Source: Omnitrophica bacterium RIFCSPLOWO2_12_FULL_50_11 (lineage in GTDB: Bacteria > Omnitrophota > Omnitrophia > Omnitrophales > Danuiimicrobiaceae). From it: a stretch of 64,000 bases of DNA. Numbering within the stretch: position 1 is the first letter of the stretch; every line of letters begins with the position of its first letter. Shown one piece after another: positions 1 to 64,000 of the stretch. A model generated the notes under the pieces. It was given only the letters and a program-made list of their open reading frames with translations. It did not search any database and was not told the origin of the DNA. The stretch covers positions 13,610 through 77,609 of the forward strand of contig MHFT01000024.1 of NCBI GenBank assembly GCA_001804315.1. Reading direction: 5' to 3'. The translations under genes were made by a program, and so were the position numbers.

Positions 1-402
1 ATTGTCCCGAAGTGTGTTGTTTAAAACCGAGGCCAAGAGGATGAGCCGGATCTTCCTTTGTTCCATTTGTTCCTGAGCCTGGAGGCGTCCGGACTTTAAG
101 GTTTCAATCTCACGTGCTTGCACTCTGAGCTGTTCCTCAAGGGCTTTCTTTTCAGCTTGAAGGGCTTGAATCTGATCCTTGAAGTACTGATGATTGCCAC
201 AGAGCGAGTCAAGCGCCCCGTCGATTCGGCGCATCAGTGTCGAGCGGGGAATGTGGTAGCGCTCCGTGATTTCTTGAAGGATGCCATGTTGATCGGGGAA
301 ATGGAAGTAGGTGGCAATCGCAGCCGCGTCGTTTTTTAAACGATCAAGGTCATTTCGATTTAACAGTTGACATCGTTCGGTCGATAAGTAAGTTGGAAAC
401 AA
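1..402 (-). CDS. Partial CDS running off the window start: HTH followed by a leucine-zipper/coiled-coil (IS3-family OrfA-like transposase N-terminus, or an HTH regulator)
   Basis: Reverse-strand frame is open from a TTG at about 402 to position 1, with GGAGGTG 5 nt upstream. Translation LFPTYLSTERCQLLNRNDLDRLKNDAAAIATYFHFPDQHGILQEITERYHIPRSTLMRRIDGAL... then QIQALQAEKKALEEQLRVQAREIETLK shows an HTH plus heptad coiled coil, typical of IS3 OrfA. It is not in the ORF track because it is truncated by the window edge. Confidence 0.3.
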   Translation of the reverse strand, partial: MFPTYLSTERCQLLNRNDLDRLKNDAAAIATYFHFPDQHGILQEITERYHIPRSTLMRRIDGALDSLCGNHQYFKDQIQALQAEKKALEEQLRVQAREIETLKSGRLQAQEQMEQRKIRLILLASVLNNTLRDN

Positions 403-607
403 GGGAGCACCTCCTTGGTTTTTTACTTTCCAAGGTCATTATCGACCTGAACCGGGAGGTGCTTTCCTTCCTTCTCAAATTACCCACGAGCGACGCCCTT
501 TTAAAACCTACTTTTGTTACGATGCCTCTTTATCGACAAGGAATATGATATAACTTATTTATTTACAATATCTTACGTCATTATTCCCCCCATCTTGCTA
601 AACAGAC

Positions 608-636
608 TTGAAAAGAGCCTTTGATTGTGCTAGAAT
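608..636 (+). promoter_or_regulatory. Sigma-70-type promoter TTGAAA-17-TAGAAT upstream of the 752..3859 gene
   Basis: TTGAAA at 608-613, a 17-nt spacer, TAGAAT at 631-636, in an AT-rich 5' region. AAAGGAGG lies about 10 nt before the TTG start at 752. Confidence 0.4.
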
Positions 637-751
637 TTGTTTGTCCTCGAAAGAGGTATTTTTTTTACTCTCTCGACTTTAAATTTTTAAAAAAGTTTAT
701 AAACCTTCGATGAGTTTTTGTCCCAATGATTGAAAAGGAGGTTACCATAGA

Positions 752-3700
752 TTGACATCAGTATTAATTCAGCGAGCAGCCCTTATCACGGTTTCCTTTT
801 TCTTTACGAGCGGGCTAAATGTTTATCCGCAGCGGACTTCTCCGGCTGCTGAGACTGTAGCAGGCGTCAGCGGAGAGTCAAATCTCGCGCAGATCCAAAA
901 AGAGCTCGTACGACCCGGAACCCCTCTTGTTCGTCCGGATTTCAATCCCTATTTGATTACCGTCCCCGCGGAATACGGCAATATTGAAGAAGTCTACCAA
1001 GGCGCCCCGGACGCGCCTTTAATCGTTCACATCCAAAATGTCCACGCCAACTACAAAGCGCAGCTGAACATCAAAAATATCCTCGATCATTTAGTTGGGA
1101 AACACCAATTCTCACTCATCCAAATAGAAGGCGCAGTGGCCAAAGTAGATCCGGAAATTCTGAAACCTTCCTATTTGGAGGAAGCGAATTTGAAATTGGC
1201 TGATTTGTTGTTACGTGAGGGAAGGATCACCGGCGCCCACGCGTTTGCCATTGAAACGGACCGGCCTGTAGAGCTTTACGGGATTGAAGACTTCGGTCTT
1301 TACACCGAAAACTTGAAGATTTTTAAGGCGATTTACGCGCACCGTGAAGAGGTCAATGCTTACTTTTCCAATGCGCATCGTATGGTGAATCGGATTGGCC
1401 GGACATTGCTTACACCCGGAGCGCTCGACTTTACGAGGAAAAAAGAGTCGTTTTCGCGTGACGAAATCGGCCTACTCGATTATCTGGTGTATTTAAATCA
1501 AGTGGCCGAGAGAAGCGGACTCACTAAGCTCAGGGATTTAAAAGAAATGATCCGTTATCCAAATCTCGTTCGAATCTTACGGATTCACGAGCTTGAAGAG
1601 AGGCTGGACCGAACGGAACTAGAGAAGGAAGGAAAAAGGCTCAGAAGCGAATTTTCCAAAAAGCTTCCTCAAGCAGAAGCCGCACAGGAACTCCTTGGAC
1701 GCCTTGAGGCGCGGGAAAAAGGAGTGCGGCCGAGAGCATATTTCGTCGAGCTCACCAAACTTGCGGATCAAGCCGGAATCGATTTTGTCGGCTATCCTCA
1801 AATTCGACTCTTTGCCGAGTCTCTCATTTATCAGGATGAAATTGATCACCGCGGTGTTTTCCCCGAGCTCAAACGTTACGAAGCGGATCTCGAGAAAGCG
1901 CTTTTCAAAACCGAGGACGAGCAGGCGATTCTTGAAATCATTTCCTTTGTCAGTCTTCTCGAACAATTTTTCCGTCTCGAAATGAGCCGCGAGAAACTTG
2001 CGATCTATGTGCAGGATCGTGACAAGATGAAACCTTCTTGGATCCAAACGCGTTTGGCCGGGCTTGCGGAAGAGCAAAGCACTGCTTATACGCCGCTCGG
2101 AGCCGTTGAGCAATTGGATGCCTATATGAGTGAGCTCGAGGACTTTTATCGGCTTGTCTTGAAACGAGACGAATTTTTTATCGAAAAGATTCTCGCGAAA
2201 ATGAATGCGCTTGGCGAGAATAAGACCGTTGTCATTACCGGCGGGTTTCATAAGGATCCGCTCGTGGATGAATTTCGAAGGCAGGAAGTTTCCTATGTGG
2301 TGGTGAGTCCGGGCGTAGATATTACAGAGGGAAGCGAAAATTATGTGAAAGTGATGCTGGATGAAGACAGCGTCGCCGGTACTGTGTTTGCCGGCACCTT
2401 TGCGGTGGAAGTAGCAGATCTTGGCATCCCTGGACGAGAAGATGTGCTTTCAAACATCTTTGGTGCAGCGGATTTGCTTCAAGCTCACTTAGCTCCTACC
2501 GGCGTTCCCGAAGTTGAAATAACGAATAGGAGCAGAGAAAGATTTCGATCGCTGGTACAACGGTCGCGTGTTTGGTACGAACCTAGAAAAGTTGAGAGAA
2601 ACGATTATGCAGTCCGGGTGAGAGCCGAAGCGCGTTTCTTTAATGCAAAGGGCGAACCGATCCTACACGAAGTTGAAAGCAGGTTTGACAGAAGCGATCT
2701 TCGGTTTACGGTGCGGACCGTTCGCGAGAGAAAGATCTCGCCCGCAGAGCTGAGAAACATTGGAATTACTGAACCGCCAATGCCCGAGCCCATCCGCCGC
2801 GACGCCTTAACCGCCCTGAGCCGTGAAACTTTACGTGTTGATCGAGGAGTCCCTACAGCACAACGGAGTCAACTTACACCAGCGGAGCTTTCCACTTCTG
2901 AAAACTTCCCGGTCGGTACATTTGTATCTCCTAATGTGCCCGTTGTGCCGGAGGTGGAAGCGAGGTTGTTGGAACGCCTTTTTTCGCTAACGGCACTGGC
3001 AACGAAAGGGGTTGTTGACCAACTCCGAAGCGGCGGCGTATTGACGCTCGAAGGTGTGGAGCGTGCCAGTAGAGAAACCGGATTGGCTGGACCAATTACC
3101 CCAACCGATATTCAAAATATTGCTCAATTGAGCGAAGGAGAAAAGCGGCTTTTTATGGCTCTTGATGGTACCGCACCACAAGCGCCGCTCTTTTTGGTCC
3201 TCCCTGTGGATACGGTGAATCAATCGCACGCAAGCCGCGCGGCACTGCTGTCGCTTGTTGGAAGGATCCGGGCGAATGATCGCACGGCAGCGGCCGTTTA
3301 TGGAGTTAATGTTAAGAACTTTGCCTTGAGTTTGGGAATAAGTGCGGATGAGTTCGATAGAATTTTCTTTGTCGATCAAGACAAAGGTATTGAGCTTTCA
3401 ACTTTTGAAGGCGCTGTTGATCTCGTTGCGGCGCACGTCCAATCCAAACATGGCCTTTGGCTCAATCACTGGCTCGAGTCGGTGCCTGGAGCAACTCGGA
3501 TGTCAATCGATCAATTTATGAATCATCTGGCGATCTTGGTTCCAGCAGGCGAAATAGGAAATCGCTTGAGTGAAACAACTGCTCAAAGATGGCAAGAGGC
3601 TCTTCAGGTGATCGAGCTTGATCTTTCGGAGCCAGGGATTGTTCGCGATCAGGAACTCCAGCGAGCAGTCGGTGATTTTCTGGTTAAGGTGTTGGTGAAT

Positions 3701-3859
3701 CTTAGGAACGCGGAAGCCGTGGCCTTGCTTTATGAATTGAGCGAAGGCGCGATTAAGCAAGTAGCGCGCAACCTATGGCAGATTTCCGGCACTCCTACTG
3801 TGCTCAATCTCATCCTCAATCTTTACCGGGCTGAAGTCCAAATTCAAGCTGCGGCCTAA
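752..3859 (+). CDS. Large secreted/membrane-anchored protein whose N-terminal domain is paralogous to the giant ORF N-terminus (ChaN/TIKI/TraB-superfamily-like GxxH motifs); C-terminal 500 aa unknown
   Basis: 1035-aa ORF with a hydrophobic N-terminus (ALITVSFFFTSGLNVYP). IVHIQNVHANYKAQ...IEGA and VVITGGFHKDPLVDEFRRQEVSYVVVSPGV align with VVYLQDAHSNLGAQ...VEGG and ILVTGGFHAPGITTEFRKHKIPYVLISPKF of the giant ORF. The two-motif N-terminal xAH plus C-terminal GGFH pattern is reminiscent of the ChaN/TraB/TIKI family (family assignment is inference). Confidence 0.6.
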   Translation: MTSVLIQRAALITVSFFFTSGLNVYPQRTSPAAETVAGVSGESNLAQIQKELVRPGTPLVRPDFNPYLITVPAEYGNIEEVYQGAPDAPLIVHIQNVHANYKAQLNIKNILDHLVGKHQFSLIQIEGAVAKVDPEILKPSYLEEANLKLADLLLREGRITGAHAFAIETDRPVELYGIEDFGLYTENLKIFKAIYAHREEVNAYFSNAHRMVNRIGRTLLTPGALDFTRKKESFSRDEIGLLDYLVYLNQVAERSGLTKLRDLKEMIRYPNLVRILRIHELEERLDRTELEKEGKRLRSEFSKKLPQAEAAQELLGRLEAREKGVRPRAYFVELTKLADQAGIDFVGYPQIRLFAESLIYQDEIDHRGVFPELKRYEADLEKALFKTEDEQAILEIISFVSLLEQFFRLEMSREKLAIYVQDRDKMKPSWIQTRLAGLAEEQSTAYTPLGAVEQLDAYMSELEDFYRLVLKRDEFFIEKILAKMNALGENKTVVITGGFHKDPLVDEFRRQEVSYVVVSPGVDITEGSENYVKVMLDEDSVAGTVFAGTFAVEVADLGIPGREDVLSNIFGAADLLQAHLAPTGVPEVEITNRSRERFRSLVQRSRVWYEPRKVERNDYAVRVRAEARFFNAKGEPILHEVESRFDRSDLRFTVRTVRERKISPAELRNIGITEPPMPEPIRRDALTALSRETLRVDRGVPTAQRSQLTPAELSTSENFPVGTFVSPNVPVVPEVEARLLERLFSLTALATKGVVDQLRSGGVLTLEGVERASRETGLAGPITPTDIQNIAQLSEGEKRLFMALDGTAPQAPLFLVLPVDTVNQSHASRAALLSLVGRIRANDRTAAAVYGVNVKNFALSLGISADEFDRIFFVDQDKGIELSTFEGAVDLVAAHVQSKHGLWLNHWLESVPGATRMSIDQFMNHLAILVPAGEIGNRLSETTAQRWQEALQVIELDLSEPGIVRDQELQRAVGDFLVKVLVNLRNAEAVALLYELSEGAIKQVARNLWQISGTPTVLNLILNLYRAEVQIQAAA

Positions 3860-4878
3860 GATTTGCGGCTTGCAAAAGGTAGGGATTCCACTTTGGCGGC
3901 GACGGTTTTCTCCTGCGTCTGGATTGCAACTTCACAACCGACATCCCAAAACCCTTTTTTGACGTAACCAAGCGCGATCACTTTTTGAAGCGCCGGCGAA
4001 AATGCGCCGCTTGTAACGGTGCCTGCCTCTTGGCCTTCCGTTAAAATTCGGTCGTTTTTTTGCGGGATCGTTTCACCGTCGATCACCAAACCGACCAATT
4101 TCTTACTTACCCCTCCCCTGGAATCGAGCCGCGCCAGGATTTCTTGCCCAGGAAAGCAGCCCTTTGTGAAACTCACGGTTTGGTTGAGCCGTGCTTCCAG
4201 CGGAATATGGGACTCATCAAAGTCAATTCCGTAGCGCGGGATTCCCGCTTCAATGCGAAGGGTTTCCAACGCTTCTGCTTGAATCGTGGCTAATCCGAAG
4301 GGCACTCCTTTTGACTCAATTTCCTCCCGGACTTTCCCCGCCTGATTTTTTGGAATTAAAAATGCGTATCCAATTTCAGCAATTATATTGATTCGGATCA
4401 CGACCGCCGTAACAGGGCCAATCGCGATGCTCTTGTGATCCAATAATTCTGCCGTCACATCTTGCGCGGCCTGTGCCGCGAACAGATCTCCCAACAAATC
4501 TTTTGCTCTCGGTCCGTGGACCGAAATTAACTTTAATGTATCCGAACGGTCCGTTAATATAACTTCTTCGGTAAAAATCAGTTGGGCCAAGTGTTCGAGG
4601 ACTTTGTCCTTGAGGACATAATCCATTGCAAGCCACAGGTGTTCGTCGAAACAGAGTACATTCATACTGGCAATGATTTTGGCTTGGGCAGTCAGGAAGC
4701 AAGATGGATTTCCTTTGCCGGGCTGAAGGCTTTTCACGTCGCTTGAGAGGATATTGTGCAGGAACTGAACGCGATCCCGACCCGAAACTTCAATCACGCC
4801 GCGGTTCGGATGGTCGAACAACACACAATTCTTCCTCGCCGCGAGGCATTGTTCGGAAATTTGGCGGGTTACTCGCAT
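3856..4878 (-). CDS. Folate-binding aminomethyltransferase-family protein (YgfZ/GcvT-like)
   Basis: 340 aa. CVLFDHPNRGVIEVSGRDRVQFLHNILSSDVKSL matches the N-terminal signature of GcvT/YgfZ; the length fits YgfZ-type proteins. Confidence 0.7.
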   Translation of the reverse strand: MRVTRQISEQCLAARKNCVLFDHPNRGVIEVSGRDRVQFLHNILSSDVKSLQPGKGNPSCFLTAQAKIIASMNVLCFDEHLWLAMDYVLKDKVLEHLAQLIFTEEVILTDRSDTLKLISVHGPRAKDLLGDLFAAQAAQDVTAELLDHKSIAIGPVTAVVIRINIIAEIGYAFLIPKNQAGKVREEIESKGVPFGLATIQAEALETLRIEAGIPRYGIDFDESHIPLEARLNQTVSFTKGCFPGQEILARLDSRGGVSKKLVGLVIDGETIPQKNDRILTEGQEAGTVTSGAFSPALQKVIALGYVKKGFWDVGCEVAIQTQEKTVAAKVESLPFASRKS

Positions 4879-5948
4879 TGTTGGTGCAATATCCTGCGAT
4901 GTGGCACAGGAAAAGAAAATTTGCGTATTTCGTCTCTGTCGGCCCAGCGGATGGACCGCGTTTTAAATTTGTGTAGCCCGCTCCCCTTTAGTTCGACTTG
5001 GAAAGGGTAAATTTGAGCGAGGCGGTGCGTGAAACGATGTTCGATCGCCGGCAATTTCTTTTTAATCCGCACAGTGATTCCGAGTGCTTCCTGGAATTCC
5101 TGGGCAAGTGCTCGCTCGACCGTTTGGCCATTCGCGCAAACGCTGCCGGGAATTTCCCAAAGGCCGCCCCAGATGCCGCGGTCAGGCCGTTTGCGGATGA
5201 GAAGTTGACCGTTTTGATCAAGAAGGCCGACGACCATACGGATCTTCTTGACCTTCGCAGCTTTTGATTTGAGAGGTAACCGCGAAGGATTTCCTTCTTT
5301 GTATCCTCTACAGAGCTTGCGCACAGGACAGATCGTACATTTTGGCATTTCCGGCAGGCAGACAAGCGAACCCAATTCCATAAGTGCCTGGTTAAATGTG
5401 CCCGGGTCTTTTTGGGGCACAAGTGCTTTGGCGAGTTCATAGAGCGTCTTCTGCGTTTGGGGCTTTGCGATATCCCTTCGGAGGTAAAAAATGCGTGAGA
5501 GGACGCGAGCAACGTTGCCGTCTACGAGGGGAACCGGTTTCTGGAACGCGATACTTGCAACCGCACCTGCCGTGTATTTGCCGATGCCCGGAAGACGCTC
5601 GAGGAGCTCCGGCGTATTTGGGATTTTTCCGCCAAAGCTGCGGACGATTATTTTCGCCGCGTGATGCAAATTCCGAGCGCGTGCGTAATAGCCCAAGCCT
5701 TCCCAAAGTTTGAGAACACGGTCAATCGGTGCACGTGCGAGCGCTTTGATATTTGGGAACGCTTTAATCCAACGCTGGTAATAGGGAATAACGGTTTTAA
5801 TTTGGGTTTGCTGGAGCATGACTTCCACGACGAGGATACGGTAAGGATTTCCGTCAACTCGCCACGGGAGGAGGCGCTTATGCTTCGAGAACCACGAAAG
5901 GAGGCGCTTGCGGAACCGGCCGACGTTGACCTTCGTCATACAGCCCAT
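4869..5948 (-). CDS. mutY: A/G-specific adenine DNA glycosylase MutY
   Basis: HhH-GPD region (LPGIGKYTAGAVASIAF), 4Fe-4S cysteine cluster CLPEMPKCTICPVRKLC and a C-terminal NUDIX-like MutY domain; 359 aa. Confidence 0.9.
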   Translation of the reverse strand: MGCMTKVNVGRFRKRLLSWFSKHKRLLPWRVDGNPYRILVVEVMLQQTQIKTVIPYYQRWIKAFPNIKALARAPIDRVLKLWEGLGYYARARNLHHAAKIIVRSFGGKIPNTPELLERLPGIGKYTAGAVASIAFQKPVPLVDGNVARVLSRIFYLRRDIAKPQTQKTLYELAKALVPQKDPGTFNQALMELGSLVCLPEMPKCTICPVRKLCRGYKEGNPSRLPLKSKAAKVKKIRMVVGLLDQNGQLLIRKRPDRGIWGGLWEIPGSVCANGQTVERALAQEFQEALGITVRIKKKLPAIEHRFTHRLAQIYPFQVELKGSGLHKFKTRSIRWADRDEIRKFSFPVPHRRILHQQCE

Positions 5949-5976
5949 TATAATTCAAAGACTTGGGTTATTTCCA

Positions 5977-6534
5977 ATGCCAAAATTAGAAGACCTGAAA
6001 GCCGAGCTGCTCCCGTTAATCAAAAAGCACGCGCACATCAAACTTCCGGAGCCGATCAAACTTTCTTCTGGGAAGATGAGCGACCAATATTTTGACGGGC
6101 GCAAGATCACGCTTCATCCTCAAGGAATCACACTCTTTGCGCGCGCGATTTTAGAAATGATCAAGCCGGCCGATTTTGACGCGGTGGGCGGGCCGAGTCT
6201 CGGCGCGGATCCGATTGCGACAGCAGTTTCTATTTTTGCCTTCCTCGACCGGAAAATCAAACTTCCGGCGTTTCTCATCCGCAGCGTACAAAAACCATAC
6301 GGCCTGCAAAAACAAGTCGAGGGCGCGGAACTAAAGCCGGGCATGACGGTGCTCATCGTTGAGGACGTGATGACAACAGGCAAATCGATTCGAAGCGCGA
6401 TTGAAGTGGTGGAACAAACAGGTGCCAAAGTCGGTCAGATTATTTGTTTGATTGACCGCAATGAAGGCGGCAGGGAAGCGCTTGCATCGTACCAGTTAAG
6501 CCCATTATTTACAAAAGATGAGATTGGAGCGTGA
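5977..6534 (+). CDS. pyrE: Orotate phosphoribosyltransferase
   Basis: PRTase motif VLIVEDVMTTGKSIRSAIEVVEQTGAKV; LSSGKMSDQYFDGRKI is OPRTase-like. The start is set at the ATG at 5977 (MPKLEDLK); the ORF-track start at 5908 overlaps mutY. Confidence 0.75.
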   Translation: MPKLEDLKAELLPLIKKHAHIKLPEPIKLSSGKMSDQYFDGRKITLHPQGITLFARAILEMIKPADFDAVGGPSLGADPIATAVSIFAFLDRKIKLPAFLIRSVQKPYGLQKQVEGAELKPGMTVLIVEDVMTTGKSIRSAIEVVEQTGAKVGQIICLIDRNEGGREALASYQLSPLFTKDEIGA

Positions 6535-6656
6535 TGCAAGCAAGAACCGTCATTGCGAGGCAGCAATCCAAGCGATGCCGAAGCAATCTCGAAGTTGTGA
6601 GATTGCTTCGTCGGCGCTGCGCGCCTCCTCGCAATGACGGCGGCTTTTGTAAAGGC

Positions 6657-7025
6657 GTGTTGCTATGTTTCGTGTGCATGTTCGTTTTTCTGCCGAGCAA
6701 TTTCAGCGCTGCGGAGATGATTTACAAGCTGGACGGCCGTGTGACGAAAGTGGAAGAAGCGGAGCGAATACTCTATGTGGAGTTCAAGCACCCTGCTACG
6801 GAAGAAGTCACGGAGAAAAAGTTTAAGGTATCAGAGACGGCCGGTTTTAAACACATCAAAAAATTAAGCGATCTTAAGAAAGGTGATCTCGTCAGCGTTG
6901 ACTATTTGGATCACGGCGAAGAACTGGTCGCAATTTACATCGCTCACATCCCCCTGAAAGAAATTGCTGTCACGACGCCTGCGGAGGTTACGAAAACCTT
7001 ACTGAAATTGAGGGAATCAGAATAA
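6657..7025 (+). CDS. Small hypothetical protein with a hydrophobic (signal-like) N-terminus
   Basis: The ORF-track frame 6531..7025 begins inside a GTCATTGCGAGG palindromic repeat. The likely true start is the GTG/ATG at 6657-6678 (VLLCFVCMFVFLPSNFSAAEM...). No recognised domain. Confidence 0.35.
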   Translation: MLLCFVCMFVFLPSNFSAAEMIYKLDGRVTKVEEAERILYVEFKHPATEEVTEKKFKVSETAGFKHIKKLSDLKKGDLVSVDYLDHGEELVAIYIAHIPLKEIAVTTPAEVTKTLLKLRESE

Positions 7026-7046
7026 GCAAGGGGCAGTTTCTTTTTT

Positions 7047-7868
7047 TTACTCGACGATATTCTCGCCGCCGTCTACGCGGATCGTATTCCCGGTCATCCA
7101 AGCCGTGCGGCCATTTGAGAGTGCCGCAATCGCTTGGGCGACATCTTGAGGTGTTGTGGTACGACCGCTTGGGTTTTTCTTACTCGCGGCCTCAATCATA
7201 TATTCATTTCCGGGAATTTTCCGGAGGGCAGGTGTATCCGTCACGCCTGCCATAATGGCATTGGCCGTAATGCCAATCGGGGCGAGTTCTAAGGCAAGCT
7301 GGCGGATGTGAGATTCTAGCGAAGCCTTGGCAGCGGAGACAGCTCCATAGGTTTTCCAGACTCGGCTGCTGCCAGCGCTCGTCATCGCGTAAATTCTACT
7401 TCCAGCGGTCAACATTTTTTTCCGTACAAGACGTTGGACCCAATAAACAAGGCTGTGGGCCATGACGTCGACCGTCATATCCATCTGGGCCTTTGTAATC
7501 GCTTGGGTCGGCTCATCAGCGATGAACGGTTTGAGCGTCCCGAATGCCAGCGAATGAAGCAAGACAGCAATTTGCCCGGGCTGTTCCTCGAATTTCTTCT
7601 CGACCGCGCTTACCACCTCGTCTATTTTGGCTTCGTCTGAGGCGTTGACATTAAAAAAGATCGCTTCACGGCCTGCGTTCTTGATCTCGTTTACGATCTG
7701 CTCCACATTTGGGAGGGTAGCTCTTCGGTCGAGGTGGACGCCAAAAATGTTAAATCCTGTGCGCGCTAGCTCTATCGACGTAGCCCGCCCAAAGCCGCTC
7801 GAAGCTCCTAAAATGAGTGCCCATTTCTTGGATTCCGTCATGATGCCCCTCCTGTGTGTAGGTGCCAT
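7047..7868 (-). CDS. SDR-family NAD(P)-dependent oxidoreductase (possibly enoyl-ACP reductase-like)
   Basis: N-terminal Rossmann ALILGASSGFGRATSIELA, catalytic Ser (AMTSAGS) and YxxxK (YGAVSAAK); 273 aa. Confidence 0.7.
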   Translation of the reverse strand: MAPTHRRGIMTESKKWALILGASSGFGRATSIELARTGFNIFGVHLDRRATLPNVEQIVNEIKNAGREAIFFNVNASDEAKIDEVVSAVEKKFEEQPGQIAVLLHSLAFGTLKPFIADEPTQAITKAQMDMTVDVMAHSLVYWVQRLVRKKMLTAGSRIYAMTSAGSSRVWKTYGAVSAAKASLESHIRQLALELAPIGITANAIMAGVTDTPALRKIPGNEYMIEAASKKNPSGRTTTPQDVAQAIAALSNGRTAWMTGNTIRVDGGENIVE

Positions 7869-8031
7869 TATAATTGTGATGCGAAAAACCGCAATAGGAA
7901 AGAGATCTGGTACATACCACTTGACACGTTACGCCTTATCTTCTACTGTCTTGCGCGATGCCTAAGAATTATCTGAGGGGTCGGGGTGTTTTCCCGACCC
8001 CTCATCCCGAGCGAAGCGAGGGATCTCATCA

Positions 8032-8679
8032 ATGAGATCCTTTCGGCCCTTCGGGCCTCAGGATGAGCCGTCTTTATCTGAAAAAACTCCCCGACGGCTC
8101 AATTATCTGGTCCTGGATTTAGAGACGAAAAGAACGTTCGAAGAAGTTGGCCGGAACAACCTCCATAAGCTAGGGGTTTCCGTCGTCGGGGTTTATGACG
8201 ATTTAACCGGTGAATACAGGGCTTATGAGGAGGCCGAGATACCAGATCTTGAAGGCCGGTTGAAATCGGCGGAACTGGTCGTTGGTTTTAATATTCGGCG
8301 CTTTGACTTTCCGGTTTTAGCACCTTATCTTTTCTTATCTGTTGATGGCCTTCCCGTTTTGGATTTGATGCTCGAAATCGAAAAAGTGAGAGGCCATCGT
8401 GTCAGCCTTCATAGTGTTGCCCAGGCGACGCTGGGCGCTCCGAAAACAGGGCACGGAATAGAGGCGATTGAACTTTTTCGTGGGGGGCGCATGGAGGAGC
8501 TAAAGCGGTACTGCTTAAACGACGTGAAACTGACGAGAGAAATTTACGATTTCGGTTGCTCTGAAAACCGCGTGTTCTTCATTTCGAATCGTGATTGGAA
8601 GAAATATGAAATTCCAGTAAACTGGAAGGAACCAGAAACTGTAAAAAAAGGCGTTTCCTTTCCAACCAGTTTGTTCTAG
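8032..8679 (+). CDS. DEDDy-type 3'-5' exonuclease-fold protein (PolB-exo-like/RNase H-like)
   Basis: Exo I LVLDLET, Exo II GFNIRRFDFPVL, Exo III YCLNDVKLT. The N-terminal roughly 25 codons read through a GTCATCC...GGATGAG palindromic repeat, so the true start is uncertain. Confidence 0.55.
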   Translation: MRSFRPFGPQDEPSLSEKTPRRLNYLVLDLETKRTFEEVGRNNLHKLGVSVVGVYDDLTGEYRAYEEAEIPDLEGRLKSAELVVGFNIRRFDFPVLAPYLFLSVDGLPVLDLMLEIEKVRGHRVSLHSVAQATLGAPKTGHGIEAIELFRGGRMEELKRYCLNDVKLTREIYDFGCSENRVFFISNRDWKKYEIPVNWKEPETVKKGVSFPTSLF

Positions 8680-8757
8680 TCCCCCACCACTTTAAGGTTT
8701 GTCCCAAGGGACATTCCTTAAAGTGGTGGGGGACTAGGTTTTGTTGGCTCAAACGCT

Positions 8758-9132
8758 ATGAATAGGCCTTGGTTATTGGTATTTGTAGAAGATCCCGACC
8801 TGCGCACTTTGATCGAAGAGATCGCGCAGGAAAAACAGCTCGACTTTCACTTTGCGGCACAGGGCGAGCAGCTGCTGCAGTCTGTGAAAACGCTCCGGCC
8901 GATGATGATGATCGCCGATCTTTCAGGCCTGAATACGGAATGGCTGTTTAAGCACATCGCCGAGATTGCGAACCTTCAACCCGACTTTCCAATAGTCGCT
9001 TTTCTTGCCTCAAGGGAAGAAGGGGCGAGATATCGCTTGGAGCATGCTGGGTGCAAAATGGTTCTTCACAAGTCGGAGGTTGAAAAAAAACTCCCAGAAG
9101 CCATTGAAAATGTCTTGAAGGGGCGCTTTTGA
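8758..9132 (+). CDS. Single-domain CheY-like receiver protein (possibly degenerate)
   Basis: 124 aa. LLVFVEDPDLRTLIEEI ... MMMIADLSG ... PIVAFLAS ... HKSE matches the acidic pocket, phospho-Asp, Thr/Ser and Lys positions of REC domains. Confidence 0.5.
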   Translation: MNRPWLLVFVEDPDLRTLIEEIAQEKQLDFHFAAQGEQLLQSVKTLRPMMMIADLSGLNTEWLFKHIAEIANLQPDFPIVAFLASREEGARYRLEHAGCKMVLHKSEVEKKLPEAIENVLKGRF

Positions 9133-9324
9133 GAAAAAACAGAGTACGGAGAACAGAGTACAGAGAACAGAAAAAACATGTCAGCGACATGGCAGTTCGT
9201 AGAAAAAAGGGTCTTATTTTTTCCTCCCCCTATTCTTCCCCTCTACGCTCTTTCTCTGTCCTCTGACTTCTGTTCTCTGTTTTCCGTACTCTCTGCCGAC
9301 AGATTTTCGGCAAGGCTCGCAGCC

Positions 9325-10554
9325 ATGAAACTTCCCATTTACATGGACCATCAATCGACAACGCCGGTAGATCCCGCGGTTCTTGAGGCAATGCTGCCTT
9401 ACTTAAAAAATGAGTTTGGCAATGCGGCGAGCAGGCACCACTCCTTTGGCTGGCGAGCACAGGAAGCCGTTGAAGACGCGCGTCGGAAAATTGCCCGCCT
9501 GATCGGCGCAGAAGATCCGGCCGAGATCATTTTTACAAGCGGGGCGACTGAGTCGAACAATCTTGCGATCCTCGGCATTTCCAAAATGTATCGTGAAAGG
9601 GGCAGTCACATCATTACGACCGCGATCGAGCATCGAGCGGTACTCGACACGTGCAAATATCTTGAAACGCAGGGATTTCAAGTCACCTATTTGCCGGTGG
9701 ACAAAAATGGCCTGATTCGTTTGCGGGATCTTGAAGGGGCGCTGACGAAGAAAACGATCCTCATTACGGTGATGTATGCGAATAATGAAATTGGTGTCCT
9801 CCAGCCTGTCAGTGAAATCGGGAGAATCGCCAAGGAACGGGGCGCCTTCTTTCATTGTGATGCTGTGCAAGCAGTCGGAAAAATTCCAGTCGATGTAGGC
9901 ATGATGAATATGCATCTCGTGAGCATTTCAGCGCACAAGATGTACGGACCGAAAGGGATCGGCGCTTTGTATGTCAGGAGCCGAAAGCCCAGAGTGAGGA
10001 TTTCTCCGCTGATCCACGGCGGAGGCCACGAGCACGGGCTGAGATCTGGCACGCTCAATGTTCCGGCGATCGTCGGTTTCGGAAAAGCAGCTGAGGTTTC
10101 AGCGCAAGTGATGGAGGAAGAATCAAAGCGGCTCCTCAGACTGCGCGGGCGGCTTCGGAAAGGAATCTCGGAGAAACTCGACGAAGTTTATGTCAACGGC
10201 AGCCTGGAGGAGCGGCTTCCGGGCAATTTGAACATAAGCTTTGCCTTTGTCGAAGGCGAGTCACTTCTGAAGGGCATCACCGAGGAAATTGCGGTTTCGA
10301 GCGGCTCCGCTTGCACTTCGGCCGCGGCTGAGCCGTCCTACGTCTTAAAAGCGCTAGGTGTTAGTGAGGCTTTTGTACATACCTCTGTACGTTTCGGATT
10401 GGGGCGGTTCAATACCGAAGAAGAGGTGGATTACACGATTCAAAAGGTGGTCGAGGTGGTGAAGCACCTTCGCGCGCAATCGTCATTGTATGAAATGCAT
10501 CGGCAAGGAAGTGATCCTCCTCTTCGCCTCCCCTCTGAAAGAGGGGTAGCTTAA
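9325..10554 (+). CDS. iscS: Cysteine desulfurase (class V aminotransferase, IscS/NifS)
   Basis: [23 protein letters not shown]..., PLP-lysine region [19 protein letters not shown], active-site SSGSACTS. The start is set at the ATG at 9325; the ORF-track start at 9178 lies in an inverted-repeat leader. Confidence 0.9.
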
Positions 10555-10555
10555 G

Positions 10556-10993
10556 GTGCGGGGGCTGAAACGCAGGATCTTCCTTTATTCTTTTCTCATT
10601 TTGCTCGCGTGGGGGAGCTATCAGTATTTTTGGGGCCGGCATTTGTATCTCGTGACGGCCTATTGCAATTGCCCAATATGTATTAACGTCGAAAAGCATC
10701 GGGACGGCAAATTCGCCAGCGGGAGGCCGGTTTATTGGGGCGGCGCCGCTAGCGATCCAGGAGTATCTTTTGGATCCAAGTTAGAACTGATGCCTCATCT
10801 GCCTCAAGACTGGCTTGCTGTTTTCACGGCGCTTCGCGGGCGGCGCGATTTTCGTGTGGAAGACCGCGGCGGGAAAATTACGGGGCGACACATCGATCTT
10901 TTTATCCCGGACGACCTGGGTGGTCACAAAACAGCCATAGCGTGGGGTGTCAGGCGGATGAGAATCAAGCTGAATGGGATTTTGGCAGAATGA
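10556..10993 (+). CDS. 3D-domain (MltA/YocH-like) protein with an N-terminal transmembrane/signal segment
   Basis: LVTAYCNCPICINVEKHRDGKFASGRP...AASDP is the 3D-domain signature; hydrophobic N-terminus IFLYSFLILLAWG. Confidence 0.6.
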   Translation: MRGLKRRIFLYSFLILLAWGSYQYFWGRHLYLVTAYCNCPICINVEKHRDGKFASGRPVYWGGAASDPGVSFGSKLELMPHLPQDWLAVFTALRGRRDFRVEDRGGKITGRHIDLFIPDDLGGHKTAIAWGVRRMRIKLNGILAE

Positions 10994-11825
10994 TTTGCAT
11001 CAATTCAGCCGGCGCCGAACAAACAAAATCGGCACCTGCTTTCTTTAACCTCCGCTTCATTTCACATGGCGAAGCCGATGCGGCCAAAAATCCGCAGGAA
11101 AAGATTTTGACTTTTTTCTTTGCCCCTCTTGTTGCAAGCATGTCATCAGGCAAGTCTCCTACGTACAGGTAACGCAGACTTCTGCCGAGCCGCGCGGCAA
11201 TTTTTAAAAGCCCGTAGGGATTTGGTTTCTTTTTCGTTTTCGGTGTGTCATCTTGTGTGGTGAGCGCATCGATGAGCGAATCGATCCGAAATCTGCGGAG
11301 CGCAAAGTGCGCCTCTTCGCCGTTGCGCCCTGTCAAAACTCCTACTTTCAGGCCTTCGCGCTTCAGCCTCTTTAAGGATGAAATCGGGATCAGCATCTTT
11401 TCGTTCCATACGAAATCGCCGAGATAAAATCTTTGAAACATGTCCGCAATTTTTTCCATCGATACGACCGTATGCTTCCCTGACTTTTTTTCGATTCCTG
11501 CCACACCGAGCGGCCCTGACCGCGCGATTCGCACAAGCTCAGGAATGTTTTTCTGCTTCCGAAGTTCATTCAGCCTGCGGCGCTTGGGTTTCAAAGAAAG
11601 GAAGTAAAGCAAGAAGCCGTAGCAAGTGTCCCAGTCGTCGTTAAAGCCGCCGAGCGATTTGAATTGTTCAACATCTTGGCGCGTCAGGAGTGGAGTACGA
11701 GAGGGCTGGAAACCCAGTACCGCCGCGAGATAAGTTTCTACCGTTTTCCGAATGCAGTCGGTGTACGAGGCGCGCGTGTCGACAAGAACGTTATCGATAT
11801 CAAAAATGACCGCATCAAAGTTCAT
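10965..11825 (-). CDS. HAD-superfamily hydrolase
   Basis: Motif I DAVIFDIDNVLVDT; C-terminal KKKPNPYGLL and YVGDLPDDM motifs. Confidence 0.75.
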   Translation of the reverse strand: MNFDAVIFDIDNVLVDTRASYTDCIRKTVETYLAAVLGFQPSRTPLLTRQDVEQFKSLGGFNDDWDTCYGFLLYFLSLKPKRRRLNELRKQKNIPELVRIARSGPLGVAGIEKKSGKHTVVSMEKIADMFQRFYLGDFVWNEKMLIPISSLKRLKREGLKVGVLTGRNGEEAHFALRRFRIDSLIDALTTQDDTPKTKKKPNPYGLLKIAARLGRSLRYLYVGDLPDDMLATRGAKKKVKIFSCGFLAASASPCEMKRRLKKAGADFVCSAPAELMQIILPKSHSA

Positions 11826-12012
11826 AAATTAAAATAACCAAATCTCAATGACGACGTTGTTGCAATTGCTTGACGCCCTACGGACGCTCGCAATGTCATA
11901 TTAAGATTACTGCATGAACTGGGGCGTAATCAATTCTCTCATCAAGGTCGTATTTGTTCTTTCGTTTATTGTTCGTTGAAATTTCATTCGTCATTGGGAT
12001 TTGGTTATTTCT

Positions 12013-13722
12013 TTATGACGTTATCGCTCCTTTCGATGCGGACGACACCAGCCGGGCGTATTTTGCCATCACGCCGCTTGTGTAGCGCGGTTTGGGAGGC
12101 TTCCAAGTTTTGAAACGATCCGCGATTTCTTTTCGCGAGAGCGCTGCATCGAGCTTACGATTCGGGAGATCAAATGTGATTTGGTCTCCGTCTCGGAGAA
12201 TAGCAATCGGTCCGCGATCTACGGCTTCTGGCGCCACGTGGCCGGCCATTAAACCGTGCGTAGCGCCGGAAAAACGACCGTCGGTCACGAGCGCAACGGA
12301 GTCGCCAAGGCCCTCACCGACGATTGCTGCGGTGACACCGAGCATCTCTCGCATTCCAGGACCCCCTTTTGGTCCTTCGTATCTGATGACGACCACATCG
12401 CCCGGTTTAATTTTCTGATTTTTGACGGCATTAAATGCATCCTCTTCGCAATCAAAAACGCGTGCGGCTCCTGTATGAGTCAGGCGCTTCTCGCCGGCAA
12501 TTTTTAAAACACATCCTTCCGGTGCCAAATTTCCTTTCAGGATGACGAGGCCGCCCGATAGGTTGAGCGGATTCTTAAGCGGCCGAACTACCTCTTGGTT
12601 CGGTGTTTCTTTCGCTCGCACGATTTCGTCGCCAATTTTTCTTGTCGTTACGGTAAGTGGATCAAGATGAAGCAGCTTCGCATCCGCGAGGCGTTTCAGT
12701 AGAAGACAAATTCCGCCGGCTCGGTAAAGATCGTTTGCAACGAATCGGCCGCCCGGTTTTAAATCACCAATCAGGGGGGTTTTACGGCTGATGCGGTCAA
12801 AATCATCGATGGAGATGTCGACGCCTCGTTCGTGCGCGACCGCAAGGAGATGCAAAACCGCATTGGTGGAACCGCCGGTTGCACAAACCGCAGCAATCGC
12901 GTTTTCAATCGATTTTCGATTAATGATTGCACTTGGCCGGATGTCTTTCTTAAGTAGTTCGATCACAAGTTTGCCCGCTGCGTAGCACGCTTCGTCTTTT
13001 TTGGGGTCCATCGCGGGAATGTCATTGACGCCCATCGGTGAGATTCCCATCGCAGCAAATGCTGTGGACATCGTATTCGCCGTAAATTGACCGCCACATG
13101 CCCCCGCAGCAGGACAAGCGCGATCCTCGAGATTTTTTAATTGCTCCGCACTCATCTTCCCCGCAGCAAATTTGCCAACACCTTCGAATACATCTTGTAT
13201 CGTGACGTCGTGTCCCTCGAAAGTTCCTGGTGCGATCGAACCGCCGTAAATCATGAGACTCGGGGCGTCAACACGGCAAAGCGCCATCACGGTTCCGGGA
13301 ATCGTTTTGTCGCATCCTGAGATGGCAACGAGCGCGTCGAAATAGTGGCCGCGCGCGACGAGTTCGATTGAATCGGCAACCACTTCTCGGCTGACAAGAG
13401 AAGTTTTCATGCCCTCTGTGCCCATTGTGATGCCGTCGGAGATCGCAATCGTATTGAATTCCTGCGGCGTGCCGCCTGCGTCGCGCACACCCTGTTTTAC
13501 TTTTTCTGAGAGCCGGCGGAGATGGAAATTACAGGGCATGGTTTCGATCCAAGTGTTCGCAATGCCAACAATTGGACGACGAATCTCTTCATCACGAAGC
13601 CCCATCGACTTCATCATCGCCCGTGCCGGAGCGCGAGAAGGGCCTTCCGTAATGACTGAACTACGTTTATTTAACCGGTGTTTCATTTTGCGGCCTCGAG
13701 GAAAGGGGTAGTCCCCCACCAC
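12013..13722 (-). CDS. ilvD: Dihydroxy-acid dehydratase
   Basis: ALVAISGCDKTIPGTVMAL (Fe-S cluster Cys region), SLMIYGGSIAPG and full-length IlvD/EDD-family similarity. The probable start is MKHRLNK at 13686. Confidence 0.9.
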   Translation of the reverse strand: MVGDYPFPRGRKMKHRLNKRSSVITEGPSRAPARAMMKSMGLRDEEIRRPIVGIANTWIETMPCNFHLRRLSEKVKQGVRDAGGTPQEFNTIAISDGITMGTEGMKTSLVSREVVADSIELVARGHYFDALVAISGCDKTIPGTVMALCRVDAPSLMIYGGSIAPGTFEGHDVTIQDVFEGVGKFAAGKMSAEQLKNLEDRACPAAGACGGQFTANTMSTAFAAMGISPMGVNDIPAMDPKKDEACYAAGKLVIELLKKDIRPSAIINRKSIENAIAAVCATGGSTNAVLHLLAVAHERGVDISIDDFDRISRKTPLIGDLKPGGRFVANDLYRAGGICLLLKRLADAKLLHLDPLTVTTRKIGDEIVRAKETPNQEVVRPLKNPLNLSGGLVILKGNLAPEGCVLKIAGEKRLTHTGAARVFDCEEDAFNAVKNQKIKPGDVVVIRYEGPKGGPGMREMLGVTAAIVGEGLGDSVALVTDGRFSGATHGLMAGHVAPEAVDRGPIAILRDGDQITFDLPNRKLDAALSRKEIADRFKTWKPPKPRYTSGVMAKYARLVSSASKGAITS

Positions 13723-13907
13723 TTTTGATTTTGGCGGTTTGAACAGCTTATATGACGCATCATTTCAAAAGTGGTGGGGGAGTAGTGTAATAGAAAAGAA
13801 ATGCATTGTCATTACAGGGTTGGCGCGAAGCGAACCCACGGCAACTCCTTCAAGACGTTCCTTCACTAGTTCAGCAAAGCCTCTGAAATTACGCAAGTCT
13901 TGGAGTT

Positions 13908-14321
13908 TTAAACCAAACGAACATGCGGAATGACATTTTTAGCCACTCGATGCAATCGGCGGTCCGAAGTCACAAAAATTTCAGAGCCCGAGAGAATCCC
14001 AGAAGCGAGCTGGACGGCATCCAAGGTTTTCAAGGCGTGTTGGCGGATGAGCTGAACGGCCTCATGTTCGAGATTTTCATTCCATACGGTCAGGAGAAAA
14101 TAGGCAAAATCCTTTTTAACCTCCACGCGAAGCCACTCAGCCTTTTCACGTGTCAACGTGTCCTCTCGCACGCACCGTTCAATGGTGGCATTCATTTCAA
14201 GCCACGTCACGGGAGAAACTACAATTTCCGCCGTTTTGGAGAGAAGCTTTTCAAAAGCCTCGCTTCCCGGTTCATCCGCATACTTTTTGAAAAGGGACGA
14301 TGTGTCAACAAATAGTCTCAC
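13908..14321 (-). CDS. vapC: PIN-domain toxin (VapC-like)
   Basis: MRLFVDTSSL..., acidic PIN residues and DAVQLASG...FVTSDRRL; 137 aa; 4-nt overlap with the upstream antitoxin gene. Confidence 0.75.
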   Translation of the reverse strand: MRLFVDTSSLFKKYADEPGSEAFEKLLSKTAEIVVSPVTWLEMNATIERCVREDTLTREKAEWLRVEVKKDFAYFLLTVWNENLEHEAVQLIRQHALKTLDAVQLASGILSGSEIFVTSDRRLHRVAKNVIPHVRLV

Positions 14322-14563
14322 CGTTCTTCGTTCCGCATCTGAGACACCGTTTGAGACAGCCCGGCACCTCTGACTTTAATCTTGGAAATTGGCCGCTTCC
14401 AGCCTGGGTGGGCTAGGTTCTCATTATGGGGAATCAAATCTGCAACTGGCGTACGCCGTTCCAGGATCACGATCCTCTCGCCCCGTTTGACCGCCTTAAT
14501 ATAACTGGAAAAACCGCGGGTCAACTGTCTAATCGTCACTTGAGTCATGTTCAAATCCTCCAA
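14318..14563 (-). CDS. Phd/YefM-family antitoxin paired with the PIN toxin
   Basis: MTQVTIRQLTRGFSSYIKAVKRGERIVILERRTPVADLIP is a typical Phd/YefM N-terminus, with tight translational coupling to vapC. Confidence 0.65.
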   Translation of the reverse strand: MEDLNMTQVTIRQLTRGFSSYIKAVKRGERIVILERRTPVADLIPHNENLAHPGWKRPISKIKVRGAGLSQTVSQMRNEER

Positions 14564-14729
14564 TGAGGATCATACATAATGTCATACATTTTGTCAAACA
14601 TAGCTCATTCTATGCACCCTGCCAGAGTCATGTCCTGCGGAATGAAGGCGCCGTTCTGAAACATCGGGAAACTCCCAAGCCTATGGATTTAAATAGCTTA
14701 TGTCTTTTAAATTGTGCACACTCGACCTG

Positions 14730-14758
14730 TTGAAAATGAACTTTTTTTAATGTATAAT
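14730..14758 (+). promoter_or_regulatory. Near-consensus sigma-70 promoter TTGAAA-17-TATAAT driving the giant ORF
   Basis: TTGAAA at 14730-14735, a 17-nt spacer, TATAAT at 14753-14758, and GGGAGG at 14784-14789 eight nt before the GTG start at 14798. Confidence 0.5.
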
Positions 14759-14797
14759 TAAGTCAGTATAAAATTAGGCTTTCTGGGAGGAAGCAAG

Positions 14798-17700
14798 GTG
14801 GAAGCCAGCTTAAAAGGCCAGGTTTTACCACATAACGCTCGGTGCTTTAGAAAGTCATTTTGGAGAGCGACGGCTTGCGTCGTCTTATTTTCTTTCGCGA
14901 CTACAACTGTCGCTTGGTCCGATCCTGGCTTTGGTTCACTCGACCCCTCTTCCTCTTATTCATCTTTTGCACAACACTCCCTCATTAACCCATTGAGAAA
15001 TATTGATCTCCCAGAGCGTCTTGGGAAGATCGACGAACTGTTCCTCCCAGAGAGAGTCTCTCCCGATTCTCCGTTCGTCGTCTACCTCCAAGACGCTCAC
15101 TCTAACCTCGGGGCTCAGCGCCGCATTGCGGAGGTGGCGCGCGAGCTGAGCGACAAGCTCCAAATCGAGGCCATCCTTGTTGAAGGCGGCACAGGCGAAG
15201 CCGATCTTGCGGATCTAAGATCGTTTCCGGATCAAGAAGTTAAAGAGCGCGCAACCGAATTTTGGCTCAAAGAGGCGATGCTCAGTGGAATTGAACGGGA
15301 AGCGATTGTCGGTCCAAAAGTCTACCGCTTCTTTGGCGTGGAGGACGAAGCACTTTACGAAGCAGGGGGGCGTAATTTTATTGAGGCACAAACCCGCTCG
15401 CAGCCCTTTTTGACTTCGCTCAAACCGCTGGTTCAAGAAAACGGCGAAAATAGGAGGCAATACCTTAACAAGAAGCTCTACGAGTTCGAAGAACGGGTCT
15501 CTCAGTTTGAGGAAAAGAACGAACTGATTGCCCTTGTCAGTTTTCTTGCGAGTAAAGCGCGTAACCTTCACATCAACCGCTGGAAATATCTCGAAATCGA
15601 AAAGTTAATCGACCTCATTCTGCTTGAAATGGAGGGGGGAAATAGTGAGCGCTTTTTCGAAATTCAAGAAATGCTCGATTCAAGAAAACTTTTCCGCGAG
15701 TTGGATTCCTTGAAGTCGGAAGTTAAGGAACGGTTGTTTCAAACGGACGCCGAGCGCGCCATTGACGAAGAGCACCAAGCGCTAAAAGCGTTGCAAGCGA
15801 TCGTATCACTTAAAGCAACCCCCGACGATTTTGATTATTTCCGCAAGCGCCGCGAATTGATCAAGAAGTATGCGCAGAGGGCAAAATTAGATTCCGAAGC
15901 GCTTGCGTCTGCCGAGGCCTTTTACCGATCTGCGCAGGAACGCGATCGGAAAATATTCGAAAATATCCAGGCGATTCTCGGCGAAAACGGAATCAAACGC
16001 GCGATTTTAGTGACCGGTGGCTTCCACGCTCCCGGAATCACAACCGAATTCCGTAAGCACAAAATTCCATACGTTCTGATCTCGCCCAAATTTTCTGACG
16101 AGGACAATTACTCGAACTATCTCGCACGCGTTTCCGGCAAACGTGCGAGTCTCGACGAATTCAAATCGAAGCATTCTAACCGTCATCTGGAAGGAAGCCT
16201 TAACGGAGTCGTCATCCTGAGGCAACGATCCAAAGAGGTGCCGAAGGATCCCGGTCGGGATTCGTCTTCCAAGGAGCCTGCCCTGAGGACGGGATCCTTC
16301 GGGCCTTCGGCCCTCAGGATGACGTCCGAAAGAGGGCTTCCCAATGACGGCGCATCTCATTCCCACGCCGCGGCGCACGCTGTTTTCAACCGCGCCGAAC
16401 TCCGCGTCATTCGTGAGTCATTTGAGTGGTTAAGAGAGGGTGTAAGTTCGGCCGAGAGTGCCACTTCTCCTCAGACAGGTTTACGACGCGCCGAAACGCG
16501 AACAGAAAAACCAAAACTTCGATTTACTTTGCGAAGTTTAATCTTTTGGGTGATTTGCTATGCCTTAATGTTAGCGTTTATCAAAGCGGTTTTTGGCGAG
16601 GTAGAGTGGGGAGAAGCGCTAGGAGTAATGTTAGGTGTAGGTGTATTGGCTAGGCTTTTTCACTTAGAGTATGTGGATCTATTCGACCTGACTGAAGGGG
16701 CTGGCATTGAAAAGTCAATTGACCGCAGATTCGGATTGAAAAGGGAATCACGCGATCTCGATCCGAAAAAGGACGGAGCGGAAAGCGGTCGTGACCCAGA
16801 GGAACCACCGTCCGAAAACGCGGATCCGGACCGCCGCGCAGAGATGCGTAGAGAAATTCAGGTGGAGGCTACAACGGCGGAAGATGGACGGAAAAGCGGC
16901 GACATCGCAGGCGCGGTCGATTCTCTTCCACCTTCCACCCTCCAGCTTCCAGTTTCTTATCGCCAAGCGGAAGTGCGGGCAGAAAGGAACGCCGAAGACG
17001 GAAACAAGGAGCGGAATCAGATTCCGATTTTGGATTCGAGACAGGCCACTCGTTTGGAAAGACCGGGAAGAGCGACGCGAACGGCACTTTCAACTCCCGA
17101 TAGACGGTTTTCGACAAAGAAGAGGCGATCTTCTACCGCAGAGAGACGTTCTTCTACTGCTGAGAAACGGTTGGGAAGGGGCCCAACGCCCTCCACAACA
17201 GCACGAAACTGGCCTCGAAGATCTTCGATCAATGTCCCTACTTCTGTGACGGTATATGAATCAGCCCTTTTTTTTGGCTTGGTAGGATTACCTTTGCTCA
17301 TTTCAAATCTCCTTGAGGATCATTTTGTGGGAACGGAAGGAATGGAAAGCACTGTATCAAGGCTGCCACAAGATGTCAAGGCGCCTTTTCAAAAATCGCA
17401 CCGCGCTGAAATCCGAAGTCGATCCGGCAGGGAGGACGGTTCGGAAATCAAAGCGACAAGCTCAGAGGAAGGACAAAACATCCGATCCGTCCGTTCGGAT
17501 AAAATGCAATGGCTTACAGTTAGCATTTTGCTTCCAGCCGTCACATTGGGCTTAGGGATCGGGGCAACTTTTCTGACCAAACGTTTCGAATCGCTTCCCG
17601 TTTCGATTTTATTCGTGAGGGGGATGCAATATATTTTGGGCACATTCGCAGACATAGGAATGAGTGCTGCTGCGAATTATGTTGGTCAGTGGCGTAAATT

Positions 17701-20700
17701 TAGGAGTAAGGCCAGCTGGGCGAGGGCAGTCCGTTTTGGCTTAATTATCCAAGTCGGTTTCTCGATCTGGTTTTTCGTCAAGCCGCGGCTTAGGATTCGA
17801 CTGGACCACTACGGGTCTGTCATGATGGTTGCTGCCGATACGGTGATTAGTTTGTTTACCCATCGTTTGTTGCTTCATTTGCTATATAGATCCGAGAGGT
17901 TATCTAAAGACGAGATTCGCGAAAAGATGAAAAACACATTTTGGCCTTCTTATGGGATGTTGGCGGGCGTGTGGGGCATTTTCAATTTAGGCATTTATGC
18001 TATTCCAAAAGATTGGGCCTTCGTTATTCCTATTATTTCATCGGTCGTGGCTTTTGTGAACAAAGTTATTTTGTCAGCTTATCTATATCGATCATCTTCC
18101 CGGACACTGATGATGAAGTTTGGGGGGACTTTCGGCTTGGTAGCTCCGATCATAAGCTTTGTTGCGATGGGTTCAGTCATCGGGCTTGACTTTTCATTTC
18201 GGCACGTGATTTTTGGGGGATTGAGTGGATGGTTAGTCGGAAGTGCGTTCGTTTACTTTGCAAAAAAATACTGGGGCTCAATCCAAACTGAAGGTGACGC
18301 GCTTCAAACGGGACCGGCATCTACAGGCAATGTCAATGATTTCCGGCCTGAGGTGCGGGGCAATGAGAAATTGAGTCGCACGCGGTGGGTCCGGCCATCT
18401 TGGATTGATTCGACCAGCTTGTTTTCACCGGCGGAAAGAAAACTCATTCGGGAACGCGGTCAATTGCTCAAGTTCGTGTACCCGCGCTTGAGCGAGAATG
18501 CGAAAAAAGTATTACTTTACCCTTCCTTCTTGCCCGTCTTTATGGGCGTCAAGCCGGCGTACCTGCGTATTACAGACCTTATTACTGGCCGCAAAGAACC
18601 GGATCCTATGATCCTTGCGAGAGAATTGAAAGATATTCCCAAGGCTTGGGATCAACTTGGGATAACGTTCAACGACATCAGAGCGATGTTAGTATTCGAT
18701 GTTTTTGATCAACTCAAGGCGCACATGAAACTTTTAAAAGACTTTGGTGTCCTGCCGCGCTATCCAAACGTCGACCTGATGAGCGAAGAGTGGAAAAGCT
18801 ATCAACCGAGCAAGTGGCAGGCGTTATCGGAAGAATTGGAATTGTTCATTGACGACTTAGACGACAATGTTGAGGTTAGTCAGAGTGCTGGGCATGTTCT
18901 TAACGGCATTGTCTTAGGTTATCCGGTGGCGGAAGTTCAGGCTCTAGGCGAATACATAACGGGCTTTTCGGTGAGTGTAACGCGGCTGTCGACAGAGTTT
19001 GAAGGCATTGAGCTCTTCGTTCGACTAGGAGAAAAGGGAGAAATTGCAGACGAAACGCATCGCTATCTCGCGCGGATGACCGATGCGCTTTATTATGCCT
19101 ATTCACTCCTACAGGAAAATGAGGACTTCGCGAGCATAGCTCAGGAACTCAACCTTCCCCCTAGAGTTCTTTCAGCCGAAGCTCCTGAGTCGATTGTCAG
19201 CCGTGGCGAACTTAGGCAAAGCGATTTTTTCAGGTCTGAGGTGCGGGGAAAAGAAAACGCTCAAGATTTACAATTGTATATTCGGCGTGCTCGCCATCCA
19301 GAGGTTCAAAGCGGAGAAACGAGTGATCAGGCGCCGGATTCTGCCGCCGTCAGCCTGTTGCCAATACCGCGAATTTCTTCTTTGAGCTCAGACCGCGTTT
19401 CTCCAAGTTCAGTCCGAGTATCACGGAGGTCCTTGGAGAGTTTTGACACGGCGTCTTCAAGGCGAGATGCTTTACCGTTGAGGACGTTGATTCGGAGTTC
19501 GATCGTATCTAGCCTTCGGCTGTTGCCGTGGACAGTTACCTCGAGCCGTTCCATCCTCGTATCGAGACCTGACTGGCCCTCAGCGAGGGTATCAAATTTC
19601 TTGTCCAATGCTTCCAGAAGTGTGCCCACTTCCGTGACTGAATATGAATCAGCCATTTTCTTTGGCTTGGTAGGATTACCTTTGCTCATTTCAAATCTCC
19701 TTGAGGATCAATTTGTGGGAACGGCAGGAATGGAAAGCAAGGTATCAGAGCGGCCACAAGATGTCAAGGTGCCTTTTGATGCCGGGCGCAAGACCGGAAT
19801 TGCGAACCCCAAAATCTTCTCCTCTCCCCTGTCGGGGGAGAGGATTTCCGCCAAAGGACGCGGCGGATCCGCCGCGCTGTATGGCGGAAAGGTGAGGGGG
19901 ACGAGTGAAAATAACTTGAACATCCACCCTCACCCAACCCTCTCCCTCCAATGGAGAGAGAGGGGAAAAGACTACAGCTACGGTCTTGTGACTTTTGATG
20001 CCGCCCGGCGTGCGGAGACCCGCGATCGAGTGCGGAATCCGGAGTTCAGGGTGCGGAGTGGACTTAAGTTCGGGAGTTCGCCCGTTCCGCACTCCGCACT
20101 CCGCATTTCCAACTCAAATCGGCGGGCCGAAGCGCGGGCAGAGAGCGATGGAGATCAACTTGTCAAACGATTCACAAGGTTAAGGGGGATGAATCTTTTG
20201 AGAGCTTTACCTGAATTAAACGGCGCGGTTCGACGGAAAGATTTGCCGGCTCGCACTTTGGAGAAGCTGAAAGAACAGCGCCGGATTAGGTATGTTCCTT
20301 ATGTACGCGGAGCGCTCAAAAGGCTCGCACGGAATTTAAGGAGCGAATTTCCAAAGGGGCGTGAGCTCATGAAAGCAGTTGCGGATGCATCAGGTGATCC
20401 TGAACTCTATGACCGTTCGGATGCCCTTCCGTTGCGAATTCTCCAGCAAATCGATCAACGAAAAGCGTGGGAGAGGGTGGCCTCTAACGACAACGTCGCA
20501 GAGCTTCTCCTCCGCGCGAAAGAAGCATTTGATCGGTATATGAGCACTGATGACGCATGGCTTTCAGAACATCTGCCTGAACTCAAGGATAAAAGGGCCG
20601 CCTACTTTTCGGCTGAATTTGCGGTTCCGCCGCTCCCGATATACACCGGCGGAATGGGGGTGCTGGCGGCTGATATCGTGGCGAGCGCGAGTGATCTGAG

Positions 20701-23700
20701 GATTCCGCTCACAGCGGTTGGACTTTTTTATCAGCTTGGCTACTTTCGGCAGCTCATCAGACCGTCTGGCGAGCAAGAGGAAGATAGAAGTTATGCCGGT
20801 ATCCGGAGAGATAAACGGACAGGACGGCCGCTTGATTTGCCGGTCGAAGATCCAAGAACAGGACATCCACTCATCCTGCAAATGAGAATGCCGACTGGAG
20901 GCCGTGTCGTCAAGGCAAAAGTCTGGAAGGCGCGGTTAGGAAAGGTCGATTTATTGCTTCTCGATACCAACTTGAAGGAGGAATGGGCAAACTGGAACAA
21001 CGCGTGGAATGAAGGTACAGACCTCTCTATCACAGAACAAGCTTATCGGGAACATTCGGGAACGCAGGAGCGCATGGAACAATATTTCGTGCTCGGCGTC
21101 GGCGGAATAAAGGCGCTAAAAGCATTAGGTCAAGAACCAGATGTCATCCATCTCAATGACGGCCATCCAGTATTTGCGGCCATTTCTGCTCTTGCCCAAG
21201 CGTTGGCGCGTGTGCCTCGCGCGATAGAAGATCCCAAGCTCCGGTTTGACGCAGCGCTTGAAGTAGTTCGAGCAAAGACGATCTTTACGACCCACACGCC
21301 GGTTCCTGCCGGAAATGAAGCGGTGCCGGAACATGTGATCCGCCCCTTCTTGGAGATACTTTTTCCTGGGGGAAAAGAAGTCGATCAATATGCGGTGGAT
21401 CGAATCCTCGAAATGGGACGGGCAGACGGCAACTTTAACATCACCAAATTTTCATTGCTGGTTTCAGGATTTCACAATGCCGTGAGCAAACTTCACGGCG
21501 AGGTAGCACGCAAGATGTGGCAAGGTCTTTACCCTGCTGTCCCGACAGAAGATGTTCCCATCAAAGCGATTGTCAATTCAGTTCACACGGGCGACGGCGA
21601 GCGGGAAGGAAAGTGGCAAGCTCCCCAAATTGCGGAACTGCTTCAAGAAACCTACCAGACTGCTGAAGTCCAGCGAGTAATGCACCTCGAACGAGACGAG
21701 ATGATGCGGTATCTTACGGATAACAAATGGCTGGACCAAAACGTTCCTGTTTCAACGCGAGAAAAGTTGTGGGCCGTCCATGTCGGTGTTACGAAGCTGC
21801 TCTTTAATGAGGCCGAGAAGCGGTTTACAAGGCAGGCCGCGCGGGGCGACGCGTCGCGGGAAGATTTGGCTTATCTGAAAAGTCTTGACCCACAGGCGCT
21901 CACGCTTGGTTATGCGAGGCGGTTTGCTGGGTATAAAAGGCCTGATCTCATTTTTCTAGATTTGGAGCGCTTAAGATCTATCGCCGCGAAGTCACAAGGG
22001 CTAGTACAAATCATATTTGCAGGAAAAGCTCATCCCAGAGATGACGTGGGCAAACGGTTAGTTGCTCGTGTAAATCAAATAGCGCGTGAGTTACGCAAGG
22101 AAAAGAAAATCAAAGTCATTTTCATCGAGGACTATGACGTAGCGCTGGCTCGATTGCTCGTTGCCGGAGTGCACGTTTGGCTTAACAATCCGATCCTGAA
22201 ACAAGAGGCGTCTGGAACAAGCGGACAGAAAGCACTTCTAAATGGGGTGCTGAATCTCACGATCCCCGATGGGTGGGCAGAGGGCATTGTAGACGGCGTC
22301 AACAGTTGGAAGTTTGGCGGAACGGACGTCGGGGACATCGATGCCAAGGATGCAGCTGCGCTTTACGACAAGTTGGAGAAGGAAGTGATTCCCACTTTTG
22401 ATAACAATCGGGAGGAATGGATCCGCATGATGATCCGGGGCATTCTTTCTATCGCGCATCATCACGGAGGCGAGCGGCTGCTTTTAGACTACGGCCGGGA
22501 ACTGTATGTGCCTGCTGTCAATTCAAGCGCGATGATCACGTCAGGCAACAATATTCTGACAAAGTTGCTTGCATACCGCGCGAAATCTAGCGTGGAAGAA
22601 GGAATGCTTTTTTATCTCCGGCTTCCACCCGAAGCCGAGGCAGAAAGGGTGTATTGGGCAAATAGAATTACGAACTGGGACTCTCAAGAAGATTTCGCGC
22701 TTGAGAAAATATCAGACGGCGTGTGGGCCATCGTGATTCCCGCAGAGAAAGTAGCTGGCGGTGATGTGGACTTTAAATTTATGGTATTTCCGGATCGAAA
22801 AGTCCACGGCGCGAGTAGGCCCATTTGGCTGCGGGGCGGATATCCTAACAGTTTGCGCAGCGGCATTTATCAGAATGGAAGCGTCAAAGTTGACATGGAC
22901 CACCCTTTGTTTCGTCGGGACGCAGCTCGAAAGCTGCTTGCTGCCATTCGCTCCGAAGCGCGGGATGATTGGACTGAGAGACTCGAAAACGTCATGAAGG
23001 AAATGTCCTACGTGCCGAAGTGGTTGAATGATCCAAAGTATTCGACACGTCCCGCTGTATCTCCCAAAGAGATCATTCTTCAGAGCGAAAAATTCGCCCG
23101 TTTCGCCGAAAGCCTCGCACCGGTTTTGACGCAAAAGCGTAGAGAAAAGTACGTCATGCGGCACGGGGTGAATGCATTGTCGCCTCTGAGATCTTTTGAT
23201 TTTCCTCCTCCCCTCCGGGAAGATTCCTACGGCGGCGCCGAAATCATCCTCAAAGAGGGATTTGACTGGAGCCGATTGACAGCCGGCGGGGTCATGGCCA
23301 ACATCGGGCCGTGGGAAGGCACCAAGATAACGGAAGCTGCCATCCTGGAATTTGATTTTGAAGGGGATGTCTTCACGAGCCTCGGCGCCGGCACTGACGT
23401 TAAGGATCAGCTGAGAAAATTTTTCGACACGAGCCTAGACGAAATCCATCTGCCCGAAGAACCACCTTTCTATCGGGGGCGGGGCGATCTTTTTAATTAT
23501 CTCCTCATCCTTTTATTACGTTTGTACGGAATCGACGGCGTGAATTTCGCTTATCCGGCCAAGGAATCCAACGAACCCAGATCTTTCGAATTTCTCGTGA
23601 CCCACCCCAAAGCCATCAGCCACATCCGGCTTGTTACCAGAAAACCCGGGCCAACGATTTCCAAGGAAAGAGAATCCGGCCCCCCCTCCGAAGTGCGTAC

Positions 23701-26700
23701 GGAGATTGTGCCGGAAGAGCTTGTCAAGGTTCGCTCACAGCTTGAGTATGAGCGAAGTGGCACTGGAGAAGTGTTGAATGTAAAGCCGGGAGGAATTCCT
23801 TCAGAATCGCGGAAACGAGGCCGGGAGTTTGCTTTTGACCTACGGCTGAATGCGGAGTCTCAAAACAGGAAAGCGGTCCAAAGAATCGCAGGCTTTCAGA
23901 AGAGGTTAGAAAAAATTGTCACTGCCGCCGAGCTTTTTATTCTTCCGAAAGATGCCTTCCACATTGCGTTAGGTGGCTTCTATCCTGGCGAAAGCTGGGA
24001 TTTGGATTCAAATGGGCCGATAGATTTACCAGAGGATGCGGTTGAGAACGCCCTAACCCTCTTCCAGCAAAAGCTCAATACCGCCTTCAAAGATTCGCCT
24101 GAACTCATCATTGCCATCATCGGCGCAAGGATGACAAATAATGGAACCGTGGTTCTTGATTTGAAAGAACATCATGGTGGAAAACTTGCCGGACTCCGTG
24201 GGCTGGCCTATTCCGCAATGGAGGAAGCGAACTGGCCGCCAGGAAAGTTTCGAATCAACCGCTCGAAGGATGGACAGGTAAGCGACAGCGGAATTGTGAC
24301 CTTGGCCCGGGTCATTCCTCACCCCGACAAAGATGAACCCTTGTCAAGCTCAGAGACGCTAATGCGAGTAGAAGGCAAAATTACCAAAATGGATCGTGAG
24401 CTGAAAAACAGTCCAATCACTCTCCGGTTCACTCAAGAAGATCAAGAAATAGCTCGGCTTGGAACGCGTGTTTTAATCGAAGAGATTGAGGGTTGGGCAT
24501 CCACAAATGATTTTTTGAAAGAGCGTGCGGATGAAATCGTCAAGCTTACTGCGAATGGTTTTGCCCACGAGACCTACGAAGCGGTCCGCCAAATAGAAGC
24601 AATGGATTGGGGAAGAAGAAAAGGGATTTATTCTCCTCAACAAGTTCAAAAAGATCTTCAAGGCGAACCTCCAGGAAGTCTATTGATGCTAAAGAGGCAA
24701 AGGCACAATCAAATACTTGCCACGCACGGAGAAAGGGTTGCACTTCTTGAGCTCGAATTGCGTCATTTGAGCGTCTTGACACTTTCACTCGCGTTAAAAG
24801 GAATCCCCATGGATGTGGCAAGGAGCAGCCATTATTACTATCTTTTACTTGAGATTGAGCGGTTCAAAAATTCCAACGGTATCGAGGGCCTTAACCCTGA
24901 GTTCATTTCTCCGGCGCAACAGATACTTGTCTTGAACGAGATAGCGAAATCTCAACTTCGTGGTGCACGGGAGCAACTTGGCAGACAAATCGCAGAGCAC
25001 TTAGACACCATTAGTTTTCGCTCGTCTGCCGAACGACTGTTACCCGAAATAGAAAAAATCATCGCGAGCTGGGAGGAACGTTATGTGAGAACAAAGCTTG
25101 AGCATGCTGTGTTGCAGGTAATTGGTCCCCTGAGACTAACTCGGGCGGCAGGAAAAAAGGTAAAAGATGAGATATCCCGTAGAAAAGTCGAGATCGTCGC
25201 ACACGTGGTGCGACAACTCACCCCAGACGTATTAAGTGGCCGTCGCATAACGACAAATAAGATTCGCGACGCCCTTAGAAGTAGCGGTCTCAGTTTTGAC
25301 CGTGTGAACCGGCTCAATCGTCCGGTGCGGTCCGGTATCACGAAGAAAGTCGACGAAATAGTGTTCAACATTGAAGAAAGCACGCACCGCTTGAAATTTC
25401 GTTCTGCGTTCCAAAACCCCCGCTCGGAAGCAAGGTGGCTCATAATGGCTGCGAAGATCGTTCTTATGGTCGCGGTTTTCGGTGCTCTGGGCTATTGGGC
25501 GCTCCGCGACACCAAAGATGATTGGGCCAAGGAGTTTAGTCAAATGACGGAACTTATTAAGGAGACCACCTCGACAGATGTTTTAATTGACATCGTGCGA
25601 GATACTCAAAATAACAGCATCCACCGCTGGTATGCGGTAAGACGATTAGTCGAAGCAGCCACAGTTAATGAATCTCTGAGAAAGGAAGTGGTGCCGGTGC
25701 TCATGGAAGAAATTACCCGCTATCTCAAAAAGGAGCTGGATCCACAGACGATGGTTGCGTCATGGGGGGTCGAGGTTGAGGCGATAGACGGTCTTGCCAA
25801 GTTCAAGGCGACGCGAGCAATCAACTTATTGAGACAAGTTTACACGGACGGCTCGGTCGATCAAACGGTGCGTGAAGCGGCGAGGGGAGCGGTAGAACAA
25901 TTGGAAGAGACACGATCCGGCCGCTCCAGAGTACAAGAAGGTCAATTGGACAGAGAAGAAAAATTGAAAACGTCTGGCCCGAGGAGCTCAAGATCCGAAA
26001 TTCGTAGTGAAATCGTCACTCCAAAGACGAAACTTGAAGAGAGGGGTACCCTTATTTTCCGCCGTATTCGGTATGAAATAGAGCAGATCATCCACGTGGC
26101 TGGAGATGATTTCATCCTGTTAAGAGCGAAAAAGAAGTACGCAGGGCAAAAGAGACAAAGGAGGGTTGACCGTCCCATTCATATTTCCAGAAGTAAGAGC
26201 GAGGTTACGAGCGGCCCTCTTTTACGAGTTTCCCTCAATGATGGAAACTGGAGTTACATTTCACCCAAGCGTGCTGAGGTGCGATCGCCGCAACAGAAGA
26301 AAAAAATAAAATACCCTGCCATTCATATACCCCTTGGAACGTATTTAAGGGTTTATTCTGGAATTTTTCTTCCGGCGATCTTTTTCATACTTAATGTATT
26401 AACCGTCGTAAAACTCGGGGCCCAGCTGGCAGGGGCGAAGATTTTGAATGGCCTCCCATTGGACGCTGTGATCACCGCATACGGGATTATTTTAGTCCCA
26501 GCCATCATCCATTTCGCAATGGAAAAATCTGTTTGGCTTCGGAAACGACAGCGTGCGCGAGAAGATCGGAGAAAAGCCGCTGGTATGCGCGGTGAGTCAC
26601 GCTCCCAGTCTGTTGAAGGCCGTGAACGTGCGAATGGAGATATTGGAGAACCAAAACAATCTGCAGTTCGAGACTCGGCGGACCGTGCGGAACTGCGAGC

Positions 26701-29700
26701 AGAATGGAAAGGTAAGAGTATTTTCGAAATTGGATTCGAAGCCAGTCTAATTCCTCGGGAGTTTAATTTGTTAGTGGATGCCGCGGTTAAGGGATTTAGC
26801 AATCTCAACGAGGCCGAACGAAATCAAGTGAAAAAGGTTCTTCGGAAGATTTTCGAAAAATTGGGCTTGCTCGAAACGGAAAAGCAAGAGGAGCGGCGCC
26901 GATTCCTGAGTCAAATCAGCGCGCTCATGATAAAGCTCAAAGCGCGGGGAAAGTTAGACAAATTAAAGTCAACGTTTCAAAAGAAATACTTGGACGAGAC
27001 ATCGTTCAAATTGGAGCGTGAGGTCAAAGTGTCAGGGCTTCAAACCGGTGATCAGGTACAGGAAGCAGCGGCGGAAATATCCGATGAAGAGCCTCTGGGC
27101 GCTTTGAGAAAATTGCTTGCTAAAAAACCCCGTGGGATTGAGGAAGCATATGCCTTGTCTATTTCACGAGGCGCATCTTTAGAAGAGGTTCGGAGGACAC
27201 TCAAAGAAGCTGGCTATGAGATGACGCAATGGAGACGCGACGGGTTGCTCGGCCTCTTTCGATTTAAACGAAATGTGTGGTTGAAAGTGCAAGAGCCCCG
27301 CCGGGCCGAGGTGCGGCACGAGCTGGTGCAGAGTGTGGAATTCGGAGTGCGAAGCAGACGCGAACGAGACGACTCGATCATTCCGTATTCCGCACTCTCC
27401 ATTCCGCACTCGGAAACACGGGCTGAGATGCGGGGACAATTGGAAGAAGATTGGAAAATAGCACGTTCTGCTGTGTGGTTTTTTTTGAGGAGAGGGGTTT
27501 ATTTTAAGCAGGACATCGAAGATGCTTTTCAGGATATCCATCTTGCGTTTGCGGAGGAGAGGCAGAAGGGAAAACCCTTATCAGAACTGGAGCTGAGAAA
27601 GATTGCTCTGGCCGCCCTTTCAAAACATGTGAGGGATTATCATAAGTACAAGCGTGTGGTTAGAGGGTTTCAAGCTGCATATAGATCGCTCGTCACAAAG
27701 CGCCGCGGCCCACGTCCTATGCTTGATGATGTCGATCTCTTGATACCTGAGGTAGGGGAAGAGACATTTGGGGACAGGCTTAGATCTCATTTCAGAAGGC
27801 GAGGGTGGTCCCAGCGACGAGGAGCGCGTGAATTAGGATTTTCGTACGGCTCCATTAAACCGTGGATATCAGGTAAGATTCCAAGCCCATTCTTTGTGAA
27901 ACGGCTTGCGACCGCACTGGACACGACGGTAAGTGAGTTGATGATAGGAATACCTAGGGAAGAGTTGCTCGCCATCAGGATTGAAGATGAAGAAAGTGGC
28001 GAATACAGAAAAATCTTGGGGTTGAAGGTCAAAGTTTTGAGATATGAAAAAGGATGGACAAAAAGCAGGCTTGCTCGCGAGGTGGGTATCAAGGATAACA
28101 CCATTATCAGACTGGAGGCAGGCGAACCTACGTTTCCCTATCGGTACATTGGAAAACTTGCCGAAACGCTGGGTACGACGATAGGCGATCTTATTGCAGG
28201 AATGCCTGACGAAAAAATAATGGCTATTCGTGTTTTTGACGAGAAAAGCGAGGAGCATCGTGAACTCTTTGGGCTCAAATTAAGAGTCCTCAGATATAGG
28301 CGAAGATTATCTCAGACCGGTTTCCAGGGCCAGAGTAGCACCTCCGCATGGGAAAGTGGGAAATGGTTCCCCTATCCCAGAAGCATGAAAATCATTGCGC
28401 GCAACTTAAAAACAACTGTGAGCGAACTTTTAGCCGGCATACCTGAAGAGAAGTTAATGAGCATGCGGGTCCGAGACGAGAAAAGCCGGGAAGCAAAACA
28501 AATTCTTGGATTAAAGATCAAAATTTTTAGATACAAACGGGGTTGGACCTTAACCGAACTTGCTCAAGAAATGCACGTGCATGTTGATACGGCTTCAGAT
28601 TGGGAAGCCGGACTGCACTTCCCTGCGATACGGCATTTCAAACAGCTAGCAGAACGACTGAATTCTACGGTGAGCCATCTTCTGGTGGGTTTGCCCGCAG
28701 AGGAGATAAAAACAAGATTAAAAAATGGCAATGACCCGGACTATGCCGACCTATTCAATCTCATGATCCGGGTTGTAAGATACGAGAACGGTTGGTCATC
28801 GGGCAAGCTCGGCGCTGAAGTTGGGATTCCTCGGGTAACCATCGATGGATGGTCATGGAGTCGAGCAGTTCCCGCCCCTAACAATTGGAAAAAATTGACT
28901 ACTGGAAAAGGGCACGTTCTTTTCGGTGACTACCTTCCTCCGTCACGGCCGAAACCCACAGAGCTTGATGAGACAGAACGTAAAGTTCATGAACTGTATC
29001 AACAACTAGGTCGATACAGTTCTGTCGCCAGAGCAATGGGATGGCAAGGAGCAGCAGGCGGCGTGAGGGCCCGGCACATATACCTGCGGTCTCTTCGGAA
29101 ATTGGGGGCTCAGAGCCGCGCTGAGGTGCGGAACGAACTGGTGCGGAATGCGGAATTCGGAGTGCGGAGTGGACGTCAACTCGAAGACTTGATCATTCCG
29201 CATTCCGCCCTCCCCATTCTGTACTCGGAACCACGGCCTGAACTGCGGATGGGGCTGGAAGAGATCGCGATCTATGAGGAAGACGTGGATCTCGAAGCGT
29301 ATCAGCGCGTGATGCGTTCTGCCGAGGTCCGTTTCTTAACGCGTGAGGAGGAAAAGATCCTTTTTCGTGCCCTTCATGCTCGAAATCTAAAAGGAGAAGA
29401 GCGCAGGACTCTCTTTGACTTTCTAGTCTTGAAATATCTTCCTAGGATTAAACGCGTGATCCGTAAACTCGTACGCGGTGAGGGGCGAGACAAGGACAAT
29501 ATGTATCAGGACGGTTCTTTGGGGTTAATGGAAGCAGTCTGTCGTTTTGATTACCGTCTCGGGACGAGGTTTGGTACATTTGCCGACTGGTGGATATGGG
29601 GCAAAATTCTAATCGGTTTGAATGACTTAGCCACTGGAAAGTTACCGTCTCAGGAGCGGGAACTCGTCCCCGCAATCTTGAGCTCTCAACAGGAATTAAC

Positions 29701-32700
29701 ACAGCTTTTCAAGCGTGAACCCACCATGGAGGAATTGGCCAAAGCGCTAGGGGAAGAGGAAAAAACGGTGATCCGCATCCTTTCCTTCTTCTCACGGGCA
29801 AAGTCCTTAGATGCCCCAGCAGGGAACGGTGAATTAAACCGCTATCAATTCCGCTCGGATCCAAAAGCGGAAACTCCGGAGGCGATCGCGGTTCGTGAGG
29901 AAGAACACCGCGAGATAGTCCCAGAGATTTCAAGAAGGCTAGCCCTTCTTTCCTCTTACCAGCAGCTCGTCATCAAACTGCGGTTTGGAATTGGCACGCA
30001 AAAAGAGGGCGGTTATACACTCGACGAGATTGGAACAATGCTGGGGGTCACAAGAGAGAACATCCGTCAGATCGAAGATCGTGCAATCAAAAATATGCGC
30101 AGCAACACTATTTCAGACGCCAAGACTCGTCCCGTATCCACTGAACATGGTGATGTTTACCTTGTGGAAGTCGTCGGCATAAAGCCGGATCATCCTGTTT
30201 TTGAGGACATGCGGCTCAAGCCACTTATCGAGATAAAAGAGCTTTACGAAAGGGGCTTTTTTGCCAATTTCATTCCGGCACAAAACTTGACGATGGGCAG
30301 GGTCAGAAATGTTAAGCCTCGTGTCGGCTACCGGAGACGCGTAGCGGCAACGGCCCGAGCAGCCGCTCACCGTGCTGAGGCGCGCAGTGGAAGCGTGAGG
30401 GAGTATGCGACGTGGGATCACTTCCATAGCTTGATTCATGTCCTCGCGATAGATAGCGAGGAAAAGAATCGGCTGGAAGCGTATAAGCGATTGAGAGAGC
30501 TAGCATTGTTTCAACCGTTCCACTTTGGCCTTGCTTTGGTGCGGCATGTCGGAGGTGAAATAGCTTCTTATGCTAAATCCATTTTGCTGGAGGTTGCGTG
30601 GGAAAACCCAGAGATCATGACTGGACCCATTGTGAGCTCACTTGAAGATCCGAGTCGGAATCCGCATGCTGAAGAACTTCTCGGCCAGTGGATTGACCTC
30701 ATCATCAAAAAGAAAGATCGAAACAAACTCAGTATTGTTGCCCGGCCTCTGATCGGCATCTTAGCTCTTGAGATAGCCCGCCCTGCTGCCGAAAGATTGA
30801 TTCAAAAAATTGCTCTTTTTGATCTCGGTGTAATTGTGAATCGATTCATGGGGGCACTCAAAGATCCCGCGAGGCGGGCGATCGTCGGGCACCTCCTTGT
30901 AGTCATTAGCCGTTATTCTGCTGGCGCAGCAAAGTTCGTCACCGAAACTGTCATTGAAAATCTTTATGACAATGAAATCGCCGAATACCTTATAGAAGTA
31001 CTTCTTGAGATTTCCAAGGATGCGGGCGAAAAGACGGTAAAACATATTTTGTGGTTATTAATGGATGTTTTGCATTTTGAGGATTACCTGAAGCGGGTTC
31101 GTTTTGTTCCGTTCAAGGAACGGCTAAGAGAAAATAAGGGAGATTTCCGTCGAAACGCAGCCGCGGTTTTATCGAGAATGCTGGTGACATATCCGGTCGA
31201 AACAGTGCACATTGTAGTCGGCCATGCTTTGAATCATGACGTCCGGCAGTACGCCGACGAAATCCTCGCTGAAATCGAGGATAAACAACCCCAGATTCTT
31301 ACTGATTCCTATGTGGCAGCTCAGGGCCGAATGAGTCCAAATGAATTTGTGGAAAGCGAGTTGATTCGTCTCGCTGCATCACATCGAGGGCCTATCCTCA
31401 ACTCGCTCATCAAATCGCTTAAGAGACAATCAAAAGCTCCGGCCTTAGTTTCGCTTCTGATAAAGATGGCGCGGTCTAACTCTGAGCTTTCAGGTTTCAT
31501 TCAAGAGCGCCTCAAGTCTGCGATGTCTGAGGTGCCGACGCATCGGAACCTCGATCGCTTCGGTCAACAAATTCTTGCCCAAATCCAGTCCCGCAATGAA
31601 GTGCGATTGGGATTAAATTTGGCCAAGGAGAGAAAAGTACTGCTCTCGGGAAATGCCAGCCGTGCGGAGGTTATTCAAAATGATGAAAACGGGCACAGCC
31701 CGATATTGAGGAATGACGATCGGACGGCTGACGCCAGGCTTGATGTAAACAAGGTGGTCGCCAGTTTGACGCACACGCCGAAAACCGGCCAATTCGAAGA
31801 CTCGACAAAGGTTTTGATACGGAATCGGAGTGATGCGGCTCATGGAGCAGGAGACGATTTAGAAAGTGACTTCGCTATGCTCGGTAGCAATAAGAGGAGG
31901 AGAAGTCCATTCGGTTCCAGCCGGATCTCGGGCAATGAAACCTTCTTCTTGAAGAATGTCCTTGAGCGTTCCCATTCTGGAACTTTCCTCAAGGAACAGC
32001 CGAACCGCTTCCATAAGCCTGCGCCGCGCATCGTCCACCGTATCTCCGCAGCTGGCAACGGACAATTCTGGGCAGACACTGACAAACGTCGGCCCCTCTC
32101 TAAAAATCAAGGAAGTGAATTCAATCTTTCTCATGGCATTCAAACTATAACACAGAACCGGGATGCCGTAAAGCAGCCCTCTTACCGCTCTGCAGTGCGT
32201 GAAAAATTCAGGGGAGAGGCGAGAGAGGAGAGGGAAGAGAAAAAGCGCTTACCTCTTACCGCTTCTCTCTCGCCTCTCACCACTCACCTCTCCCCTGATT
32301 CTTCCCGCCCCGCGGCACGCAAACGAGTGCGAAGCGGACATGAACTCGAAGACTCGATCATTCCGCATTCCAGACTTCCCAATCCGCACTCGGAAACACC
32401 GGCTGACGCGCGGGATCTCGTAGTTGCGCATGACGAATTGCCAGTGACGAAAGGTAGAAGACCTTGGCAGTACGAACGCGCGGATCTAAGGCACCGAGCG
32501 CGCTCTAGAGGTGTGAGTGCTTTTCGCGGCGGCGGCCCTGCCAATCGAGAAAGACAATTCCGAGAATTATTACAAGCAGGATCACAGCAAGAAACACAAC
32601 ATTCGCTGTTGCTCCATCCATTTTTGTTTCCTCTCGTCAGGATTGATCCAGAGAATGAAGGCAAAAGCAACAAGATAAATTATAACCCCGGCCACCAGAA

Positions 32701-35700
32701 GAAACAAGACAGGTCCGACTTGTTGGGCGCATCCGACTTCATACAGTTGTCATCGCGAGGCCAGCATCCCAAGAATGGGCTGAAGCAATACGATGCCTCC
32801 GTCATTACGAGGAAGCGTAGGGGCAATGACGAAGTAATCTCGGATGCGAGATTACTTCGTCATCCCTTGGGGTTGCTTCCTCGCAATGACGGTCAGGATG
32901 CAATTGCTTCGTCAACGCCTGGTCCGCTGCCTCGCGATAACGTTGGCATTGCTGCATCGAGCGGGATACGCGCCGCGGTGCAGAGTGGACAGGAACTGGA
33001 AGACTTGATCATTCCGCATTCCGCACTCCCCATTCCGCACTTGGAAACACGGCCTGAGGTGCGGAGCGGGGACAAATCACGAGGGGATGCGAGCGCTCCT
33101 CCTGACCGTGTCAAACAATGGGAAGAGAATATCGGTGCCGTGAAAAGGATGTTGAGCAAGTTTTTTCAGGAAGGCAATGACCTAAATTATGCCTTGCTTT
33201 TGTTTGGAAACATCCTCGTGAACGATCCCGTTAGAATCGATTACATGGAGAAATTGATGAATGCTTTGAAGAAACAAAAGGGGCCTCGTAGAGACAAAAA
33301 CGCAAGACACGGCGTAGAGCTTACGCCTGACGATCTTAGAGATTTGCTCGATTGGGTAATCGGAGACGTCGCCTATTTAAGCTCTCCGCCTAATAGGAAG
33401 GACGACGGACCTGTTATGTGGATGTGGGTTCCATACAGAGACCTACCCGAAGAACTCATAACCGAAATTGTGAAATATCGAACGCCTAAAAAGAATTTTG
33501 ATGATGCGGCTGACGCATGGAGAGCATATCAGGCGCAGGGTGATAAGAAGCTAATCGGATTTAAGTCATTCTATGATAAGCACTTTAAAAAAAGAGGGGC
33601 GATGGCGTCTGGCGATCAGGCTTTTGATTCGTATTCGTTTCATTTTTTACCTACGAGAAAGCATGATGATTTGAAACTAGGGATTGACACTGACTGGGCC
33701 GGCAGAGGATTGGGCAGAGGATTGGTTGCGTTCAGGGACGTACCTCGAGGTCGAAAACTTGTTGTAAATCGGCTCCGGCAATCTGAACAGGTTTATGGAA
33801 TGTCTCAACATTTGTTTTACATTGAATTAGAGCACGTCAAAAATCGGCTTATTGTTCACACCCACCAACACGGCGGTAGTCGGACGAGTCAATTGAGGAC
33901 TTCCGATCGTGAGTTGTATGATTACTTGAAACATGTACCGGATAAAGCCTTCGCTTTGTTAATAGACCGACTGGATGAGGTACTTGCAGCTTTAGGATGG
34001 TCGGCAGCCGATCAAATCCAGGATTTTGAGATTGTCTCAGCCAGCAAGGTCGCTTATGAATGGTCCACGGTCTCGGCCTCAACGGTTATGACAGCTTATA
34101 TGGATTTTCCACAGCGCCTTGGATTTCATATGGTAGAACGTAAGCCCAATGAGATCCGGAATGCGCCAGGCGACCAAGCCATGTGGAGAGAAAGCGTGTG
34201 GTACTGGAGCCGGCCGCTTGCGGATATGAAGAAACCTCCGAAAGTTCAGATCGAGACGCCGTCTTCTTTCCGTCCGGAAGTGAGAATCCTGGAGACGCGG
34301 GCTGAGGTGCGGGAAACAAAAGTAAGAAGCACGAAGCTGGAAGCAGGAGCGCAAAAGTCTCTCGCTTCAGGCCTCGCGTTTCACGCCGGCGGCAAAGCCG
34401 CCTCCCGCTCTGAAATGCGGATAAATCCGAGGAGCACTGAGGAATTGCGCGAACAGTTGATGACTCTTGTAAGGGAGATCGTCATTCTGCTTGATCTTCT
34501 CACGGTAGATCCCCGTCGGGAGAACCGGAAGGAACTTGAAACCGAGATTACGGAGCTGAGAAGGCAGCTCAGTGAACAAAAAGAGTTTGTGAACGAAGAT
34601 CAACATCAAATCTTTGACAAGCTTGTGGGAGAAGTTAAATCGCTCATTGATTTAGTATCGGCTTCCAAGCTGCCTCTTTCTACTCAATTGATACGAGAAC
34701 ATACTCAGCGTATTTACAGTAACATCCAAGAGCTGGAATTTAAGCCTACGGGGGAACAAAAAGATGCAATAAGTGCGGAAACAGAACGCTTCGAGCTCGC
34801 GAAGTTGATTAGAGCTAAGGATGTCGAGGGTATTGCTGACATGCTTTCGAGAAGCGACGAGGTGCCAATAAAGGTAGATGCGATCAGGGCACTGGGTCTA
34901 TTGAAGGCCAGTCAATATGCAGATTTGATCGTTCCATACTTAACCTTTTTCACACCACCCTTCGGCGAGGGTGTGCGGCTGACTGCAATTACTGCATTAA
35001 GAAATTTAAATGCAAAACAATATCTAACTGAGATTGCGAAGAAATTCACAGATCCCACACTAAGCGTTCGCAGTAGGGCAGCCGGAGTGATTGGGGCATT
35101 CGGGGATCCAACATACATCCCCCAACTGAAGGAACTATTGAATGACAAATCCGCCGCGGTGCGGCTTGCAGCGGCAAAAGCTTTGCAGAAATTCGGAGTG
35201 GACATTCCTGAAGAATACCGCTCCGAAGCGCGGAGCAATGATGATGTCTTTATGAGGATCGCAGCTTCTTTGCCAGAGGAGTGGCGGGAAAAAATTCAAG
35301 CAGTGCAGACAAAACCAGCTAACAGGGATGTTTTCCCCTCGTGGATACAAGCGCTGAATGAAGCGGAAGCGACGCGCCTACACTCCATTCTAACGGATCG
35401 CGTGCCAGTAGATGTAATTGAGTCCTTTTTCCTGAACAGCCCGCACTTTCTTGCAAGCGATCCCGATCAGCGTCATCAAGTGGCAGTTTCGATTGCAGAG
35501 ACGCTAGAGGATGTACGTCGGCTTTTAAGATCTTGGATTGAAGAGCTGGATCGCGACCCGCATGCGCGACGTCCTGCAGCGATCCCTGCGCGCCAGATGA
35601 CCACCCCTGCTGAGACAAGAGGTGTCCGGCCGCAAGAAGAACGAGAAGAGTGGGTATCAGAGGAGGAAGCTGCCAGACGCGCGCGCTTCATTGAGTGGGC

Positions 35701-37675
35701 TCGAGATGAAATGGGCATAGAGGCGACCAATTATGACGAGCTTGTCCGTGCGATGACGGAACGTTTCAGCTATGTTGTTCACGTGAATGCAGCTAGCATT
35801 GCGCGTACGCTTCCTCCACGCACGAGTTGGAACGACTTTGAGGATTTGGAGATCGCGGGCGTTTTGGGTCTGATCGATGCACTTGGCAAATACGATCCTG
35901 CTCGAGGCGTTCAGTTCGACTCGTATGCAAAGCATAGAGTAAGGGGAGCTATCTTGGATGAATTGAGAAAAATAGATCCTGAAAAGAGAGAAGTGAGGGA
36001 GCTTGCAAACGCTCTTCAAGAGGAGGGACGAACTCGTTCCACATCAGAAGAAGTGGTGGGGTCCTATGATGTCACACGCGCTGCCGTGTTAAGGGCTCTG
36101 CAAGTTGCTCGCGGCGGAGACATATCACTAGATAAAAAATTGTTTGAGACGGATACTGGAAAGAGCGTCACGATAAAGGATAGGCTTCTAAGCAACAGTC
36201 CGACTGGAGATTTTGTAGCAGAGCAGCGCGACTTAATCGAATATGTGATGCGGCCGTTGAGCCCCCGGGAGAAAGCGATATTGATTTTATATTACCACGG
36301 GAATTTGCCGATGAAGCAGGTCGGAGAAATTTTGGGTGTTAGCGAATCACGAATCTCTCAGATATTGAAAGATCTTCCTAAGCGGATAAAAGAACGAATG
36401 CATGAGTTTTTTGAGAGAGGAACTCTTATGCGGCTAGACACATTCGCGGCAAGAAGTCGATATGCGAGGCTAGCTACCGGCCTTCGTCGCAGGGACGTTA
36501 CGCAACAGCTCTACAGGAACGTCGAGAAAGGCTTGATGAGGCCGAGAGAGGAAACGTTCGTAAAATTAGCAGATGCTTATGGCGTTAGCATACAGTGGCT
36601 GAAGACCGGCCACAACATTCCTCCCTTTTTGAGTCCGGAGCATTTGGAAGTTGGTGCCAAAGCAATTGTGGCGATTGAAGAAGAAAGAATAAGAATGGCG
36701 CTTCCGATCGGCATCTTGGCGCACGAGGCAAAGGTATCTCGTCGCGCCTACCTATTTTACGTAGCGGGTAAAGTGATTCCGACCTCTGACGTCCTAAGCC
36801 GCCTTAGGAGTGCTCTTGAGACAGCAAAACCTGGCGGCAAGTATCCGACTCGAGAATCTGTCTTGGAGGGACTAGCAGCACGTGAGGCAAAGAAGTGGCC
36901 AAGTCATGTTAGGGCGCTCCAGATTGGTGAACATAAAGATGCGGCACTTCTGTATGCGGCCAGAAAATTTGGAATTGAACTACCTCGGCCGCCGAGAACT
37001 GGCGAACATCCGAAGGCAGAAAAAAGCCGCTCCAAAGACTCCAAGAAACCTCGTTCTGAAACGAGGGTCATTCCCACTTTCTCCAGCTTGCCGGAAGCTG
37101 AGCCACAATCGGCAGTCGAAACCGAAAATCGTTTGATCGTGACGCTTGGGGAACTTCGAATAAGCGGCGAGCTGCGGGCGAAATTGAAAGAAGCAATTCA
37201 GGTGAATCAAGCCAACCCAACGTTTATCCTGGTGATTGTCGATACGGAATTTAGACACGAGCTTCTAGCTGAGCGAGAGCTTTTTGGGCTTTTTGGGAGG
37301 GATTTCTTTATTCGTTATCCCGTGGAGCTTCACGGACGGGAGAGTCTTAAAATTTCGACCGAAATGTCGCCGTGGGTGGTACTCAATCGCGCGATTGGTG
37401 CGGCGCGTAAAGAAGTCGGTCTTAATGGTTCTTTCTTTTCACCCCAAGTGATTGCGTCGGGGAGCCACGATGTTCTCTCTCGTCTCGGCCGGCGTGATAC
37501 GCCACTCCTTGTAGCCGAACCGCTCCTATTCGATTTGGCGCGCCGCCTATTCGACCTTAAAGATGCTCAGGCGTGGTTCCGCCAGGCAGCTGGCCCCGAG
37601 GGAATTCTCCATCCGTGGGCGGAACACCTGCGTACGTTAATGCTGACTCGACAAGCGCAGGTCGCCGCTGCATAA
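14798..37675 (+). CDS. Giant mosaic ORF (7625 aa, 22.9 kb, stop-free). Order of parts: signal peptide, ChaN/TIKI-like domain, TM segments, GT35 alpha-glucan phosphorylase, 5x HTH_XRE, sigma-70 module, ARM/HEAT-like helical regions, FliA-like sigma module, HTH_XRE
   Basis: A single frame is open for 22,878 nt with many recognisable domains in that frame (listed as separate features); GTG start with GGAGG and a consensus promoter. It also contains in-frame palindromic repeats and nested antisense genes (see findings). Whether it is translated as one polypeptide is unknown. Confidence 0.75.
   Translation: [7625 protein letters not shown]
14990..16140 (+). other. N-terminal ChaN/TIKI/TraB-like domain of the giant ORF (paralogous to the 752..3859 protein)
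   Basis: [38 protein letters not shown] ... [31 protein letters not shown], preceded by a signal-like [15 protein letters not shown]. Confidence 0.4.
16211..16324. repeat. Palindromic family-A repeat (GTCATCCTGAGG ... GAAGGATC ... CCTCAGGATGAC) inserted in-frame in the giant ORF
   Basis: Same family as intergenic copies at 7975-8110, 43025-43100, 47908-48017, 50560-50935, 62118-62215 and 62922-63012. Confidence 0.7.
17017..17301 (-). CDS. Small coiled-coil protein gene nested antisense in the giant ORF (copy 1 of a duplicated module)
   Basis: On the minus strand, TTGACA-17-TACAGT then AAGGAGATTTGAA-ATG; MSKGNPTKPKKRADSYTVTEVGTLIEDL... followed by heptad repeats (LSAVEERLSAVEDRLFFVENRLSGVES). 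Confidence 0.5.
   Translation of the reverse strand: MSKGNPTKPKKRADSYTVTEVGTLIEDLRGQFRAVVEGVGPLPNRFSAVEERLSAVEDRLFFVENRLSGVESAVRVALPGLSKRVACLESKIGI
17500..18280 (+). other. Polytopic transmembrane region of the giant ORF (about 8 predicted helices); an additional helix pair lies at 16500-16690
   Basis: Hydrophobic runs [111 protein letters not shown]. Confidence 0.5.
19327..19689 (-). CDS. Paralogous small coiled-coil protein gene nested antisense in the giant ORF (copy 2)
   Basis: Same conserved promoter/RBS/N-terminus (MSKGNPTKPKKMADSYSVTEVGTLLEAL...) on a duplicated approximately 168-nt segment (19625..19792 versus 17225..17392); diverged coiled-coil body of 120 aa. Confidence 0.5.
   Translation of the reverse strand: MSKGNPTKPKKMADSYSVTEVGTLLEALDKKFDTLAEGQSGLDTRMERLEVTVHGNSRRLDTIELRINVLNGKASRLEDAVSKLSKDLRDTRTELGETRSELKEEIRGIGNRLTAAESGA
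19815..19970. repeat. Family-D repeat (TTTCCGCCAAA..GGCGGATCCGCC..TATGGCGGAA with flanking G/C-rich palindromes) in-frame in the giant ORF
   Basis: A homologous intergenic copy lies at 39150-39370. Confidence 0.6.
20190..22560 (+). other. glgP: Complete alpha-glucan (glycogen/maltodextrin) phosphorylase module, GT35, embedded in the giant ORF
   Basis: [51 protein letters not shown] (GT35 N-terminal hallmark); [37 protein letters not shown]; PLP-lysine motif [14 protein letters not shown] with the Lys retained. An internal AAGGGGG-ATG sits at about 20195 at the module start. Confidence 0.8.
27775..28890 (+). other. Tandem array of five HTH_XRE (Cro/C1-type) DNA-binding domains inside the giant ORF
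   Basis: Five roughly 80-aa repeats of the pattern (L/M)[20 protein letters not shown]...LGLKxKxxRYxxGWTxxxLAxExGxxxxTxxxWExG...KLAExLxTTVSxLLxG. Confidence 0.65.
29112..29252. repeat. Family-C composite palindromic element (CTGAGGTGCGG direct repeats flanking a tgcggaatgcggaattcgg / ccgcattccgc hairpin) in-frame in the giant ORF
   Basis: Near-identical copies at 20000-20140, 27296-27440, 32336-32425 (half) and 32975-33070, each translated as ...[44 protein letters not shown].... Confidence 0.7.
29330..30110 (+). other. Complete sigma-70 family sigma factor module (regions 1.2, 2, 3 and 4) embedded in the giant ORF
   Basis: [17 protein letters not shown]..., region 2 [33 protein letters not shown] (compare [33 protein letters not shown]), region 3 [21 protein letters not shown], region 4 [30 protein letters not shown]. 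Confidence 0.75.
31613..31843 (-). CDS. hicA: HicA-family mRNA interferase toxin nested antisense inside the giant ORF
   Basis: YQNLCRVFELAGFRRVRQTGDHLVYIKPGVSRPIVIPQYRAVPVFIILNNLRTAGISREQYFSLL is a YcfA/HicA dsRBD-like toxin with the catalytic His in the G(D/S)H motif; 76 aa. Confidence 0.7.
   Translation of the reverse strand: MSRITPIPYQNLCRVFELAGFRRVRQTGDHLVYIKPGVSRPIVIPQYRAVPVFIILNNLRTAGISREQYFSLLGQI
31859..32143 (-). CDS. hicB: HicB-family antitoxin (UPF0150 fold) nested antisense inside the giant ORF
   Basis: FTSLIFREGPTFVSVCPELSVASCGDTVDDARRRLMEAVRLFLEE matches the HicB N-terminal domain signature (partial RNase-H-like fold, GxTxEEA motif region). Lies 15 nt upstream of hicA on the same strand. 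Confidence 0.65.
   Translation of the reverse strand: MNAMRKIEFTSLIFREGPTFVSVCPELSVASCGDTVDDARRRLMEAVRLFLEESSRMGTLKDILQEEGFIARDPAGTEWTSPPLIATEHSEVTF
32747..32892. repeat. Palindromic family-B repeat (GTCAT(T/C)GCGAGG ... GAAGCAATCTCG/CGAGATTGCTTC ... CCTCGCAATGAC) in-frame in the giant ORF
   Basis: Same family at 6545-6640, 61378-61570 and 62625-62772. Translated copies give ...ARQQSKRCRSNLEVVRLLRR... / ...[13 protein letters not shown]... peptides. Confidence 0.7.
34840..35210 (+). other. HEAT/PBS-lyase-type repeats in the giant ORF
   Basis: Repeated approximately 30-aa units [23 protein letters not shown] / [75 protein letters not shown]. Confidence 0.55.
35700..36410 (+). other. Complete FliA/sigma-28-like sigma factor module embedded in the giant ORF, followed at about 36440-36620 by another HTH_XRE domain
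   Basis: [45 protein letters not shown] (compare FliA LLQAGGIGLLNAVERYDALQGTAFTTYAVQRIRGAMLDELRSRD) and region 4 [48 protein letters not shown]; then [44 protein letters not shown]. Confidence 0.75.
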
Positions 37676-37688
37676 TCATAGGCACAGT

Positions 37689-37976
37689 TTGGAGATTCTC
37701 ATCAACGAACTCACTGTGAGTGAGGCAAGGCAAAGGTTCTTTGAACTTGTGAAGAAAGCGGTCAGAGATCATTTGCCGATTCAAATTACTTCAAAATCTG
37801 GCGAAGCGGTTCTCATATCAAAAGAGGATTACGATAGTTTGCTCGAGACGCTCGAACTGTTTTCGACGCGGGGTATGTTGAGGAGTATTAGTCCGGTTTT
37901 CTCATCAATTTGGCGGATTGATGAGAAAACCGCTTTGGACGCACGAAGTTGCGTCCAAAGTTTTGCGCCCCTGTAA
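37689..37976 (+). CDS. Phd/YefM-family antitoxin (orphan; no toxin gene recognisable downstream)
   Basis: TTG start; LTVSEARQRFFELVKKAVRDHLPIQITSKSGEAVLISKEDYDSLLETLEL is a canonical YefM/Phd N-terminal domain. The C-terminal tail of the ORF runs into a palindromic repeat, so the true stop may be functionally earlier. Confidence 0.6.
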   Translation: MEILINELTVSEARQRFFELVKKAVRDHLPIQITSKSGEAVLISKEDYDSLLETLELFSTRGMLRSISPVFSSIWRIDEKTALDARSCVQSFAPL

Positions 37977-38260
37977 AAACGGGGCGCAAAAGACAACCCC
38001 TGTGGTACAAATGGACAAGCCCATTTGCACCACAGCCTCTTCGAGGGCATTTCTCATTGGCGATGAGAAATGCGGGTTAGAGAAGCACGTGAAGATATTA
38101 AGTCCGGGATGACGAAGTCTCTCAAAGAAGTTTTCGGGCGATGAAGCGCCAATCTTACACCATCCTTGTCTTAGATTCCTGGTAGTTCATGGCAATGAGG
38201 AACCGAGGGCGAATTTTCGGTACGTACCGAAAATCGAGTTGTCGGACGTAAGGACTAATT

Positions 38261-39097
38261 ATGACGGAAGTACTGACTAAGATTAGATTTGGGCACAGTC
38301 CGGATCCGGATGATGCGTTCATGTTTTATGCGATTGCGCGCGGGAAAATCGACCTTGCGGGATTTGAAATTGAGCACGTGGTCGAGGACATTGAATCGCT
38401 GAATCGTCGTGCGTTACGCGGGGAGCTCGAAGCAACTGCAGTTTCGGTTCATGCGTACGCGCACATTGCGGATGAGTACGCGATCATGCGCGCCGGTGCG
38501 AGTGTGGGCGAAAAATACGGGCCGGTTGTGGTTGCGAAAATGGGCGGGACGGAGAAGATTTGTGGAAAAACGATTGCGATTCCTGGAAGATTGACCACGG
38601 CGTATTTGGCTCTGAGGCTATTTGAGAAAAATTTTAACGAAGTTGTTGTCCCGTTTGACAAAATCATCGATTTCGTAGATGCAGGAAAAGCAGACGCCGG
38701 ACTTCTCATTCATGAAGGACAAGTCACGTACCAAAATCACGGGCTTAAAAAAATCATGGATCTGGGTGCGTGGTGGTGGGAGGAAACAAAGTTACCACTG
38801 CCGCTTGGCGTAGATGTGATTCGGAAGAATTTAGGCAGTGAGCCCATGAAGGCATTCGCGCGTGTCTTTAAAGAAAGCATTGAATACGCGCTCGCACACC
38901 GCGAGGCAGCGCTCGATTACGCGCTTCCGTACGGCCGGGGTCTGACGCGCGAAGCGGGCGATCGGTTTGTCGGCATGTACGTGAATGACTACACGCGTGA
39001 CCTTGGAACAGCGGGCGAGGAAGGCATCTGTCAATTGTTGGCACGCGGTTACGACGCGAGAATTTTGCCGAGGGCGATTACACCAGAATTTGTTTAG
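38261..39097 (+). CDS. mqnD: MqnA/MqnD-family protein (futalosine-pathway menaquinone biosynthesis; 1,4-dihydroxy-6-naphthoate synthase-like)
   Basis: IRFGHSPDPDDAFMFYAIARGKIDL matches the MqnD N-terminal signature (LGxSPCPNDTFxFYAL); 278 aa; periplasmic-binding-protein-like fold family. Confidence 0.65.
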   Translation: MTEVLTKIRFGHSPDPDDAFMFYAIARGKIDLAGFEIEHVVEDIESLNRRALRGELEATAVSVHAYAHIADEYAIMRAGASVGEKYGPVVVAKMGGTEKICGKTIAIPGRLTTAYLALRLFEKNFNEVVVPFDKIIDFVDAGKADAGLLIHEGQVTYQNHGLKKIMDLGAWWWEETKLPLPLGVDVIRKNLGSEPMKAFARVFKESIEYALAHREAALDYALPYGRGLTREAGDRFVGMYVNDYTRDLGTAGEEGICQLLARGYDARILPRAITPEFV

Positions 39098-39104
39098 TCC
39101 CTCA

Positions 39105-39420
39105 GTTTAATTTTGGTAGTTTCAGAGTACGTGTTTAGCGTTAGTCCCTTCCCCCCTTGTGGGGGAAGGTTTCCGCCAAAATACGGGGCGGATCCGCCAA
39201 GACTTATGGCGGAAGGATGGGGGGGTAATCAAACAAACACCCCCCCCACCTTCTCACTTGGGATACATCCTCCCCCATCCGCCACAAAACGCGGCGGGAT
39301 TCGTCCACAAAGCGTTTTGGGACGGATTCCGCCGACCCTTTGTGGCGAACAAGGGGGGGAGGAATAAATAAGGAAAGCAATTTGCAAAGCTTCACTTATA
39401 TCTCCCTCTGTAGTTCACAT
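39105..39420. repeat. Intergenic block of G/C-rich palindromes (family D plus ggggg/ccccc hairpins and a perfect 30-nt palindrome at 39392-39425)
   Basis: ccccccttgtggggg, tttccgccaaaatacggggcggatccgccaagacttatggcggaagg, ctgtagttcacatttaaatgtgaactacag. Confidence 0.6.
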
Positions 39421-39849
39421 TTAAATGTGAACTACAGGGGGAGGGCAGGAACTAGGGGACAACTCTCTTGGTAGCGCGGCCGCGGCAAGTTCGATCTCGA
39501 CACGAAATTCGTCGCGCCGTGAGGCCTCGATAAATTTGAGACCGGCTTCGTAGAGGCCGGTCTCAAGATTAAGCTTCCGCCAAACCACCTCCGCCAAAAT
39601 CCGGTTTGATGAAACCGCAAGGAGCTCGTCTTCCTTCACGTAATCGTCCATCGAGCTTAAGTCTACCTCGACGAGGGCGAACGTGCTCGGTTCGGGCGGC
39701 GACATGGCGGTAATTTTCATTCCGCCTTGACTTACATTCTTGGATTTGGCAATGTGGAGCGGCTTGTGCGGTGTTCGGTCAAGTCGTGTGAACCGAACCG
39801 GCAGGAGGCAAGACTCACGGGCGTGTCTGCGTCGTTCGGGGTTCATCAT
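39421..39849 (-). CDS. PilZ-domain c-di-GMP-binding protein
   Basis: ERRRHARESCLLPVRF (RxxxR motif) and KSKNVSQGGMKI (DxSxGG-type motif); 142 aa. The C-terminal tail overlaps the repeat block. Confidence 0.6.
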   Translation of the reverse strand: MMNPERRRHARESCLLPVRFTRLDRTPHKPLHIAKSKNVSQGGMKITAMSPPEPSTFALVEVDLSSMDDYVKEDELLAVSSNRILAEVVWRKLNLETGLYEAGLKFIEASRRDEFRVEIELAAAALPRELSPSSCPPPVVHI

Positions 39850-39902
39850 TCATTTGATCGGCTGAGACCGCAGAAAGTTAACAAGCGAAGGAGGGTATTT
39901 TT

Positions 39903-40295
39903 ATGAGAGCGGTTCAGGCGTTTGTTTTATTGACCATTTTGATTTTCTTGTGCCCTCGGACGAGCTTTGCCCAACAGGAAGAAAAGGATATTGAATACGC
40001 GCATTGCGGCCTGTGTGAATTCGCAGAAGCAGATCACTGGCTGAGGAGTGCGCCGGGGAAAATCTTCCGAGGTCTTACGAATGTAACGTTAGGTTGGACG
40101 AATTTATTCAGTCGCCCTGCAAAAGCTGTCACTGAAGGCGACAACATTCTAATTGGTATCGCCGATGGAATTGGTCACACCCTTGCCCGGACGGCTCAAG
40201 GGGCGGTAGAAGTTGTTGTCTTCTGGTTTCCGCCGGTAGAGGATGAGCCGCTTCGCAACTGCGCCCTTGGCGATTTAGGCTGGACGGGTCGGTAG
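39903..40295 (+). CDS. Small secreted protein (signal peptide; resembles the TIGR04073 exosortase-associated small-protein family, low confidence)
   Basis: Signal peptide MRAVQAFVLLTILIFLCPRTSFAQQ; conserved-looking KIFRGLTNVTLGWTNLF ... GIADGIGHTLARTAQGAVEVVVF. Confidence 0.45.
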   Translation: MRAVQAFVLLTILIFLCPRTSFAQQEEKDIEYAHCGLCEFAEADHWLRSAPGKIFRGLTNVTLGWTNLFSRPAKAVTEGDNILIGIADGIGHTLARTAQGAVEVVVFWFPPVEDEPLRNCALGDLGWTGR

Positions 40296-40407
40296 ATCGT
40301 TGGGCCATCAAGCGTGAAACATGCGCGGGTCAGCGTTTAAGTTCATCGAATGAAATATTTCCTAACCCTAAAGTGGTCAAATGGTTGCGTCAATTTAAAA
40401 AACCTTC

Positions 40408-40501
40408 TTGAAAACGAATGATTTTTGCCGTATTATTTGAGTGGAATCACGATAAGAGGCTAGCCAAAGGGTTTCGTCCCGCGGCAATGCCTCTCTTTTT
40501 T
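40408..40501 (+). ncRNA. Candidate very short transcript/sRNA: TTGAAA-17-TATTAT promoter followed by a hairpin plus U-tract terminator
   Basis: TTGAAA at 40408-40413, a 17-nt spacer, TATTAT at 40431-40436; hairpin AGAGGC...GCCTCT at 40455-40495 followed by TTTTTTG; no ORF. Confidence 0.3.
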
Positions 40502-40503
40502 GC

Positions 40504-41004
40504 CTATTTTCGTTCGTGAAATTCTAGCTTACCCCGTAGGTCGCTGAGGAATCCCATATCGGCCGCAAACCTTCTGAGCAACGCGGAATATTTATGTTTA
40601 TTCGGTATTAACAGCCGGCGTAACTTTCCTTGCTTTTTTAAGTATTCAACCAGACAGTGAAAATCTCCGTCGCCTGTCACAATAACGGCTTGATCGTAAT
40701 GGGGCTGCTCGATCATGGCGTGCAGGACGAGCTCTGCGTCAACGTTTCCTTTCACGCGTCCTTCCGATAAAGCAAGAGTAGGTTTGAAGATGACGACGTA
40801 GCCGTACTGTTGGAGCGAGGCGTACAAACTCTGCTGCTCGGCCACAAAACCAATGAATAAAAACGCCTTGACGACGCTGTATTTGTCCTCGAGGTATTTG
40901 CGAAACCGTTTAAAATCTAACTTCCACCCTTGTTCTCGGACTGACAAATTAAGATTCCGACTGTCTATAAACGCGTAATTTTTTTGATGTAGTTTCATCG
41001 TCAC
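40504..41004 (-). CDS. NYN-domain (LabA-like) protein, putative RNase
   Basis: YAFIDSRNL ... KGNVDAELVLHAM ... AVIVTGDGDFHCLV match the NYN/PIN-like acidic motifs. Confidence 0.7.
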   Translation of the reverse strand: MTMKLHQKNYAFIDSRNLNLSVREQGWKLDFKRFRKYLEDKYSVVKAFLFIGFVAEQQSLYASLQQYGYVVIFKPTLALSEGRVKGNVDAELVLHAMIEQPHYDQAVIVTGDGDFHCLVEYLKKQGKLRRLLIPNKHKYSALLRRFAADMGFLSDLRGKLEFHERK

Positions 41005-41083
41005 AAGAGATAATTCAATGGATGCAAGCTGCCGATTGCCTTGTGCTTAGCGGTAAGCACCGCCTCGTTGCCTTTCTTGTTTC

Positions 41084-42304
41084 TTAGATCTCGAGCACTT
41101 TGGGAAACCGACTCAGGTTTTTACAGCCATTTTTGGTCACGAGGACCATATCCTCGAGACGGACACCGCCCGCATCTAAGTAGTAAAGACCGGGTTCGAC
41201 CGTCACGACTTGACCGGCGCGCAGGATGTGGCAGACACTTGAGATTCGGGGTGGCTCGTGAATGTCAAGGCCGACGCCGTGGCCGGTTCCGTGGAAAAAA
41301 CCCTGCATGCGGCCGTCGATTTGGCCTGTCGGAAAGCCAAGCTTTTCGAATTGGTGCAAAATAGCATCGTGAATCTTTTTTCCATCTGCGCCATCTCGAA
41401 TCTGCCTGAATGCGATTTCTTGCCCTTCTTTGACCGCGCGGTACATCTTTTTTAATTTCTCTCCCGCTTTCCCGCGCACCACCGTTCGCGTCATGTCTGC
41501 GAAATAGCGGGAGGCGGTGGCGCGGGGGAACACGTCCATGACGATCGACTCGTGTGCGGGCAAAGGACCGGAACCTTGGTGATGCGGATCGACGCACTGC
41601 CTGCCTGAAGAGACGATCGTGTGTGCTGCGATGCAGCCCGATTCCATCAAGGAAACGTTTATGATTTGCTTAAGCGTTTCTGCCGTGAGGCGCTTTCCTT
41701 TGTACATTAAGTAACGGCCTTTGATCCTTGCTTTTGTCAAAACGTGTACCGCTTCACGAACCGCACGTTCTGTGTGCCGAAGGGTTTGGGTAATGGCGGC
41801 GACTTCTTTTTTGTTTTTGATCGTGCGCTCGCTGTAAAAAGGATCTGGCTTGAAACGAATTTTGTAACCTTTCTTGCGTAGGGCATCCGCGTGTTCGATG
41901 GGGAAATCGGAGGGAACGAGAACACATTTCACACGCCGCTCTCGAAAGAGTGCATGAACCATTTCTGCCGCGGTGATGGGTGTGACGCCGGCACGTTTTA
42001 ATTTCGCCGTGATTTTGCCCGTGGGGATGACTTCGTCCGCCTCGGCTTCCCGACGGGCGCGATCCAGCTCGAGTTCGCTCATGAGGACAATTTTCCGGCC
42101 TCTGATTTCGGCAAAAATAAAGGGGTCGGGGGCGAGAAAGCCTGTGGCGTAATAGAGGTTGGAGTCCCGCTCGCTCGCAGCGATGATGAGCGTTGCTTCC
42201 TCGTTTCGCACCATCTCTTTTATCTCTGATATACCTTGCGGCATTTCGGGTTCCCTTAAGGTATCCAAAATGGTATCATACCGGTTCTTCTTCGCAAAGT
42301 TCAA
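41084..42304 (-). CDS. M24-family metallopeptidase (Xaa-Pro aminopeptidase/prolidase)
   Basis: HGTGHGVGLDIHEPP, VVTVEPGLY, and metal ligands in DMTRT/VMDVF regions; N-terminal creatinase-like domain. Confidence 0.8.
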   Translation of the reverse strand: MNFAKKNRYDTILDTLREPEMPQGISEIKEMVRNEEATLIIAASERDSNLYYATGFLAPDPFIFAEIRGRKIVLMSELELDRARREAEADEVIPTGKITAKLKRAGVTPITAAEMVHALFRERRVKCVLVPSDFPIEHADALRKKGYKIRFKPDPFYSERTIKNKKEVAAITQTLRHTERAVREAVHVLTKARIKGRYLMYKGKRLTAETLKQIINVSLMESGCIAAHTIVSSGRQCVDPHHQGSGPLPAHESIVMDVFPRATASRYFADMTRTVVRGKAGEKLKKMYRAVKEGQEIAFRQIRDGADGKKIHDAILHQFEKLGFPTGQIDGRMQGFFHGTGHGVGLDIHEPPRISSVCHILRAGQVVTVEPGLYYLDAGGVRLEDMVLVTKNGCKNLSRFPKVLEI

Positions 42305-42339
42305 AGGAATTGTTCGTGGCTGAGACCAAGTGGATTCCC

Positions 42340-43014
42340 ATGACCGTGACCGAAGTCCATCAGGAGACTGAACAGATGGTGAGCCTCCGAATGCAGCCTT
42401 CGGTCGATCACGTTCAGTTCGACTTCAGAACCGGTCAGTATGTGAAAATCTTGTGTCCAGGCGGGCGAGAGGCGTATTTTGCCATTGCAAGCAACCCCGA
42501 GGAGAAAAAATTTATCGAGTTTTTGGTTAAAGACGTAGAAGGATCCCCTGCACACGATTTGAGTCAGGTCAAGCCGGACGATGAACTTCGGGTCAGTACC
42601 CCTATGGGAAAGGGATTCCCCCTAGAGCGTCTCAAAGGGAAAAATGTATTGCTCGTAGGGATGGGAAGCGGGCTTTCGCCGCTTCGGTCGGTAATGAAAT
42701 CGATTCACCGTCGGAAACAAGATTTTGGCAAGGTCGTGCTCGTTTACGGTGTCCGGCGTCCGGAAGACGTTCCGTTTATTGACGATTTCAATCTTTGGGG
42801 CATGAAGATTCGCGTCGAAATTGCGGCAAGCCAGCCCGGAAAATCCTACTGGAGCGGTTTTGAAGGCCGCGTCACAGAACTTTTGCCGAAACTTGCTCTT
42901 TCTTACGAAAAGATGGTGGCGTGCGTGTGCGGAAGCAAGGAAATGGAAGAAGAAGTGGCAAAATTTCTCGAAAGCGTAGGCATGCCGAAGGAAAATATTT
43001 TATTTAATTATTAA
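42340..43014 (+). CDS. FNR-like FAD/NAD(P)-binding oxidoreductase (PyrK/sulfhydrogenase gamma-like)
   Basis: FAD-binding RxYS-like GQYVKILCPGGREAYFAIAS, NAD-binding LLVGMGSGLSPLRSVM, C-terminal CGSKEM. The start is set at the ATG at 42340 to avoid overlap with the peptidase gene. Confidence 0.6.
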   Translation: MTVTEVHQETEQMVSLRMQPSVDHVQFDFRTGQYVKILCPGGREAYFAIASNPEEKKFIEFLVKDVEGSPAHDLSQVKPDDELRVSTPMGKGFPLERLKGKNVLLVGMGSGLSPLRSVMKSIHRRKQDFGKVVLVYGVRRPEDVPFIDDFNLWGMKIRVEIAASQPGKSYWSGFEGRVTELLPKLALSYEKMVACVCGSKEMEEEVAKFLESVGMPKENILFNY

Positions 43015-43133
43015 TAAAAGCTACGTCATCCTGAGTCCCGCCTTTGGCGGGACGAAGGATCTAGGTCGGGATTCTTCGGGCTTCGCCCTCAGAATGACGG
43101 TGTTGTGAGTGGCACTCAGAACGGAGGTACCTC

Positions 43134-43448
43134 ATGGGCAAGTTTGTTAAAGTAGCAGCGAGATCAGAGATTGCTCCCGGCACCGCGAAAAAAGTCGAAG
43201 TGAACGGCAAGGAAGTCGCCGTGTTTCATATCGACGGGCGCTTCTACGCGATTGGCGAAACGTGTCCGCATCGCGGTGGGCCTTTGTCGGAGGGAACCGT
43301 TGAAGAGAAGGTGGTGACGTGTCCGTGGCATGGTTGGCAGTTTGATGTGACCGACGGCGTCTCGCCGGTGAATCCAGCTGCGAAGGTTGACTGTTACCCG
43401 GTCAAGTTAGAAGGGGATGACGTTACGGTGTCAGACACCAGTGTCTGA
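43134..43448 (+). CDS. Rieske [2Fe-2S] ferredoxin (NirD-like)
   Basis: CPHRGGPLSEG...CPWHGWQF Rieske motifs; 104 aa. Confidence 0.8.
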   Translation: MGKFVKVAARSEIAPGTAKKVEVNGKEVAVFHIDGRFYAIGETCPHRGGPLSEGTVEEKVVTCPWHGWQFDVTDGVSPVNPAAKVDCYPVKLEGDDVTVSDTSV

Positions 43449-43469
43449 CACCAGTGTCTGACACCCTCT

Positions 43470-44288
43470 ATGGAAATAACCGAACTGCGTCATCGTGCGA
43501 ACGAGATTCGAAAAGATGTGATCCGCATGCTCGCTGAAGCCGGTTCCGGTCATCCGGGCGGGTCGCTTTCTGCCACAGACATTCTTACAGCGCTGTATTT
43601 CAAGGTGTTAATCCACGACCCGAAAAAACCTAGGGATCCCGATCGAGACCGAGTCGTTCTCAGCAAAGGGCATGGCGTTCCTGCCCTGTATGCAGCGCTT
43701 GCCCATGCCGGATATTTTCCACGGGAGCAACTGATGACACTCAGGAAGTTGGACAGCCCCTTGCAGGGTCATCCGGACATGCGCAGACTCCCGGGGCTGG
43801 ATGCGTCAACAGGTTCTCTAGGGCAGGGCCTTTCTATTGCTACGGGTATGGCTCTTGCGAGAAGGCTCGATCGAAAGGCCTATTGGACGTACGTGATCTT
43901 AAGTGACGGTGAGACGAATGAGGGGCAAACGTGGGAAGCCGCTAGTTTTGCAGGGCACCACAAGCTCGGCCATTTGATTGCAATTTTAGATTACAACAAG
44001 TTTCAACTGGATGATGCAGTGAAAAAGATTATTGACATGGAACCGGTCGTTGACAAATGGAGAGCCTTTCGATGGGAAGTGTTTGAGATTGACGGTCACA
44101 ATATGGAAACCATTGTCCGGACGCTCCAGCGCGCAAAACAGGTTCGTGAAAAACCGGTGATGATCATCGCCCACACGATTAAAGGCAAGGGCGTCTCCTT
44201 CATGGAGAACAACAACCATTACCACGGCGTCGCGCCCACAAAGGAGGAAGCCGAGCGCGCATTGAAGGAATTGGAGGCAAAATCGTAG
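43470..44288 (+). CDS. tktA: Transketolase, N-terminal subunit (split tkt)
   Basis: GHPGGSLSATDILTALYF ... SKGHGVPALYAALA ... ILSDGETNEGQTWEA (TPP-binding). Confidence 0.9.
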   Translation: MEITELRHRANEIRKDVIRMLAEAGSGHPGGSLSATDILTALYFKVLIHDPKKPRDPDRDRVVLSKGHGVPALYAALAHAGYFPREQLMTLRKLDSPLQGHPDMRRLPGLDASTGSLGQGLSIATGMALARRLDRKAYWTYVILSDGETNEGQTWEAASFAGHHKLGHLIAILDYNKFQLDDAVKKIIDMEPVVDKWRAFRWEVFEIDGHNMETIVRTLQRAKQVREKPVMIIAHTIKGKGVSFMENNNHYHGVAPTKEEAERALKELEAKS

Positions 44289-44299
44289 GGGAATGTCAA

Positions 44300-45250
44300 A
44301 TGCATCTTGAAAAAAGATTAGGCGCCGCGACGCGCGACGCTTACGGAAAAGCGCTCGCGGAACTCGGGAAAGAAAATCCAAACATCGTGGTTTTGGACGG
44401 CGATCTTGCCAAGTCGACGAAAACGGACCTCTTCCGCCAATCGTTTCCGGAGCGCTTTTTTAATGTCGGAATTGCGGAAGCAAACATGGTGGGTATTGCT
44501 TCTGGACTTGCTGCGAGCGGAAAACTGCCATTCATTTCAAGCTTTGCTTGTTTCATGATGTGCAAAGGTTACGACCAGCTCCGCATGTCGGTGGCTTTCC
44601 CTATTTTAAATGTGAAGGTCGTCGTTTCGCACGGCGGGATCAGCGTCGGTGAGGACGGGACGAGTCAACAATCGATCGAGGATTTGGCGCTTGCGACTTC
44701 GCTGCCAAACTTTACGGTGATCGTTCCGGCAGACGAAGTGTCAACAAAAGTTTTGGTGAGAAAAATGGCGGCGCGCGAAGGACCTATGTTCATGAGAACC
44801 TGCCGTCCTAAGACGCCACTGATTTACAAGGAGGGCACGGATTTTGAAATCGGCAAGGGTGTCGTGTTGCGTCGCGGCGAAGATGTGTCCATCTTTGCGA
44901 TTGGACTTCTCGTTTTTGAGGCGCTCGTGGCAGCTGAGGAATTGGCTGACAAAGGCATCCAGGCTGCGGTGATTGATCTTCACACCGTGAAACCGCTGGA
45001 TCGAGACTTGATTCAAGAACAGGCAGCCGAAACCGGTGCCATTGTTTGTTGTGAAGAGCACCAAATTTTCGGTGGGCTCGGAAGTGCAGTGAGCCGGGTG
45101 GTTGGAGAAGTCCATCCCGTACCTATGGAGTTTATTGCCATTCACGACACTTACGCTGAATCTGGCGCACCAGACCAATTACTTGACCGATACGGTTTAT
45201 CCGCGCGGCATATCGTGAGCGCCGCAGAGCGCGCCGTGAAACGGAAATGA
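44300..45250 (+). CDS. tktB: Transketolase, C-terminal subunit (split tkt)
   Basis: RDAYGKALAELGKENPNIVVLDGDLAKST ... FNVGIAEANMVGIASGLA; pyrimidine-binding and C-terminal domains. Confidence 0.9.
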   Translation: MHLEKRLGAATRDAYGKALAELGKENPNIVVLDGDLAKSTKTDLFRQSFPERFFNVGIAEANMVGIASGLAASGKLPFISSFACFMMCKGYDQLRMSVAFPILNVKVVVSHGGISVGEDGTSQQSIEDLALATSLPNFTVIVPADEVSTKVLVRKMAAREGPMFMRTCRPKTPLIYKEGTDFEIGKGVVLRRGEDVSIFAIGLLVFEALVAAEELADKGIQAAVIDLHTVKPLDRDLIQEQAAETGAIVCCEEHQIFGGLGSAVSRVVGEVHPVPMEFIAIHDTYAESGAPDQLLDRYGLSARHIVSAAERAVKRK

Positions 45251-45251
45251 G

Positions 45252-45728
45252 CTAGCGGGTTCGTCCGTAAAATGTTGCTTCAATTTTTGGACTTTCCTCC
45301 TGCAAGGTTTTCTTCCACTTTTCCTTGAAGCCTTTCGGAATTTCTGGGTAATATACGTCTCCTTCATACGCACGTGCGATTTTGGTAAGGTAGATTCCGT
45401 CTACTTGGCCCATCGTTTGCCGGAATAAATCTGCCCCGCCGATCACGAATGCTGTTTCTGTGGCGACGTGCTTGAGTGCTTCTTCGAGCGAGCAGAAGTA
45501 CTTCACGTTTGGGATCGTTTCCTGTTGCGCCCGGCTTAAGACAAAATTTTCCCGCCCGGGAAGCGGTTTTTTCCCTATGCTTTCAAAAGTTCTTCGTCCC
45601 ATGATGATGGTGCTGCCCATGGTCGTCTCTTTGAAATGCTTAAGGTCAACGGAAAAGTGCCAGGGGAGTTGGCCATTCTTTCCGATCATGCGATTCTCGG
45701 CACAGGCAACAATGTGGTAGAGTTTCAC
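45252..45728 (-). CDS. folA: Dihydrofolate reductase
   Basis: VKLYHIVACAENRMIGKNGQLPWHFSVDLKHFKETTMGSTIIMGRRTFESIG. The start is set at the GTG at 45728 preceded by GGGGGG; the ORF-track N-terminus reads into a G/C palindrome. Confidence 0.85.
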   Translation of the reverse strand: MKLYHIVACAENRMIGKNGQLPWHFSVDLKHFKETTMGSTIIMGRRTFESIGKKPLPGRENFVLSRAQQETIPNVKYFCSLEEALKHVATETAFVIGGADLFRQTMGQVDGIYLTKIARAYEGDVYYPEIPKGFKEKWKKTLQEESPKIEATFYGRTR

Positions 45729-45800
45729 ACCCCCCGCCTTGATCCTCCCCCCTTTTAGGGGGGAGGAAATAGGAGGGGGGTCATGTTTCATGGATATTGC

Positions 45801-46595
45801 TTAAACGGCAATGGGAGCTTTGATCGGTGGGTATGGATCGTAGTTTTCAATCTTAAAATCTTCGTATTTAAAGTCAAAGATATTCTTGACTTTCGGATTG
45901 ACACTCATTGTGGGCAGGGGTCGGATCTCGCGTCCCAGCTGTAACTTCACTTGCTCTAAGTGGTTCGTGTAGATATGAACGTCACCAAAGGTGTGGATGA
46001 GTTCAGCAGGTTCGAGACCGGTTACTTGTGCAATCATCATCGTAAGCAGTGCGTAGGACGCGATGTTAAACGGGACGCCCAAAAACACGTCCGCGCTCCG
46101 CTGGTACAGCTGGCATGAAAGCTTTCCGTTGTGGACATAAAATTGGAAGAGACAGTGACAGGGCGGAAGTGCCATTTCATCTAGGTCTCCCACGTTCCAG
46201 GCGCTCACGATCAAGCGGCGGCTGTTTGGATTTGACTTGACCGCTTCAATGACATCTGCGATCTGGTCGACCGTCCCGCCGTCAGGTTTTCTCCACGATC
46301 GCCATTGCTTGGAATAGATTGGACCCAGTTCTCCACGCTCGTCTGCCCACCCATCCCAAATCGTAACGCCATGTTCATTTAAGTACTTGACGTTTGTGTC
46401 GCCGCTCAGAAACCAGAGAAGTTCATAGAGGACAGATTTCAGGTGAATTTTCTTGGTGGTAAGGAGTGGAAAGCCTTCCGTTAGGTTTAGGCGCATTTGG
46501 TAGCCGAATGAACTGATGGTTCCAACTCCGGTCCTGTCTTTTTTTTTAACACCGGCGCAAAGTATGTGTTTTAAGAGATCGTGGTATTGTCTCAT
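45801..46595 (-). CDS. thyA: Thymidylate synthase
   Basis: [12 protein letters not shown]...[19 protein letters not shown]...[12 protein letters not shown]; near full-length identity pattern to ThyA. Confidence 0.95.
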
Positions 46596-46723
46596 GGGAG
46601 GCCATTGTACCAAAACCAGCTCGTGAATGCGATCCCCCACCACTTTAAGGAATATCGCCGGGAACAAACCTTAAAGTGGTGGGGGATTGACGCCGATTTC
46701 GACGGCAGGTATTATCCTTTCAT

Positions 46724-47369
46724 GGCGCGATCAGTACTTTATCTCAGGCAGATGGAACTCGGCCCCATGCAGAACTTTGTTTATCTCGTAGGGGATCGGG
46801 AGAAGAAGGAAGCTCTTCTCGTAGATCCGGCGTGGGATGTCAAAGCAGCCTTGGATCAAGCGGCGAAAGATGGTTTTTTAGTGAAAGGGGCGTTGATCAC
46901 GCATACGCATTTCGATCATGTCAATGGTTTGGAAGATTTGCTTCGTGCGACGGACGGTATCGTTTACGTCCACAAAGAGGAAGCGGAATTTTTGAGAGGC
47001 ATGAAGAAAAACATCAAGAGAATAGAAGGGGGAGAAAAAATTCAGGTTGGGTCCGTCGAAGTTACGTTTCTTCACACGCCCGGCCACACGCGCGGATCTC
47101 AATGTTTTTTGGTGAATGAGAAGAATTTGATTTCTGGAGATACCTTGTTTATTAACGCGTGTGGGCGTTGTGATCTTCCAGGCGGAGACGCGGAGGAAAT
47201 GTACCGGAGCTTGAACCGATTGGCGAGTTTGGATGAATCCACCGTGTTGTATCCCGGCCACAATTACGCGGACGATGCCACCTCCACCGTTGGAGATGAA
47301 AAGAAGTTTAATCCGTATCTGAAGATATCTAATTTGAACGATTTCTTGAAGTTTCGGATGGGGCAGTGA
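46724..47369 (+). CDS. MBL-fold metallo-hydrolase (glyoxalase II-like)
   Basis: ITHTHFDHVNG, HTPGHTRGS, GDTLFINACGRCD, YPGHNY. Confidence 0.75.
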
Positions 47370-47376
47370 GGAAGAC

Positions 47377-47862
47377 ATGACCGAAGGAGAAGCCAAAAAA
47401 ATAGCGCAGGAGCACTTTAAAAAGGCGTATGAGCTTCAAATGAGCGGTGAACTCCAGGACGCGATCGAAGAATATAAGAGGTCGATTGAAATTTTTCCTA
47501 CCGCTGAGGCCTATACCTTTTTAGGGTGGACGTACAGTTTTGAGGGGAGATACGATGACGCCATTCGCGAGTGCGAGGAGGCAATCAAGGTGGATCCGGA
47601 TTTCGGAAATCCGTACAATGACATAGGTGCTTACCTCATTGAAAAAGGGCGCCTTGACGAGGCCGTCGATTGGCTCAAGAAAGCTACGGTCGCGAAACGC
47701 TACGACAGTTATTGTTACCCCCATTACAATCTAGGCCGCGTTTATGAATACAGAGGCAACTGGCGCGAAGCAATGAAGTGTTATCAAGATTCAGTCGAGG
47801 CCAATCCAAAATACACATTAGCGCTCAAAGCCGTCAATCGCTTGAAAGCACTGTTTAATTGA
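47377..47862 (+). CDS. TPR-repeat protein
   Basis: Repeated 34-aa units with AYxxLGxxY / A...A patterns; 161 aa. Confidence 0.65.
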   Translation: MTEGEAKKIAQEHFKKAYELQMSGELQDAIEEYKRSIEIFPTAEAYTFLGWTYSFEGRYDDAIRECEEAIKVDPDFGNPYNDIGAYLIEKGRLDEAVDWLKKATVAKRYDSYCYPHYNLGRVYEYRGNWREAMKCYQDSVEANPKYTLALKAVNRLKALFN

Positions 47863-48023
47863 ACCATCGCAGAGTTGTTTAATCTAGGCTTTAACAACTC
47901 TGCGATGGTTCATCCTGAAGGAGGCCGTAGGCCGACTGAAGGATCCAGGTTGGGATTCTTCGCCCCGCACCTTCTCAGACACTGCTGAACCAAAACGTGC
48001 GGGGCTCAGAATGACGTGACTAA

Positions 48024-49349
48024 ATGCCAATTCAGATCCTTGGTTATTTCATTCTCTTCATCGGGGTGGCGCTTGCCTTTGGCGCTTATCGCGCCGTTAC
48101 GACGGGTGAGATTGAAACGATCACCGCTGTCTTAATTCCCGCCATCCACTTTTCAGCGGGCCTTGGACTCACGTACCGCCGAGATGACAGCCGCTATCTT
48201 GCCTTTGTCCTCGCGTGTTTTTACATCCTTCTGGGGATTCTTAGTTTTCGGGGGGCGGTAAGCGCAATTCATTTTATTCCGATCGTTCCTTTAGTTGAGT
48301 TTATCCCGGATACATTTCTTAGGTGGAACGTTTCTGTCATGGCGGCGGTTTCTTTTTTTGTGTTGCCAGCGTTGGGCGCCGTCTTTCTCAACTTGAAGGT
48401 AGTTGCGGCGAACTTTGACGAGGAGCTCGAAGGACTTTTTTCTTGGAGCGCTCCCTTGCTCGTGGTGTTCGTGAGCGCTTTTCCGGTCATTTACAGTTTG
48501 CTTCTTTATGGTCGGCTCGATTTTTTTGTGGATCCGGAAGCGCGCGTTATTTTCGGGTACTCAATTTTAGGATGGGCAAGCGGCGTTTTCAGCGCTTTAG
48601 TGTTTTTGCTGCCCATTGCTTTGGCTTTTGGCTTGCGCGGCGGAGAGCGGTGGGCGTGGGTCGTTACTCTCGTGTATGGAGGTGCGTGGTGGTTTCCTTT
48701 TTTTAGGGATGGAATGCCGGCTTCGAGACTTCGTCATTTTGAGTTTCTTTTTTATGGAGCTGGGTGGACAGCTGTCGCGTTCGTCCTTCTCATCCATTGG
48801 CAGTATTTTTGGCAATACGATGCGTGGCGGGAGAAAAGGGTAGCCAAAGCGCACCGTTTGGGCAAGGTCATTTCTCAGCAAACGGAGGTTGAAACAACTT
48901 CCACATTGGTTGGAACATATGGCCCTGCGTCAGAACCTCCTCGTGACCAACCGGCGTGCGTTGGGCGCCGAAAGGTCAATAAGAAAATGATTTTCTTGGT
49001 CTTGACTTTAATTGTCATCGTGAGCGGAATTACTTTTGTCGCCGTGCGGCGCGCTGCGCCGTCACTTGTCCTGTGGTTCCGAGCGGCTTTTCAGAAGTCG
49101 ATGGAACTCACTGTGCCGAGGAACGTGCCGCCAACGGATGCGGAAACGGTCGAGAGCACCGGTCTTCAAATTCGTCTCGAAGGGACTTCGATTGATTCCA
49201 AGGGTGCTTATGCCTTGATCAACGGAGAAGTGGTTCAAATTGGCGCACGCGTTGGGGACTATCGCGTGGAAGCAATCGAACGGCACCGAGTTCTTCTCTC
49301 CAAAAATGGTAATTCCCAGTGGCTCGATAAGGAGGGCAATTTCTCATGA
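48024..49349 (+). CDS. Polytopic membrane protein of unknown function
   Basis: 441 aa, about 9 hydrophobic helices in the N-terminal 300 aa, hydrophilic C-terminal domain. Confidence 0.5.
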   Translation: MPIQILGYFILFIGVALAFGAYRAVTTGEIETITAVLIPAIHFSAGLGLTYRRDDSRYLAFVLACFYILLGILSFRGAVSAIHFIPIVPLVEFIPDTFLRWNVSVMAAVSFFVLPALGAVFLNLKVVAANFDEELEGLFSWSAPLLVVFVSAFPVIYSLLLYGRLDFFVDPEARVIFGYSILGWASGVFSALVFLLPIALAFGLRGGERWAWVVTLVYGGAWWFPFFRDGMPASRLRHFEFLFYGAGWTAVAFVLLIHWQYFWQYDAWREKRVAKAHRLGKVISQQTEVETTSTLVGTYGPASEPPRDQPACVGRRKVNKKMIFLVLTLIVIVSGITFVAVRRAAPSLVLWFRAAFQKSMELTVPRNVPPTDAETVESTGLQIRLEGTSIDSKGAYALINGEVVQIGARVGDYRVEAIERHRVLLSKNGNSQWLDKEGNFS

Positions 49350-49401
49350 GCCATTGTAGCTGCCGGTCGTAGCGGTTTTGGATTTTTCGATTTGCGCGAT
49401 T

Positions 49402-50490
49402 TCATTCAACATAAATTGGATTAGAAGCAATCCAAAGTTGATTTTTCCGGTAAACTTCTACTCTCCAGACTCCCTTTTCTGGTGACGAATAATTCAGTGC
49501 TACACCGCGCGTTTGCTTGATGACCGCGCCGTCTCGCATCAGCCGAATGTCCGCATCTAATGGAACGGCGACCGTGAAAACAATCGCGGCTTGCGACGAC
49601 ACGGTTGATCCGGGCCCGTATGATTTGCCTTCTCTTTGAGCTAGGAACGAAAAGGATTGCGCCACACCGCGACTTTCATGGGCGATGAAACTTTGTCCGC
49701 GGGCAAGCGAGTCGATCACGCTGTCTTCGTTTAAATGTTCTGCACGAACGTACATGGTGACTGCTTGGAAGTAGAGCAAATAATTTTCGAGCGCAAAGCC
49801 AGCCCATTCCCATCGAAGATGCGCGTCTGGTGATGCAAAGGCGCTCAAGCGTTTGGAACGAAGCTCGCCGTCCCAAAGCCGGAGCGCTGATCGAGGCGTT
49901 TCAATCACCGAGTTGAGAAATTGTTTCGGAGGGAAAAACGCAGCCTTTACGGTTAACTCTTTAATATCCTCCGTGTAGTAAACATCAGGGAAGCTAAAAA
50001 TTTCGATCCCCTCGATTTTTTCCACATCCCATCGCGCCCAAGGTTTTCTGACGGATAAAGGATGTGCGACAATCGGATAGCCGTGCTTCTTCCGAATCCA
50101 GTCGGTCGTTTCGTGAGCGTCCCACAGGTTAGGCGGCTCCTCTTTTACTCCTAATGCAATGACGTGTCCAGCGTCGGTTGAAATTTCACTTGCGAAGATG
50201 AGTAGTGGCAGCTTCGGCGGATTCATTTTCCGGTATGCTTCTCGGCCCTTCATCGTGTTGTGATCGGTGACGACGACAAAGTCAAGGCCTGCTTTTTGGG
50301 CCGTGCGAATAATTCGATGAAGGGAAGCTTTGGAATCGTGTGAGAATTCACTGTGGACGTGGAAGACACCTCGAAAGAGATTTGGATCGGACGAACGCGG
50401 CACCGAAAAAGCGGGCAGGCGCACCACAAAAGCACAACCGGAACAAACCAAAAGACCAACCGCTGCGAACCAGTAGAACCTGTTTTTCAT
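49402..50490 (-). CDS. PHP-domain / CehA-McbA-family metallohydrolase, secreted
   Basis: Signal peptide; FRGVFHVHSEFSHDSKASLHRIIRTAQKAGLDFVVVTDHNT is the PHP His/Asp metal motif set. Confidence 0.65.
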   Translation of the reverse strand: MKNRFYWFAAVGLLVCSGCAFVVRLPAFSVPRSSDPNLFRGVFHVHSEFSHDSKASLHRIIRTAQKAGLDFVVVTDHNTMKGREAYRKMNPPKLPLLIFASEISTDAGHVIALGVKEEPPNLWDAHETTDWIRKKHGYPIVAHPLSVRKPWARWDVEKIEGIEIFSFPDVYYTEDIKELTVKAAFFPPKQFLNSVIETPRSALRLWDGELRSKRLSAFASPDAHLRWEWAGFALENYLLYFQAVTMYVRAEHLNEDSVIDSLARGQSFIAHESRGVAQSFSFLAQREGKSYGPGSTVSSQAAIVFTVAVPLDADIRLMRDGAVIKQTRGVALNYSSPEKGVWRVEVYRKNQLWIASNPIYVE

Positions 50491-50544
50491 TCTTTTGCTG
50501 ACAAAGTTGTCCCTATTCTATTGGTTCGTTCTAGAAGTGCAAGG

Positions 50545-50935
50545 TTACTTTGGGGGTTGGGAAACTCCCCGAAGGATCAGATCCTTCAGTCGCCCTACGG
50601 GCTCCTTCAGGATGAGCAGCCGGGTGTACCTCGCAACTCCCCGACGGCTCAGTTATTTTGATCATGTTGGTCGGACTTCCTCTAAGCCTTGCTAAAGTTG
50701 ATATTTACGGGCCCGCCTTGAACTCCCTCTTATTGGCAGGTACACTTAGTTGAGTGGTCGGGGTCTTTCCCCCCGACCACTCATCCTGAGCGAAGGCCCG
50801 CATTTGGGGCCGGAGCGAAGGATCTCATTGATGAGGTGAATGAGATCCTTCAGTCGCCCTACGGGCTCCTTCAGGATGAGCCGTCGGGTGTGCTCGAAAC
50901 TCCCCGACGGCTCACTTAGTTCACAGAGGAGCGTG
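50545..50935. repeat. Cluster of family-A palindromic repeats (two to three copies) in the intergenic region
   Basis: gatccttcagtcgccctacgggctccttcaggatgagc occurs twice, with CCCCGACGGCTCA ends. Confidence 0.6.
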
Positions 50936-51042
50936 GCCAGTGTTAGCTCCGTGCCTTCCGCACCTCAAATGAAAACAGACTGGAGGTGAAATACTCACTT
51001 CCGAGAAGAAGGATCTCCTCCAACTTCTCTCAGGTTGTGGCT

Positions 51043-53310
51043 ATGTGTCCAAACACTAGGAATGGGGCGAATGATGGTTCCCCGATTCAAGTATTGCTGA
51101 TCGAAGATAATCCCCAACATGCCTGCCTCGTTGAAGCCATGCTCGCCCCAAATGGGAGAGATTCCGCGTTTGCGCTCAAATGCGAACGACGTCTTCGCGA
51201 AAGCCTCGAACATCTTGCCAAAGGAAACACAGACCTGATTCTCCTCGATCTCACTCTTCCTGACAGCAACGGCCTCGATACTTTTCTTAAACTGCAGTCT
51301 GAGGTTCCGGAGATACCGATTGTCGTTCTCACCGGTCATGATGATGAAGAAATGGCACTCGAAGCGGTTCGACAAGGGGCACAAGATTATCTCGTAAAGG
51401 GGCAAGTCGATGGAAAAGTTTTGTCGCACGTGATGCGTTATGCGATTGAGCGGAAGCGAGCAGAAGAACAGCTGCGTCAGAGCGAGCAGCGGCTGCAAAA
51501 GCACAACAAGGTATTGGTGGAACTTGCAAAGAGCAGGAATTTGGCTACCGGTAGTTTGAATCTGGCGCTTCGAGAAATCACGAAAGCAGCAGCCCAAACG
51601 CTTGACGTAGAGCGCGTTGTGGTTTGGCTTTACGATCAGGATCACAAGTCGCTTCGTTGTGCCAATCTGTATGAAAAAAGCGCTGATGCTCATTCGGAAG
51701 GAAGGCGGCTCGAAGTAACAAAATATCCGAACTATTTTCAAGCGCTAGAACAGGGTCGTTTCATCGCTGTAGATGATATTCAGACAGATGAACGGACAAA
51801 AGAATTTGTAGAAAGCGAAGCTTCTGAAAACGGCGTGCGCGCTCTGCTCGATGCCCCCATTCGCTTGGGGGGGCAGACGGTCGGGATCATCGGTCATCGG
51901 CATGTGGATGGCCCTCGAGCGTGGACGTCTGAGGAACAAAACTTCGCTGCTTCCATGGCGGACTTGGTTTCCCTTGCTATGGAGGCAAGTGAGCGCAAAC
52001 GGGCGGAGGAACGTTTGAGCCGTTTGGCTTATTATGATTCGCTGACCGGTTTACCCAACCGGACGCTCTTCATGGATCGTTTGAACCGCGCGATGATGAC
52101 AGCCCGTCAGAAACAATTGCTCCTCGCGGTCCTGTTTCTTGGCTTGGATCATTTCAAGCGCATCAATGACACCTTGGGGCATTCTGGAGGCGACGATTTG
52201 TTGAAAGCCGTAGGAGACCGGTTAACGAGTGCGCTTCGGTACACGACGGATACAGTGAGTCGGATCGGCGGAGACTTGTTTGTCGTTTTGTTAAGCGGTA
52301 TTTTGAAAACGGAAAATGCGATCAAAGTGACGGAGCGAATTACGCACGCGTTCAAAAAACCTTTTTTGGTCGGCTCGAACGAATTTTTCTTAAGCTTTAG
52401 TATCGGTATCAGTTTTTATCCGACCGATGGCCGGGATGCAACAACGCTGCTCAAGAATGCAGATACGTCCATGTTTCGGGCCAAGCAGCAGGGAAGAAAT
52501 AATTACCAGCTGTATTCGCCGTCCATGAACGCCACGGCGCTGGAACGCCTGGTTCTCGAAAACAGTTTGCGTCATGCCATAGAGCGCGATGAGTTTCGTA
52601 TCCATTATCAACCGATCGTACATCTTGCGAGCGGCGCGATTACAGCTGTAGAAGCGCTGCTCCGGTGGGAGCATCCGAACCTAGGTTTAATTGCGCCTGC
52701 GGAATTTATTCCATTGGCGGAGGAAACCGGTTTGATCGTGCCCATTGGCGAGTGGGTGTTAGATACCGCTTGCGTCCAGAACAAAGCATGGCAATCTGCC
52801 GGGTATGAGCCAATCAAGGTTTCGGTCAATTTGTCCGCCCGGCAGTTTCAACAGCCGGGTCTTGTGGAGACGGTCCAAAACGCACTCCAGAAAGCACGAT
52901 TGGATCCTAAATATTTGGAGCTCGAATTAACGGAGAGCTTGATTATGCAAAATGCAGAAACGACGGTTGAAATCCTGCGCCAGTTGAGCGATATGGGGGT
53001 GACGCTTTCCATCGATGATTTCGGGACTGGATACTCTTCGCTCAATTACCTGAAACGTTTTCCGATTCACAGGCTCAAGATCGATCGGTCTTTCGTTCAT
53101 GATTTGGTTACGGATCCCGATGACGCAGCCATTGTGAAAGCCATTATCTCGATGGCTCACAGCTTAAAACTTGATGTGGTAGCTGAGAGCGTGGAAACGC
53201 AGGAACAACTTGAGTTTTTACGCCAAAACGGCTGCGACAAAATGCAGGGTTTTATCTTCAGCCGGCCGGTTCCCTCCGAAGTGCTTACTCAATTACTTTC
53301 CCGAAAGTAA
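51043..53310 (+). CDS. REC-GAF-GGDEF-EAL signalling protein (likely c-di-GMP phosphodiesterase; GGDEF motif altered to GGDLF)
   Basis: REC: VLLIEDNPQ...ILLDLTLPDSNG. GGDEF region: YYDSLTGLPNR ... SRIGGDLFVVLL. EAL: EALLRWEHP, QPIV, SIDDFGTGYSSL, KIDRSFV. Confidence 0.8.
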   Translation: MCPNTRNGANDGSPIQVLLIEDNPQHACLVEAMLAPNGRDSAFALKCERRLRESLEHLAKGNTDLILLDLTLPDSNGLDTFLKLQSEVPEIPIVVLTGHDDEEMALEAVRQGAQDYLVKGQVDGKVLSHVMRYAIERKRAEEQLRQSEQRLQKHNKVLVELAKSRNLATGSLNLALREITKAAAQTLDVERVVVWLYDQDHKSLRCANLYEKSADAHSEGRRLEVTKYPNYFQALEQGRFIAVDDIQTDERTKEFVESEASENGVRALLDAPIRLGGQTVGIIGHRHVDGPRAWTSEEQNFAASMADLVSLAMEASERKRAEERLSRLAYYDSLTGLPNRTLFMDRLNRAMMTARQKQLLLAVLFLGLDHFKRINDTLGHSGGDDLLKAVGDRLTSALRYTTDTVSRIGGDLFVVLLSGILKTENAIKVTERITHAFKKPFLVGSNEFFLSFSIGISFYPTDGRDATTLLKNADTSMFRAKQQGRNNYQLYSPSMNATALERLVLENSLRHAIERDEFRIHYQPIVHLASGAITAVEALLRWEHPNLGLIAPAEFIPLAEETGLIVPIGEWVLDTACVQNKAWQSAGYEPIKVSVNLSARQFQQPGLVETVQNALQKARLDPKYLELELTESLIMQNAETTVEILRQLSDMGVTLSIDDFGTGYSSLNYLKRFPIHRLKIDRSFVHDLVTDPDDAAIVKAIISMAHSLKLDVVAESVETQEQLEFLRQNGCDKMQGFIFSRPVPSEVLTQLLSRK

Positions 53311-53338
53311 ATAAAAGGGGACAGTCCCCTTTTATCTT

Positions 53339-53863
53339 TTATGCTGCGATGGCGATCGTTCCACAACCGGTTCGAGCTCCCGCATTGCCTGTTGGCTGGC
53401 CAAAATCATCTTCCTTTTCGTGAACAATGACGGTTCTGCCCGCCACCGAGTACTGTCCTTTGGAAACGGACAGTCCGGGAATGAGTGTTTCAAGTTTTCC
53501 AGTGCCGTCGCTTTTAATATCGATGTTGCCGAGGTCGCCCGCATGCGCGTTTTCGAAGCCATCCGTCGCGAGGTGTCCATGTGGAACGCTATGTGGATTA
53601 TAATGCCCGCCAGCCGCTTTTGCTTCGTTTTCACAGGAACCGTATTCGTGGATGTGGAAACCGTGTTTGCCGGGAGGAACATTTGTCAAGTCGGCCGTAA
53701 TTTTGAGCGCATCTTCAGTTTCTTCGAATGTCACTTCTCCAGATACGAGCGAGCCGTCTGCAGTTCCTCGAATGGCTGCTACCGCGCGCTCAGCCCTGAC
53801 TTGAGAATTGGCGAGAAAAATACCAAATGTGATGAGAAGACCCACGCGAATTATTTTCCTCAT
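53339..53863 (-). CDS. sodC: Cu/Zn superoxide dismutase, periplasmic
   Basis: GFHIHEYGSC, GGHYNPH, HAGDLGNI, GARTGCGTI; signal peptide. Confidence 0.9.
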   Translation of the reverse strand: MRKIIRVGLLITFGIFLANSQVRAERAVAAIRGTADGSLVSGEVTFEETEDALKITADLTNVPPGKHGFHIHEYGSCENEAKAAGGHYNPHSVPHGHLATDGFENAHAGDLGNIDIKSDGTGKLETLIPGLSVSKGQYSVAGRTVIVHEKEDDFGQPTGNAGARTGCGTIAIAA

Positions 53864-54090
53864 TTTGGACCTCCGTTTGTGGCAAGAAGCATTGTACTCA
53901 ACTTGACCGCTTTCGACCTAAAGCGTCATCCCCTCTCCCTTTATTAAAGGGAGAGGGAAAGGGTGAGGGTTTGAAAACAAGGGAACGATCGAACCCCCTC
54001 ATCCTTTCCTTCTCCCCCTTAAAAAAGAAAGGGGGAGAAGGGATCGTGCGGTAGTTCAAAAAACGGTCGGGTTGTGCATTGTACTACATT

Positions 54091-55497
54091 TTATGCGGTG
54101 AGTCTTGTCCCTTTCCGGGTGAGCCAACGAAAGTCTTCGTCTTCCTTCAAAGCCTCGTCGTAATGAATCGACCCATTTCCGGTGATGTCGATCTCCCGGC
54201 CTACCACGAATCCATAAAGATCGCTGTTTCCGGTGTAGTCAACGTCAGCATTGGGAGCGAAAACAGCTGCGTATAGAACAGCGTTTCCACTGAGCCTGCA
54301 ATTGTCGTTGCTCGCTAAGGCGCCCGTCATAAAGATCTTCAAATTGTTAGGGGTCATGGATTGGTTGACGATGCCGTTGCCGGATAAGTCAAAGTCGTCA
54401 TCGATGTAGATCTCGGTAGCGCTGGTTAAAAGTAAAGTGGCATTTCCTGTAACGCTGAAGTCCCTGTTGATGTGAAAAGAAGCGGGACCAGACACGGTGA
54501 CGTGAGCATTACCTGAAATTCCGAAATCTTTGAAGTGATATGTGCCGGAGGGGACCGTAATGGTGTTGTTTCCGGACAGCGCAAACGAATCGCCCTGGTA
54601 AGCTACATTTCCTTGATCTGAAAGGGGGATCAGATGGTTATCGTTGGGCACGGGTGGAGCATAAACCGCCGCCTGGTAGTCATCTAAGTCGACTCCGTTG
54701 CCATCGGGGCCGGACGATCCGCTCACGGAGGCATTGCCAGTCGTTTTGAGAGAAAATCCATCCCCGTAAAGGGCATTGCCGTTAACCCGGGCATTCCCAG
54801 TCAATCTAATCCCGTAAGAACTACCACTTGGACCTAACGTATTGGAGGTATCGAGATTCCCATTGACCGTTGCGTTACCAGACATTTCGATTTGTCCGTT
54901 GCTGCAGATACCGCCGCTCGCACCGGCCGTGGCCGCGTCATAGGGACCATCGTCAGAATTGAAACTGTCGGTGTGTCCGTTGCCGCTCATCTCAACCTCT
55001 TTAATCCCAATGAGGGGTCCACAAGGGCCGGGCAGTTTGACCAGAGCAGTAGCCATAGCGGTTATGTTCGCCGTATCAACGCCGATGAACGGGGCAAAAA
55101 AGAGTTCTAACGGGTTGTCATTTTCTTCGCTTCTATGTACGGTGACTCTTACCGCGTTGGCAGTTAGCGGAGTCCCGGTTGGCGTAAAAGTTTTGTTCAG
55201 ATCGTCCCAAACTCCGATCTCTATATTCGCGTCTTGGAGAATTGTTCCGCCATCGGGATAATTGAGTTGAGCAAATTCTTGTGCTGCTGTGATCACCTCA
55301 TCTTGCGACGGGAGTTCAAGCACAGCGGCTGACGCAGAAGCGTCTGCTGTAGCTTGCAATTTGGATCTAACTAAGAAGATGTAACCCATGTCAACGGCGA
55401 GAGCCGTCAAGCCAAGAAGCGGAATCAAAAGCAGACCTGCCAGGACAGTTACTGTCCCGCGGCAATGTTTCTTCGTTCTCGTAATGTGCTTTTTCAT
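54091..55497 (-). CDS. TadE/TadG-like Flp-pilus-associated protein with [ST]GN[AG]xV beta-helix-like repeats
   Basis: The N-terminus VTVLAGLLLIPLLGLTALAVDMGYIFLVRSKLQATADASASAAV is the TadE/G-like motif; at least 11 SGNA/TGNA repeats follow. Confidence 0.65.
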   Translation of the reverse strand: MKKHITRTKKHCRGTVTVLAGLLLIPLLGLTALAVDMGYIFLVRSKLQATADASASAAVLELPSQDEVITAAQEFAQLNYPDGGTILQDANIEIGVWDDLNKTFTPTGTPLTANAVRVTVHRSEENDNPLELFFAPFIGVDTANITAMATALVKLPGPCGPLIGIKEVEMSGNGHTDSFNSDDGPYDAATAGASGGICSNGQIEMSGNATVNGNLDTSNTLGPSGSSYGIRLTGNARVNGNALYGDGFSLKTTGNASVSGSSGPDGNGVDLDDYQAAVYAPPVPNDNHLIPLSDQGNVAYQGDSFALSGNNTITVPSGTYHFKDFGISGNAHVTVSGPASFHINRDFSVTGNATLLLTSATEIYIDDDFDLSGNGIVNQSMTPNNLKIFMTGALASNDNCRLSGNAVLYAAVFAPNADVDYTGNSDLYGFVVGREIDITGNGSIHYDEALKEDEDFRWLTRKGTRLTA

Positions 55498-55797
55498 ATC
55501 AGCTACCTAAGGGGGGACAGGTCGTTGACCTGTCCCCCTGCTCAACGTCATGCGTTACAGCCAATTTTCGGAGCGCTCGGAAAATTGTGTTATTTCGATA
55601 CACACTCAAAACATCGTAAGAGTAAGTCTTATCACAACTTAAGTTGTGTACGTGTTTAGCGTCCTAACCCGCATTTCTCATCGCCAATGAGAAATGCCCT
55701 CGCAATGACGGCTGCATGAAGTGGTATGTACCCGACAGGTCGTTGACCTGTCCCCCTCCACATCAGCACGACAGCCTTAAAATGAAATCGGGTCCTC

Positions 55798-56208
55798 TCA
55801 AACGAACAAGTACGCACGCAAGTACTTCAAGAGAGAGTTCTCGTCACCGTTTGAAGATTCCGAGGCGCCCTGAATGAACAGGGCGTCTCCGATCCTGGTA
55901 CTGCTCCATCTGATCGCGCCGACCGGAAGCTCAAGGACCGAGTTGCTCGTCAAGACAATGTGCCCAATAGAATTGGGAGGAAGTGGTTCTATGAGCTTCA
56001 GCACTTTTCCATCTCGGTCCAAATAAATCACATCAAGCGGATAGCGCATTCCGATCGTATGGATTCCCTTGCAGTAAGGGATGAGCAGTCCCTCACGTTC
56101 TCCAAGCGGCGGCGATCCAATGAGGCCGCGCAGCCGTTCGGAGAGGTTTCGCGCGATCTTCAGTCGCTCGACGACGATCGAATTTCTTGTTGTATTCAGT
56201 ACCGTCAT
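55798..56208 (-). CDS. DUF192-family protein within the tad locus
   Basis: LRGLIGSPPLGEREGLLIPYCKGIHTIGMRYPLDVIYLDRDGKV fits the DUF192 (COG1430) core. Confidence 0.5.
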   Translation of the reverse strand: MTVLNTTRNSIVVERLKIARNLSERLRGLIGSPPLGEREGLLIPYCKGIHTIGMRYPLDVIYLDRDGKVLKLIEPLPPNSIGHIVLTSNSVLELPVGAIRWSSTRIGDALFIQGASESSNGDENSLLKYLRAYLFV

Positions 56209-56224
56209 AGCCAGCCCTAGTCGT

Positions 56225-57118
56225 TTATATTGGCATCGCCAAGAGTCTCCATATATGAACGAGGCTTGGCGCTAAAATGAGAATTAAGAGCACTGGAAAA
56301 ATAAAAAAGAGCAATGGAAAGATTAACTTCACAGGTGCTTTTGAAATTCGTGACTGAATCTCCTGCTTTCTCTTTTTGCGGAGTGTTGTCGCATAACCAC
56401 GGAGTGTTTTAACAAGACTGCTCCCGAGACGGTTTGATTGAAGGACCGCTCGCACGAAACTTTCCACCTCTTGGATACCACAGCGCTTTGCGAGTCCCCG
56501 AAGCGCCTCCTCTCTTGGTTTTCCCACGAGAATTTCATGGTTTGTGTACAAGAACTCGCGGCTGATGTGTGTCGACAACCGGCGCTGCTCCTCACCGATT
56601 CGAAGAAGAGCACTGTCGAAAGAAAGTCCTGCTTCAAGCGCAATGACAAACAAGTCCAGCGTATCAGGCAGATACCGCTTAATTTCCTTTCGGTGTTTGG
56701 AAATAGCCCGCATTAACCAGATTTGGGGAATAATAACAAAACCAATGCCGATAACAGTAGAAGCGATCATTGCCGTTTGAAACGTTACATGGAGAAAAAG
56801 ATACATGACGACCAAGGCGACCAAAGGGGTGACGTAACAGATTCTCCGAAGCAAAAGTGATTTTTCAAGGTCTGATCGCCTTTTGTAGCCTGCCAGGAGA
56901 AGGTTTGCTCTGAGCCGCTTGACGGAGGGAGCTTCGTCGGAGCGCTCAGAAACCAAAAGCGTTTGCGCGTCCGTTTTTTTAACCCCCTCGACGGGTATCA
57001 GTTTGCTGAGGCGTTTGGAAACAGGGCTTTCTTCCTTGAAGAAAAACTCTCTGACCGAAAGGGCTGTAAAAAATGCAGTCCAGAATGTATAGACGAACAC
57101 CAGCGCAGCACTGCCCAT
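56225..57118 (-). CDS. tadC: Flp pilus assembly inner-membrane protein TadC (T2SS F-like)
   Basis: LPDTLDLFVIALEAGLSFDSALLRIGEE is the T2SSF motif; TM helices. Confidence 0.8.
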   Translation of the reverse strand: MGSAALVFVYTFWTAFFTALSVREFFFKEESPVSKRLSKLIPVEGVKKTDAQTLLVSERSDEAPSVKRLRANLLLAGYKRRSDLEKSLLLRRICYVTPLVALVVMYLFLHVTFQTAMIASTVIGIGFVIIPQIWLMRAISKHRKEIKRYLPDTLDLFVIALEAGLSFDSALLRIGEEQRRLSTHISREFLYTNHEILVGKPREEALRGLAKRCGIQEVESFVRAVLQSNRLGSSLVKTLRGYATTLRKKRKQEIQSRISKAPVKLIFPLLFFIFPVLLILILAPSLVHIWRLLAMPI

Positions 57119-57195
57119 GAAGCATCCTCCTTACTTACCCCACACCTTTTTCCTCCCCCCGCTCTGCGGGGGGAGGTTAGGAGGGGGGGGGTTCC

Positions 57196-58152
57196 TCATA
57201 ACTCAATGTGGACGATTTTTTGGATCGTCAAGATTCCTAAAACATAACCGATGACAGAAGCCTCTAAAAGTTTCCTGCCAAGGTTATCTTTGAAAAAGAA
57301 AAGGACGTAGTCAGGTTGAATCATAAACACAAGTGCGGCTACGAAAATCGGCAAAAGGCCTAGAATAAGACCAGAAAACCTCGCCTGCGCTGTAGCAGCG
57401 CTGAGCTCCCGTCTCATTTCCTGCCGGTCTCGTATCATGCCCTCAAGATTGTCCAAAAGTTCTGCGAGGTTACCGCCCGTCTCACGTTGAAGGACCACTG
57501 CCGAGATGAACAACCTCAGTTCCGGCGTATCCACATGACTCAAAATTCCTTTTAGCGCACCTTCGAAGTTTTGCCCAACTTCAATGGAGGATAAGACCTT
57601 TTCAAACTCAACGGAAAGGATGTCGCGACCTTCACCTATGACGGTTTGGATCGCCATTTGCAGACTATGTCCTGCTCTTAAGGAGCTGGCCATGAGATCG
57701 ATTGCGTCAGGAAATCGATCCGAAAACTTTTTCCTTCTCCGATTCCGCTTCCAGATGACGACCAAGGAGGGCAAGACGCCGGCGGCCAGAGCGGAGGGAG
57801 CGGCGAACCCAACGTGGACACCTAGAGCCACGATAAAGAGAAAAGTAAGGAGACCGAGGAGCGTTGAGAAGAGAATAAAACTTCCGATGAAAATTGAAAG
57901 GCCCGCCTGGCTCAGGCAATCTTGAAGTCTCTTTAGCGGAGCAATTCGTTTCAGAAATTGGTCGAGGAAAGGGAGGTCGATCAGCCGCCTTTTCCTCTCA
58001 ATTTGAAGGGGCGTCAGGGTGACGTCGCCGGCTTTCACCCGGTCGATCAGCTTTGCTCGTACCTCCTTTTCCTCAGCGCGGATCAGCTTTGAAACGCTTA
58101 GGGCGAGAAAGAAAATAAATAGGAAGGAAAAAATGCTTGCGGCAAGAATCAT
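57196..58152 (-). CDS. tadB: Flp pilus assembly inner-membrane protein TadB (T2SS F-like)
   Basis: FPDAIDLMASSLRAGHSLQMAIQTVIGE; three TM helices. Confidence 0.8.
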   Translation of the reverse strand: MILAASIFSFLFIFFLALSVSKLIRAEEKEVRAKLIDRVKAGDVTLTPLQIERKRRLIDLPFLDQFLKRIAPLKRLQDCLSQAGLSIFIGSFILFSTLLGLLTFLFIVALGVHVGFAAPSALAAGVLPSLVVIWKRNRRRKKFSDRFPDAIDLMASSLRAGHSLQMAIQTVIGEGRDILSVEFEKVLSSIEVGQNFEGALKGILSHVDTPELRLFISAVVLQRETGGNLAELLDNLEGMIRDRQEMRRELSAATAQARFSGLILGLLPIFVAALVFMIQPDYVLFFFKDNLGRKLLEASVIGYVLGILTIQKIVHIEL

Positions 58153-59504
58153 ATTCTGGCCACCCCCTGAAAGAGGTTGTAATCTTCCTTTTGGAGAAGT
58201 CCTGCGGTGATCAGCCGGTCGAGGAAGCGGGGCCTCACCCCCGTAAAGCGAAAGTCGCCGACCACCTTGCCTTCTCGTGAAACCCCTTTTTGTTCGAAAA
58301 CGACGATGTCATGCATTGCGACTACCTCTTCTTCCATTCCGGTCACTTCTGATAATGACACCATACGACGGACCCCATCACTCATCCGGCTCACCTGAAT
58401 GACGACATCAATGGCGGAAGCCATCTGCCGATTGATTGCCCATTCGACCAGGTTGCTCTCTGCCATCAAGATCATCGTCTCCAGCCGGTAGAGCGCGTCG
58501 CGGGGGGAGTTGGCATGAACCGTGGTGAGGGAACCTTCATGGCCCGTGTTCATCGCTTGAAGCATATCGAGCGCTTCTGCTCCCCGTACCTCGCCTACAA
58601 TGATTCGGTCCGGTCTCATACGAAGCGCATTACGTACAAGGTCTCGCTGATGAATAGATCCACGACCTTCTAAGTTTGCAGGCCGCGTTTCAAGACGGAC
58701 CACATGACGCTGCTGGAGCTGGAGTTCAGCAGCATCTTCGATCGTAATGATTCGCTCCGAGTTCGGGATGTAACCGGAAAGGATGTTGAGCATGGTCGTT
58801 TTACCGGAACCGGTGCCGCCTGAAATCATGATGTTCAATTTGGCTTTCACGATGAGTCCAAGTAGTTTTGCGATCGGTTCGTTGATCGTTCCGAAACTAA
58901 TCAAGTGCCCGGTTTTCAGCGGATCGGTTTTAAACTTCCGAATCGAAAGAGAAGGACCGTTCAGTGCCAAAGGCGGAATAATCGCGTTCATGCGCGAACC
59001 GTCCGATAGCCGGGCGTCGACCATCGGCTGCGACTCGTCAATCCGGCGGCCGACGTGTGAAACGATGCGGTCGATGATTTGCCTCAGATGCGCTTCGTTT
59101 CGGAACACAACATCTGTCAGCTCCAGCTTCCCGAAGCGCTCCACAAATACCTGCTTGGGATGGTTGACCAAGATATCGCTCACGGTCGGATCCGAAAGAA
59201 GCGGTTCGAGCGGGCCTAAACCGAACGTTTCGTCCTCGACTTCTCTGAGCAGTCTTTTTTCTTCGCCCCGGTTGAGTGGAATCCGTTCCTGGAGGAGCAG
59301 CTTTTCTAAGATCGCGCGGATTTCATGCTGAGCCTTTTCACGATCCAGTCGTACGAGATTGCTGACGTCGATCCGGTTGATGAGTTCGCTGTGAATCTTA
59401 GCCTTAAGCTCTTGAAATAGTTTTTCGCCCTTTGCGGATACGGCATCTCTCAGATTTCCGTTCTGAGGTACTTGCTCTGCTCTAAGGCGTTCGCGGAGTG
59501 ACAT
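58149..59504 (-). CDS. cpaF: CpaF/TadA secretion ATPase
   Basis: Walker A GGTGSGKTT, RIITIEDAAEL, Asp/His boxes; 451 aa. Confidence 0.9.
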   Translation of the reverse strand: MSLRERLRAEQVPQNGNLRDAVSAKGEKLFQELKAKIHSELINRIDVSNLVRLDREKAQHEIRAILEKLLLQERIPLNRGEEKRLLREVEDETFGLGPLEPLLSDPTVSDILVNHPKQVFVERFGKLELTDVVFRNEAHLRQIIDRIVSHVGRRIDESQPMVDARLSDGSRMNAIIPPLALNGPSLSIRKFKTDPLKTGHLISFGTINEPIAKLLGLIVKAKLNIMISGGTGSGKTTMLNILSGYIPNSERIITIEDAAELQLQQRHVVRLETRPANLEGRGSIHQRDLVRNALRMRPDRIIVGEVRGAEALDMLQAMNTGHEGSLTTVHANSPRDALYRLETMILMAESNLVEWAINRQMASAIDVVIQVSRMSDGVRRMVSLSEVTGMEEEVVAMHDIVVFEQKGVSREGKVVGDFRFTGVRPRFLDRLITAGLLQKEDYNLFQGVARI

Positions 59505-60651
59505 GGGCGGTCCCTTTCTTCGTTGTTTCCACGACGAGGGCAGCCAATTTTTGTAATTCTTTCGTCAAATTGGCATTTTTTGCAACCTCGTAAAACGACT
59601 TTCCGTGATTGAGGGCGGAAAAACATGTTGAGAGATCGTCTGGGAGGCGGAAAAATACGTCCGCCGAAAGACTTTTCTGAACGACCGATGGTTCCAGTCC
59701 TCCTTTCATTCCCGAACGATTGAGCACGACCTTGACTTTTTCCGGGCTGTAGCCCAAACGCCGGAACGTATCCAAAGCGTTGCGGGCATTACAGAGGCTT
59801 AAGACATCGGGCGTCGTGAGAAGGAGAATGAGATCAGCAGAATCTAGGTACGTAATGGCAGGTTTCGAAAATTCGTGACCAACATCTGCAATGACGAATC
59901 CAAAGACACCTTTAAGGAACTGGAAAATATCGGAGGTTTGACTCGAAACAATCAATTCACCGTCCTCAGGCTGCTTGGTACAGGGAAGCACGTAGCAGCC
60001 TGAAGGATGAGTGGCAAGCGACTTTTCAAGAAGATTGGTGTCTAGGCGCGCAAAGTTTTCGATCACGTCGATCAGGATGTAATGCGGAGGGAGGTCGAGC
60101 GCGTCAGCCACATTGCCGTGCTGCAGCACCAAATCAAGCAGTAATGTCTTTCCCCATTTGTTCCGTGCAATCTCAACGGCTAAATTGACCGCTGTCAACG
60201 TCGTTCCGGTACCGCCTTTGGTAGAGAAGACCGCAATGGAACGGTGCGTTTCTTCCTCTGTAGACGACGAGTCGCAGGCGCGTTCCAAGTCTACAATTTT
60301 TTGAATGAGTTGTCTGACGTCTTCCGGCCGGATCGGTTCTGTCAGAAAATCGACCGCTCCCATCCTGAAAAATTGAAGAACGCTGTCGACGTCCTTTTCT
60401 TTTGATACCACGGCCCAATGGATGCCTGGAAACTCCTCCGCGATCGCGGCAGCCGTTTGCTGCACCGAATCCGATTTCCCGTCGGTATTGTATATGACAA
60501 GTTGGGGGCGAGCTCGGTCGAGCACCTCCTTAAGGTGGGCAAACGAGATGAGCTCGAGATGAATCGGTACAAATTTCACCTTCCGAATTTCATCCAAGAC
60601 TTTTCCTACCTCTCGATCTTCTCCTACCAATACGACCGAAAGCTCTTTCAT
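59482..60651 (-). CDS. cpaE: CpaE/TadZ (receiver-like N-domain plus MinD/ParA-type ATPase)
   Basis: N-terminal REC-like LSVVLVGEDRE...; deviant Walker A AVFSTKGGTGTTLTAVNLAVEIA. Confidence 0.8.
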   Translation of the reverse strand: MKELSVVLVGEDREVGKVLDEIRKVKFVPIHLELISFAHLKEVLDRARPQLVIYNTDGKSDSVQQTAAAIAEEFPGIHWAVVSKEKDVDSVLQFFRMGAVDFLTEPIRPEDVRQLIQKIVDLERACDSSSTEEETHRSIAVFSTKGGTGTTLTAVNLAVEIARNKWGKTLLLDLVLQHGNVADALDLPPHYILIDVIENFARLDTNLLEKSLATHPSGCYVLPCTKQPEDGELIVSSQTSDIFQFLKGVFGFVIADVGHEFSKPAITYLDSADLILLLTTPDVLSLCNARNALDTFRRLGYSPEKVKVVLNRSGMKGGLEPSVVQKSLSADVFFRLPDDLSTCFSALNHGKSFYEVAKNANLTKELQKLAALVVETTKKGTAHVTPRTP

Positions 60652-60690
60652 GAACTTTTTTCTCCTTTCCGCTTCGCCGTCACGCCTGCT

Positions 60691-61347
60691 TCAACCGTTC
60701 CGAACGACCAGCTGAATCATCCCTTGCATCATTGCGGTAACAATCCACTTCGCTTCCGCGGGGCTCACAACGAGCATGACGTCCATCATTTGTTTCCGCT
60801 CGTCTCCTCTCAGCCCAGTGACAGCGGGCTTTTTGTGAACCGCGAGAACCCTGGCATTCTCAACAATCGTTTCTGCCGTCGTGACTCCAGTCGTCTTGAA
60901 GGTAAACAAGGTCACGACATCTACACGGGCTCCCAGCTCGAGCATCTGCAGCAGTCCCTCTGCATGCTCGACAGAAACCGTGACTGCTCTCATGCCGGAC
61001 GGAATCAAGCTCGATAAATTTTCCTCGTTGCGCAGCAGTTTTGATTCCAAGATCGGTTCCTGAGCCGTAATGCTGGTTCTCGCAGTCTTCCCGGAAACGG
61101 AGCGTGTTGACCGGTAGCTTGCCTCAGGCACATTTCCTGCCGGCCACGAAGCAACATCTAATTTATCTTCTGTCAGCTTCTCGCCGATGCCGATCGCATT
61201 TTTTGCTACCACTACCGGGATCGTTGTGACAGGCGCGGCGTGGGAGACAGCCGTACGATCCTTGAGAAGTTGGTACACACTGACGCTCGCAAGCATCGCG
61301 AAAATAACCGCAAAGGTAAGCGGAACGTAGCGCCTTAAACTTTCCAT
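60691..61347 (-). CDS. cpaB: CpaB/RcpC Flp pilus assembly protein (SAF domain)
   Basis: N-terminal TM; IPVVVAKNAIGIGEKLTEDKLDVASWPAGNVPEAS (SAF domain). Confidence 0.7.
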   Translation of the reverse strand: MESLRRYVPLTFAVIFAMLASVSVYQLLKDRTAVSHAAPVTTIPVVVAKNAIGIGEKLTEDKLDVASWPAGNVPEASYRSTRSVSGKTARTSITAQEPILESKLLRNEENLSSLIPSGMRAVTVSVEHAEGLLQMLELGARVDVVTLFTFKTTGVTTAETIVENARVLAVHKKPAVTGLRGDERKQMMDVMLVVSPAEAKWIVTAMMQGMIQLVVRNG

Positions 61348-61374
61348 GTTTTCTCCTTTCTTTGTCTTTGCGTC

Positions 61375-61570
61375 ATCACGAATCCGTCGTCATTGCGAGG
61401 CCAGCGATCCTAGCAATGGCCGAAGCAATCCGCACGATCCGTCATTACGAGGAAGTATGCCAAGCAATGACGAAGTAATCTCGGATGCGAGATTGCTTCG
61501 GCAACTCCTGGGATACTGCCTCGCAATGACGGGCGAGGGATCAGCCTGGATTGCATCCTCGCAATGACGT
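61375..61570. repeat. Two adjacent family-B palindromic repeats
   Basis: cgtcattgcgagg...cgagattgcttcgg...cctcgcaatgacg. Confidence 0.65.
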
Positions 61571-62088
61571 CAGAGCACAAACAAGACAAAAAGCGTTCCA
61601 CAGCCGATCGCGCAGGCATATGGAATTTTGAGGCGCTTATCGTTTTGCGCGCCTTCAACTTCAGGAAGCACTTTCCTCGTTAAAAAGAAAAATAAAGCCT
61701 TGTCCTTGATATTCCGAAGCGTTTTCCTGAATGCTTTTCCTTTGATCATCGCCGCGACTGAAAAAATCCCGCCAAACACAGCGCTCGCAAGGAAAATCTG
61801 GAATACGAGTGCGGGACCGAGAAGGCTTCCGACCGCTCCCACTAGCTTCACATCGCCTCCACCGACACCGCCCCACGCAAATGGGAAGTAAAGAAATAGA
61901 ATTCCCACAATGAGACCAAAAAAACTTTGCTTCAGTCCTGGAAGGCCTTCACTCCAATAACCTAGAATAAGACCGAGCACAATCATCGAGAGAGTAAGCG
62001 CGTTTGGAATTTTTCTCGTTTTCCAATCGCACAAAGCAGCAGCAGCTGCGCCCGTTACTGCAATGTAAATCTGAATCATTGTATTCAC
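61570..62088 (-). CDS. tadV: Prepilin peptidase CpaA/TadV (A24 family)
   Basis: AAAAALCDWKTRKIPNALTL and the second catalytic Asp region WGGVGGGDVKL. Confidence 0.8.
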   Translation of the reverse strand: MNTMIQIYIAVTGAAAAALCDWKTRKIPNALTLSMIVLGLILGYWSEGLPGLKQSFFGLIVGILFLYFPFAWGGVGGGDVKLVGAVGSLLGPALVFQIFLASAVFGGIFSVAAMIKGKAFRKTLRNIKDKALFFFLTRKVLPEVEGAQNDKRLKIPYACAIGCGTLFVLFVL

Positions 62089-62283
62089 CTCCTTTTGTCA
62101 CTCTCTTTTTCTGCTCCCTCTAAGCTGCCGTCATCCTGAGGCCCGAAGGGCCGAAGGATCTCGTCGTGGATCCTTCGGCAGCGCTTTGGTGAGCTGCCTC
62201 AGGATGACAGCGCCAAGTTGTGCCGCGCCGGATGGTTCGCGGACAAGCACGCGAACCATCCGGCATGTGACACATCTTCGCCC

Positions 62284-62478
62284 TTATGGTGCAGGTGGCG
62301 TCGGCGGCGTTGCGTCTTCGAGTGCAGAGTCTACTGCCGTGAAGAACCCCGCAATGCGCGGTCCGAGTACCACCAGAACGGCGATTACTGCGATCGAAAT
62401 GAGCGCGATCAAAAGACCATATTCCACCATGGTCTGACCGTTTTCATCTCTTAAAAGTCGCGTCAACATGTTTTTCAC
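62284..62478 (-). CDS. flp: Flp/Fap pilin
   Basis: LLRDENGQTMVEYGLLIALISIAVIAVLVVL is the Flp motif (G/XXXXEY) plus hydrophobic stem; 64 aa. Confidence 0.85.
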   Translation of the reverse strand: MKNMLTRLLRDENGQTMVEYGLLIALISIAVIAVLVVLGPRIAGFFTAVDSALEDATPPTPPAP

Positions 62479-62619
62479 CCCCTTTCAAGGGGCGAAAAAC
62501 AAAGAGCCGAACCAACCCCGAATTACTGCGGTTAGTTCGGCTCTGTTGTACGCGACTTAGAAGCGATTCACGGTCCGACCTAACACCGCACCTAACATTC
62601 GGCAACCTGCCTACCTTAT

Positions 62620-63012
62620 CCCCCAACCGTCATTGCGAGGATGCAAGCCCAAGCATGGGCCGAAGCATTACATCGCACCGTCATTGCGAGGCAGCAAACC
62701 GAAGCATTGCCGAAGCAATCTCGCGTTCTGAGATTGCTTCGTCATCGCCTGGATTGCATCCTCGCAATGACGGTTGGGGGACTTAGGCGCACGGCTTTGC
62801 GTCCCTGCCTTTCGGCGACCGCCCAAACCACTGGCGGAGGTTTGCTATTATCGTGGTTAGTTGCTGTGCTCTCTGCTCTTCGCCTTAAATTTTGCTACAG
62901 CTTTCAAAGAACATCTCTTTAGGTCATCCTGAGGCCGCGATCCGTAGGGCGGCCGAAGGATCCAGTCAGGATTCTTCGGCAATGCCTGGGTTACAGCCTC
63001 AGAATGACGGAC
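62620..63012. repeat. Repeat block containing family-B and family-A palindromes upstream of flp
   Basis: ccgtcattgcgagg... x2 (62625-62772) and gtcatcctgagg...cctcagaatgacgg (62922-63012). Confidence 0.65.
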
Positions 63013-63048
63013 GGCCTTTTTTGTGATCCACCCGACATCTGCTTTACA

Positions 63049-64000
63049 CTACAAAACAAGACGTGTTTTCTGTAAACTGTTGTTTTCCGGCGCATCCGGA
63101 TGTGTGATCAAAGCGGAGGAATTCACTGAAATTAATTCCGCCCTGACATAGCGCTCTGATTGTGAGCCTGTGAAATTCACATCCACTATTCTTACAGCCA
63201 AGATGGCGATGACGTTGTACAGGGCATTGGCACCTTGCCCGCTCACGCCGTTGTGCACCGGCAGAAAGACTTCTTTATCCAAGATGGCCTGAAAGGCTTC
63301 GGCAACCGATTCGCCCCTGATGCCGGTCGTTCCCTCTACCTCGACTGAGCCCCATACACCCACGCCGTCTCCGGCCGGAATCGCAAAGTCTTGATCGTAT
63401 CCGTTTTCAATCCAGTCTTGAAGCTCGTCGTTACTGTTTGAGCCGCCGTTGAAATCGAGATACCAAAAATTTCCAGGGGCCTCGTTTCTCGGAAGGATAT
63501 CGACAGTGAGTCCGAGATCAAATTCTCCGTCGCCGTCTTGATCCACGATCAAATCCCGCGCCGCGAGCGGAATTAAACCCCCTCTTGCACGCACACCGAC
63601 GACGCCGGATTCTGTGACGGCAATAGACACGGCCTGTACGTTTGAGGTGTCCTTTCCGAACAACCTTGCAAAAAAAAGTGTAAGCGGACCAGAAAGGGAG
63701 CCTTCCGTTCTTTTCGCATTCACCGTGATTGCGTTTGTAGGGGTTTCGCCCGGCAGAAATTGTTCTGCATTCAAGTCGTAATAGCCGAATGCGATATCGC
63801 CGGAATCAATGAGAATCGGGGAACCGGCTACTCGATGAGTTTCTCCAAAACTGACCGCTGTTTGGCGGGCTTGAGCCAGCCCGTTTTGGATGTCCACGAC
63901 CGCCGCAAGAGCAGCAGAATCTGCGACATTTTGAAGTTCGGCTTTCGTGACAAAAATATGTCCGAAATCCGCTACGAGTGCAAAGAACGTAATGAAGGCA
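63049..64000 (-). CDS. TadE/TadG-like protein (partial, runs off window end)
   Basis: The reverse-strand frame is open to the window edge; translation of 63898-64000 gives AFITFFALVADFGHIFVTKAELQNVADSAALAAV, the TadE/G N-terminal motif. Confidence 0.6.
   Translation of the reverse strand, partial: AFITFFALVADFGHIFVTKAELQNVADSAALAAVVDIQNGLAQARQTAVSFGETHRVAGSPILIDSGDIAFGYYDLNAEQFLPGETPTNAITVNAKRTEGSLSGPLTLFFARLFGKDTSNVQAVSIAVTESGVVGVRARGGLIPLAARDLIVDQDGDGEFDLGLTVDILPRNEAPGNFWYLDFNGGSNSNDELQDWIENGYDQDFAIPAGDGVGVWGSVEVEGTTGIRGESVAEAFQAILDKEVFLPVHNGVSGQGANALYNVIAILAVRIVDVNFTGSQSERYVRAELISVNSSALITHPDAPENNSLQKTRLVL

What the first reader, a model, noticed from the sequence alone, without database searches (positions are those of the whole stretch)
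27775..28890. Array of five tandem XRE-family HTH domains immediately upstream of the sigma-70 module
There are five consecutive repeats of about 80 aa. Each has the Cro/C1 helix-turn-helix core and a conserved IRVxDEKSxE lead-in. Together with the sixth HTH near the C-terminus this gives at least 8 DNA-binding modules in the giant protein. Tandem identical-type HTH arrays are rare in single polypeptides.
Basis: partly seen in the sequence, partly recalled or inferred. Interest (0 to 1): 0.55.

Follow-up and report, generated by a model that had tools for sequence, protein, structure and literature searches.

The report
Five-HTH cassette inside composite giant gene
Five tandem Cro/C1-type DNA-binding repeats are really there, but they form one conserved cassette of a 7,625-residue Omnitrophota reading frame that strings complete, unrelated proteins together through a recurring RxExR junction motif, so it looks more like a bacterial polyprotein than one protein with eight DNA-binding domains.

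Summary
Window 27767-28969 (+) encodes five head-to-tail repeats of 72-84 aa. R1, R2 and R4 pass Pfam HTH_3/HTH_31 cut-offs. R3 has lost helix 2. R5 is a conserved, truncated terminal variant. The repeats share 27-47 % aa identity, and the first and last are positionally orthologous in other proteins, so the array is old.

The array belongs to an undescribed family, found mainly in Omnitrophota. It has an orphan four-helix N-domain, then 2-6 XRE repeats joined by a conserved linker (LLxGMPxEELMxIRIEDExSxEYRKL). Tandem XRE arrays in general are not rare: 649 clusters were hit, and most of the top 150 carry 3-11 repeats.

The repeats lie in a 561-aa cassette (aa 4213-4773) of one 22.9-kb ORF (14798-37675). 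That ORF also contains a complete alpha-glucan phosphorylase, two complete sigma factors, membrane proteins and HEAT-repeat proteins. These units are separated by 27 RxE[VAMITL]R motifs, where 0.8 are expected. None of the motifs falls inside a recognised domain. Several flank a 134-nt hairpin repeat.

My best reading is a composite, probably processed polyprotein whose HTH cassette acts as a multi-site DNA-binding regulator. Cleavage is inferred, not shown.

The parts
14798..37675 (+). Composite giant ORF of 7,625 aa with a GTG start preceded by the Shine-Dalgarno-like sequence GGGAGGA. It holds about 20 protein-sized cassettes.
   Evidence: The same 7,625-aa gene is called in an independent MEGAHIT assembly. 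Coding potential is in frame 0 along almost the whole length, with 0 internal stops against 237-408 in the other frames.
14730..14758 (+). Near-consensus sigma-70-type promoter (TTGAAA-17-TATAAT) in front of the giant ORF.
   Evidence: 11 of 12 matches. Promoter-like and terminator-like sites inside the ORF are not in excess of shuffled sequence.
27300..27434 (+). Upstream junction of the HTH cassette: RAEVR (27302-27316), a 134-nt hairpin-forming repeat, then RAEMR (27419-27433).
   Evidence: fold z = -4.4.
27434..27766 (+). N-domain of the cassette: an orphan four-helix domain with the motif IARxxVWFFLRRGVYF...EDxxQxIxLAF.
   Evidence: Conserved in P0003-P0007, P0012, P0020, P0028 and P0085. 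AlphaFold pLDDT is 93. No Pfam, PDB-sequence or PDB-fold match.
27767..28015 (+). HTH repeat R1 (canonical XRE).
   Evidence: HTH_31 35.3 bits and HTH_3 28.8 bits.
28016..28267 (+). HTH repeat R2 (canonical XRE).
   Evidence: HTH_3 35.1 bits and HTH_26 34.8 bits.
28268..28504 (+). HTH repeat R3 (degenerate; helix 2 deleted).
   Evidence: Pfam E = 0.09 only. Gap in the alignment. No helix 2 and a low-confidence block in the model.
28505..28753 (+). HTH repeat R4 (canonical XRE).
   Evidence: HTH_3 32.3 bits.
28754..28969 (+). HTH repeat R5 (terminal, truncated variant).
   Evidence: No Pfam hit when scanned alone. It aligns to the other repeats and is positionally orthologous to the last repeat of P0003.
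28970..29116 (+). 49-aa basic helical tail of the cassette. It is absent from the homologues.
   Evidence: No Pfam hit. pLDDT is about 50. In P0003 the junction RSELR follows R5 directly, where the window has PTELD.
29115..29249 (+). Downstream junction: RAEVR (29117-29131), second copy of the hairpin repeat, then RPELR (29234-29248).
   Evidence: fold z = -4.2.
29249..30370 (+). Adjacent cassette: a complete RpoD-like sigma-70 factor with regions r2, r3 and r4.
20138..22948 (+). Cassette holding a complete alpha-glucan phosphorylase. It shows that the cassettes are whole proteins.
   Evidence: TIGR02094 matched over positions 2-599 of 600, E = 2.9e-153. Relatives in other genomes are stand-alone genes of about 590-890 aa.
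14798..16390 (+). First cassette (aa 1-531), ending at the first RxExR.
   Evidence: Homologues occur only in Omnitrophota, and several are stand-alone proteins of 475-525 aa. In P0011 the same module is also followed by a junction at aa 532.

Best explanation
The segment encodes the DNA-binding part of a 561-aa cassette (aa 4213-4773 of the ORF; nt 27434-29116). The cassette has three parts:
- an orphan four-helix N-domain;
- five tandem Cro/C1 (XRE) helix-turn-helix repeats, of which three are canonical, one has lost helix 2 and one is a conserved truncated terminal variant. The repeats are joined by a conserved, partly helical linker;
- a short basic tail.

The cassette belongs to an undescribed family, found mainly in Omnitrophota, that carries 2-6 such repeats.

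Classical XRE repressors reach two half-sites by dimerising. Here one chain carries several recognition helices. Its most likely activity is therefore to bind, as a monomer, a row of neighbouring half-sites, either direct or paired, and so act as a transcription regulator. It may work together with the sigma-70 factor encoded in the next cassette.

The cassette is not a domain of a working 7,625-aa protein. The ORF is a translational concatenation of complete proteins whose boundaries are marked by RxE[VAMITL]R. I infer that these motifs are processing sites and that the cassette is released as a protein of about 60 kDa.

Shown: the repeats, their fold class, the family, the cassette architecture and the junction motif. 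Inferred: DNA binding, monomeric multi-site recognition and proteolytic release.
For: Repeats and fold:
- Pfam hits.
- AlphaFold pLDDT 82.5 and pTM 0.65.
- Foldseek matches of single repeats to SinR, P22 c2 and 434 Cro.

Family:
- 49 hits at E <= 1e-10, the best at 38-42 % identity. They share the N-domain, the repeats and the linker.
- The two of these homologues that carry a source name (P0004, P0005) are annotated as Omnitrophota.
- The first and last repeats are positionally orthologous.

Cassette architecture:
- There are 27 RxExR motifs against 0.77 expected from 1000 shuffles, where the maximum was 4.
- They occur in only one of the six frames, and use both CGN and AGR arginine codons.
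- None lies inside a recognised domain, although domains cover 30 % of the ORF (P = 8e-5).
- The same motif flanks the orthologous cassette in P0003 and P0004.
- P0011 (6,964 aa) has 35 motifs and the same first cassette ending at aa 532, but a different cassette order.
- The phosphorylase, the N-module and both sigma factors are full length. Relatives of the phosphorylase and the N-module are stand-alone genes elsewhere.
- Spacers without coding signal still have 0 stops in frame 0, against 10-30 in the other frames for the longest one.
- The ORF has one good promoter and Shine-Dalgarno sequence at its start, and no excess of internal promoters, terminators or Shine-Dalgarno-plus-start pairs.

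Link to sigma: in P0006 an ECF-like sigma lies in the same ORF just before the module.
Against: - No protease has been identified. Only faint, sub-threshold hits tie the first cassette to the Tiki/ChaN/erythromycin-esterase superfamily.
- No proteomic or transcript data were available.
- No DNA target is known.
- Two of the five repeats are degenerate.
- pTM 0.65 suggests a fairly rigid rod. That could equally serve as a scaffold rather than a DNA reader.
- Omnitrophota are known for very long proteins that may function intact.
- The sigma adjacency rests on only two cases.
Confidence: 0.55

Rival explanations
1. The 7,625-aa product works intact. The HTH array would then be one DNA-binding region of a membrane-anchored megaprotein, for example one that tethers the chromosome or foreign DNA. 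RxExR would be only a favoured linker sequence.
For: - Omnitrophota encode many giant proteins, and it is unresolved whether they are cleaved.
- The ORF has an N-terminal signal or transmembrane-like segment and several transmembrane cassettes.
- No protease was found.
Against: - Complete sigma factors and a complete cytoplasmic phosphorylase are unlikely to work while embedded in one chain with membrane segments (inference).
- Cassette order is shuffled between the window ORF and P0011, while the motif stays at the boundaries.
- Stand-alone homologues of the cassettes exist.
- Junk-like, hairpin-bearing spacers are bracketed by two motifs, as expected if the spacers are discarded.
Confidence: 0.22
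2. Separate proteins are made without proteolysis. Either the long transcript is cut at the hairpin repeats, or ribosomes start again inside the ORF at each cassette.
For: - Strong hairpins (z = -3 to -4) sit at five junctions.
- Codon 4 of the motif is often GTG or ATG.
Against: - Shine-Dalgarno-plus-start pairs are not enriched at junctions: 4 of 27, against 3.5 +/- 1.7 at random positions.
- Most junctions have no hairpin.
- Upstream fragments would lack stop codons.
- The frame is kept and stops are absent across all spacers, which is needed only if ribosomes read through.
- The hairpin copies show no compensatory changes.
Confidence: 0.1
3. The repeats are no longer DNA binders. They would be a helical scaffold for protein contacts, for example holding the neighbouring sigma factor in the manner of an anti-sigma factor or adaptor.
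For: - R3 and R5 are degenerate.
- The linkers are conserved, and the relatively high pTM suggests a rigid array.
- A sigma factor lies adjacent in two cases.
Against: - Three repeats keep a canonical helix-turn-helix that scores above the Pfam cut-offs.
- Most repeats carry net positive charge.
- The recognition-helix region stays conserved across the family.
Confidence: 0.1
4. Artefact: an assembly chimera, or a decayed operon whose stop codons were lost by chance.
For: The original scaffold has a 10-N gap inside the ORF, at window 19859-19891.
Against: - An independent assembly from another sample calls the same 7,625-aa gene.
- Frame 0 has no internal stop in 7,625 codons, against 237-408 in the other frames.
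- Coding potential is present throughout.
- Related composite ORFs occur in other Omnitrophota.
Confidence: 0.03

Closest known systems
Cro/C1 (XRE) helix-turn-helix repressors: 434 Cro and repressor, P22 c2, SinR, HipB (Pfam HTH_3 / HTH_31)
   Same: The same five-helix fold and helix-turn-helix signature. Three repeats pass the Pfam cut-offs, and single repeats superpose at about 1.6 A.
   Different: The known proteins carry one domain per chain and dimerise on palindromic operators. Here five copies sit in one chain, joined by a conserved linker of about 25 aa and preceded by an orphan N-domain. Two of the copies are degenerate.
Giant Omnitrophota genes ('Archaeovorin' and dockerin types; bioRxiv 10.1101/2023.11.21.568195)
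   Same: The same phylum, a very long single ORF, and the same open question of whether the product is cleaved.
   Different: The published giants exceed 30,000 aa. They are built from adhesion, carbohydrate-binding, SecA and C39/S8 peptidase domains and many transmembrane segments. This ORF has 7,625 aa and strings together complete cytoplasmic proteins (phosphorylase, sigma factors, HTH regulators) with a defined junction motif. None of the published giants' domains was found by Pfam.
Viral polyproteins and engineered 'fuse-and-cleave' polyproteins (e.g. nif polyproteins, PMC6130400)
   Same: One ORF, complete proteins in series, and a short recurring motif at every boundary.
   Different: No protease has been identified, no cleavage has been shown, and the locus is chromosomal in a bacterium. 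The motif RxExR matches no protease specificity that I can name.
Poly-HTH proteins in metagenomes: uncharacterised proteins of 300-1000 aa made almost entirely of 4-11 XRE repeats
   Same: Tandem XRE repeats in one chain.
   Different: Most lack the N-domain and the IRIEDExSxEYRKL linker that define the window's family. None has been characterised, and the paper library holds no report of them.

Membership tests
XRE / Cro-C1 HTH (Pfam HTH_3, HTH_31) | Sequence match above the family's gathering score | tested here: met
   R1, R2 and R4 each pass when scanned alone. R3 (E = 0.09) and R5 (no hit) do not.
XRE / Cro-C1 HTH (Pfam HTH_3, HTH_31) | Five-helix globular fold with helix 2 - turn - helix 3 | tested here: met
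   AlphaFold model. Foldseek matches to SinR, P22 c2 and 434 Cro at TM 0.8-0.85 and rmsd about 1.6 A. R3 lacks helix 2.
XRE / Cro-C1 HTH (Pfam HTH_3, HTH_31) | Sequence-specific DNA binding | not testable with these tools
   No operator has been identified. This needs SELEX, DAP-seq or EMSA.
Sigma-70 family (idea: the N-domain is region 2 and the tail is region 4) | Profile or fold match of the N-domain to sigma region 2 | tested here: not met
   No Pfam hit. hhalign against E. coli RpoE gives probability 5 %. The PDB profile search returns no sigma factor. Foldseek against the SigE N-domain gives TM 0.36.
Sigma-70 family (idea: the N-domain is region 2 and the tail is region 4) | Match of the 49-aa tail to sigma region 4 | tested here: not met
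   No Pfam hit at E <= 1. The model is of low confidence there.
Published giant Omnitrophota proteins (Archaeovorin / dockerin types) | Adhesion or carbohydrate-binding repeats, C39/S8 peptidase and SecA-like domains, and length above 30,000 aa | tested here: not met
   The Pfam scan of the whole ORF lists only phosphorylase, DUF3417, HTH, sigma-70 and HEAT families above their cut-offs. The length is 7,625 aa.
Polyprotein (processed composite ORF) | Complete, independently occurring proteins in series in one frame | tested here: met
   Full-length phosphorylase, RpoD-like and FliA models. Stand-alone homologues of the phosphorylase and the N-module.
Polyprotein (processed composite ORF) | A recurring short motif confined to the boundaries | tested here: met
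   27 motifs against 0.77 expected, none inside a domain. The same motif sits at the orthologous boundaries in P0003, P0004, P0011 and P0153.
Polyprotein (processed composite ORF) | A cognate protease | tested here: inconclusive
   No peptidase family was found in the ORF. Only faint hits to Tiki-superfamily families (ChaN, erythromycin esterase) in the first cassette, E = 0.008-0.013.
Polyprotein (processed composite ORF) | Demonstrated cleavage products | not testable with these tools
   This needs proteomics or N-terminomics.

The most novel reading that the evidence does not exclude
A clade of Omnitrophota expresses ordinary cytoplasmic and membrane proteins as chromosomal polyproteins. 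These include enzymes, sigma factors and multi-HTH regulators.

Cassettes are shuffled between genomes. They are delimited by lineage-specific junction motifs: RxE[VM]R here and in P0003, P0004 and P0011; SLDNGG in P0028; xSLG in P0018. A dedicated protease would cut at these motifs.

The 134-nt hairpin repeats would then be in-frame, stop-free mobile inserts that target the junction sequence and duplicate it. They would be tolerated because the peptide they encode is cut out.

On this reading, the five-HTH cassette is one released product.
Probability: 0.35. Interest if true: 0.85.

Novelty: new variant of a known kind. Interest (0 to 1): 0.6.

Why it matters
The HTH array on its own is a modest addition. 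It is an undescribed family, found mainly in Omnitrophota, in which a single chain carries several XRE domains, and it would be a natural system for studying how monomeric arrays read DNA.

The context matters more. The published work on giant Omnitrophota genes leaves open whether these products are cleaved, and it states that no cleavage points are known. This ORF and its relatives supply a concrete candidate junction motif. The motif sits exactly between complete proteins, so the question can be tested directly by proteomics or by expressing two-cassette constructs.

If processing is confirmed, it would be a rare case of polyprotein-style expression of housekeeping genes in bacteria.

Tried and rejected
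1. N-domain as sigma region 2, and the 49-aa tail as region 4. Pfam, PDB profile search, hhalign and Foldseek were all negative. The best fold resemblance was to ATP-cone domains (TM 0.52-0.55, probability below 0.21), which is too weak to use.
2. Recent duplication. Rejected by 27-47 % aa identity among the repeats and by positional orthology.
3. Known RNA families or tRNAs in the window. None found.
4. Hairpin repeat as a conserved RNA structure. There were 0 compensatory pairs among the five copies.
5. Internal Shine-Dalgarno-plus-start sites at the junctions. Not enriched.
6. Internal promoters or terminators. Not enriched.
7. Word-indexed protein search with the cassette, and scans of GTDB and JGI contigs with it. 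They found nothing. The homologues came only from the exhaustive HMMER search.
8. Phosphorylase relatives in GTDB. All are at most 38 % identical and stand-alone, so no close genome is available.
9. C-terminal cassette. No homologues by the word-indexed search or by local jackhmmer.
10. First cassette as a protease. Only faint Tiki-superfamily hits.
12. Literature on tandem XRE arrays or on Omnitrophota polyproteins. Nothing relevant was found.
Full report
**Observation.** The finding lies inside a single open reading frame, window 14798-37675 on the + strand. It has 7,625 codons and a GTG start. In that frame, aa 4324-4724 consist of five head-to-tail repeats:
- R1, 27767-28015
- R2, 28016-28267
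- R3, 28268-28504
- R4, 28505-28753
- R5, 28754-28969

The repeats are 72-84 aa long.

I scanned each repeat alone against Pfam. R1, R2 and R4 exceed the gathering scores of HTH_3 and/or HTH_31. R3 reaches only E = 0.09, because about five residues of helix 2 and the turn are deleted. R5 gives no hit. All five align with one another.

An AlphaFold model of the whole cassette, built on a 12-sequence alignment, has mean pLDDT 82.5 and pTM 0.65. It shows each repeat as a five-helix unit, except that R3 lacks helix 2. Single repeats superpose on SinR, P22 c2, 434 Cro and HipB at TM 0.8-0.85 and about 1.6 A.

The 'IRVxDEKSxE lead-in' is a real motif, but it is an inter-repeat linker. It is present after R1, R2 and R3, degenerate after R4, and absent before R1.

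**Age of the repeats.** Identity among the repeats is 27-47 % at the protein level. At the DNA level, mean column identity is about 60 %, and only one 70-nt stretch is shared between R2 and R3. R1 finds its best partner in the first repeat of P0003, P0004 and P0007. R5 matches the last repeat of P0003, including its odd C-terminal half: NNWKKLTTGKGHVLFGDYLPP against DNWNKMVSGEGRKILGKFLPS. The array therefore predates the divergence of these organisms and is not a recent duplication.

**A conserved family.** The word-indexed protein search and the contig scans found nothing. An exhaustive HMMER search of 1.84 billion cluster representatives gave 649 hits at E <= 1e-3 and 7 at E <= 1e-30.

The best hits (P0003-P0008, P0012, P0020, P0028, P0085; 38-42 % identity for the top five, P0003-P0007) share the whole architecture:
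- an N-domain of about 90 aa (IARxxIWFFLRKGVYF...EDVYQEIYLAF);
- 2-6 XRE repeats;
- a conserved linker between repeats (LLxGMPEEELMNIRIEDExSPEYRKLFGLKIKVLRY).

P0004 and P0005 are deposited as 'helix-turn-helix domain-containing protein, partial' from Candidatus Omnitrophota.

The N-domain models confidently as four helices with two beta bridges (pLDDT 93). It has no Pfam, PDB-sequence or PDB-fold match. My initial idea that it is a sigma region 2 was not supported: hhalign gave probability 5 %, and Foldseek against the SigE N-domain gave TM 0.36.

Beyond this family, most of the 150 listed hits are proteins with 3-11 XRE repeats. Tandem XRE arrays are therefore uncommon in characterised proteins but not rare in sequence space.

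**The surrounding ORF.** The window comes from an Omnitrophota genome in the Rifle aquifer metagenomes:
- A neighbouring protein is OGX06352.1, 'Omnitrophica bacterium'.
- The original scaffold carries a 10-N gap at 19859-19891.
- An independent assembly from another sample calls the identical 7,625-aa gene.

The ORF contains a full-length alpha-glucan phosphorylase (TIGR02094 positions 2-599 of 600), a complete RpoD-like sigma factor, a complete FliA/WhiG sigma factor, HEAT repeats and further XRE domains. Relatives of the phosphorylase in other genomes are stand-alone genes of about 590-890 aa. Homologues of the first 531 residues occur only in Omnitrophota, and several are stand-alone proteins of 475-525 aa.

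**The junction motif.** These units are separated by the peptide motif R-[ASPGN]-E-[VAMITL]-[RH].
- It occurs 27 times, against 0.77 expected from 1000 shuffles, where the maximum was 4.
- It occurs in this frame only. Its arginines use both CGN and AGR codons, so the constraint acts on the protein.
- None of the 27 copies falls inside a recognised domain, although domains cover 30 % of the length (P = 8e-5).
- The motif brackets the HTH cassette in the window (RAEMR ... RAEVR), in P0003 (RSEVR ... RSELR) and in P0004 (RSELR ... SSEMR).
- P0011, a 6,964-aa protein, has 35 copies. It begins with the same first cassette, which again ends at residue 532, but it carries the shared cassettes in a different order.
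- Other large relatives show other recurring boundary motifs: SLDNGG eight times in P0028 and xSLG in P0018.

**Spacers and hairpins.** Five junctions carry a 134-nt repeat with long inverted arms built of 7-nt units. These lie at 20009-20138, 27300-27434, 29115-29249, about 32290-32414 and 32931-33065. Four of the five copies lie between two copies of the motif. The exception is the copy at about 32290-32414, where no motif was found on either side.
- Four of the five copies fold much better than shuffled sequence (z = -3.3 to -4.4); the copy at 32931-33065 is weaker (z = -2.1).
- Matches to the repeat's core sequence were found nowhere else in the 64-kb window.
- The five copies show no compensatory changes.

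Three stretches lack codon-usage signal: 17048-17400, 19298-19600 and 31900-32950. They still contain no stop in frame 0, whereas the other frames of the longest one hold 10-30 stops. Read-through of these spacers is therefore under selection.

The ORF start has a near-consensus promoter and a Shine-Dalgarno sequence. Internal promoters, terminators and Shine-Dalgarno-plus-start pairs are not enriched.

**Interpretation.** The facts above fit a composite ORF that is translated as a whole and whose units are independent proteins. The simplest mechanism is processing at the junction motif. Spacers and hairpin inserts would be tolerated because they lie between two sites and are discarded. This is inference: no protease was found, and only faint Tiki-superfamily hits appear in the first cassette.

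Within that picture, the finding is the DNA-binding part of one 561-aa cassette. Single-domain XRE proteins need to dimerise to read two half-sites. A chain with three or four intact recognition helices held by conserved linkers most plausibly reads a row of neighbouring half-sites as a monomer.

The cassette lies next to a sigma-70 cassette here. In P0006 it follows an ECF-like sigma in the same ORF. That hints at a functional link, but it rests on only two cases.

**Comparison with the known.**
- The repeats are members of the XRE HTH family. Sequence and fold criteria are met for three or four of the five; DNA binding is untested.
- The cassette family has not been described: the library of papers holds no report on it, and the N-domain has no Pfam model.
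- The ORF is not one of the published giant Omnitrophota gene types. Those are far longer and are built from adhesion, peptidase and SecA-like domains. Their authors note that cleavage is suspected but that cleavage points are unknown.
- The closest functional analogy is a viral or engineered polyprotein. Two of its four defining features are met here, one is inconclusive and one is untestable with these tools.

**Verdict.** The array itself is a new variant of a known kind. The context, a candidate bacterial polyprotein with a defined junction motif, raises the interest to moderate-high and can be tested directly.

Noticed in passing
window 14798-37675, with junction motifs at aa 532, 564, 680, 869, 1183 ... 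7419: RxE[VAMITL]R occurs 27 times in the ORF frame, against 0.8 expected. It always lies between recognisable domains. It is also abundant in the related giant protein P0011 (35 copies).
   Followed up: yes
window 20009-20138, 27300-27434, 29115-29249, ~32290-32414, 32931-33065: A 134-nt repeat with long inverted arms made of 7-nt units (GTGCGGA / TCCGCAC). It is in frame and stop-free. Four of the five copies are bracketed by two junction motifs (not the copy at ~32290-32414), which looks like a target-site duplication of a small mobile element. It is found only inside the giant ORF in this window.
   Followed up: partly
window 17223-17389 and 19611-19777: A 167-nt direct repeat (89 % identity) inside the ORF. 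It encodes SVPTSVTxYESAxFFGLVGLPLLISNLLEDxFVGTxGMES, and both copies lie in low-coding spacer regions.
   Followed up: no
window 19800-19960: A cluster of small hairpins (CCTCTCCCC...GGGGAGAGG, and TTTCCGCC...GGCGGAAA). Part of it is the 10-N scaffold gap of the original Rifle assembly. It reads like intergenic repeat DNA, yet the frame stays open.
   Followed up: partly
window 32203-32303 and 32826-32863: A polypurine/polypyrimidine hairpin (41-nt arms, 78 % complementary) and a perfect 17-bp hairpin. Both lie in the longest non-coding-like spacer of the ORF.
   Followed up: no
window 752-3859 (+): A 1,035-aa ORF that is a paralogue of the giant ORF's first cassette, sharing the motifs IHIQxxHANYxAQ and ITGGFH. 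It has one RAEAR at aa 624 and ends in ...YRAEVQIQAAA, so it may be a small two-cassette version of the same design.
   Followed up: partly
C-termini: window 37500-37672 and 3700-3856; also P0003, P0006, P0008, P0010, P0011, P0018, P0038, P0100, P0132: All 11 complete composite ORFs that I examined end in a helix followed by [A/S]A or ASV (VAAA, QAAA, AQAA, RTAA, AHAA, KSA, RSA, ESA, QSA, SAA, ASV). This is reminiscent of ssrA-like C-terminal degrons or of a sorting signal. Their last cassettes are not detectably homologous by sequence.
   Followed up: partly
window 14798-16390: The first cassette has a signal or transmembrane-like N-terminus and faint, sub-threshold Pfam hits to erythromycin esterase and ChaN (Tiki superfamily, which includes proteases). 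This makes it a candidate processing enzyme, but only as a lead.
   Followed up: partly
window 36410-37057: After the FliA cassette core come one firm and one weak XRE HTH, then a motif (KKWPSHVRALQIGEHKDAALLYAARKFGIELP) that occurs three times in P0011.
   Followed up: no
window 13908-14548 (-) and 14569-14602: A PIN-domain toxin gene and a 76-aa upstream gene lie divergent from the giant ORF. Their near-consensus promoter overlaps a 12-nt tandem repeat (TCATACATAATG, 2.8 copies), which is probably the operator of the toxin-antitoxin pair.
   Followed up: no
P0028, P0018, P0038, P0019 (relatives): Other large ORFs that carry the same HTH cassette use different recurring boundary motifs: SLDNGG x8; GVLKRDTLEAQSLG / xSLG; F[AS]TG[YF][GD]S; PGWGKR / EPDW. 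This suggests lineage-specific junctions.
   Followed up: partly

Follow-up and report, generated by a model that had tools for sequence, protein, structure and literature searches.

Within a stretch of DNA of 64,000 nt from Omnitrophica bacterium RIFCSPLOWO2_12_FULL_50_11, referred to here as the window, a giant open reading frame (ORF) reads antisense through a complete pair of toxin-antitoxin genes, and we consider it probable that this pair is an autonomous type II HicBA operon, long resident on the opposite strand in an inter-module spacer of a polyprotein-like giant gene that is translated through it. The operon would consist of a minimal HicB followed by HicA, with a sigma-70-type promoter and a hicB mRNA that is probably leaderless. 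Selection on the minus strand would preserve the amino-acid sequences of HicB and HicA, and selection on the plus strand would preserve nothing but the absence of stop codons, so that the giant-frame reading of the cassette, of ~190 residues, would be free-drifting filler, set between two copies of R-x-E-x-R, the end-of-module peptide of the giant ORF. The toxin-antitoxin pair itself is ordinary; what is new, as far as sequence comparison can tell, is a stable, doubly constrained nesting of hicBA in a polyprotein-like giant gene. An earlier note on this DNA had already placed the two nested minus-strand genes, 15 nt apart and in the register of the giant ORF, and its coordinates and phase are exact. 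The features are collected in Table 1.

Table 1. Position of the hicBA cassette and of the surrounding features, in window coordinates
Feature	Position	Strand	Remarks
Giant ORF	14798-37675	plus	7,625 aa; reads antisense through hicBA
R-N-E-V-R linker motif	31592-31606	plus	closes the upstream HEAT-like module (motif table)
Compound non-module spacer of the giant ORF	31607-33049	plus	481 codons, no stop
hicA	31613-31843	minus	76 aa, predicted toxin gene (Pfam, fold, homologues)
hicB-hicA spacer	31844-31858	minus	15 nt
hicB	31859-32134	minus	91 aa from ATG at 32134; stop 31859-31861
Predicted hicBA promoter	32144-32172	minus	-35 TTTACG (32172-32167), 17-nt spacer, TG-extended -10 TATAGT (32149-32144)
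R-S-A-V-R motif variant	32186-32200	plus	brackets the cassette, 14 nt beyond the -35 box
Inverted repeat	32203-32303		within the compound spacer
R-G-E-A-R motif variant	32210-32224	plus	brackets the cassette
D1 hairpin copies	32325-32414 and 32976-33065		compound spacer

In studied relatives HicA is an mRNA-cleaving enzyme. The family match recognised earlier in the 76-aa product is sound: PF07927 (HicA_toxin) scores 30.7 bits, above its cut-off of 27 (E = 3.3e-7, with positions 3-58 of the 58 in the profile covered), and it is present in nearly all of the listed members of a set of 254 homologues, which reach 86% identity and many of which are annotated as HicA by NCBI or JGI. Every invariant family residue is retained, including H30, invariant across 40 family members; G28-D29-H30 aligns with G-S-H in the HicA structure 9svk, and H30 of this G-x-H motif is presumably the catalytic histidine, following established knowledge of the family. 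The AF2 model (pLDDT 96) has the element order H-E-E-E-H-H, and its best six Foldseek matches (1whz, 6g26_E, 6g26_F, 5yrz_B, 4p78_C and 4c26) each have a probability of 1.00, with target-normalised TM scores of 0.66-0.87 and rmsd values of 1.2-2.6 A. Five of these six carry the name HicA toxin; the first, 1whz, which shares the fold, is a hypothetical protein from Thermus. Both sequence and model thereby identify the predicted product as a HicA with the HicA fold.

For the partner gene, the HicB fold proposed earlier stands, while the length of 94 aa, which corresponds to the longest ORF from a TTG at 32143, does not: the start codon in 38 of 38 aligned homologues corresponds to the ATG at 32134, and the product therefore most likely has 91 aa. 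HicB has 53 homologues with 47-79% identity, several of them annotated as HicB by NCBI or JGI, and retains 19 of 19 invariant family residues. In the HMM check suggested for both peptides, HicA alone exceeds its family cut-off: for HicB the curated thresholds are those of PF15919 and PF05534, and its HicB_lk_antitox match, with 15.7 bits, falls short of the cut-off of 27 (E = 0.017); an NCBIfam search with HicB gave zero matches. The assignment therefore rests on structure and homologues, with identification through profile and fold. A PHROG "HicB-like" entry matches with E = 0.008, and a profile comparison with the PDB finds TTHA1756 (2yzt) with E = 0.0026. In the AF2 model (pLDDT 94), the N-terminal ~50 aa superpose on 2yzt (Foldseek probability 1.00, rmsd 1.8 A over 50 columns) and the model also matches the N-domain of Burkholderia pseudomallei HicB, 6g1c_B (probability 0.99, rmsd 1.7 A); the putative antitoxin 3k6q is likewise among the best matches, whose E-values are modest (0.05-0.28). 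The hicB product is thus modelled, in agreement with its profile, as having the HicB N-terminal domain fold. Neither the Pfam search nor the model contains an RHH or HTH DNA-binding domain at the C-terminus, where residues 55-91 form a single short helix and a short strand; such a domain is not universal, since minimal HicBs such as TTHA1756 (67 aa) are too short for one.

The length of the hicB-hicA spacer is a multiple of three, which puts both genes in one frame, and the same holds for all scored close homologues (at least 70% identity), where the gap is 9-21 nt; the order hicB then hicA is found in 65 of the 81 homologous loci scored. According to the promoter scan the hicB ATG lies 9 nt downstream of the predicted -10, so close that the mRNA is predicted to be leaderless or near-leaderless, and the layout TTGAC...TATA[CG]T...ATG is kept in most aligned close homologues. 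Homology from cassette to cassette begins at the promoter and stops at the hicA stop codon. Close homologues are for the most part free-standing and lie in ordinary intergenic regions, for example in the Omnitrophica MAG GCA_016206925.1, and the flanking genes are unrelated among the homologous loci (L013, L014, L020 and others). On this comparison, hicBA is an autonomous operon, with a predicted promoter of its own, that is found in unrelated genomic contexts. A scan of the window found no terminator-like site after hicA, so the predicted transcript would run antisense into the upstream module. Around the cassette there are no terminal inverted repeats and no target-site duplication of a transposon-type insertion. 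Exact look-ups found neither HicA nor HicB called as a gene in the assembly collection searched, PADLOC made no defence-system assignment, and scans of the window for Rfam families and tRNAs found none. Strain variants, including L010 and L011, have no SNPs in hicBA, and these two differ only at contig ends entering repeats, where the apparent stop of L011 also falls.

The giant ORF that hosts the cassette contains no stop in its own frame, against 400 and 408 in the other two plus-strand frames of the same interval, at 50% GC. It was called as a single 7,625-aa gene in an independent assembly, and its apparent split on scaffold_928 is a 10-N gap. Its product is a chain of unrelated modules, including an alpha-glucan phosphorylase, four XRE HTH domains, two sigma-70 factors, HEAT repeats, and membrane segments, with all the Pfam domains in one frame. 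The motif R-[APSTN]-E-x-R occurs in 25 copies, compared with a shuffle mean of 1.6, and its amino acids are constant while the synonymous codons vary, which rules it out as an RNA or DNA element. It abuts the natural C-terminus of the phosphorylase module, as mapped from the ends of free-standing phosphorylases, and some modules start with Met directly after it. Taken at the sequence level, the giant ORF joins several otherwise independent, complete proteins in a polyprotein-like manner; a Pfam search found no protease domain within it. The giant-frame translation of 30098-34600 had no match among 5.8 billion proteins, not even to itself, which leaves the flanking modules without counterparts to compare. 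A scan of the GTDB species representatives with the phosphorylase module gave nothing above 38% identity, and neither collection yielded a close relative of the locus for a synteny comparison. At the 5' end of the giant gene there is, in addition, a VapBC-like pair.

Between the end of the R-N-E-V-R copy upstream of the cassette and the complement of the hicA stop lie 6 nt. The slot that the cassette fills has the recurring linker peptide of its own host ORF on both sides, in the window as well as in a second locus, L059, described below. The compound spacer of the window has weak coding potential and also contains 560 nt without recognisable coding; a Pfam search of 32144-33159, covering all ORFs and the giant frame, gave no credible match on any strand or in any frame. 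More generally, the spacers of the giant ORF carry REP-like hairpins of -44 to -64 kcal/mol and three promoter-bearing antisense genes; besides hicBA, similar spacers hold two unrelated antisense genes, which are two copies of a gene for a small coiled-coil protein. The strong hairpins look like intergenic elements and are awkward to reconcile with continuous translation of the giant ORF.

How the two strands share this DNA can be read from their codons. For both hicA and hicB, (low coordinate - 14798) mod 3 = 0, so the codons of both genes line up with those of the giant ORF, and the hicA stop, TAA, is complemented there by TTA (Leu). The cassette has stops in five of its six frames, the sole open one being the register-aligned antisense frame; the alignment is therefore the only arrangement that leaves the giant frame open, and the exact phase remarked upon earlier is present, though not as an independent coincidence. 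The dN/dS check in both frames that had been suggested shows purifying selection on the hicBA frame but not on the peptide read in the giant frame: dN is 0.15-0.29 with saturated dS in the former (dN/dS 0.065-0.13 where computable), against a dN/dS of 0.97-1.98 and an identity of 24-41% in the latter, where the nested-versus-nested pair is no better than the others, and these values compare cassettes from different genomes and so describe selection on the family rather than selection since nesting. With dN/dS at or below 0.13 against ~1-2, the protein reading on which selection acts is that of hicBA. What the giant frame encodes over the cassette had been described as low-complexity, which its entropy of 3.79 bits does not bear out, the mean for the giant ORF being 3.72; unconserved filler without homologues is the better description.

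The codons TTA, CTA, and TCA, which the giant frame forbids, are missing from both genes, as the earlier note had stated. That this absence was inherited from a GC-rich subfamily is an explanation that holds for the free-standing close relatives (GC3 0.68-0.80) and fails for the two low-GC3 nested copies that lack these codons, namely the window copy (GC3 0.53) and L059 (GC3 0.45). Among free-standing cassettes with GC3 below 0.60, which come mostly from a more distant subfamily (44-56% identity to HicB), none of 42 lacks all three codons (range 1-12, median 4). The probability of zero forbidden codons is 0.0045 and 0.0048 with each giant ORF's own codon usage, and 0.016 with the codon usage of the flanking genes. 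Since only the two nested copies show this absence at low GC3, the openness of the giant frame is under selection. The idea that the antisense genes are the selected reading is thus upheld, while the view of the giant frame as merely tolerated is not. Moreover, the nested copies have shifted to host composition yet are intact, which implies a long residence. Selection is, on these codon statistics, detectable in both frames, as protein sequence on the minus strand and as stop avoidance alone on the plus strand.

Among the 65 homologous loci in which both genes could be scored, the nested arrangement has one further case, and literature searches found no precedent for a toxin-antitoxin operon nested in this way, in agreement with the earlier judgement that the nesting is unusual. 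In this second case, L059, a homologous cassette lies within an unrelated giant ORF of at least 2,343 aa that has a motif of its own, [AGS][AGS]RL[AV], in 11 copies against 0.14 expected. This motif also brackets the cassette, and one copy, G-A-R-L-A, ends 6 nt from the hicA stop, the same distance as in the window. The L059 cassette is as intact as the window copy. Judged from these two loci, nesting has arisen at least twice, in independent lineages.

Other explanations have to be weighed against this one. If the giant ORF were not one translated gene, and were instead made of separate genes and intergenic regions lacking stops in one frame, hicBA would be an ordinary intergenic operon. The spacers invite such a view, as they look intergenic in their hairpins and promoter-bearing antisense genes, have weak coding potential and no homologues, and are followed in some cases by a module that begins with Met right after the motif. 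We nevertheless regard it as very improbable: zero stops in 7,625 codons cannot be chance, all Pfam domains share a single frame, the recurring motif is conserved as protein and not as DNA, and stop-avoiding codon choice in hicBA is limited to nested copies, whereas modules translated separately would exert no selection against stops in the spacers. Marginally less credible still is the proposal that hicBA is the decaying relic of an old insertion, in which only the giant frame matters and the small ORFs are open by inertia. It would account for neither product being called by gene callers in any assembly, and for HicB falling under the Pfam cut-off, but both ORFs are full length with all invariant residues kept, the HicA histidine included, the promoter is intact, and the second nested copy is equally intact; in addition, GC3 has moved from ~0.7-0.8 in relatives to 0.53 with the proteins still at 70-86% identity to theirs, a combination that calls for purifying selection while the cassette was resident. 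The notion that hicA and hicB are spurious shadow ORFs of giant-frame codon bias can be considered refuted. The register-aligned antisense frame does come second to the giant frame in most coding-potential windows, and, of the 59 open stretches that reach 75 codons or more on the minus strand within the giant ORF, 25 share its register, but hundreds of full-length homologues, mostly free-standing, confident models with HicA and HicB folds, and the low dN/dS leave it no room.

An explanation compatible with the autonomous operon, and in our opinion rather unlikely, is that the cassette has been co-opted, either to slow down or sense transcription of the giant gene by antisense, or to stabilise the locus as an addiction module, and that this role would be the reason for its retention there. 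Its promoter points head-on to giant-gene transcription, its transcript would extend, antisense, into the module upstream, two unrelated giant ORFs show the nesting, each with a host motif 6 nt from the hicA stop, and the giant gene has the VapBC-like pair at its 5' end. However, nothing speaks specifically for co-option, the two other antisense genes in similar spacers are unrelated, the spacers may be the sole places where insertions survive, and the close homologues are mostly free-standing.

In the autonomous-operon reading, which we prefer, HicA would be toxic and would be neutralised by HicB, the giant ORF would be translated through the cassette, the filler would be either excised at the motifs or simply harmless, and head-on transcription would couple the expression of hicBA and the giant gene. 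A bolder version, which we offer tentatively as possible but on the doubtful side, takes the giant ORF for a polyprotein in which an end-of-module peptide (R-x-E-x-R, or A-A-R-L-A in L059) stands in place of stop codons. The spacers would then be safe harbours for autonomous antisense genes (hicBA and the two coiled-coil gene copies) whose giant-frame readings are translated and then discarded, and hicBA would be no passive passenger, since a head-on, leaderless unit would tie toxin activation or locus stability to giant-gene transcription.

Among known systems, the solved HicAB/HicBA systems of B. pseudomallei (HicAB, 6g26), Streptococcus pneumoniae (HicBA, 5yrz), and Yersinia pestis (HicA3B3, 4p78), together with the Thermus thermophilus structures TTHA1913 (1whz) and TTHA1756 (2yzt), share with the cassette the two-gene operon, the HicA fold, the G-x-H histidine, and the HicB N-terminal fold, as well as an own promoter and a scattering over unrelated genomic contexts. 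The window HicB (91 aa) is a minimal one like TTHA1756, and neither an RHH nor an HTH can be recognised in it. Unlike the systems compared, the antitoxin gene comes first, the mRNA is apparently leaderless (by prediction), and, in the window and L059, the whole operon lies inside the reading frame of another gene.

Chromosomal integron arrays hold self-promoted toxin-antitoxin cassettes, which possibly stabilise the array, among mostly co-directional units with hairpin-forming repeats; their cassettes have their own stop codons and attC sites between them, and need the IntI integrase. The present locus resembles them in having a self-promoted toxin-antitoxin module among mostly one-way units with hairpin-forming repeats between, and differs in the single frame that runs through everything and in a boundary element kept as peptide and not as DNA. 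The called genes listed for ~14 kb upstream and ~11 kb downstream include none with an integrase domain, and on this ground, together with the stop-free continuous frame and a boundary element that varies in DNA, a reading as an integron array was rejected.

Long antisense overlapping genes are described for Pseudomonas aeruginosa (PMC8850804) and Escherichia coli O157:H7 (PMC9927249), and are reviewed in PMC7457138; according to the abstracts, the embedded ORF is evolutionarily novel and lies inside an annotated gene. These overlaps are similar to hicBA in that an ORF of hundreds of nt is fully embedded in antisense, with evidence of selection. In contrast to them, the embedded hicBA genes come from an old and widespread family whose proteins are under strong selection, the host frame is unconserved filler limited only to avoiding stops, and a complete two-gene operon with its promoter is embedded, in an arrangement that arose at least twice.

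Giants of the Omnitrophota have been described as repetitive beta-helix or adhesion-type proteins implicated in cell-wall degradation, with a proposed cleavage into several products (West-Roberts et al. 2023, bioRxiv 10.1101/2023.11.21.568195). The present ORF comes from the same phylum and is likewise a very long single ORF; unlike those giants, it strings together modules that are unrelated to one another and of cytoplasmic type (phosphorylase, sigma factors, HTH regulators), a defined motif recurs at their boundaries, and the spacers hold antisense genes; none of these features is described there.

Long opposite-strand coding overlaps in bacteria are still debated, and the embedded ORFs of the accepted examples are young and poorly conserved. 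In the present locus a whole operon of an old and easily recognised family is embedded, and the constraint on both strands is read from a simple comparative signature, that is, forbidden codons missing only in the nested copies, in two independent lineages. The locus would thus be a clean natural test case of two reading frames that share the same DNA. Because gene callers drop nested genes, the content of toxin-antitoxin and other small genes within giant ORFs may be under-counted. For the Omnitrophota, the findings supply candidate module-boundary motifs, where published work on giant genes calls such motifs unknown, and provide indirect evidence that a giant ORF of this phylum has to be kept open through DNA that clearly does not belong to its own coding material.

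The hicB-hicA pair nested antisense in the giant ORF is as the earlier note described it: its coordinates (see table) were confirmed, the codons of both small ORFs line up exactly with those of the giant frame opposite them, and TTA, CTA and TCA, the forbidden codons that would each read as a stop in the giant frame, are absent from the two. The family match claimed for HicA also stands, its score exceeding the curated cut-off for Pfam HicA_toxin (30.7 against 27 bits). There are 254 detectable homologues, nearly all of 75–77 aa; identity reaches 86% in the best, and NCBI or JGI names many of them HicA. The protein keeps every invariant family residue, including H30 of the G-x-H motif, which aligns with that of a solved HicA; HicA toxins make up five of the six best PDB matches to its AlphaFold model (pLDDT 96), and the best of all, 1whz, is a hypothetical protein from Thermus with the same fold.

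For HicB, the fold was borne out and the Pfam score was not, as 15.7 bits against the HicB-like antitoxins falls below the cut-off of 27. The family profile retrieves TTHA1756 from the PDB (E = 0.0026), and the first ~50 residues of the model (pLDDT 94) superpose both on TTHA1756 and on the B. pseudomallei HicB N-terminal domain (rmsd 1.7–1.8 Å, probability 0.99–1.0). All 19 invariant residues are kept, and 53 homologues occur at 47–79% identity, several of them annotated HicB. The pair thus shows every HicA feature tested and, for HicB, fold and linkage, with neither a score at the Pfam threshold nor a recognisable C-terminal DNA-binding domain, which is optional. The length of 94 aa first assigned to HicB is that of the longest ORF; because every homologue in the alignment begins at the position corresponding to the ATG at 32134, a length of 91 aa is most likely.

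Features of the giant ORF, its nested genes and the L059 locus (window positions unless indicated)
Feature	Position	Strand	Remarks
Giant ORF	14798-37675	+	7,625 codons
hicA ORF	31613-31843	minus	76 codons
hicB ORF	31859 (stop end) to 32134 (ATG)	minus	15 nt upstream of hicA
hicBA promoter	32172-32144	minus	consensus scan
Small coiled-coil protein gene	17017-17301	minus	within giant ORF; register unlike hicBA, out of codon register with giant frame
Its paralogue	19327-19689	minus	as preceding
D1 hairpin repeat, five copies	20049-20138, 27345-27434, 29160-29249, 32325-32414, 32976-33065	+	all in the same codon phase
L059 giant ORF	1238-8266 (locus positions)	minus	at least 2,343 aa; runs off locus edge

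The hicBA cassette is a self-contained unit. When the window copy is aligned with ten close homologues, homology starts at a promoter-like element and stops exactly at the hicA stop codon, and elsewhere the cassette is an ordinary free-standing operon between unrelated genes, e.g., in the Omnitrophica MAG GCA_016206925.1. Most of the aligned homologues share the layout TTGAC, 17 nt, TATA[CG]T and about 8–10 nt to the ATG, and the window promoter reads TTTACG, a 17-nt spacer and a TG-extended TATAGT; because the -10 box lies so close to the ATG, the hicB mRNA may be leaderless or near-leaderless. Of transposon-like insertion marks, neither terminal repeats nor a target-site duplication was found at the cassette. 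A 41-nt inverted repeat (32203-32243 / 32263-32303; purine-rich / pyrimidine-rich, 78% complementary) lies close upstream of the hicB -35 box, and its giant-frame reading is EKFRGEAREEREEKK...SLSPLTTHLSP.

The two reading frames evolve very differently. Between the window cassette and its ten close homologues, all cassettes from different genomes with no close relative of the locus among the sequences searched, the hicBA frame has dN of 0.15–0.29 with dS saturated, and dN/dS of 0.065–0.13 where computable. The register-aligned antisense frame gives dN/dS of 0.97–1.98 with only 24–41% amino-acid identity, and the giant-frame peptide of this region has no homologues in 5.8 billion proteins. The toxin-antitoxin proteins are therefore the selected reading, as the earlier note had proposed. 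The giant-frame peptide over the cassette, which the note took for low-complexity, is not so. Entropy in the giant peptide is lowest at 19367-19520, a stretch that is the antisense reading of the second coiled-coil gene.

From promoter to hicA stop, five frames of the cassette carry 2–15 stops each, and only the sixth, antisense and in register, has none. A giant frame that must stay open thus allows no other orientation or phase, and the codon alignment is a consequence rather than a separate coincidence. Free-standing close relatives contain 0–1 forbidden codons, but at a GC3 (GC at third codon positions) of 0.68–0.80 such codons are rare anyway. With a GC3 of 0.53, the window cassette is close to the host mean of 0.55; it makes free use of TTG and of leucine codons ending in A or T (CTT), yet never of the three forbidden ones. 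The 42 free-standing cassettes whose GC3 is under 0.60, most of them members of a more distant subfamily, all contain forbidden codons (range 1–12, median 4), and the chance of finding zero in the window cassette, given its amino acids, is 0.0045 with giant-ORF codon usage and 0.016 with that of the flanking genes. The giant frame is therefore kept open by selection, contrary to the earlier idea of a merely tolerated read-through. The shift of GC3 to host composition implies that the cassette has resided there for long while remaining intact.

A second, independent nested case is provided by L059 (OBEQ012662971.1, 49% GC), the one locus among 65 homologous loci with both genes scored in which at least 7,029 nt of antisense frame surrounding the cassette contain no stop. 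The L059 cassette has a GC3 of 0.45 and zero forbidden codons (P = 0.0048). Since DNA similarity to the window is confined to the cassette (window 31618-32128, 68.6% identity), the two giant ORFs are unrelated. That of L059, which has weak methyltransferase-like similarity, contains its own peptide, [AGS][AGS]-R-L-[AV], in 11 copies against 0.14 expected, one with entirely different codons. At both loci, copies of the host ORF's own motif bracket the slot that the cassette fills: R-N-E-V-R (31592-31606) on one side and R-S-A-V-R / R-G-E-A-R (32186-32224) on the other in the window, G-A-R-L-A and A-A-R-L-A in L059. In both, exactly two codons separate the end of the upstream motif from the complement of the hicA stop.

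In the window, the bracketing motif R-[APSTN]-E-x-R occurs 25 times in the giant ORF (shuffles: mean 1.6, maximum 6) and twice in 9,773 residues of neighbouring ordinary genes; it is spelled with many different synonymous codons and is thus conserved as protein, not DNA. Copies are often paired, 108–117 nt apart with a hairpin between. When eight free-standing long-form homologues are mapped onto the phosphorylase module, their natural C-termini fall at giant residues 2713–2717, directly before a motif at 2718, which therefore stands where an ordinary gene has its stop codon. We regard these copies as candidate end-of-module or cleavage marks of a bacterial polyprotein. Published Omnitrophota giant genes encode another kind of protein; the authors who described them likewise suspected cleavage into several products and remarked that no cleavage points were known.

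The spacers between modules look intergenic. They include five copies of D1, a REP-like repeat (~90–134 nt; hairpins of -44 to -64 kcal/mol), whose core, common to four copies, is found within the window only inside the giant ORF and always on the + strand; in the giant frame each reads ...IIPHSALPIPHSE-T-R-x-E-x-R or a variant. Between two copies, 560 nt (32415-32975) show no coding potential, Pfam match or homologue on either strand, and the giant frame passes through without a stop despite this lack of recognisable coding. The coiled-coil genes each sit between copies of R-[APSTN]-E-x-R and each have, in upstream regions that extend to about 17400 and 19790, an AAGGAG Shine-Dalgarno and a perfect TTGACA -35 parted from a -10 box by a 17-nt spacer; the 120-aa product of the second belongs to a real family, whose members are mostly small (16 representatives with E of 1e-10 or better).

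The giant ORF is an odd but real gene. It has zero internal stops, against 400 and 408 in the other + frames over the same span, and its Pfam families (alpha-glucan phosphorylase, four XRE-type HTH, two complete sigma-70 factors, HEAT repeats) all share one frame. Window GC is 50.4%, flanking housekeeping proteins match NCBI records of Omnitrophica bacterium RIFCSPLOWO2_12_FULL_50_11 exactly, and the contig recurs in independent assemblies with the 7,625-aa gene called. An apparent split of the gene in another assembly was rejected as a run of ten Ns only. In the record of L009, the locus on ANAN16-1 scaffold_928, a gene from 19453 has a 2,040-aa product with a PF00145 DNA_methylase match (window about 19892-26010), ending near 26,010, where the window has no stop; a Pfam scan of the window found no methylase domain. 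The portion compared is 100% identical, and in its more downstream part scaffold_928 may contain a difference or a further gap. An alanine-rich tail closes each of the two giant ORFs (...TRQAQVAAA* at 37640-37675, ...LRMALQAA* in L059), reminiscent of the ...LAA of the ssrA degradation tag, maybe by coincidence. Just upstream of the giant start codon, a minus-strand pair, a 137-aa PIN-domain protein (about 13908-14321) and a 76-aa partner (14318-14548), is apparently a VapBC-type toxin-antitoxin.

That the giant ORF is only a run of separate genes is contradicted by its freedom from stops, the single frame shared by its modules, the conservation of the motif at the protein level and a codon signature confined to nested cassettes. 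Spurious shadow ORFs are refuted by the homology, fold and dN/dS of HicA and HicB. A dead relic is contradicted as well, as hicBA has stayed intact through compositional turnover twice, in the window and in L059; its co-option for regulation or stabilisation seems improbable to us.

All of the evidence is computational. No account of a type II toxin-antitoxin operon lying antisense within another gene turned up in our literature searches. The overlap resembles the long antisense overlapping genes of Pseudomonas and E. coli (PMC8850804, PMC9927249, PMC7457138), but with the roles reversed, the embedded genes here being old and the host frame filler. In the mechanism that we consider most likely, an autonomous HicBA module sits in a spacer between modules of a giant polyprotein-like gene, where no other placement would leave the frame open. 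Selection preserves the HicB and HicA proteins on the minus strand and only the absence of stops on the plus strand; by analogy with the HicAB family, HicA would be a toxin that cleaves mRNA and is restrained by HicB. The avoidance of stops suggests that translation of the giant frame continues across the cassette, the roughly 190-residue filler might then be cut out at the motifs on either side, and transcription from opposite directions may couple hicBA to the giant gene.

Follow-up and report, generated by a model that had tools for sequence, protein, structure and literature searches.

The locus and its giant open reading frame

The stretch analyzed here (the window) comprised 64,000 nt of contig MHFT01000024.1 from Omnitrophica bacterium RIFCSPLOWO2_12_FULL_50_11, and all coordinates are given as window positions. 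Proteins encoded next to the giant reading frame described below are identical to OGX063xx entries of this bacterium. A single plus-strand open reading frame (ORF) of 7,625 aa (14798..37675), hereafter the giant ORF, consists of a head, roughly 15 cargo modules with intervening spacers, and a tail. Across this span no stop codon occurred in frame 0, compared to 408 in frame 1 and 400 in frame 2. The 1,357 spacer codons of non-coding-like composition likewise held 0 stops in frame 0 versus 39 and 78 in the other two frames, and the frame is therefore kept open by selection. Coding potential in frame 0 was positive throughout, and comparison with a syntenic orthologue of 4,646 aa (P0027) gave an excess of third-position substitutions in frame 0 for modules and for a serine/arginine-rich spacer alike. 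No tRNA, tmRNA, or Rfam match was found in the spacers.

An assembly artefact was rejected given that an identical-length 7,625-aa product was recovered on an independently assembled ENA contig from a second strain (L001; 12 SNPs, ORF intact) and that the frame was also unbroken in the divergent orthologue. A chain of separate genes read as one, or an alternative genetic code, was likewise rejected based upon a single frame with 0 standard stops over 22.9 kb; the genes adjoining the giant ORF terminate at ordinary stops. Translation as a single chain is thus well supported.

Head, cargo, and tail modules

The head (14798..16180, +) combines an N-terminal signal/anchor with a hydrolase fold of the TraB/EreA/ChaN/Tiki/RRSP type carrying invariant His and Glu residues, a fold family that covers peptidases (Tiki, RRSP) as well as esterases and haem binders. 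It marks many long Omnitrophota ORFs, and some 38 of 80 loci encode it as a standalone protein of approximately 500 aa. Because the N-termini of these standalone homologues resemble Sec signal peptides (judged by eye from the sequences), the head is probably periplasmic or exported. Besides the head, no recognizable protease domain was detected in the giant ORF using Pfam. The window also contains a paralogous head-bearing ORF at 752-3859, for which homology to the tail was considered and found unsupported (hhalign probability 0.1).

Between head and tail lie an alpha-glucan phosphorylase, five XRE repeats, an RpoD-like sigma factor, HEAT modules, and a unit that joins a second sigma factor to an XRE helix-turn-helix (HTH). 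The phosphorylase is full length (TIGR02094, 516 bits, profile 2-599 of 600). The first sigma cassette (29249..30385, +), which is RpoD/group-1/2-like and bounded by the short peptides RPELR and RAEAR, matched the Pfam models for regions 2, 3, and 4 and scored 122.6 bits against TIGR02393 RpoD_Cterm, under the cutoff; P0027 carries a copy with 36% identity. A HEAT-repeat cassette (34421..35233, +; Pfam HEAT_2, 56 bits) lies within a segment of approximately 945 aa that has no counterpart in P0027. HPr, a PEP-utilizing enzyme, pseudouridine synthase, and DnaJ were found as cargo in relatives. The cargo is thus made up of full-length captured proteins and not of regulatory genes alone, and the giant ORF holds several complete proteins in one reading frame with a recurring site at their junctions, as a polyprotein does.

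A crude hydropathy scan gave about 10 hydrophobic segments, none beyond aa 3900. The module at aa 1188-1483 had a weak Pfam match to T4 RegB (E 0.033) that was treated as noise. PADLOC returned only generic sigma/HTH matches (including MzaA and RmrA) and no sign of a defence system.

The tail (37067..37675, +) is a conserved module of 202 aa that matches the C-terminus of P0027 at 78% identity and that of a 2,784-aa head-bearing ORF in locus L015 at 31%. Nothing further was found by searching the tail against GTDB genomes or a tail alignment against JGI metagenomes.

The sigma-XRE cassette

The sigma-XRE cassette (35234-37066, +; aa 6813-7423) is the penultimate unit of the giant ORF, bordered upstream by RSEAR (35219..35233, +) and downstream by RSETR (37052..37066, +). 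An earlier note had placed a sigma-28-like module and an XRE HTH at the C-terminal end of the ORF; the 202-aa tail in fact follows them. Both peptides quoted in that note fall in frame 0 of 14798..37675, so that the module does lie inside the giant ORF. HMM support was obtained for both domains and PDB matches for the sigma domain, and no stop codon separates the module from its neighbors, nor is it preceded by an in-frame start with a Shine-Dalgarno-like sequence.

The sigma domain (35759..36400, +) includes region 2 at 35846-35977 and region 4 at 36257-36376. The top family was NCBIfam TIGR02479 FliA_WhiG (E 9.6e-42, profile 3-223 of 224). The equivalog models for WhiG and FliA ranked next, and scores for SigB/F/G and RpoD were far lower. 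The match had been described as close; at 143.2 bits it falls below the curated cutoff of 189.6, so that the family threshold is not reached, and identity to ordinary FliA/WhiG proteins is about 30-41%. Pfam Sigma70_r2 scored 37 bits (gathering score 24) and Sigma70_r4_2 scored 25.8 bits (gathering score 25.7), while the nearest solved structures were WhiG (6pfv) and FliA (9wsm, 6pmi, 1rp3). Regions 2, 3, and 4 occur in the same order as in these group 3 factors (6pfv, 6pmi, 1rp3), with the region 2.x and 4.2 motifs conserved, and YAxxRxRGAILDELR and LGVSESRISQI are intact relative to homologues of less than 40% identity. The region is therefore a real sigma factor, full length but divergent, that belongs to the sigma-28 (FliA/WhiG) lineage. 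Unlike FliA and WhiG, it is not a free-standing protein of 240-280 aa but lies inside a 7,625-aa ORF, joined to C-terminal XRE HTH domains and preceded by an orphan N-terminal extension of about 140 aa (35234..35653, +). This extension had no Pfam match and no homologue was found for it; it is absent from standalone sigma-XRE homologues.

The XRE/Cro-C1 HTH (36428..36613, +) belongs to the XRE family by its Pfam HTH_3 score (PF01381, 52.9 bits against a gathering score of 23). A second HTH-like segment (36689..36820, +) has no Pfam match of its own and aligns to conserved counterparts in P0028 and P0030. A mini-domain of about 50 aa (36845..36991, +) recurs in other giant proteins: it matches residues 1047-1102 of P0027, and it is the part best matched by two further giant proteins, P0031 and P0073.

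From these comparisons a rare sigma-XRE fusion family was identified, defined in the present analysis as the window module together with P0028, P0029, and P0030. The window module shows the family architecture of sigma regions 2-4, then the junction LMRL-x5-R-x-RYARLA-x-G, then the XRE HTH, and alignments at 37-38% identity, with invariant junction residues, showed regions 2 and 4 and the junction (LMRLDxxxxRxRYARLAxG) to be conserved in the other three. Free-standing members are about 430-440 aa long and 38-39% identical to the window module; P0029, for instance, is an independent gene in locus L007. Because the same architecture occurs elsewhere as free-standing genes, the pairing is not chance adjacency, and the HTH, which the earlier note took for an additional neighbor, is an integral part of a conserved fusion. 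Searching a sigma-XRE alignment against JGI metagenomes yielded no further members, and the sole match among viral contigs was a weak one to region 2. An AF2 model of the unit had a pLDDT of 67, too low for domain packing to be read.

A search for sigma-28-type promoters had been proposed. FliA/WhiG factors recognize promoters of the TAAA-N15-GCCGATAA type and go together with a flagellar or developmental regulon and an anti-sigma factor (FlgM or RsiG). This consensus was at chance level in the 64-kb window (5 matches versus 4.8 expected), and neither flagellar genes nor FlgM or RsiG turned up among the annotated genes of the window.

The recurring junction motif

The peptides that border the cassette are copies of a motif, R-[A/S]-E-x-R, that occurs 24 times in the giant ORF versus 0.38 expected (approximately 60-fold) and sits at module borders. 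The other genes in the window (11,126 aa) held one copy only, in the paralogous head-bearing ORF at 752-3859. Nineteen copies are present in P0027, and the motif follows the head and precedes the tail in L013, L014, and L015, relatives down to 33% identity; in L015 the tail is preceded by RSEFR, equivalent to the placement of RSETR in the window. The motif is limited to the nearest relatives and is lacking from about 40 long head-bearing ORFs of greater divergence.

At the codon level, positions 1 and 2 are invariant in the R, E, and R codons and position 3 varies freely, with GAA and GAG near 50:50. Substitutions within the motif are conservative (A/S/P and V/A/L/M/I/T), and flanking residues are unconstrained. 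A nucleotide-level bias was superimposed on this pattern: AGR codons are under-used (P 4e-4 and 3e-5) and codon 4 tends to end in G, and for this reason the motif may in part be a DNA or RNA feature. Its interpretation as a Shine-Dalgarno sequence (GAGGTG) was rejected, given that half of the copies use GAA and that only about one third of window genes have SD-like sequences upstream.

Two junctions relate the motif to gene starts. In locus L010 the module that follows has a reading frame of its own, whose Met aligns with the first residue after the motif, and the RpoD-like module of the giant ORF begins RPELR|M, directly after a motif-like RPELR. Junction elements also include imperfect-palindrome repeats of 90-134 nt, for which no covariation support was obtained. 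A REP-like element at 16211-16324 is in frame and missing from the orthologue, a further point in favor of one translated frame. Two apparent fusions from the first homologue search (P0004 and P0005) were discarded as uninformative, spurious ORFs of high GC content.

Comparison with the syntenic orthologue

P0027 retains the head, the tail, and the motif, lacks the sigma-XRE cassette and any counterpart of aa 6497-7442, and has a shuffled module order. Homology ends at the RPEVR and RAEVR junction motifs (34271..34312, +), stopping exactly after a motif: the window reads ...IETPSSFRPEVR|ILETRAEVR... and P0027 reads ...IETPSSFRAEVR|DIGLESW... at the breakpoint. The best reading of this alignment is that cassettes were gained, lost, and shuffled at motif-bearing junctions, and the comparison suggests that genes may be put together and exchanged within a reading frame, a process for which we know of no established bacterial precedent. 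Serial capture of regulatory genes, as the earlier note put it, is consistent, as far as capture is concerned, with the free-standing homologues P0028 and P0029, the absence of the cassette from P0027, and the break at the motif. The restriction to regulatory genes did not hold, given the phosphorylase here and HPr, DnaJ, and others in relatives. The alternative offered in the note, a deliberate regulatory architecture, may or may not apply.

Possible capture and release of the sigma factor

Since one frame encodes sigma factors of two classes as well as further complete cytoplasmic proteins, processing is the natural hypothesis, and the sigma factor provides a stringent test case because a compact protein is needed to engage core RNA polymerase. 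The explanation that we favor, tentatively and with a little less than even confidence, is that a sigma-XRE gene was captured in frame into a head-cargo-tail ORF and that cleavage at the motif releases the sigma factor. The position of the motifs suggests such proteolytic release. Following translation as one chain, the product would be cut at R-[A/S]-E-x-R, here at RSEAR (35219-35233) and RSETR (37052-37066), to give a predicted cytoplasmic sigma-XRE protein of about 68 kDa. The freed protein would then bind core RNA polymerase, and its activity would be gated by polyprotein processing instead of by a promoter of its own.

Several observations count against this scheme. The 140-aa orphan extension would stay on the sigma factor after cutting, the sigma score lies under the family cutoff, and sigma-28-type promoters are not enriched in the window. 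The restriction of the motif to the nearest relatives and its nucleotide-level bias also weigh against cleavage, as does the lack of a recognizable protease domain by Pfam in the ORF besides the head. To our knowledge, no protease has R-[A/S]-E-x-R specificity. The head as protease is problematic in that it is probably periplasmic, whereas sigma factors must be cytoplasmic.

Alternative explanations

The product could instead remain an uncleaved, membrane-anchored megaprotein of about 840 kDa in which the sigma and XRE domains act in cis, either tethered and sequestered or as a scaffold holding RNA polymerase or DNA at the membrane, with the motif a tolerated linker. This is in keeping with documented Omnitrophota giant multi-Pfam proteins with transmembrane helices, which are usually taken as single proteins. 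Because hydrophobic segments reach only to aa 3900, the distal half of the giant ORF would lie on a single side of the membrane. In addition, Pfam revealed no dedicated protease, and most distant head-bearing long ORFs lack the delimiter motif. We nevertheless consider an uncleaved chain unlikely. The modules are complete and independently folding, with free-standing homologues, and a motif invariant in R, E, and R, enriched approximately 60-fold, and kept at borders down to 33% identity goes beyond a neutral linker. Large flanks at both ends are also hard to square with the extensive wrapping of sigma factors around core RNA polymerase.

The bias noted above could alternatively mean that the motif is chiefly a nucleic-acid joint, a 15-mer (CGY-GCY-GAR-NYG-CGR) that is related to REP-like heptamer repeats and at which recombination or insertion would take place. 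Cassettes would be exchanged in frame, the peptide would be a by-product, and modules would be released by other means. P0027 homology that breaks exactly at a motif, with shuffled module order, fits such a joint, as do Arg codons that are nearly always CGN and a codon 4 that ends in G. In its 3' half the motif is similar to the heptamer GTGCGGA found in the hairpin elements, which are themselves in-frame inserts of 38-39 codons between two motif copies, and in L010 a REP-associated Y1 transposase gene adjoins the head gene. Against this, period-three variation and conservative substitutions are as predicted for selection on the peptide and unusual for a DNA site, and the hairpins have no covariation support; as the chief explanation it appears distinctly unlikely. 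A nucleic-acid joint and cleavage of the peptide are compatible, and the two can coexist.

Separate translation of sigma-XRE, initiated internally on the long mRNA or taking place on a processed sub-transcript, would make the absence of stops incidental. The missing SD-like sequence is weak evidence here, because only about one third of window genes have one upstream. Two further features are in keeping with it: the internal module at aa 3550 (MAAKIV...) has AGGTG seven bases before an ATG that lies three residues past a motif, and the XRE segment (MRLDTF) opens with ATG after a GAGAGAGGA stretch. No ATG, GTG, or TTG with an SD-like sequence was found near the homologous sigma start, however, and the position of the P0028 start is ATT in the window. 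Ribosomes arriving from upstream would read through internal modules anyway, and strong selection for a stop-free frame of 22.9 kb, spacers included, is left unexplained, making this explanation quite improbable. That the cassette is a decaying, non-functional passenger, carried along as stops are purged from the ORF, would accord with the score below the FliA/WhiG cutoff, the absence from the sister locus, and the low-confidence AF2 model (pLDDT 67), but is very improbable in view of a TIGR02479 profile matched along its whole length, of best-conserved sigma motifs and a family-specific sigma-XRE junction that are intact relative to homologues of <40% identity, and of positive frame-0 coding potential throughout.

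Relation to known systems

In Bacillus subtilis, pro-sigmaE and pro-sigmaK are encoded by dedicated genes and carry pro-sequences of about 20-30 residues that are removed by SpoIIGA or SpoIVFB. The module in the giant ORF would similarly be a sigma factor held in a larger, inactive precursor and activated after membrane-linked proteolysis; unlike in those precursors, its "pro" part would run to thousands of residues and consist of unrelated proteins. In viral polyproteins and in the RgpA/Kgp/HagA precursors of Porphyromonas gingivalis, which are cut after Arg or Lys, the products are functionally related and the protease is carried in cis. The giant ORF resembles them in encoding several functional units in one ORF with a short recurring Arg-ending site in between, and differs in cargo that is heterogeneous (housekeeping and regulatory) and varies between orthologous loci, and in that its cleavage is predicted from the motif. 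Integron gene cassettes are variable arrays of captured genes in a single orientation with repeated junction elements. The giant ORF shares with them a variable one-orientation array, imperfect-palindrome repeats at junctions, and content that differs among close relatives. In contrast to integrons, no integrase turned up among the genes annotated in the window, the cassettes share one stop-free reading frame, and the junction is a codon-phased 15-mer.

Omnitrophota giant proteins have been described as a "multi-enzyme" class (class 1; Nielsen & Lui 2026, bioRxiv 10.64898/2026.06.07.730766) and as Archaeovorin and dockerin types (West-Roberts et al. 2023, bioRxiv 10.1101/2023.11.21.568195). 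The giant ORF shares the phylum, the tiling of many unrelated Pfams along one polypeptide, the transmembrane segments, the HEAT, sugar-metabolism, and regulatory content, and a Tad pilus locus nearby. By the features that define class 1 (an Omnitrophota genome, many distinct Pfams per ORF, and transmembrane segments or a signal peptide) it falls within that class, although its 7,625 aa lie below the 10,000-aa threshold of the Nielsen & Lui 2026 catalogue. The C39 and S8 peptidases proposed for Omnitrophota giant proteins were not found in it using Pfam. The words "sigma" and "polyprotein" are absent from the text of both papers, and "HTH", "TraB", "Tiki", and "linker" from that of Nielsen & Lui 2026. 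The giant ORF was rated as belonging with the known Omnitrophota giant proteins.

More broadly, in-frame cassette arrays in some Omnitrophota might act as natural polyproteins, with whole genes (sigma factors of two classes among them) captured between a TraB-like head and a conserved tail. Their codon-phased joints would be both recombination breakpoints and proteolytic release sites, and processing, in place of a separate promoter and stop codon, would control the supply of the sigma-28-like-XRE regulator, a generalization that we regard as possible but somewhat unlikely. Whether such giant proteins function as one chain or as cut pieces is a question raised in the Omnitrophota literature, in which post-translational cleavage was put forward as a possibility (West-Roberts et al. 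2023, bioRxiv 10.1101/2023.11.21.568195). The motif sites described here provide concrete, mutable candidates for the processing of Omnitrophota giant proteins.

Identity of the sigma-XRE module

The sigma-28-like module with an XRE HTH, placed by an earlier note at the C-terminal end of the giant ORF (14798-37675, forward strand), is real by Pfam, NCBIfam and solved-structure matches. The region 2 peptide (35846-35977), the region 4 peptide (36257-36376) and the Cro/C1-type HTH (36428-36613) all lie on the forward strand within this ORF. HMM support came from Sigma70_r2 and Sigma70_r4_2, which barely exceeded their gathering scores, from HTH_3, far over its own threshold, and from TIGR02479 FliA_WhiG, the top NCBIfam family for the sigma domain (E 9.6e-42, 143 bits, profile positions 3-223 of 224). 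The WhiG and FliA equivalogs ranked next, and the nearest solved structures were WhiG and FliA. The 143 bits fall under the curated TIGR02479 cutoff of 189.6, so the "close" match to FliA/WhiG claimed in that note does not hold; the module is a group-3 sigma factor, complete yet divergent, and not a close FliA. Sigma-28 consensus promoters, which the note had suggested looking for, were not enriched within the window.

The last 1,200 residues of the giant ORF were searched exhaustively with HMMER against 1.84 billion representatives, and three proteins shared the same domain order: P0028 (440 aa, 38% identity), P0029 (430 aa, 39% identity), a free-standing gene downstream of a HepT/MNT pair in the related locus L007, and P0030 (351 aa), which is truncated by a contig end yet closed by a stop codon after the module. 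The remaining matches in the list were ordinary FliA proteins of 240-300 aa. Because the members share this architecture and a near-invariant junction (LMRLDxxxxRxRYARLAxG), the pairing of sigma and XRE domains is inherited rather than a matter of accidental adjacency. A further HTH-like segment is common to the window module, P0028 and P0030. For the 140 residues preceding the sigma domain (35234-35653), homologue search and Pfam detected no relative.

The P0029 gene has toxin-antitoxin neighbours (HepT/MNT, PhdYeFM). Separately, a mini-domain of ~50 aa at 36845-36991, roughly R[DE]SVLxELxARExxGW...HKDxxLYxAARxFxxxLPR, recurs in unrelated giant proteins (P0027 aa 1047-1102, P0031 and P0073); a related motif, LKEREEKGWANNP, is repeated five times in P0073.

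Open frame of the giant ORF

Proteins adjoining the giant ORF are identical to OGX063xx of Omnitrophica bacterium RIFCSPLOWO2_12_FULL_50_11. The other genes of the window, including IlvD, GcvT, MutY, transketolase, ThyA, DHFR, a GGDEF-EAL protein and a Tad pilus locus, are housekeeping genes of usual size with usual stops; standard code 11 thus holds, and the oddity is local to the giant ORF. Scans of the window for tRNAs and Rfam families gave no hit.

Across its 7,625 codons the giant ORF has no standard stop in frame 0, against 408 and 400 in the other two frames. With the other genes of the window as training set, coding potential was positive in frame 0 across most of the ORF, with non-coding-like stretches scattered among the coding ones; the 1,357 codons of these spacers hold no stop in frame 0, against 39 and 78 when read in the remaining two frames. 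Comparison with P0027, the orthologous giant ORF (4,646 aa), gave excess third-position substitutions in frame 0 for modules and the S/R-rich spacer alike, and one long spacer evolves near-neutrally but is still open. In the independently assembled contig of a second strain (L001), 12 positions differ and the ORF is intact. Given the stop-free spacers, the substitution pattern and the intact orthologue and second strain, selection keeps the frame open, and translation almost certainly runs through all of it. All 12 strain differences (7 synonymous, 5 non-synonymous) cluster in a 380-nt part of the tail (37267-37645); the other 20 kb under comparison show none, a pattern that suggests recombination confined to this patch.

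Repeats within and around the spacers

A 167-nt direct repeat (89% identical; 17223-17389 and 19611-19777, ORF aa ~810-865 and ~1605-1660) occupies two different spacers and encodes ...VPTSVT(V/E)YESA(L/I)FFGLVGLPLLISNLLED... The S/R-rich spacer around it is of low complexity yet appears to be under constraint at the protein level, since it shares 77% identity with the orthologue and shows the third-position excess.

Spacers also hold REP-/MITE-like repeats (16211-16324, 19820-19900, 32746-32951; all in frame and stop-free) that recur in genuinely intergenic parts of the window (6545-6640, 43026-43078, 47903-47962, 50576-50891, 61438-63018). The insertion at 16211-16324 is missing from the orthologue. 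Several palindromic families were seen, e.g. GTCATCCTGAGG...GAAGGATC and CGTCATTGCGAGG...CGAAGCAATC. A hairpin-capable GCGGAAT/ATTCCGC element of 90-134 nt is present in five copies (20006-20140, 27299-27436, 29114-29251, 32279-32416, 32930-33067), too few for any detectable covariation. Its copies at 20006, 27299 and 29114 form 38-39-codon in-frame inserts with R-x-E-x-R on both sides.

A perfect 39-nt inverted repeat (38042-38080 and 55664-55702), its arms 17.6 kb apart, encloses the region that runs from mqnA to where the Tad pilus locus begins. The arms may be a small palindromic element present twice, or else the termini of a segment able to invert or move.

Head, cargo and tail

The head (first 460 residues) has homologues that are standalone proteins of ~500 aa, beginning with sequences that resemble Sec signal peptides. 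In 80 GTDB loci, almost all with an Omnitrophota label, it stands alone in ~38 and opens ORFs of 1,000 to >3,800 aa in ~42. The tail (last 202 residues) shares 78% identity with the C-terminus of P0027 and 31% with that of a 2,784-aa head-bearing ORF in the related contig L015.

Between the two, cargo varies widely: phosphorylase, five XRE repeats, RpoD-like sigma, HEAT modules and sigma-XRE in the window, DnaJ and a sigma-70-like module in P0027, a PEP-utilising enzyme in L014, and HPr and pseudouridine synthase in L015. Complete proteins make up the modules: TIGR02094, for example, is matched end to end (516 bits) by the phosphorylase segment. The XRE repeats are five tandem diverged HTH units of ~79 aa (~27700-29000, ORF aa ~4300-4700), forming one motif-bounded module directly upstream of the RpoD-like sigma cassette.

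A second, paralogous head opens ORF 752-3859 (+; 1,035 aa) in the same window, over its first ~540 residues (24% identity, E 2e-16 and 1e-13). This ORF terminates ...Q-x-x-AAA, as does the giant ORF; no relation was detected between its C-terminal half and the giant-ORF tail.

Junction motif and cassette turnover

The giant ORF contains 24 copies of the pentapeptide R-[ASP]-E-[VMLAIT]-R, against 0.38 expected from shuffling, and the window's other 11,126 residues a single one (RAEAR, within ORF 752-3859). P0027 has 19 copies. In the relatives L013, L014 and L015, RAEVR, RSELR or RSEFR follows the head, and in L015 the motif also directly precedes the tail; it is absent from more distant head-bearing ORFs. 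Segments delimited by the motif match recognisable proteins: the phosphorylase (RAEAR...RSEAR, 942 aa), the RpoD-like sigma (RPELR/M...RAEAR, 379 aa) and the sigma-XRE cassette (RSEAR...RSETR, 611 aa). In the related metagenomic contig L010 a stop ends the head gene and the following module runs on in another frame, its Met aligning with the first post-motif residue (ILSELM/TIRDSFWL vs NRAELR/VIRESFEWL). Directly upstream of that head gene, and overlapping it (1338-1856, 1849-3276), is a REP-associated Y1 transposase gene (PF01797).

P0027 (L008, L009) is syntenic with the giant ORF, mqnA and an M24 peptidase following in both; in L008 a PhdYeFM/ParE toxin-antitoxin pair is inserted between P0027 and mqnA (14262-14776). 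By BLAST the two ORFs have common modules in differing order. Residues 6497-7442 of the window ORF, containing the HEAT module and the entire sigma-XRE cassette, are without equivalent in P0027 save for a ~58-residue mini-domain match located elsewhere. Homology ends exactly past the motif (...IETPSSFRPEVR/ in the window, ...IETPSSFRAEVR/ in P0027) and picks up again in the tail. Sigma-XRE is thus an exchangeable cassette. The breakpoint at the motif, the orthologue lacking the cassette and the free-standing homologues support the serial capture that the earlier note put forward as one option; captured, however, are genes in general and not regulators in particular, and the note's interpretation as a whole is supported in part.

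Possible release of the sigma factor

A sigma-XRE protein of sigma-28 lineage is encoded in frame, with a copy of the conserved junction motif on either side, inside an ORF selected to stay open. The likeliest of the readings considered is that the giant chain is cut at the motif, which would release a sigma-XRE protein of ~68 kDa; this could then bind core RNA polymerase, with the XRE domains adding to or limiting its DNA targeting. In a bolder and tentative reading, which we consider rather unlikely, the in-frame cassette array is at the same time a polyprotein that controls release of the sigma factor. The head has a fold common to Tiki and RRSP peptidases and is probably periplasmic, and for this reason it was not assigned as the cleaving protease.

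The chain may instead persist as an uncleaved megaprotein in which the sigma factor is tethered. Alternatively, the motif may be mainly a recombination joint: its Arg codons are nearly all CGN, the third base of codon 4 is mostly G, and its 3' half is similar to the GTGCGGA heptamers of the hairpin repeats. Conservation is confined to the five motif residues, and the free flanks and varying synonymous positions point to selection at the peptide level. The sigma module could also be made by internal initiation, but no Shine-Dalgarno-like sequence with a start codon was found upstream of the sigma domain. Lastly, the cassette could be a decaying passenger of the open frame.

Giant multi-Pfam ORFs are already known in Omnitrophota (bioRxiv 10.1101/2023.11.21.568195; bioRxiv 10.64898/2026.06.07.730766). 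Nielsen & Lui 2026 (bioRxiv 10.64898/2026.06.07.730766) set out a "multi-enzyme" class as well as a regulatory Pfam module in a catalogue with a 10 kaa threshold, above the length of the giant ORF studied here. The words "sigma" and "polyprotein" are absent from the text of both papers, and "HTH", "TraB", "Tiki" and "linker" from that of Nielsen & Lui 2026. Four features appear to be new: a sigma-XRE cassette embedded in such an ORF, R-[AS]-E-x-R as a delimiter, the organisation into head, cargo and tail, and turnover of cargo at the motif. West-Roberts et al. 2023 (bioRxiv 10.1101/2023.11.21.568195) bring up cleavage by C39 or S8 peptidases as a possibility, and these four features make the question of cleavage directly testable.
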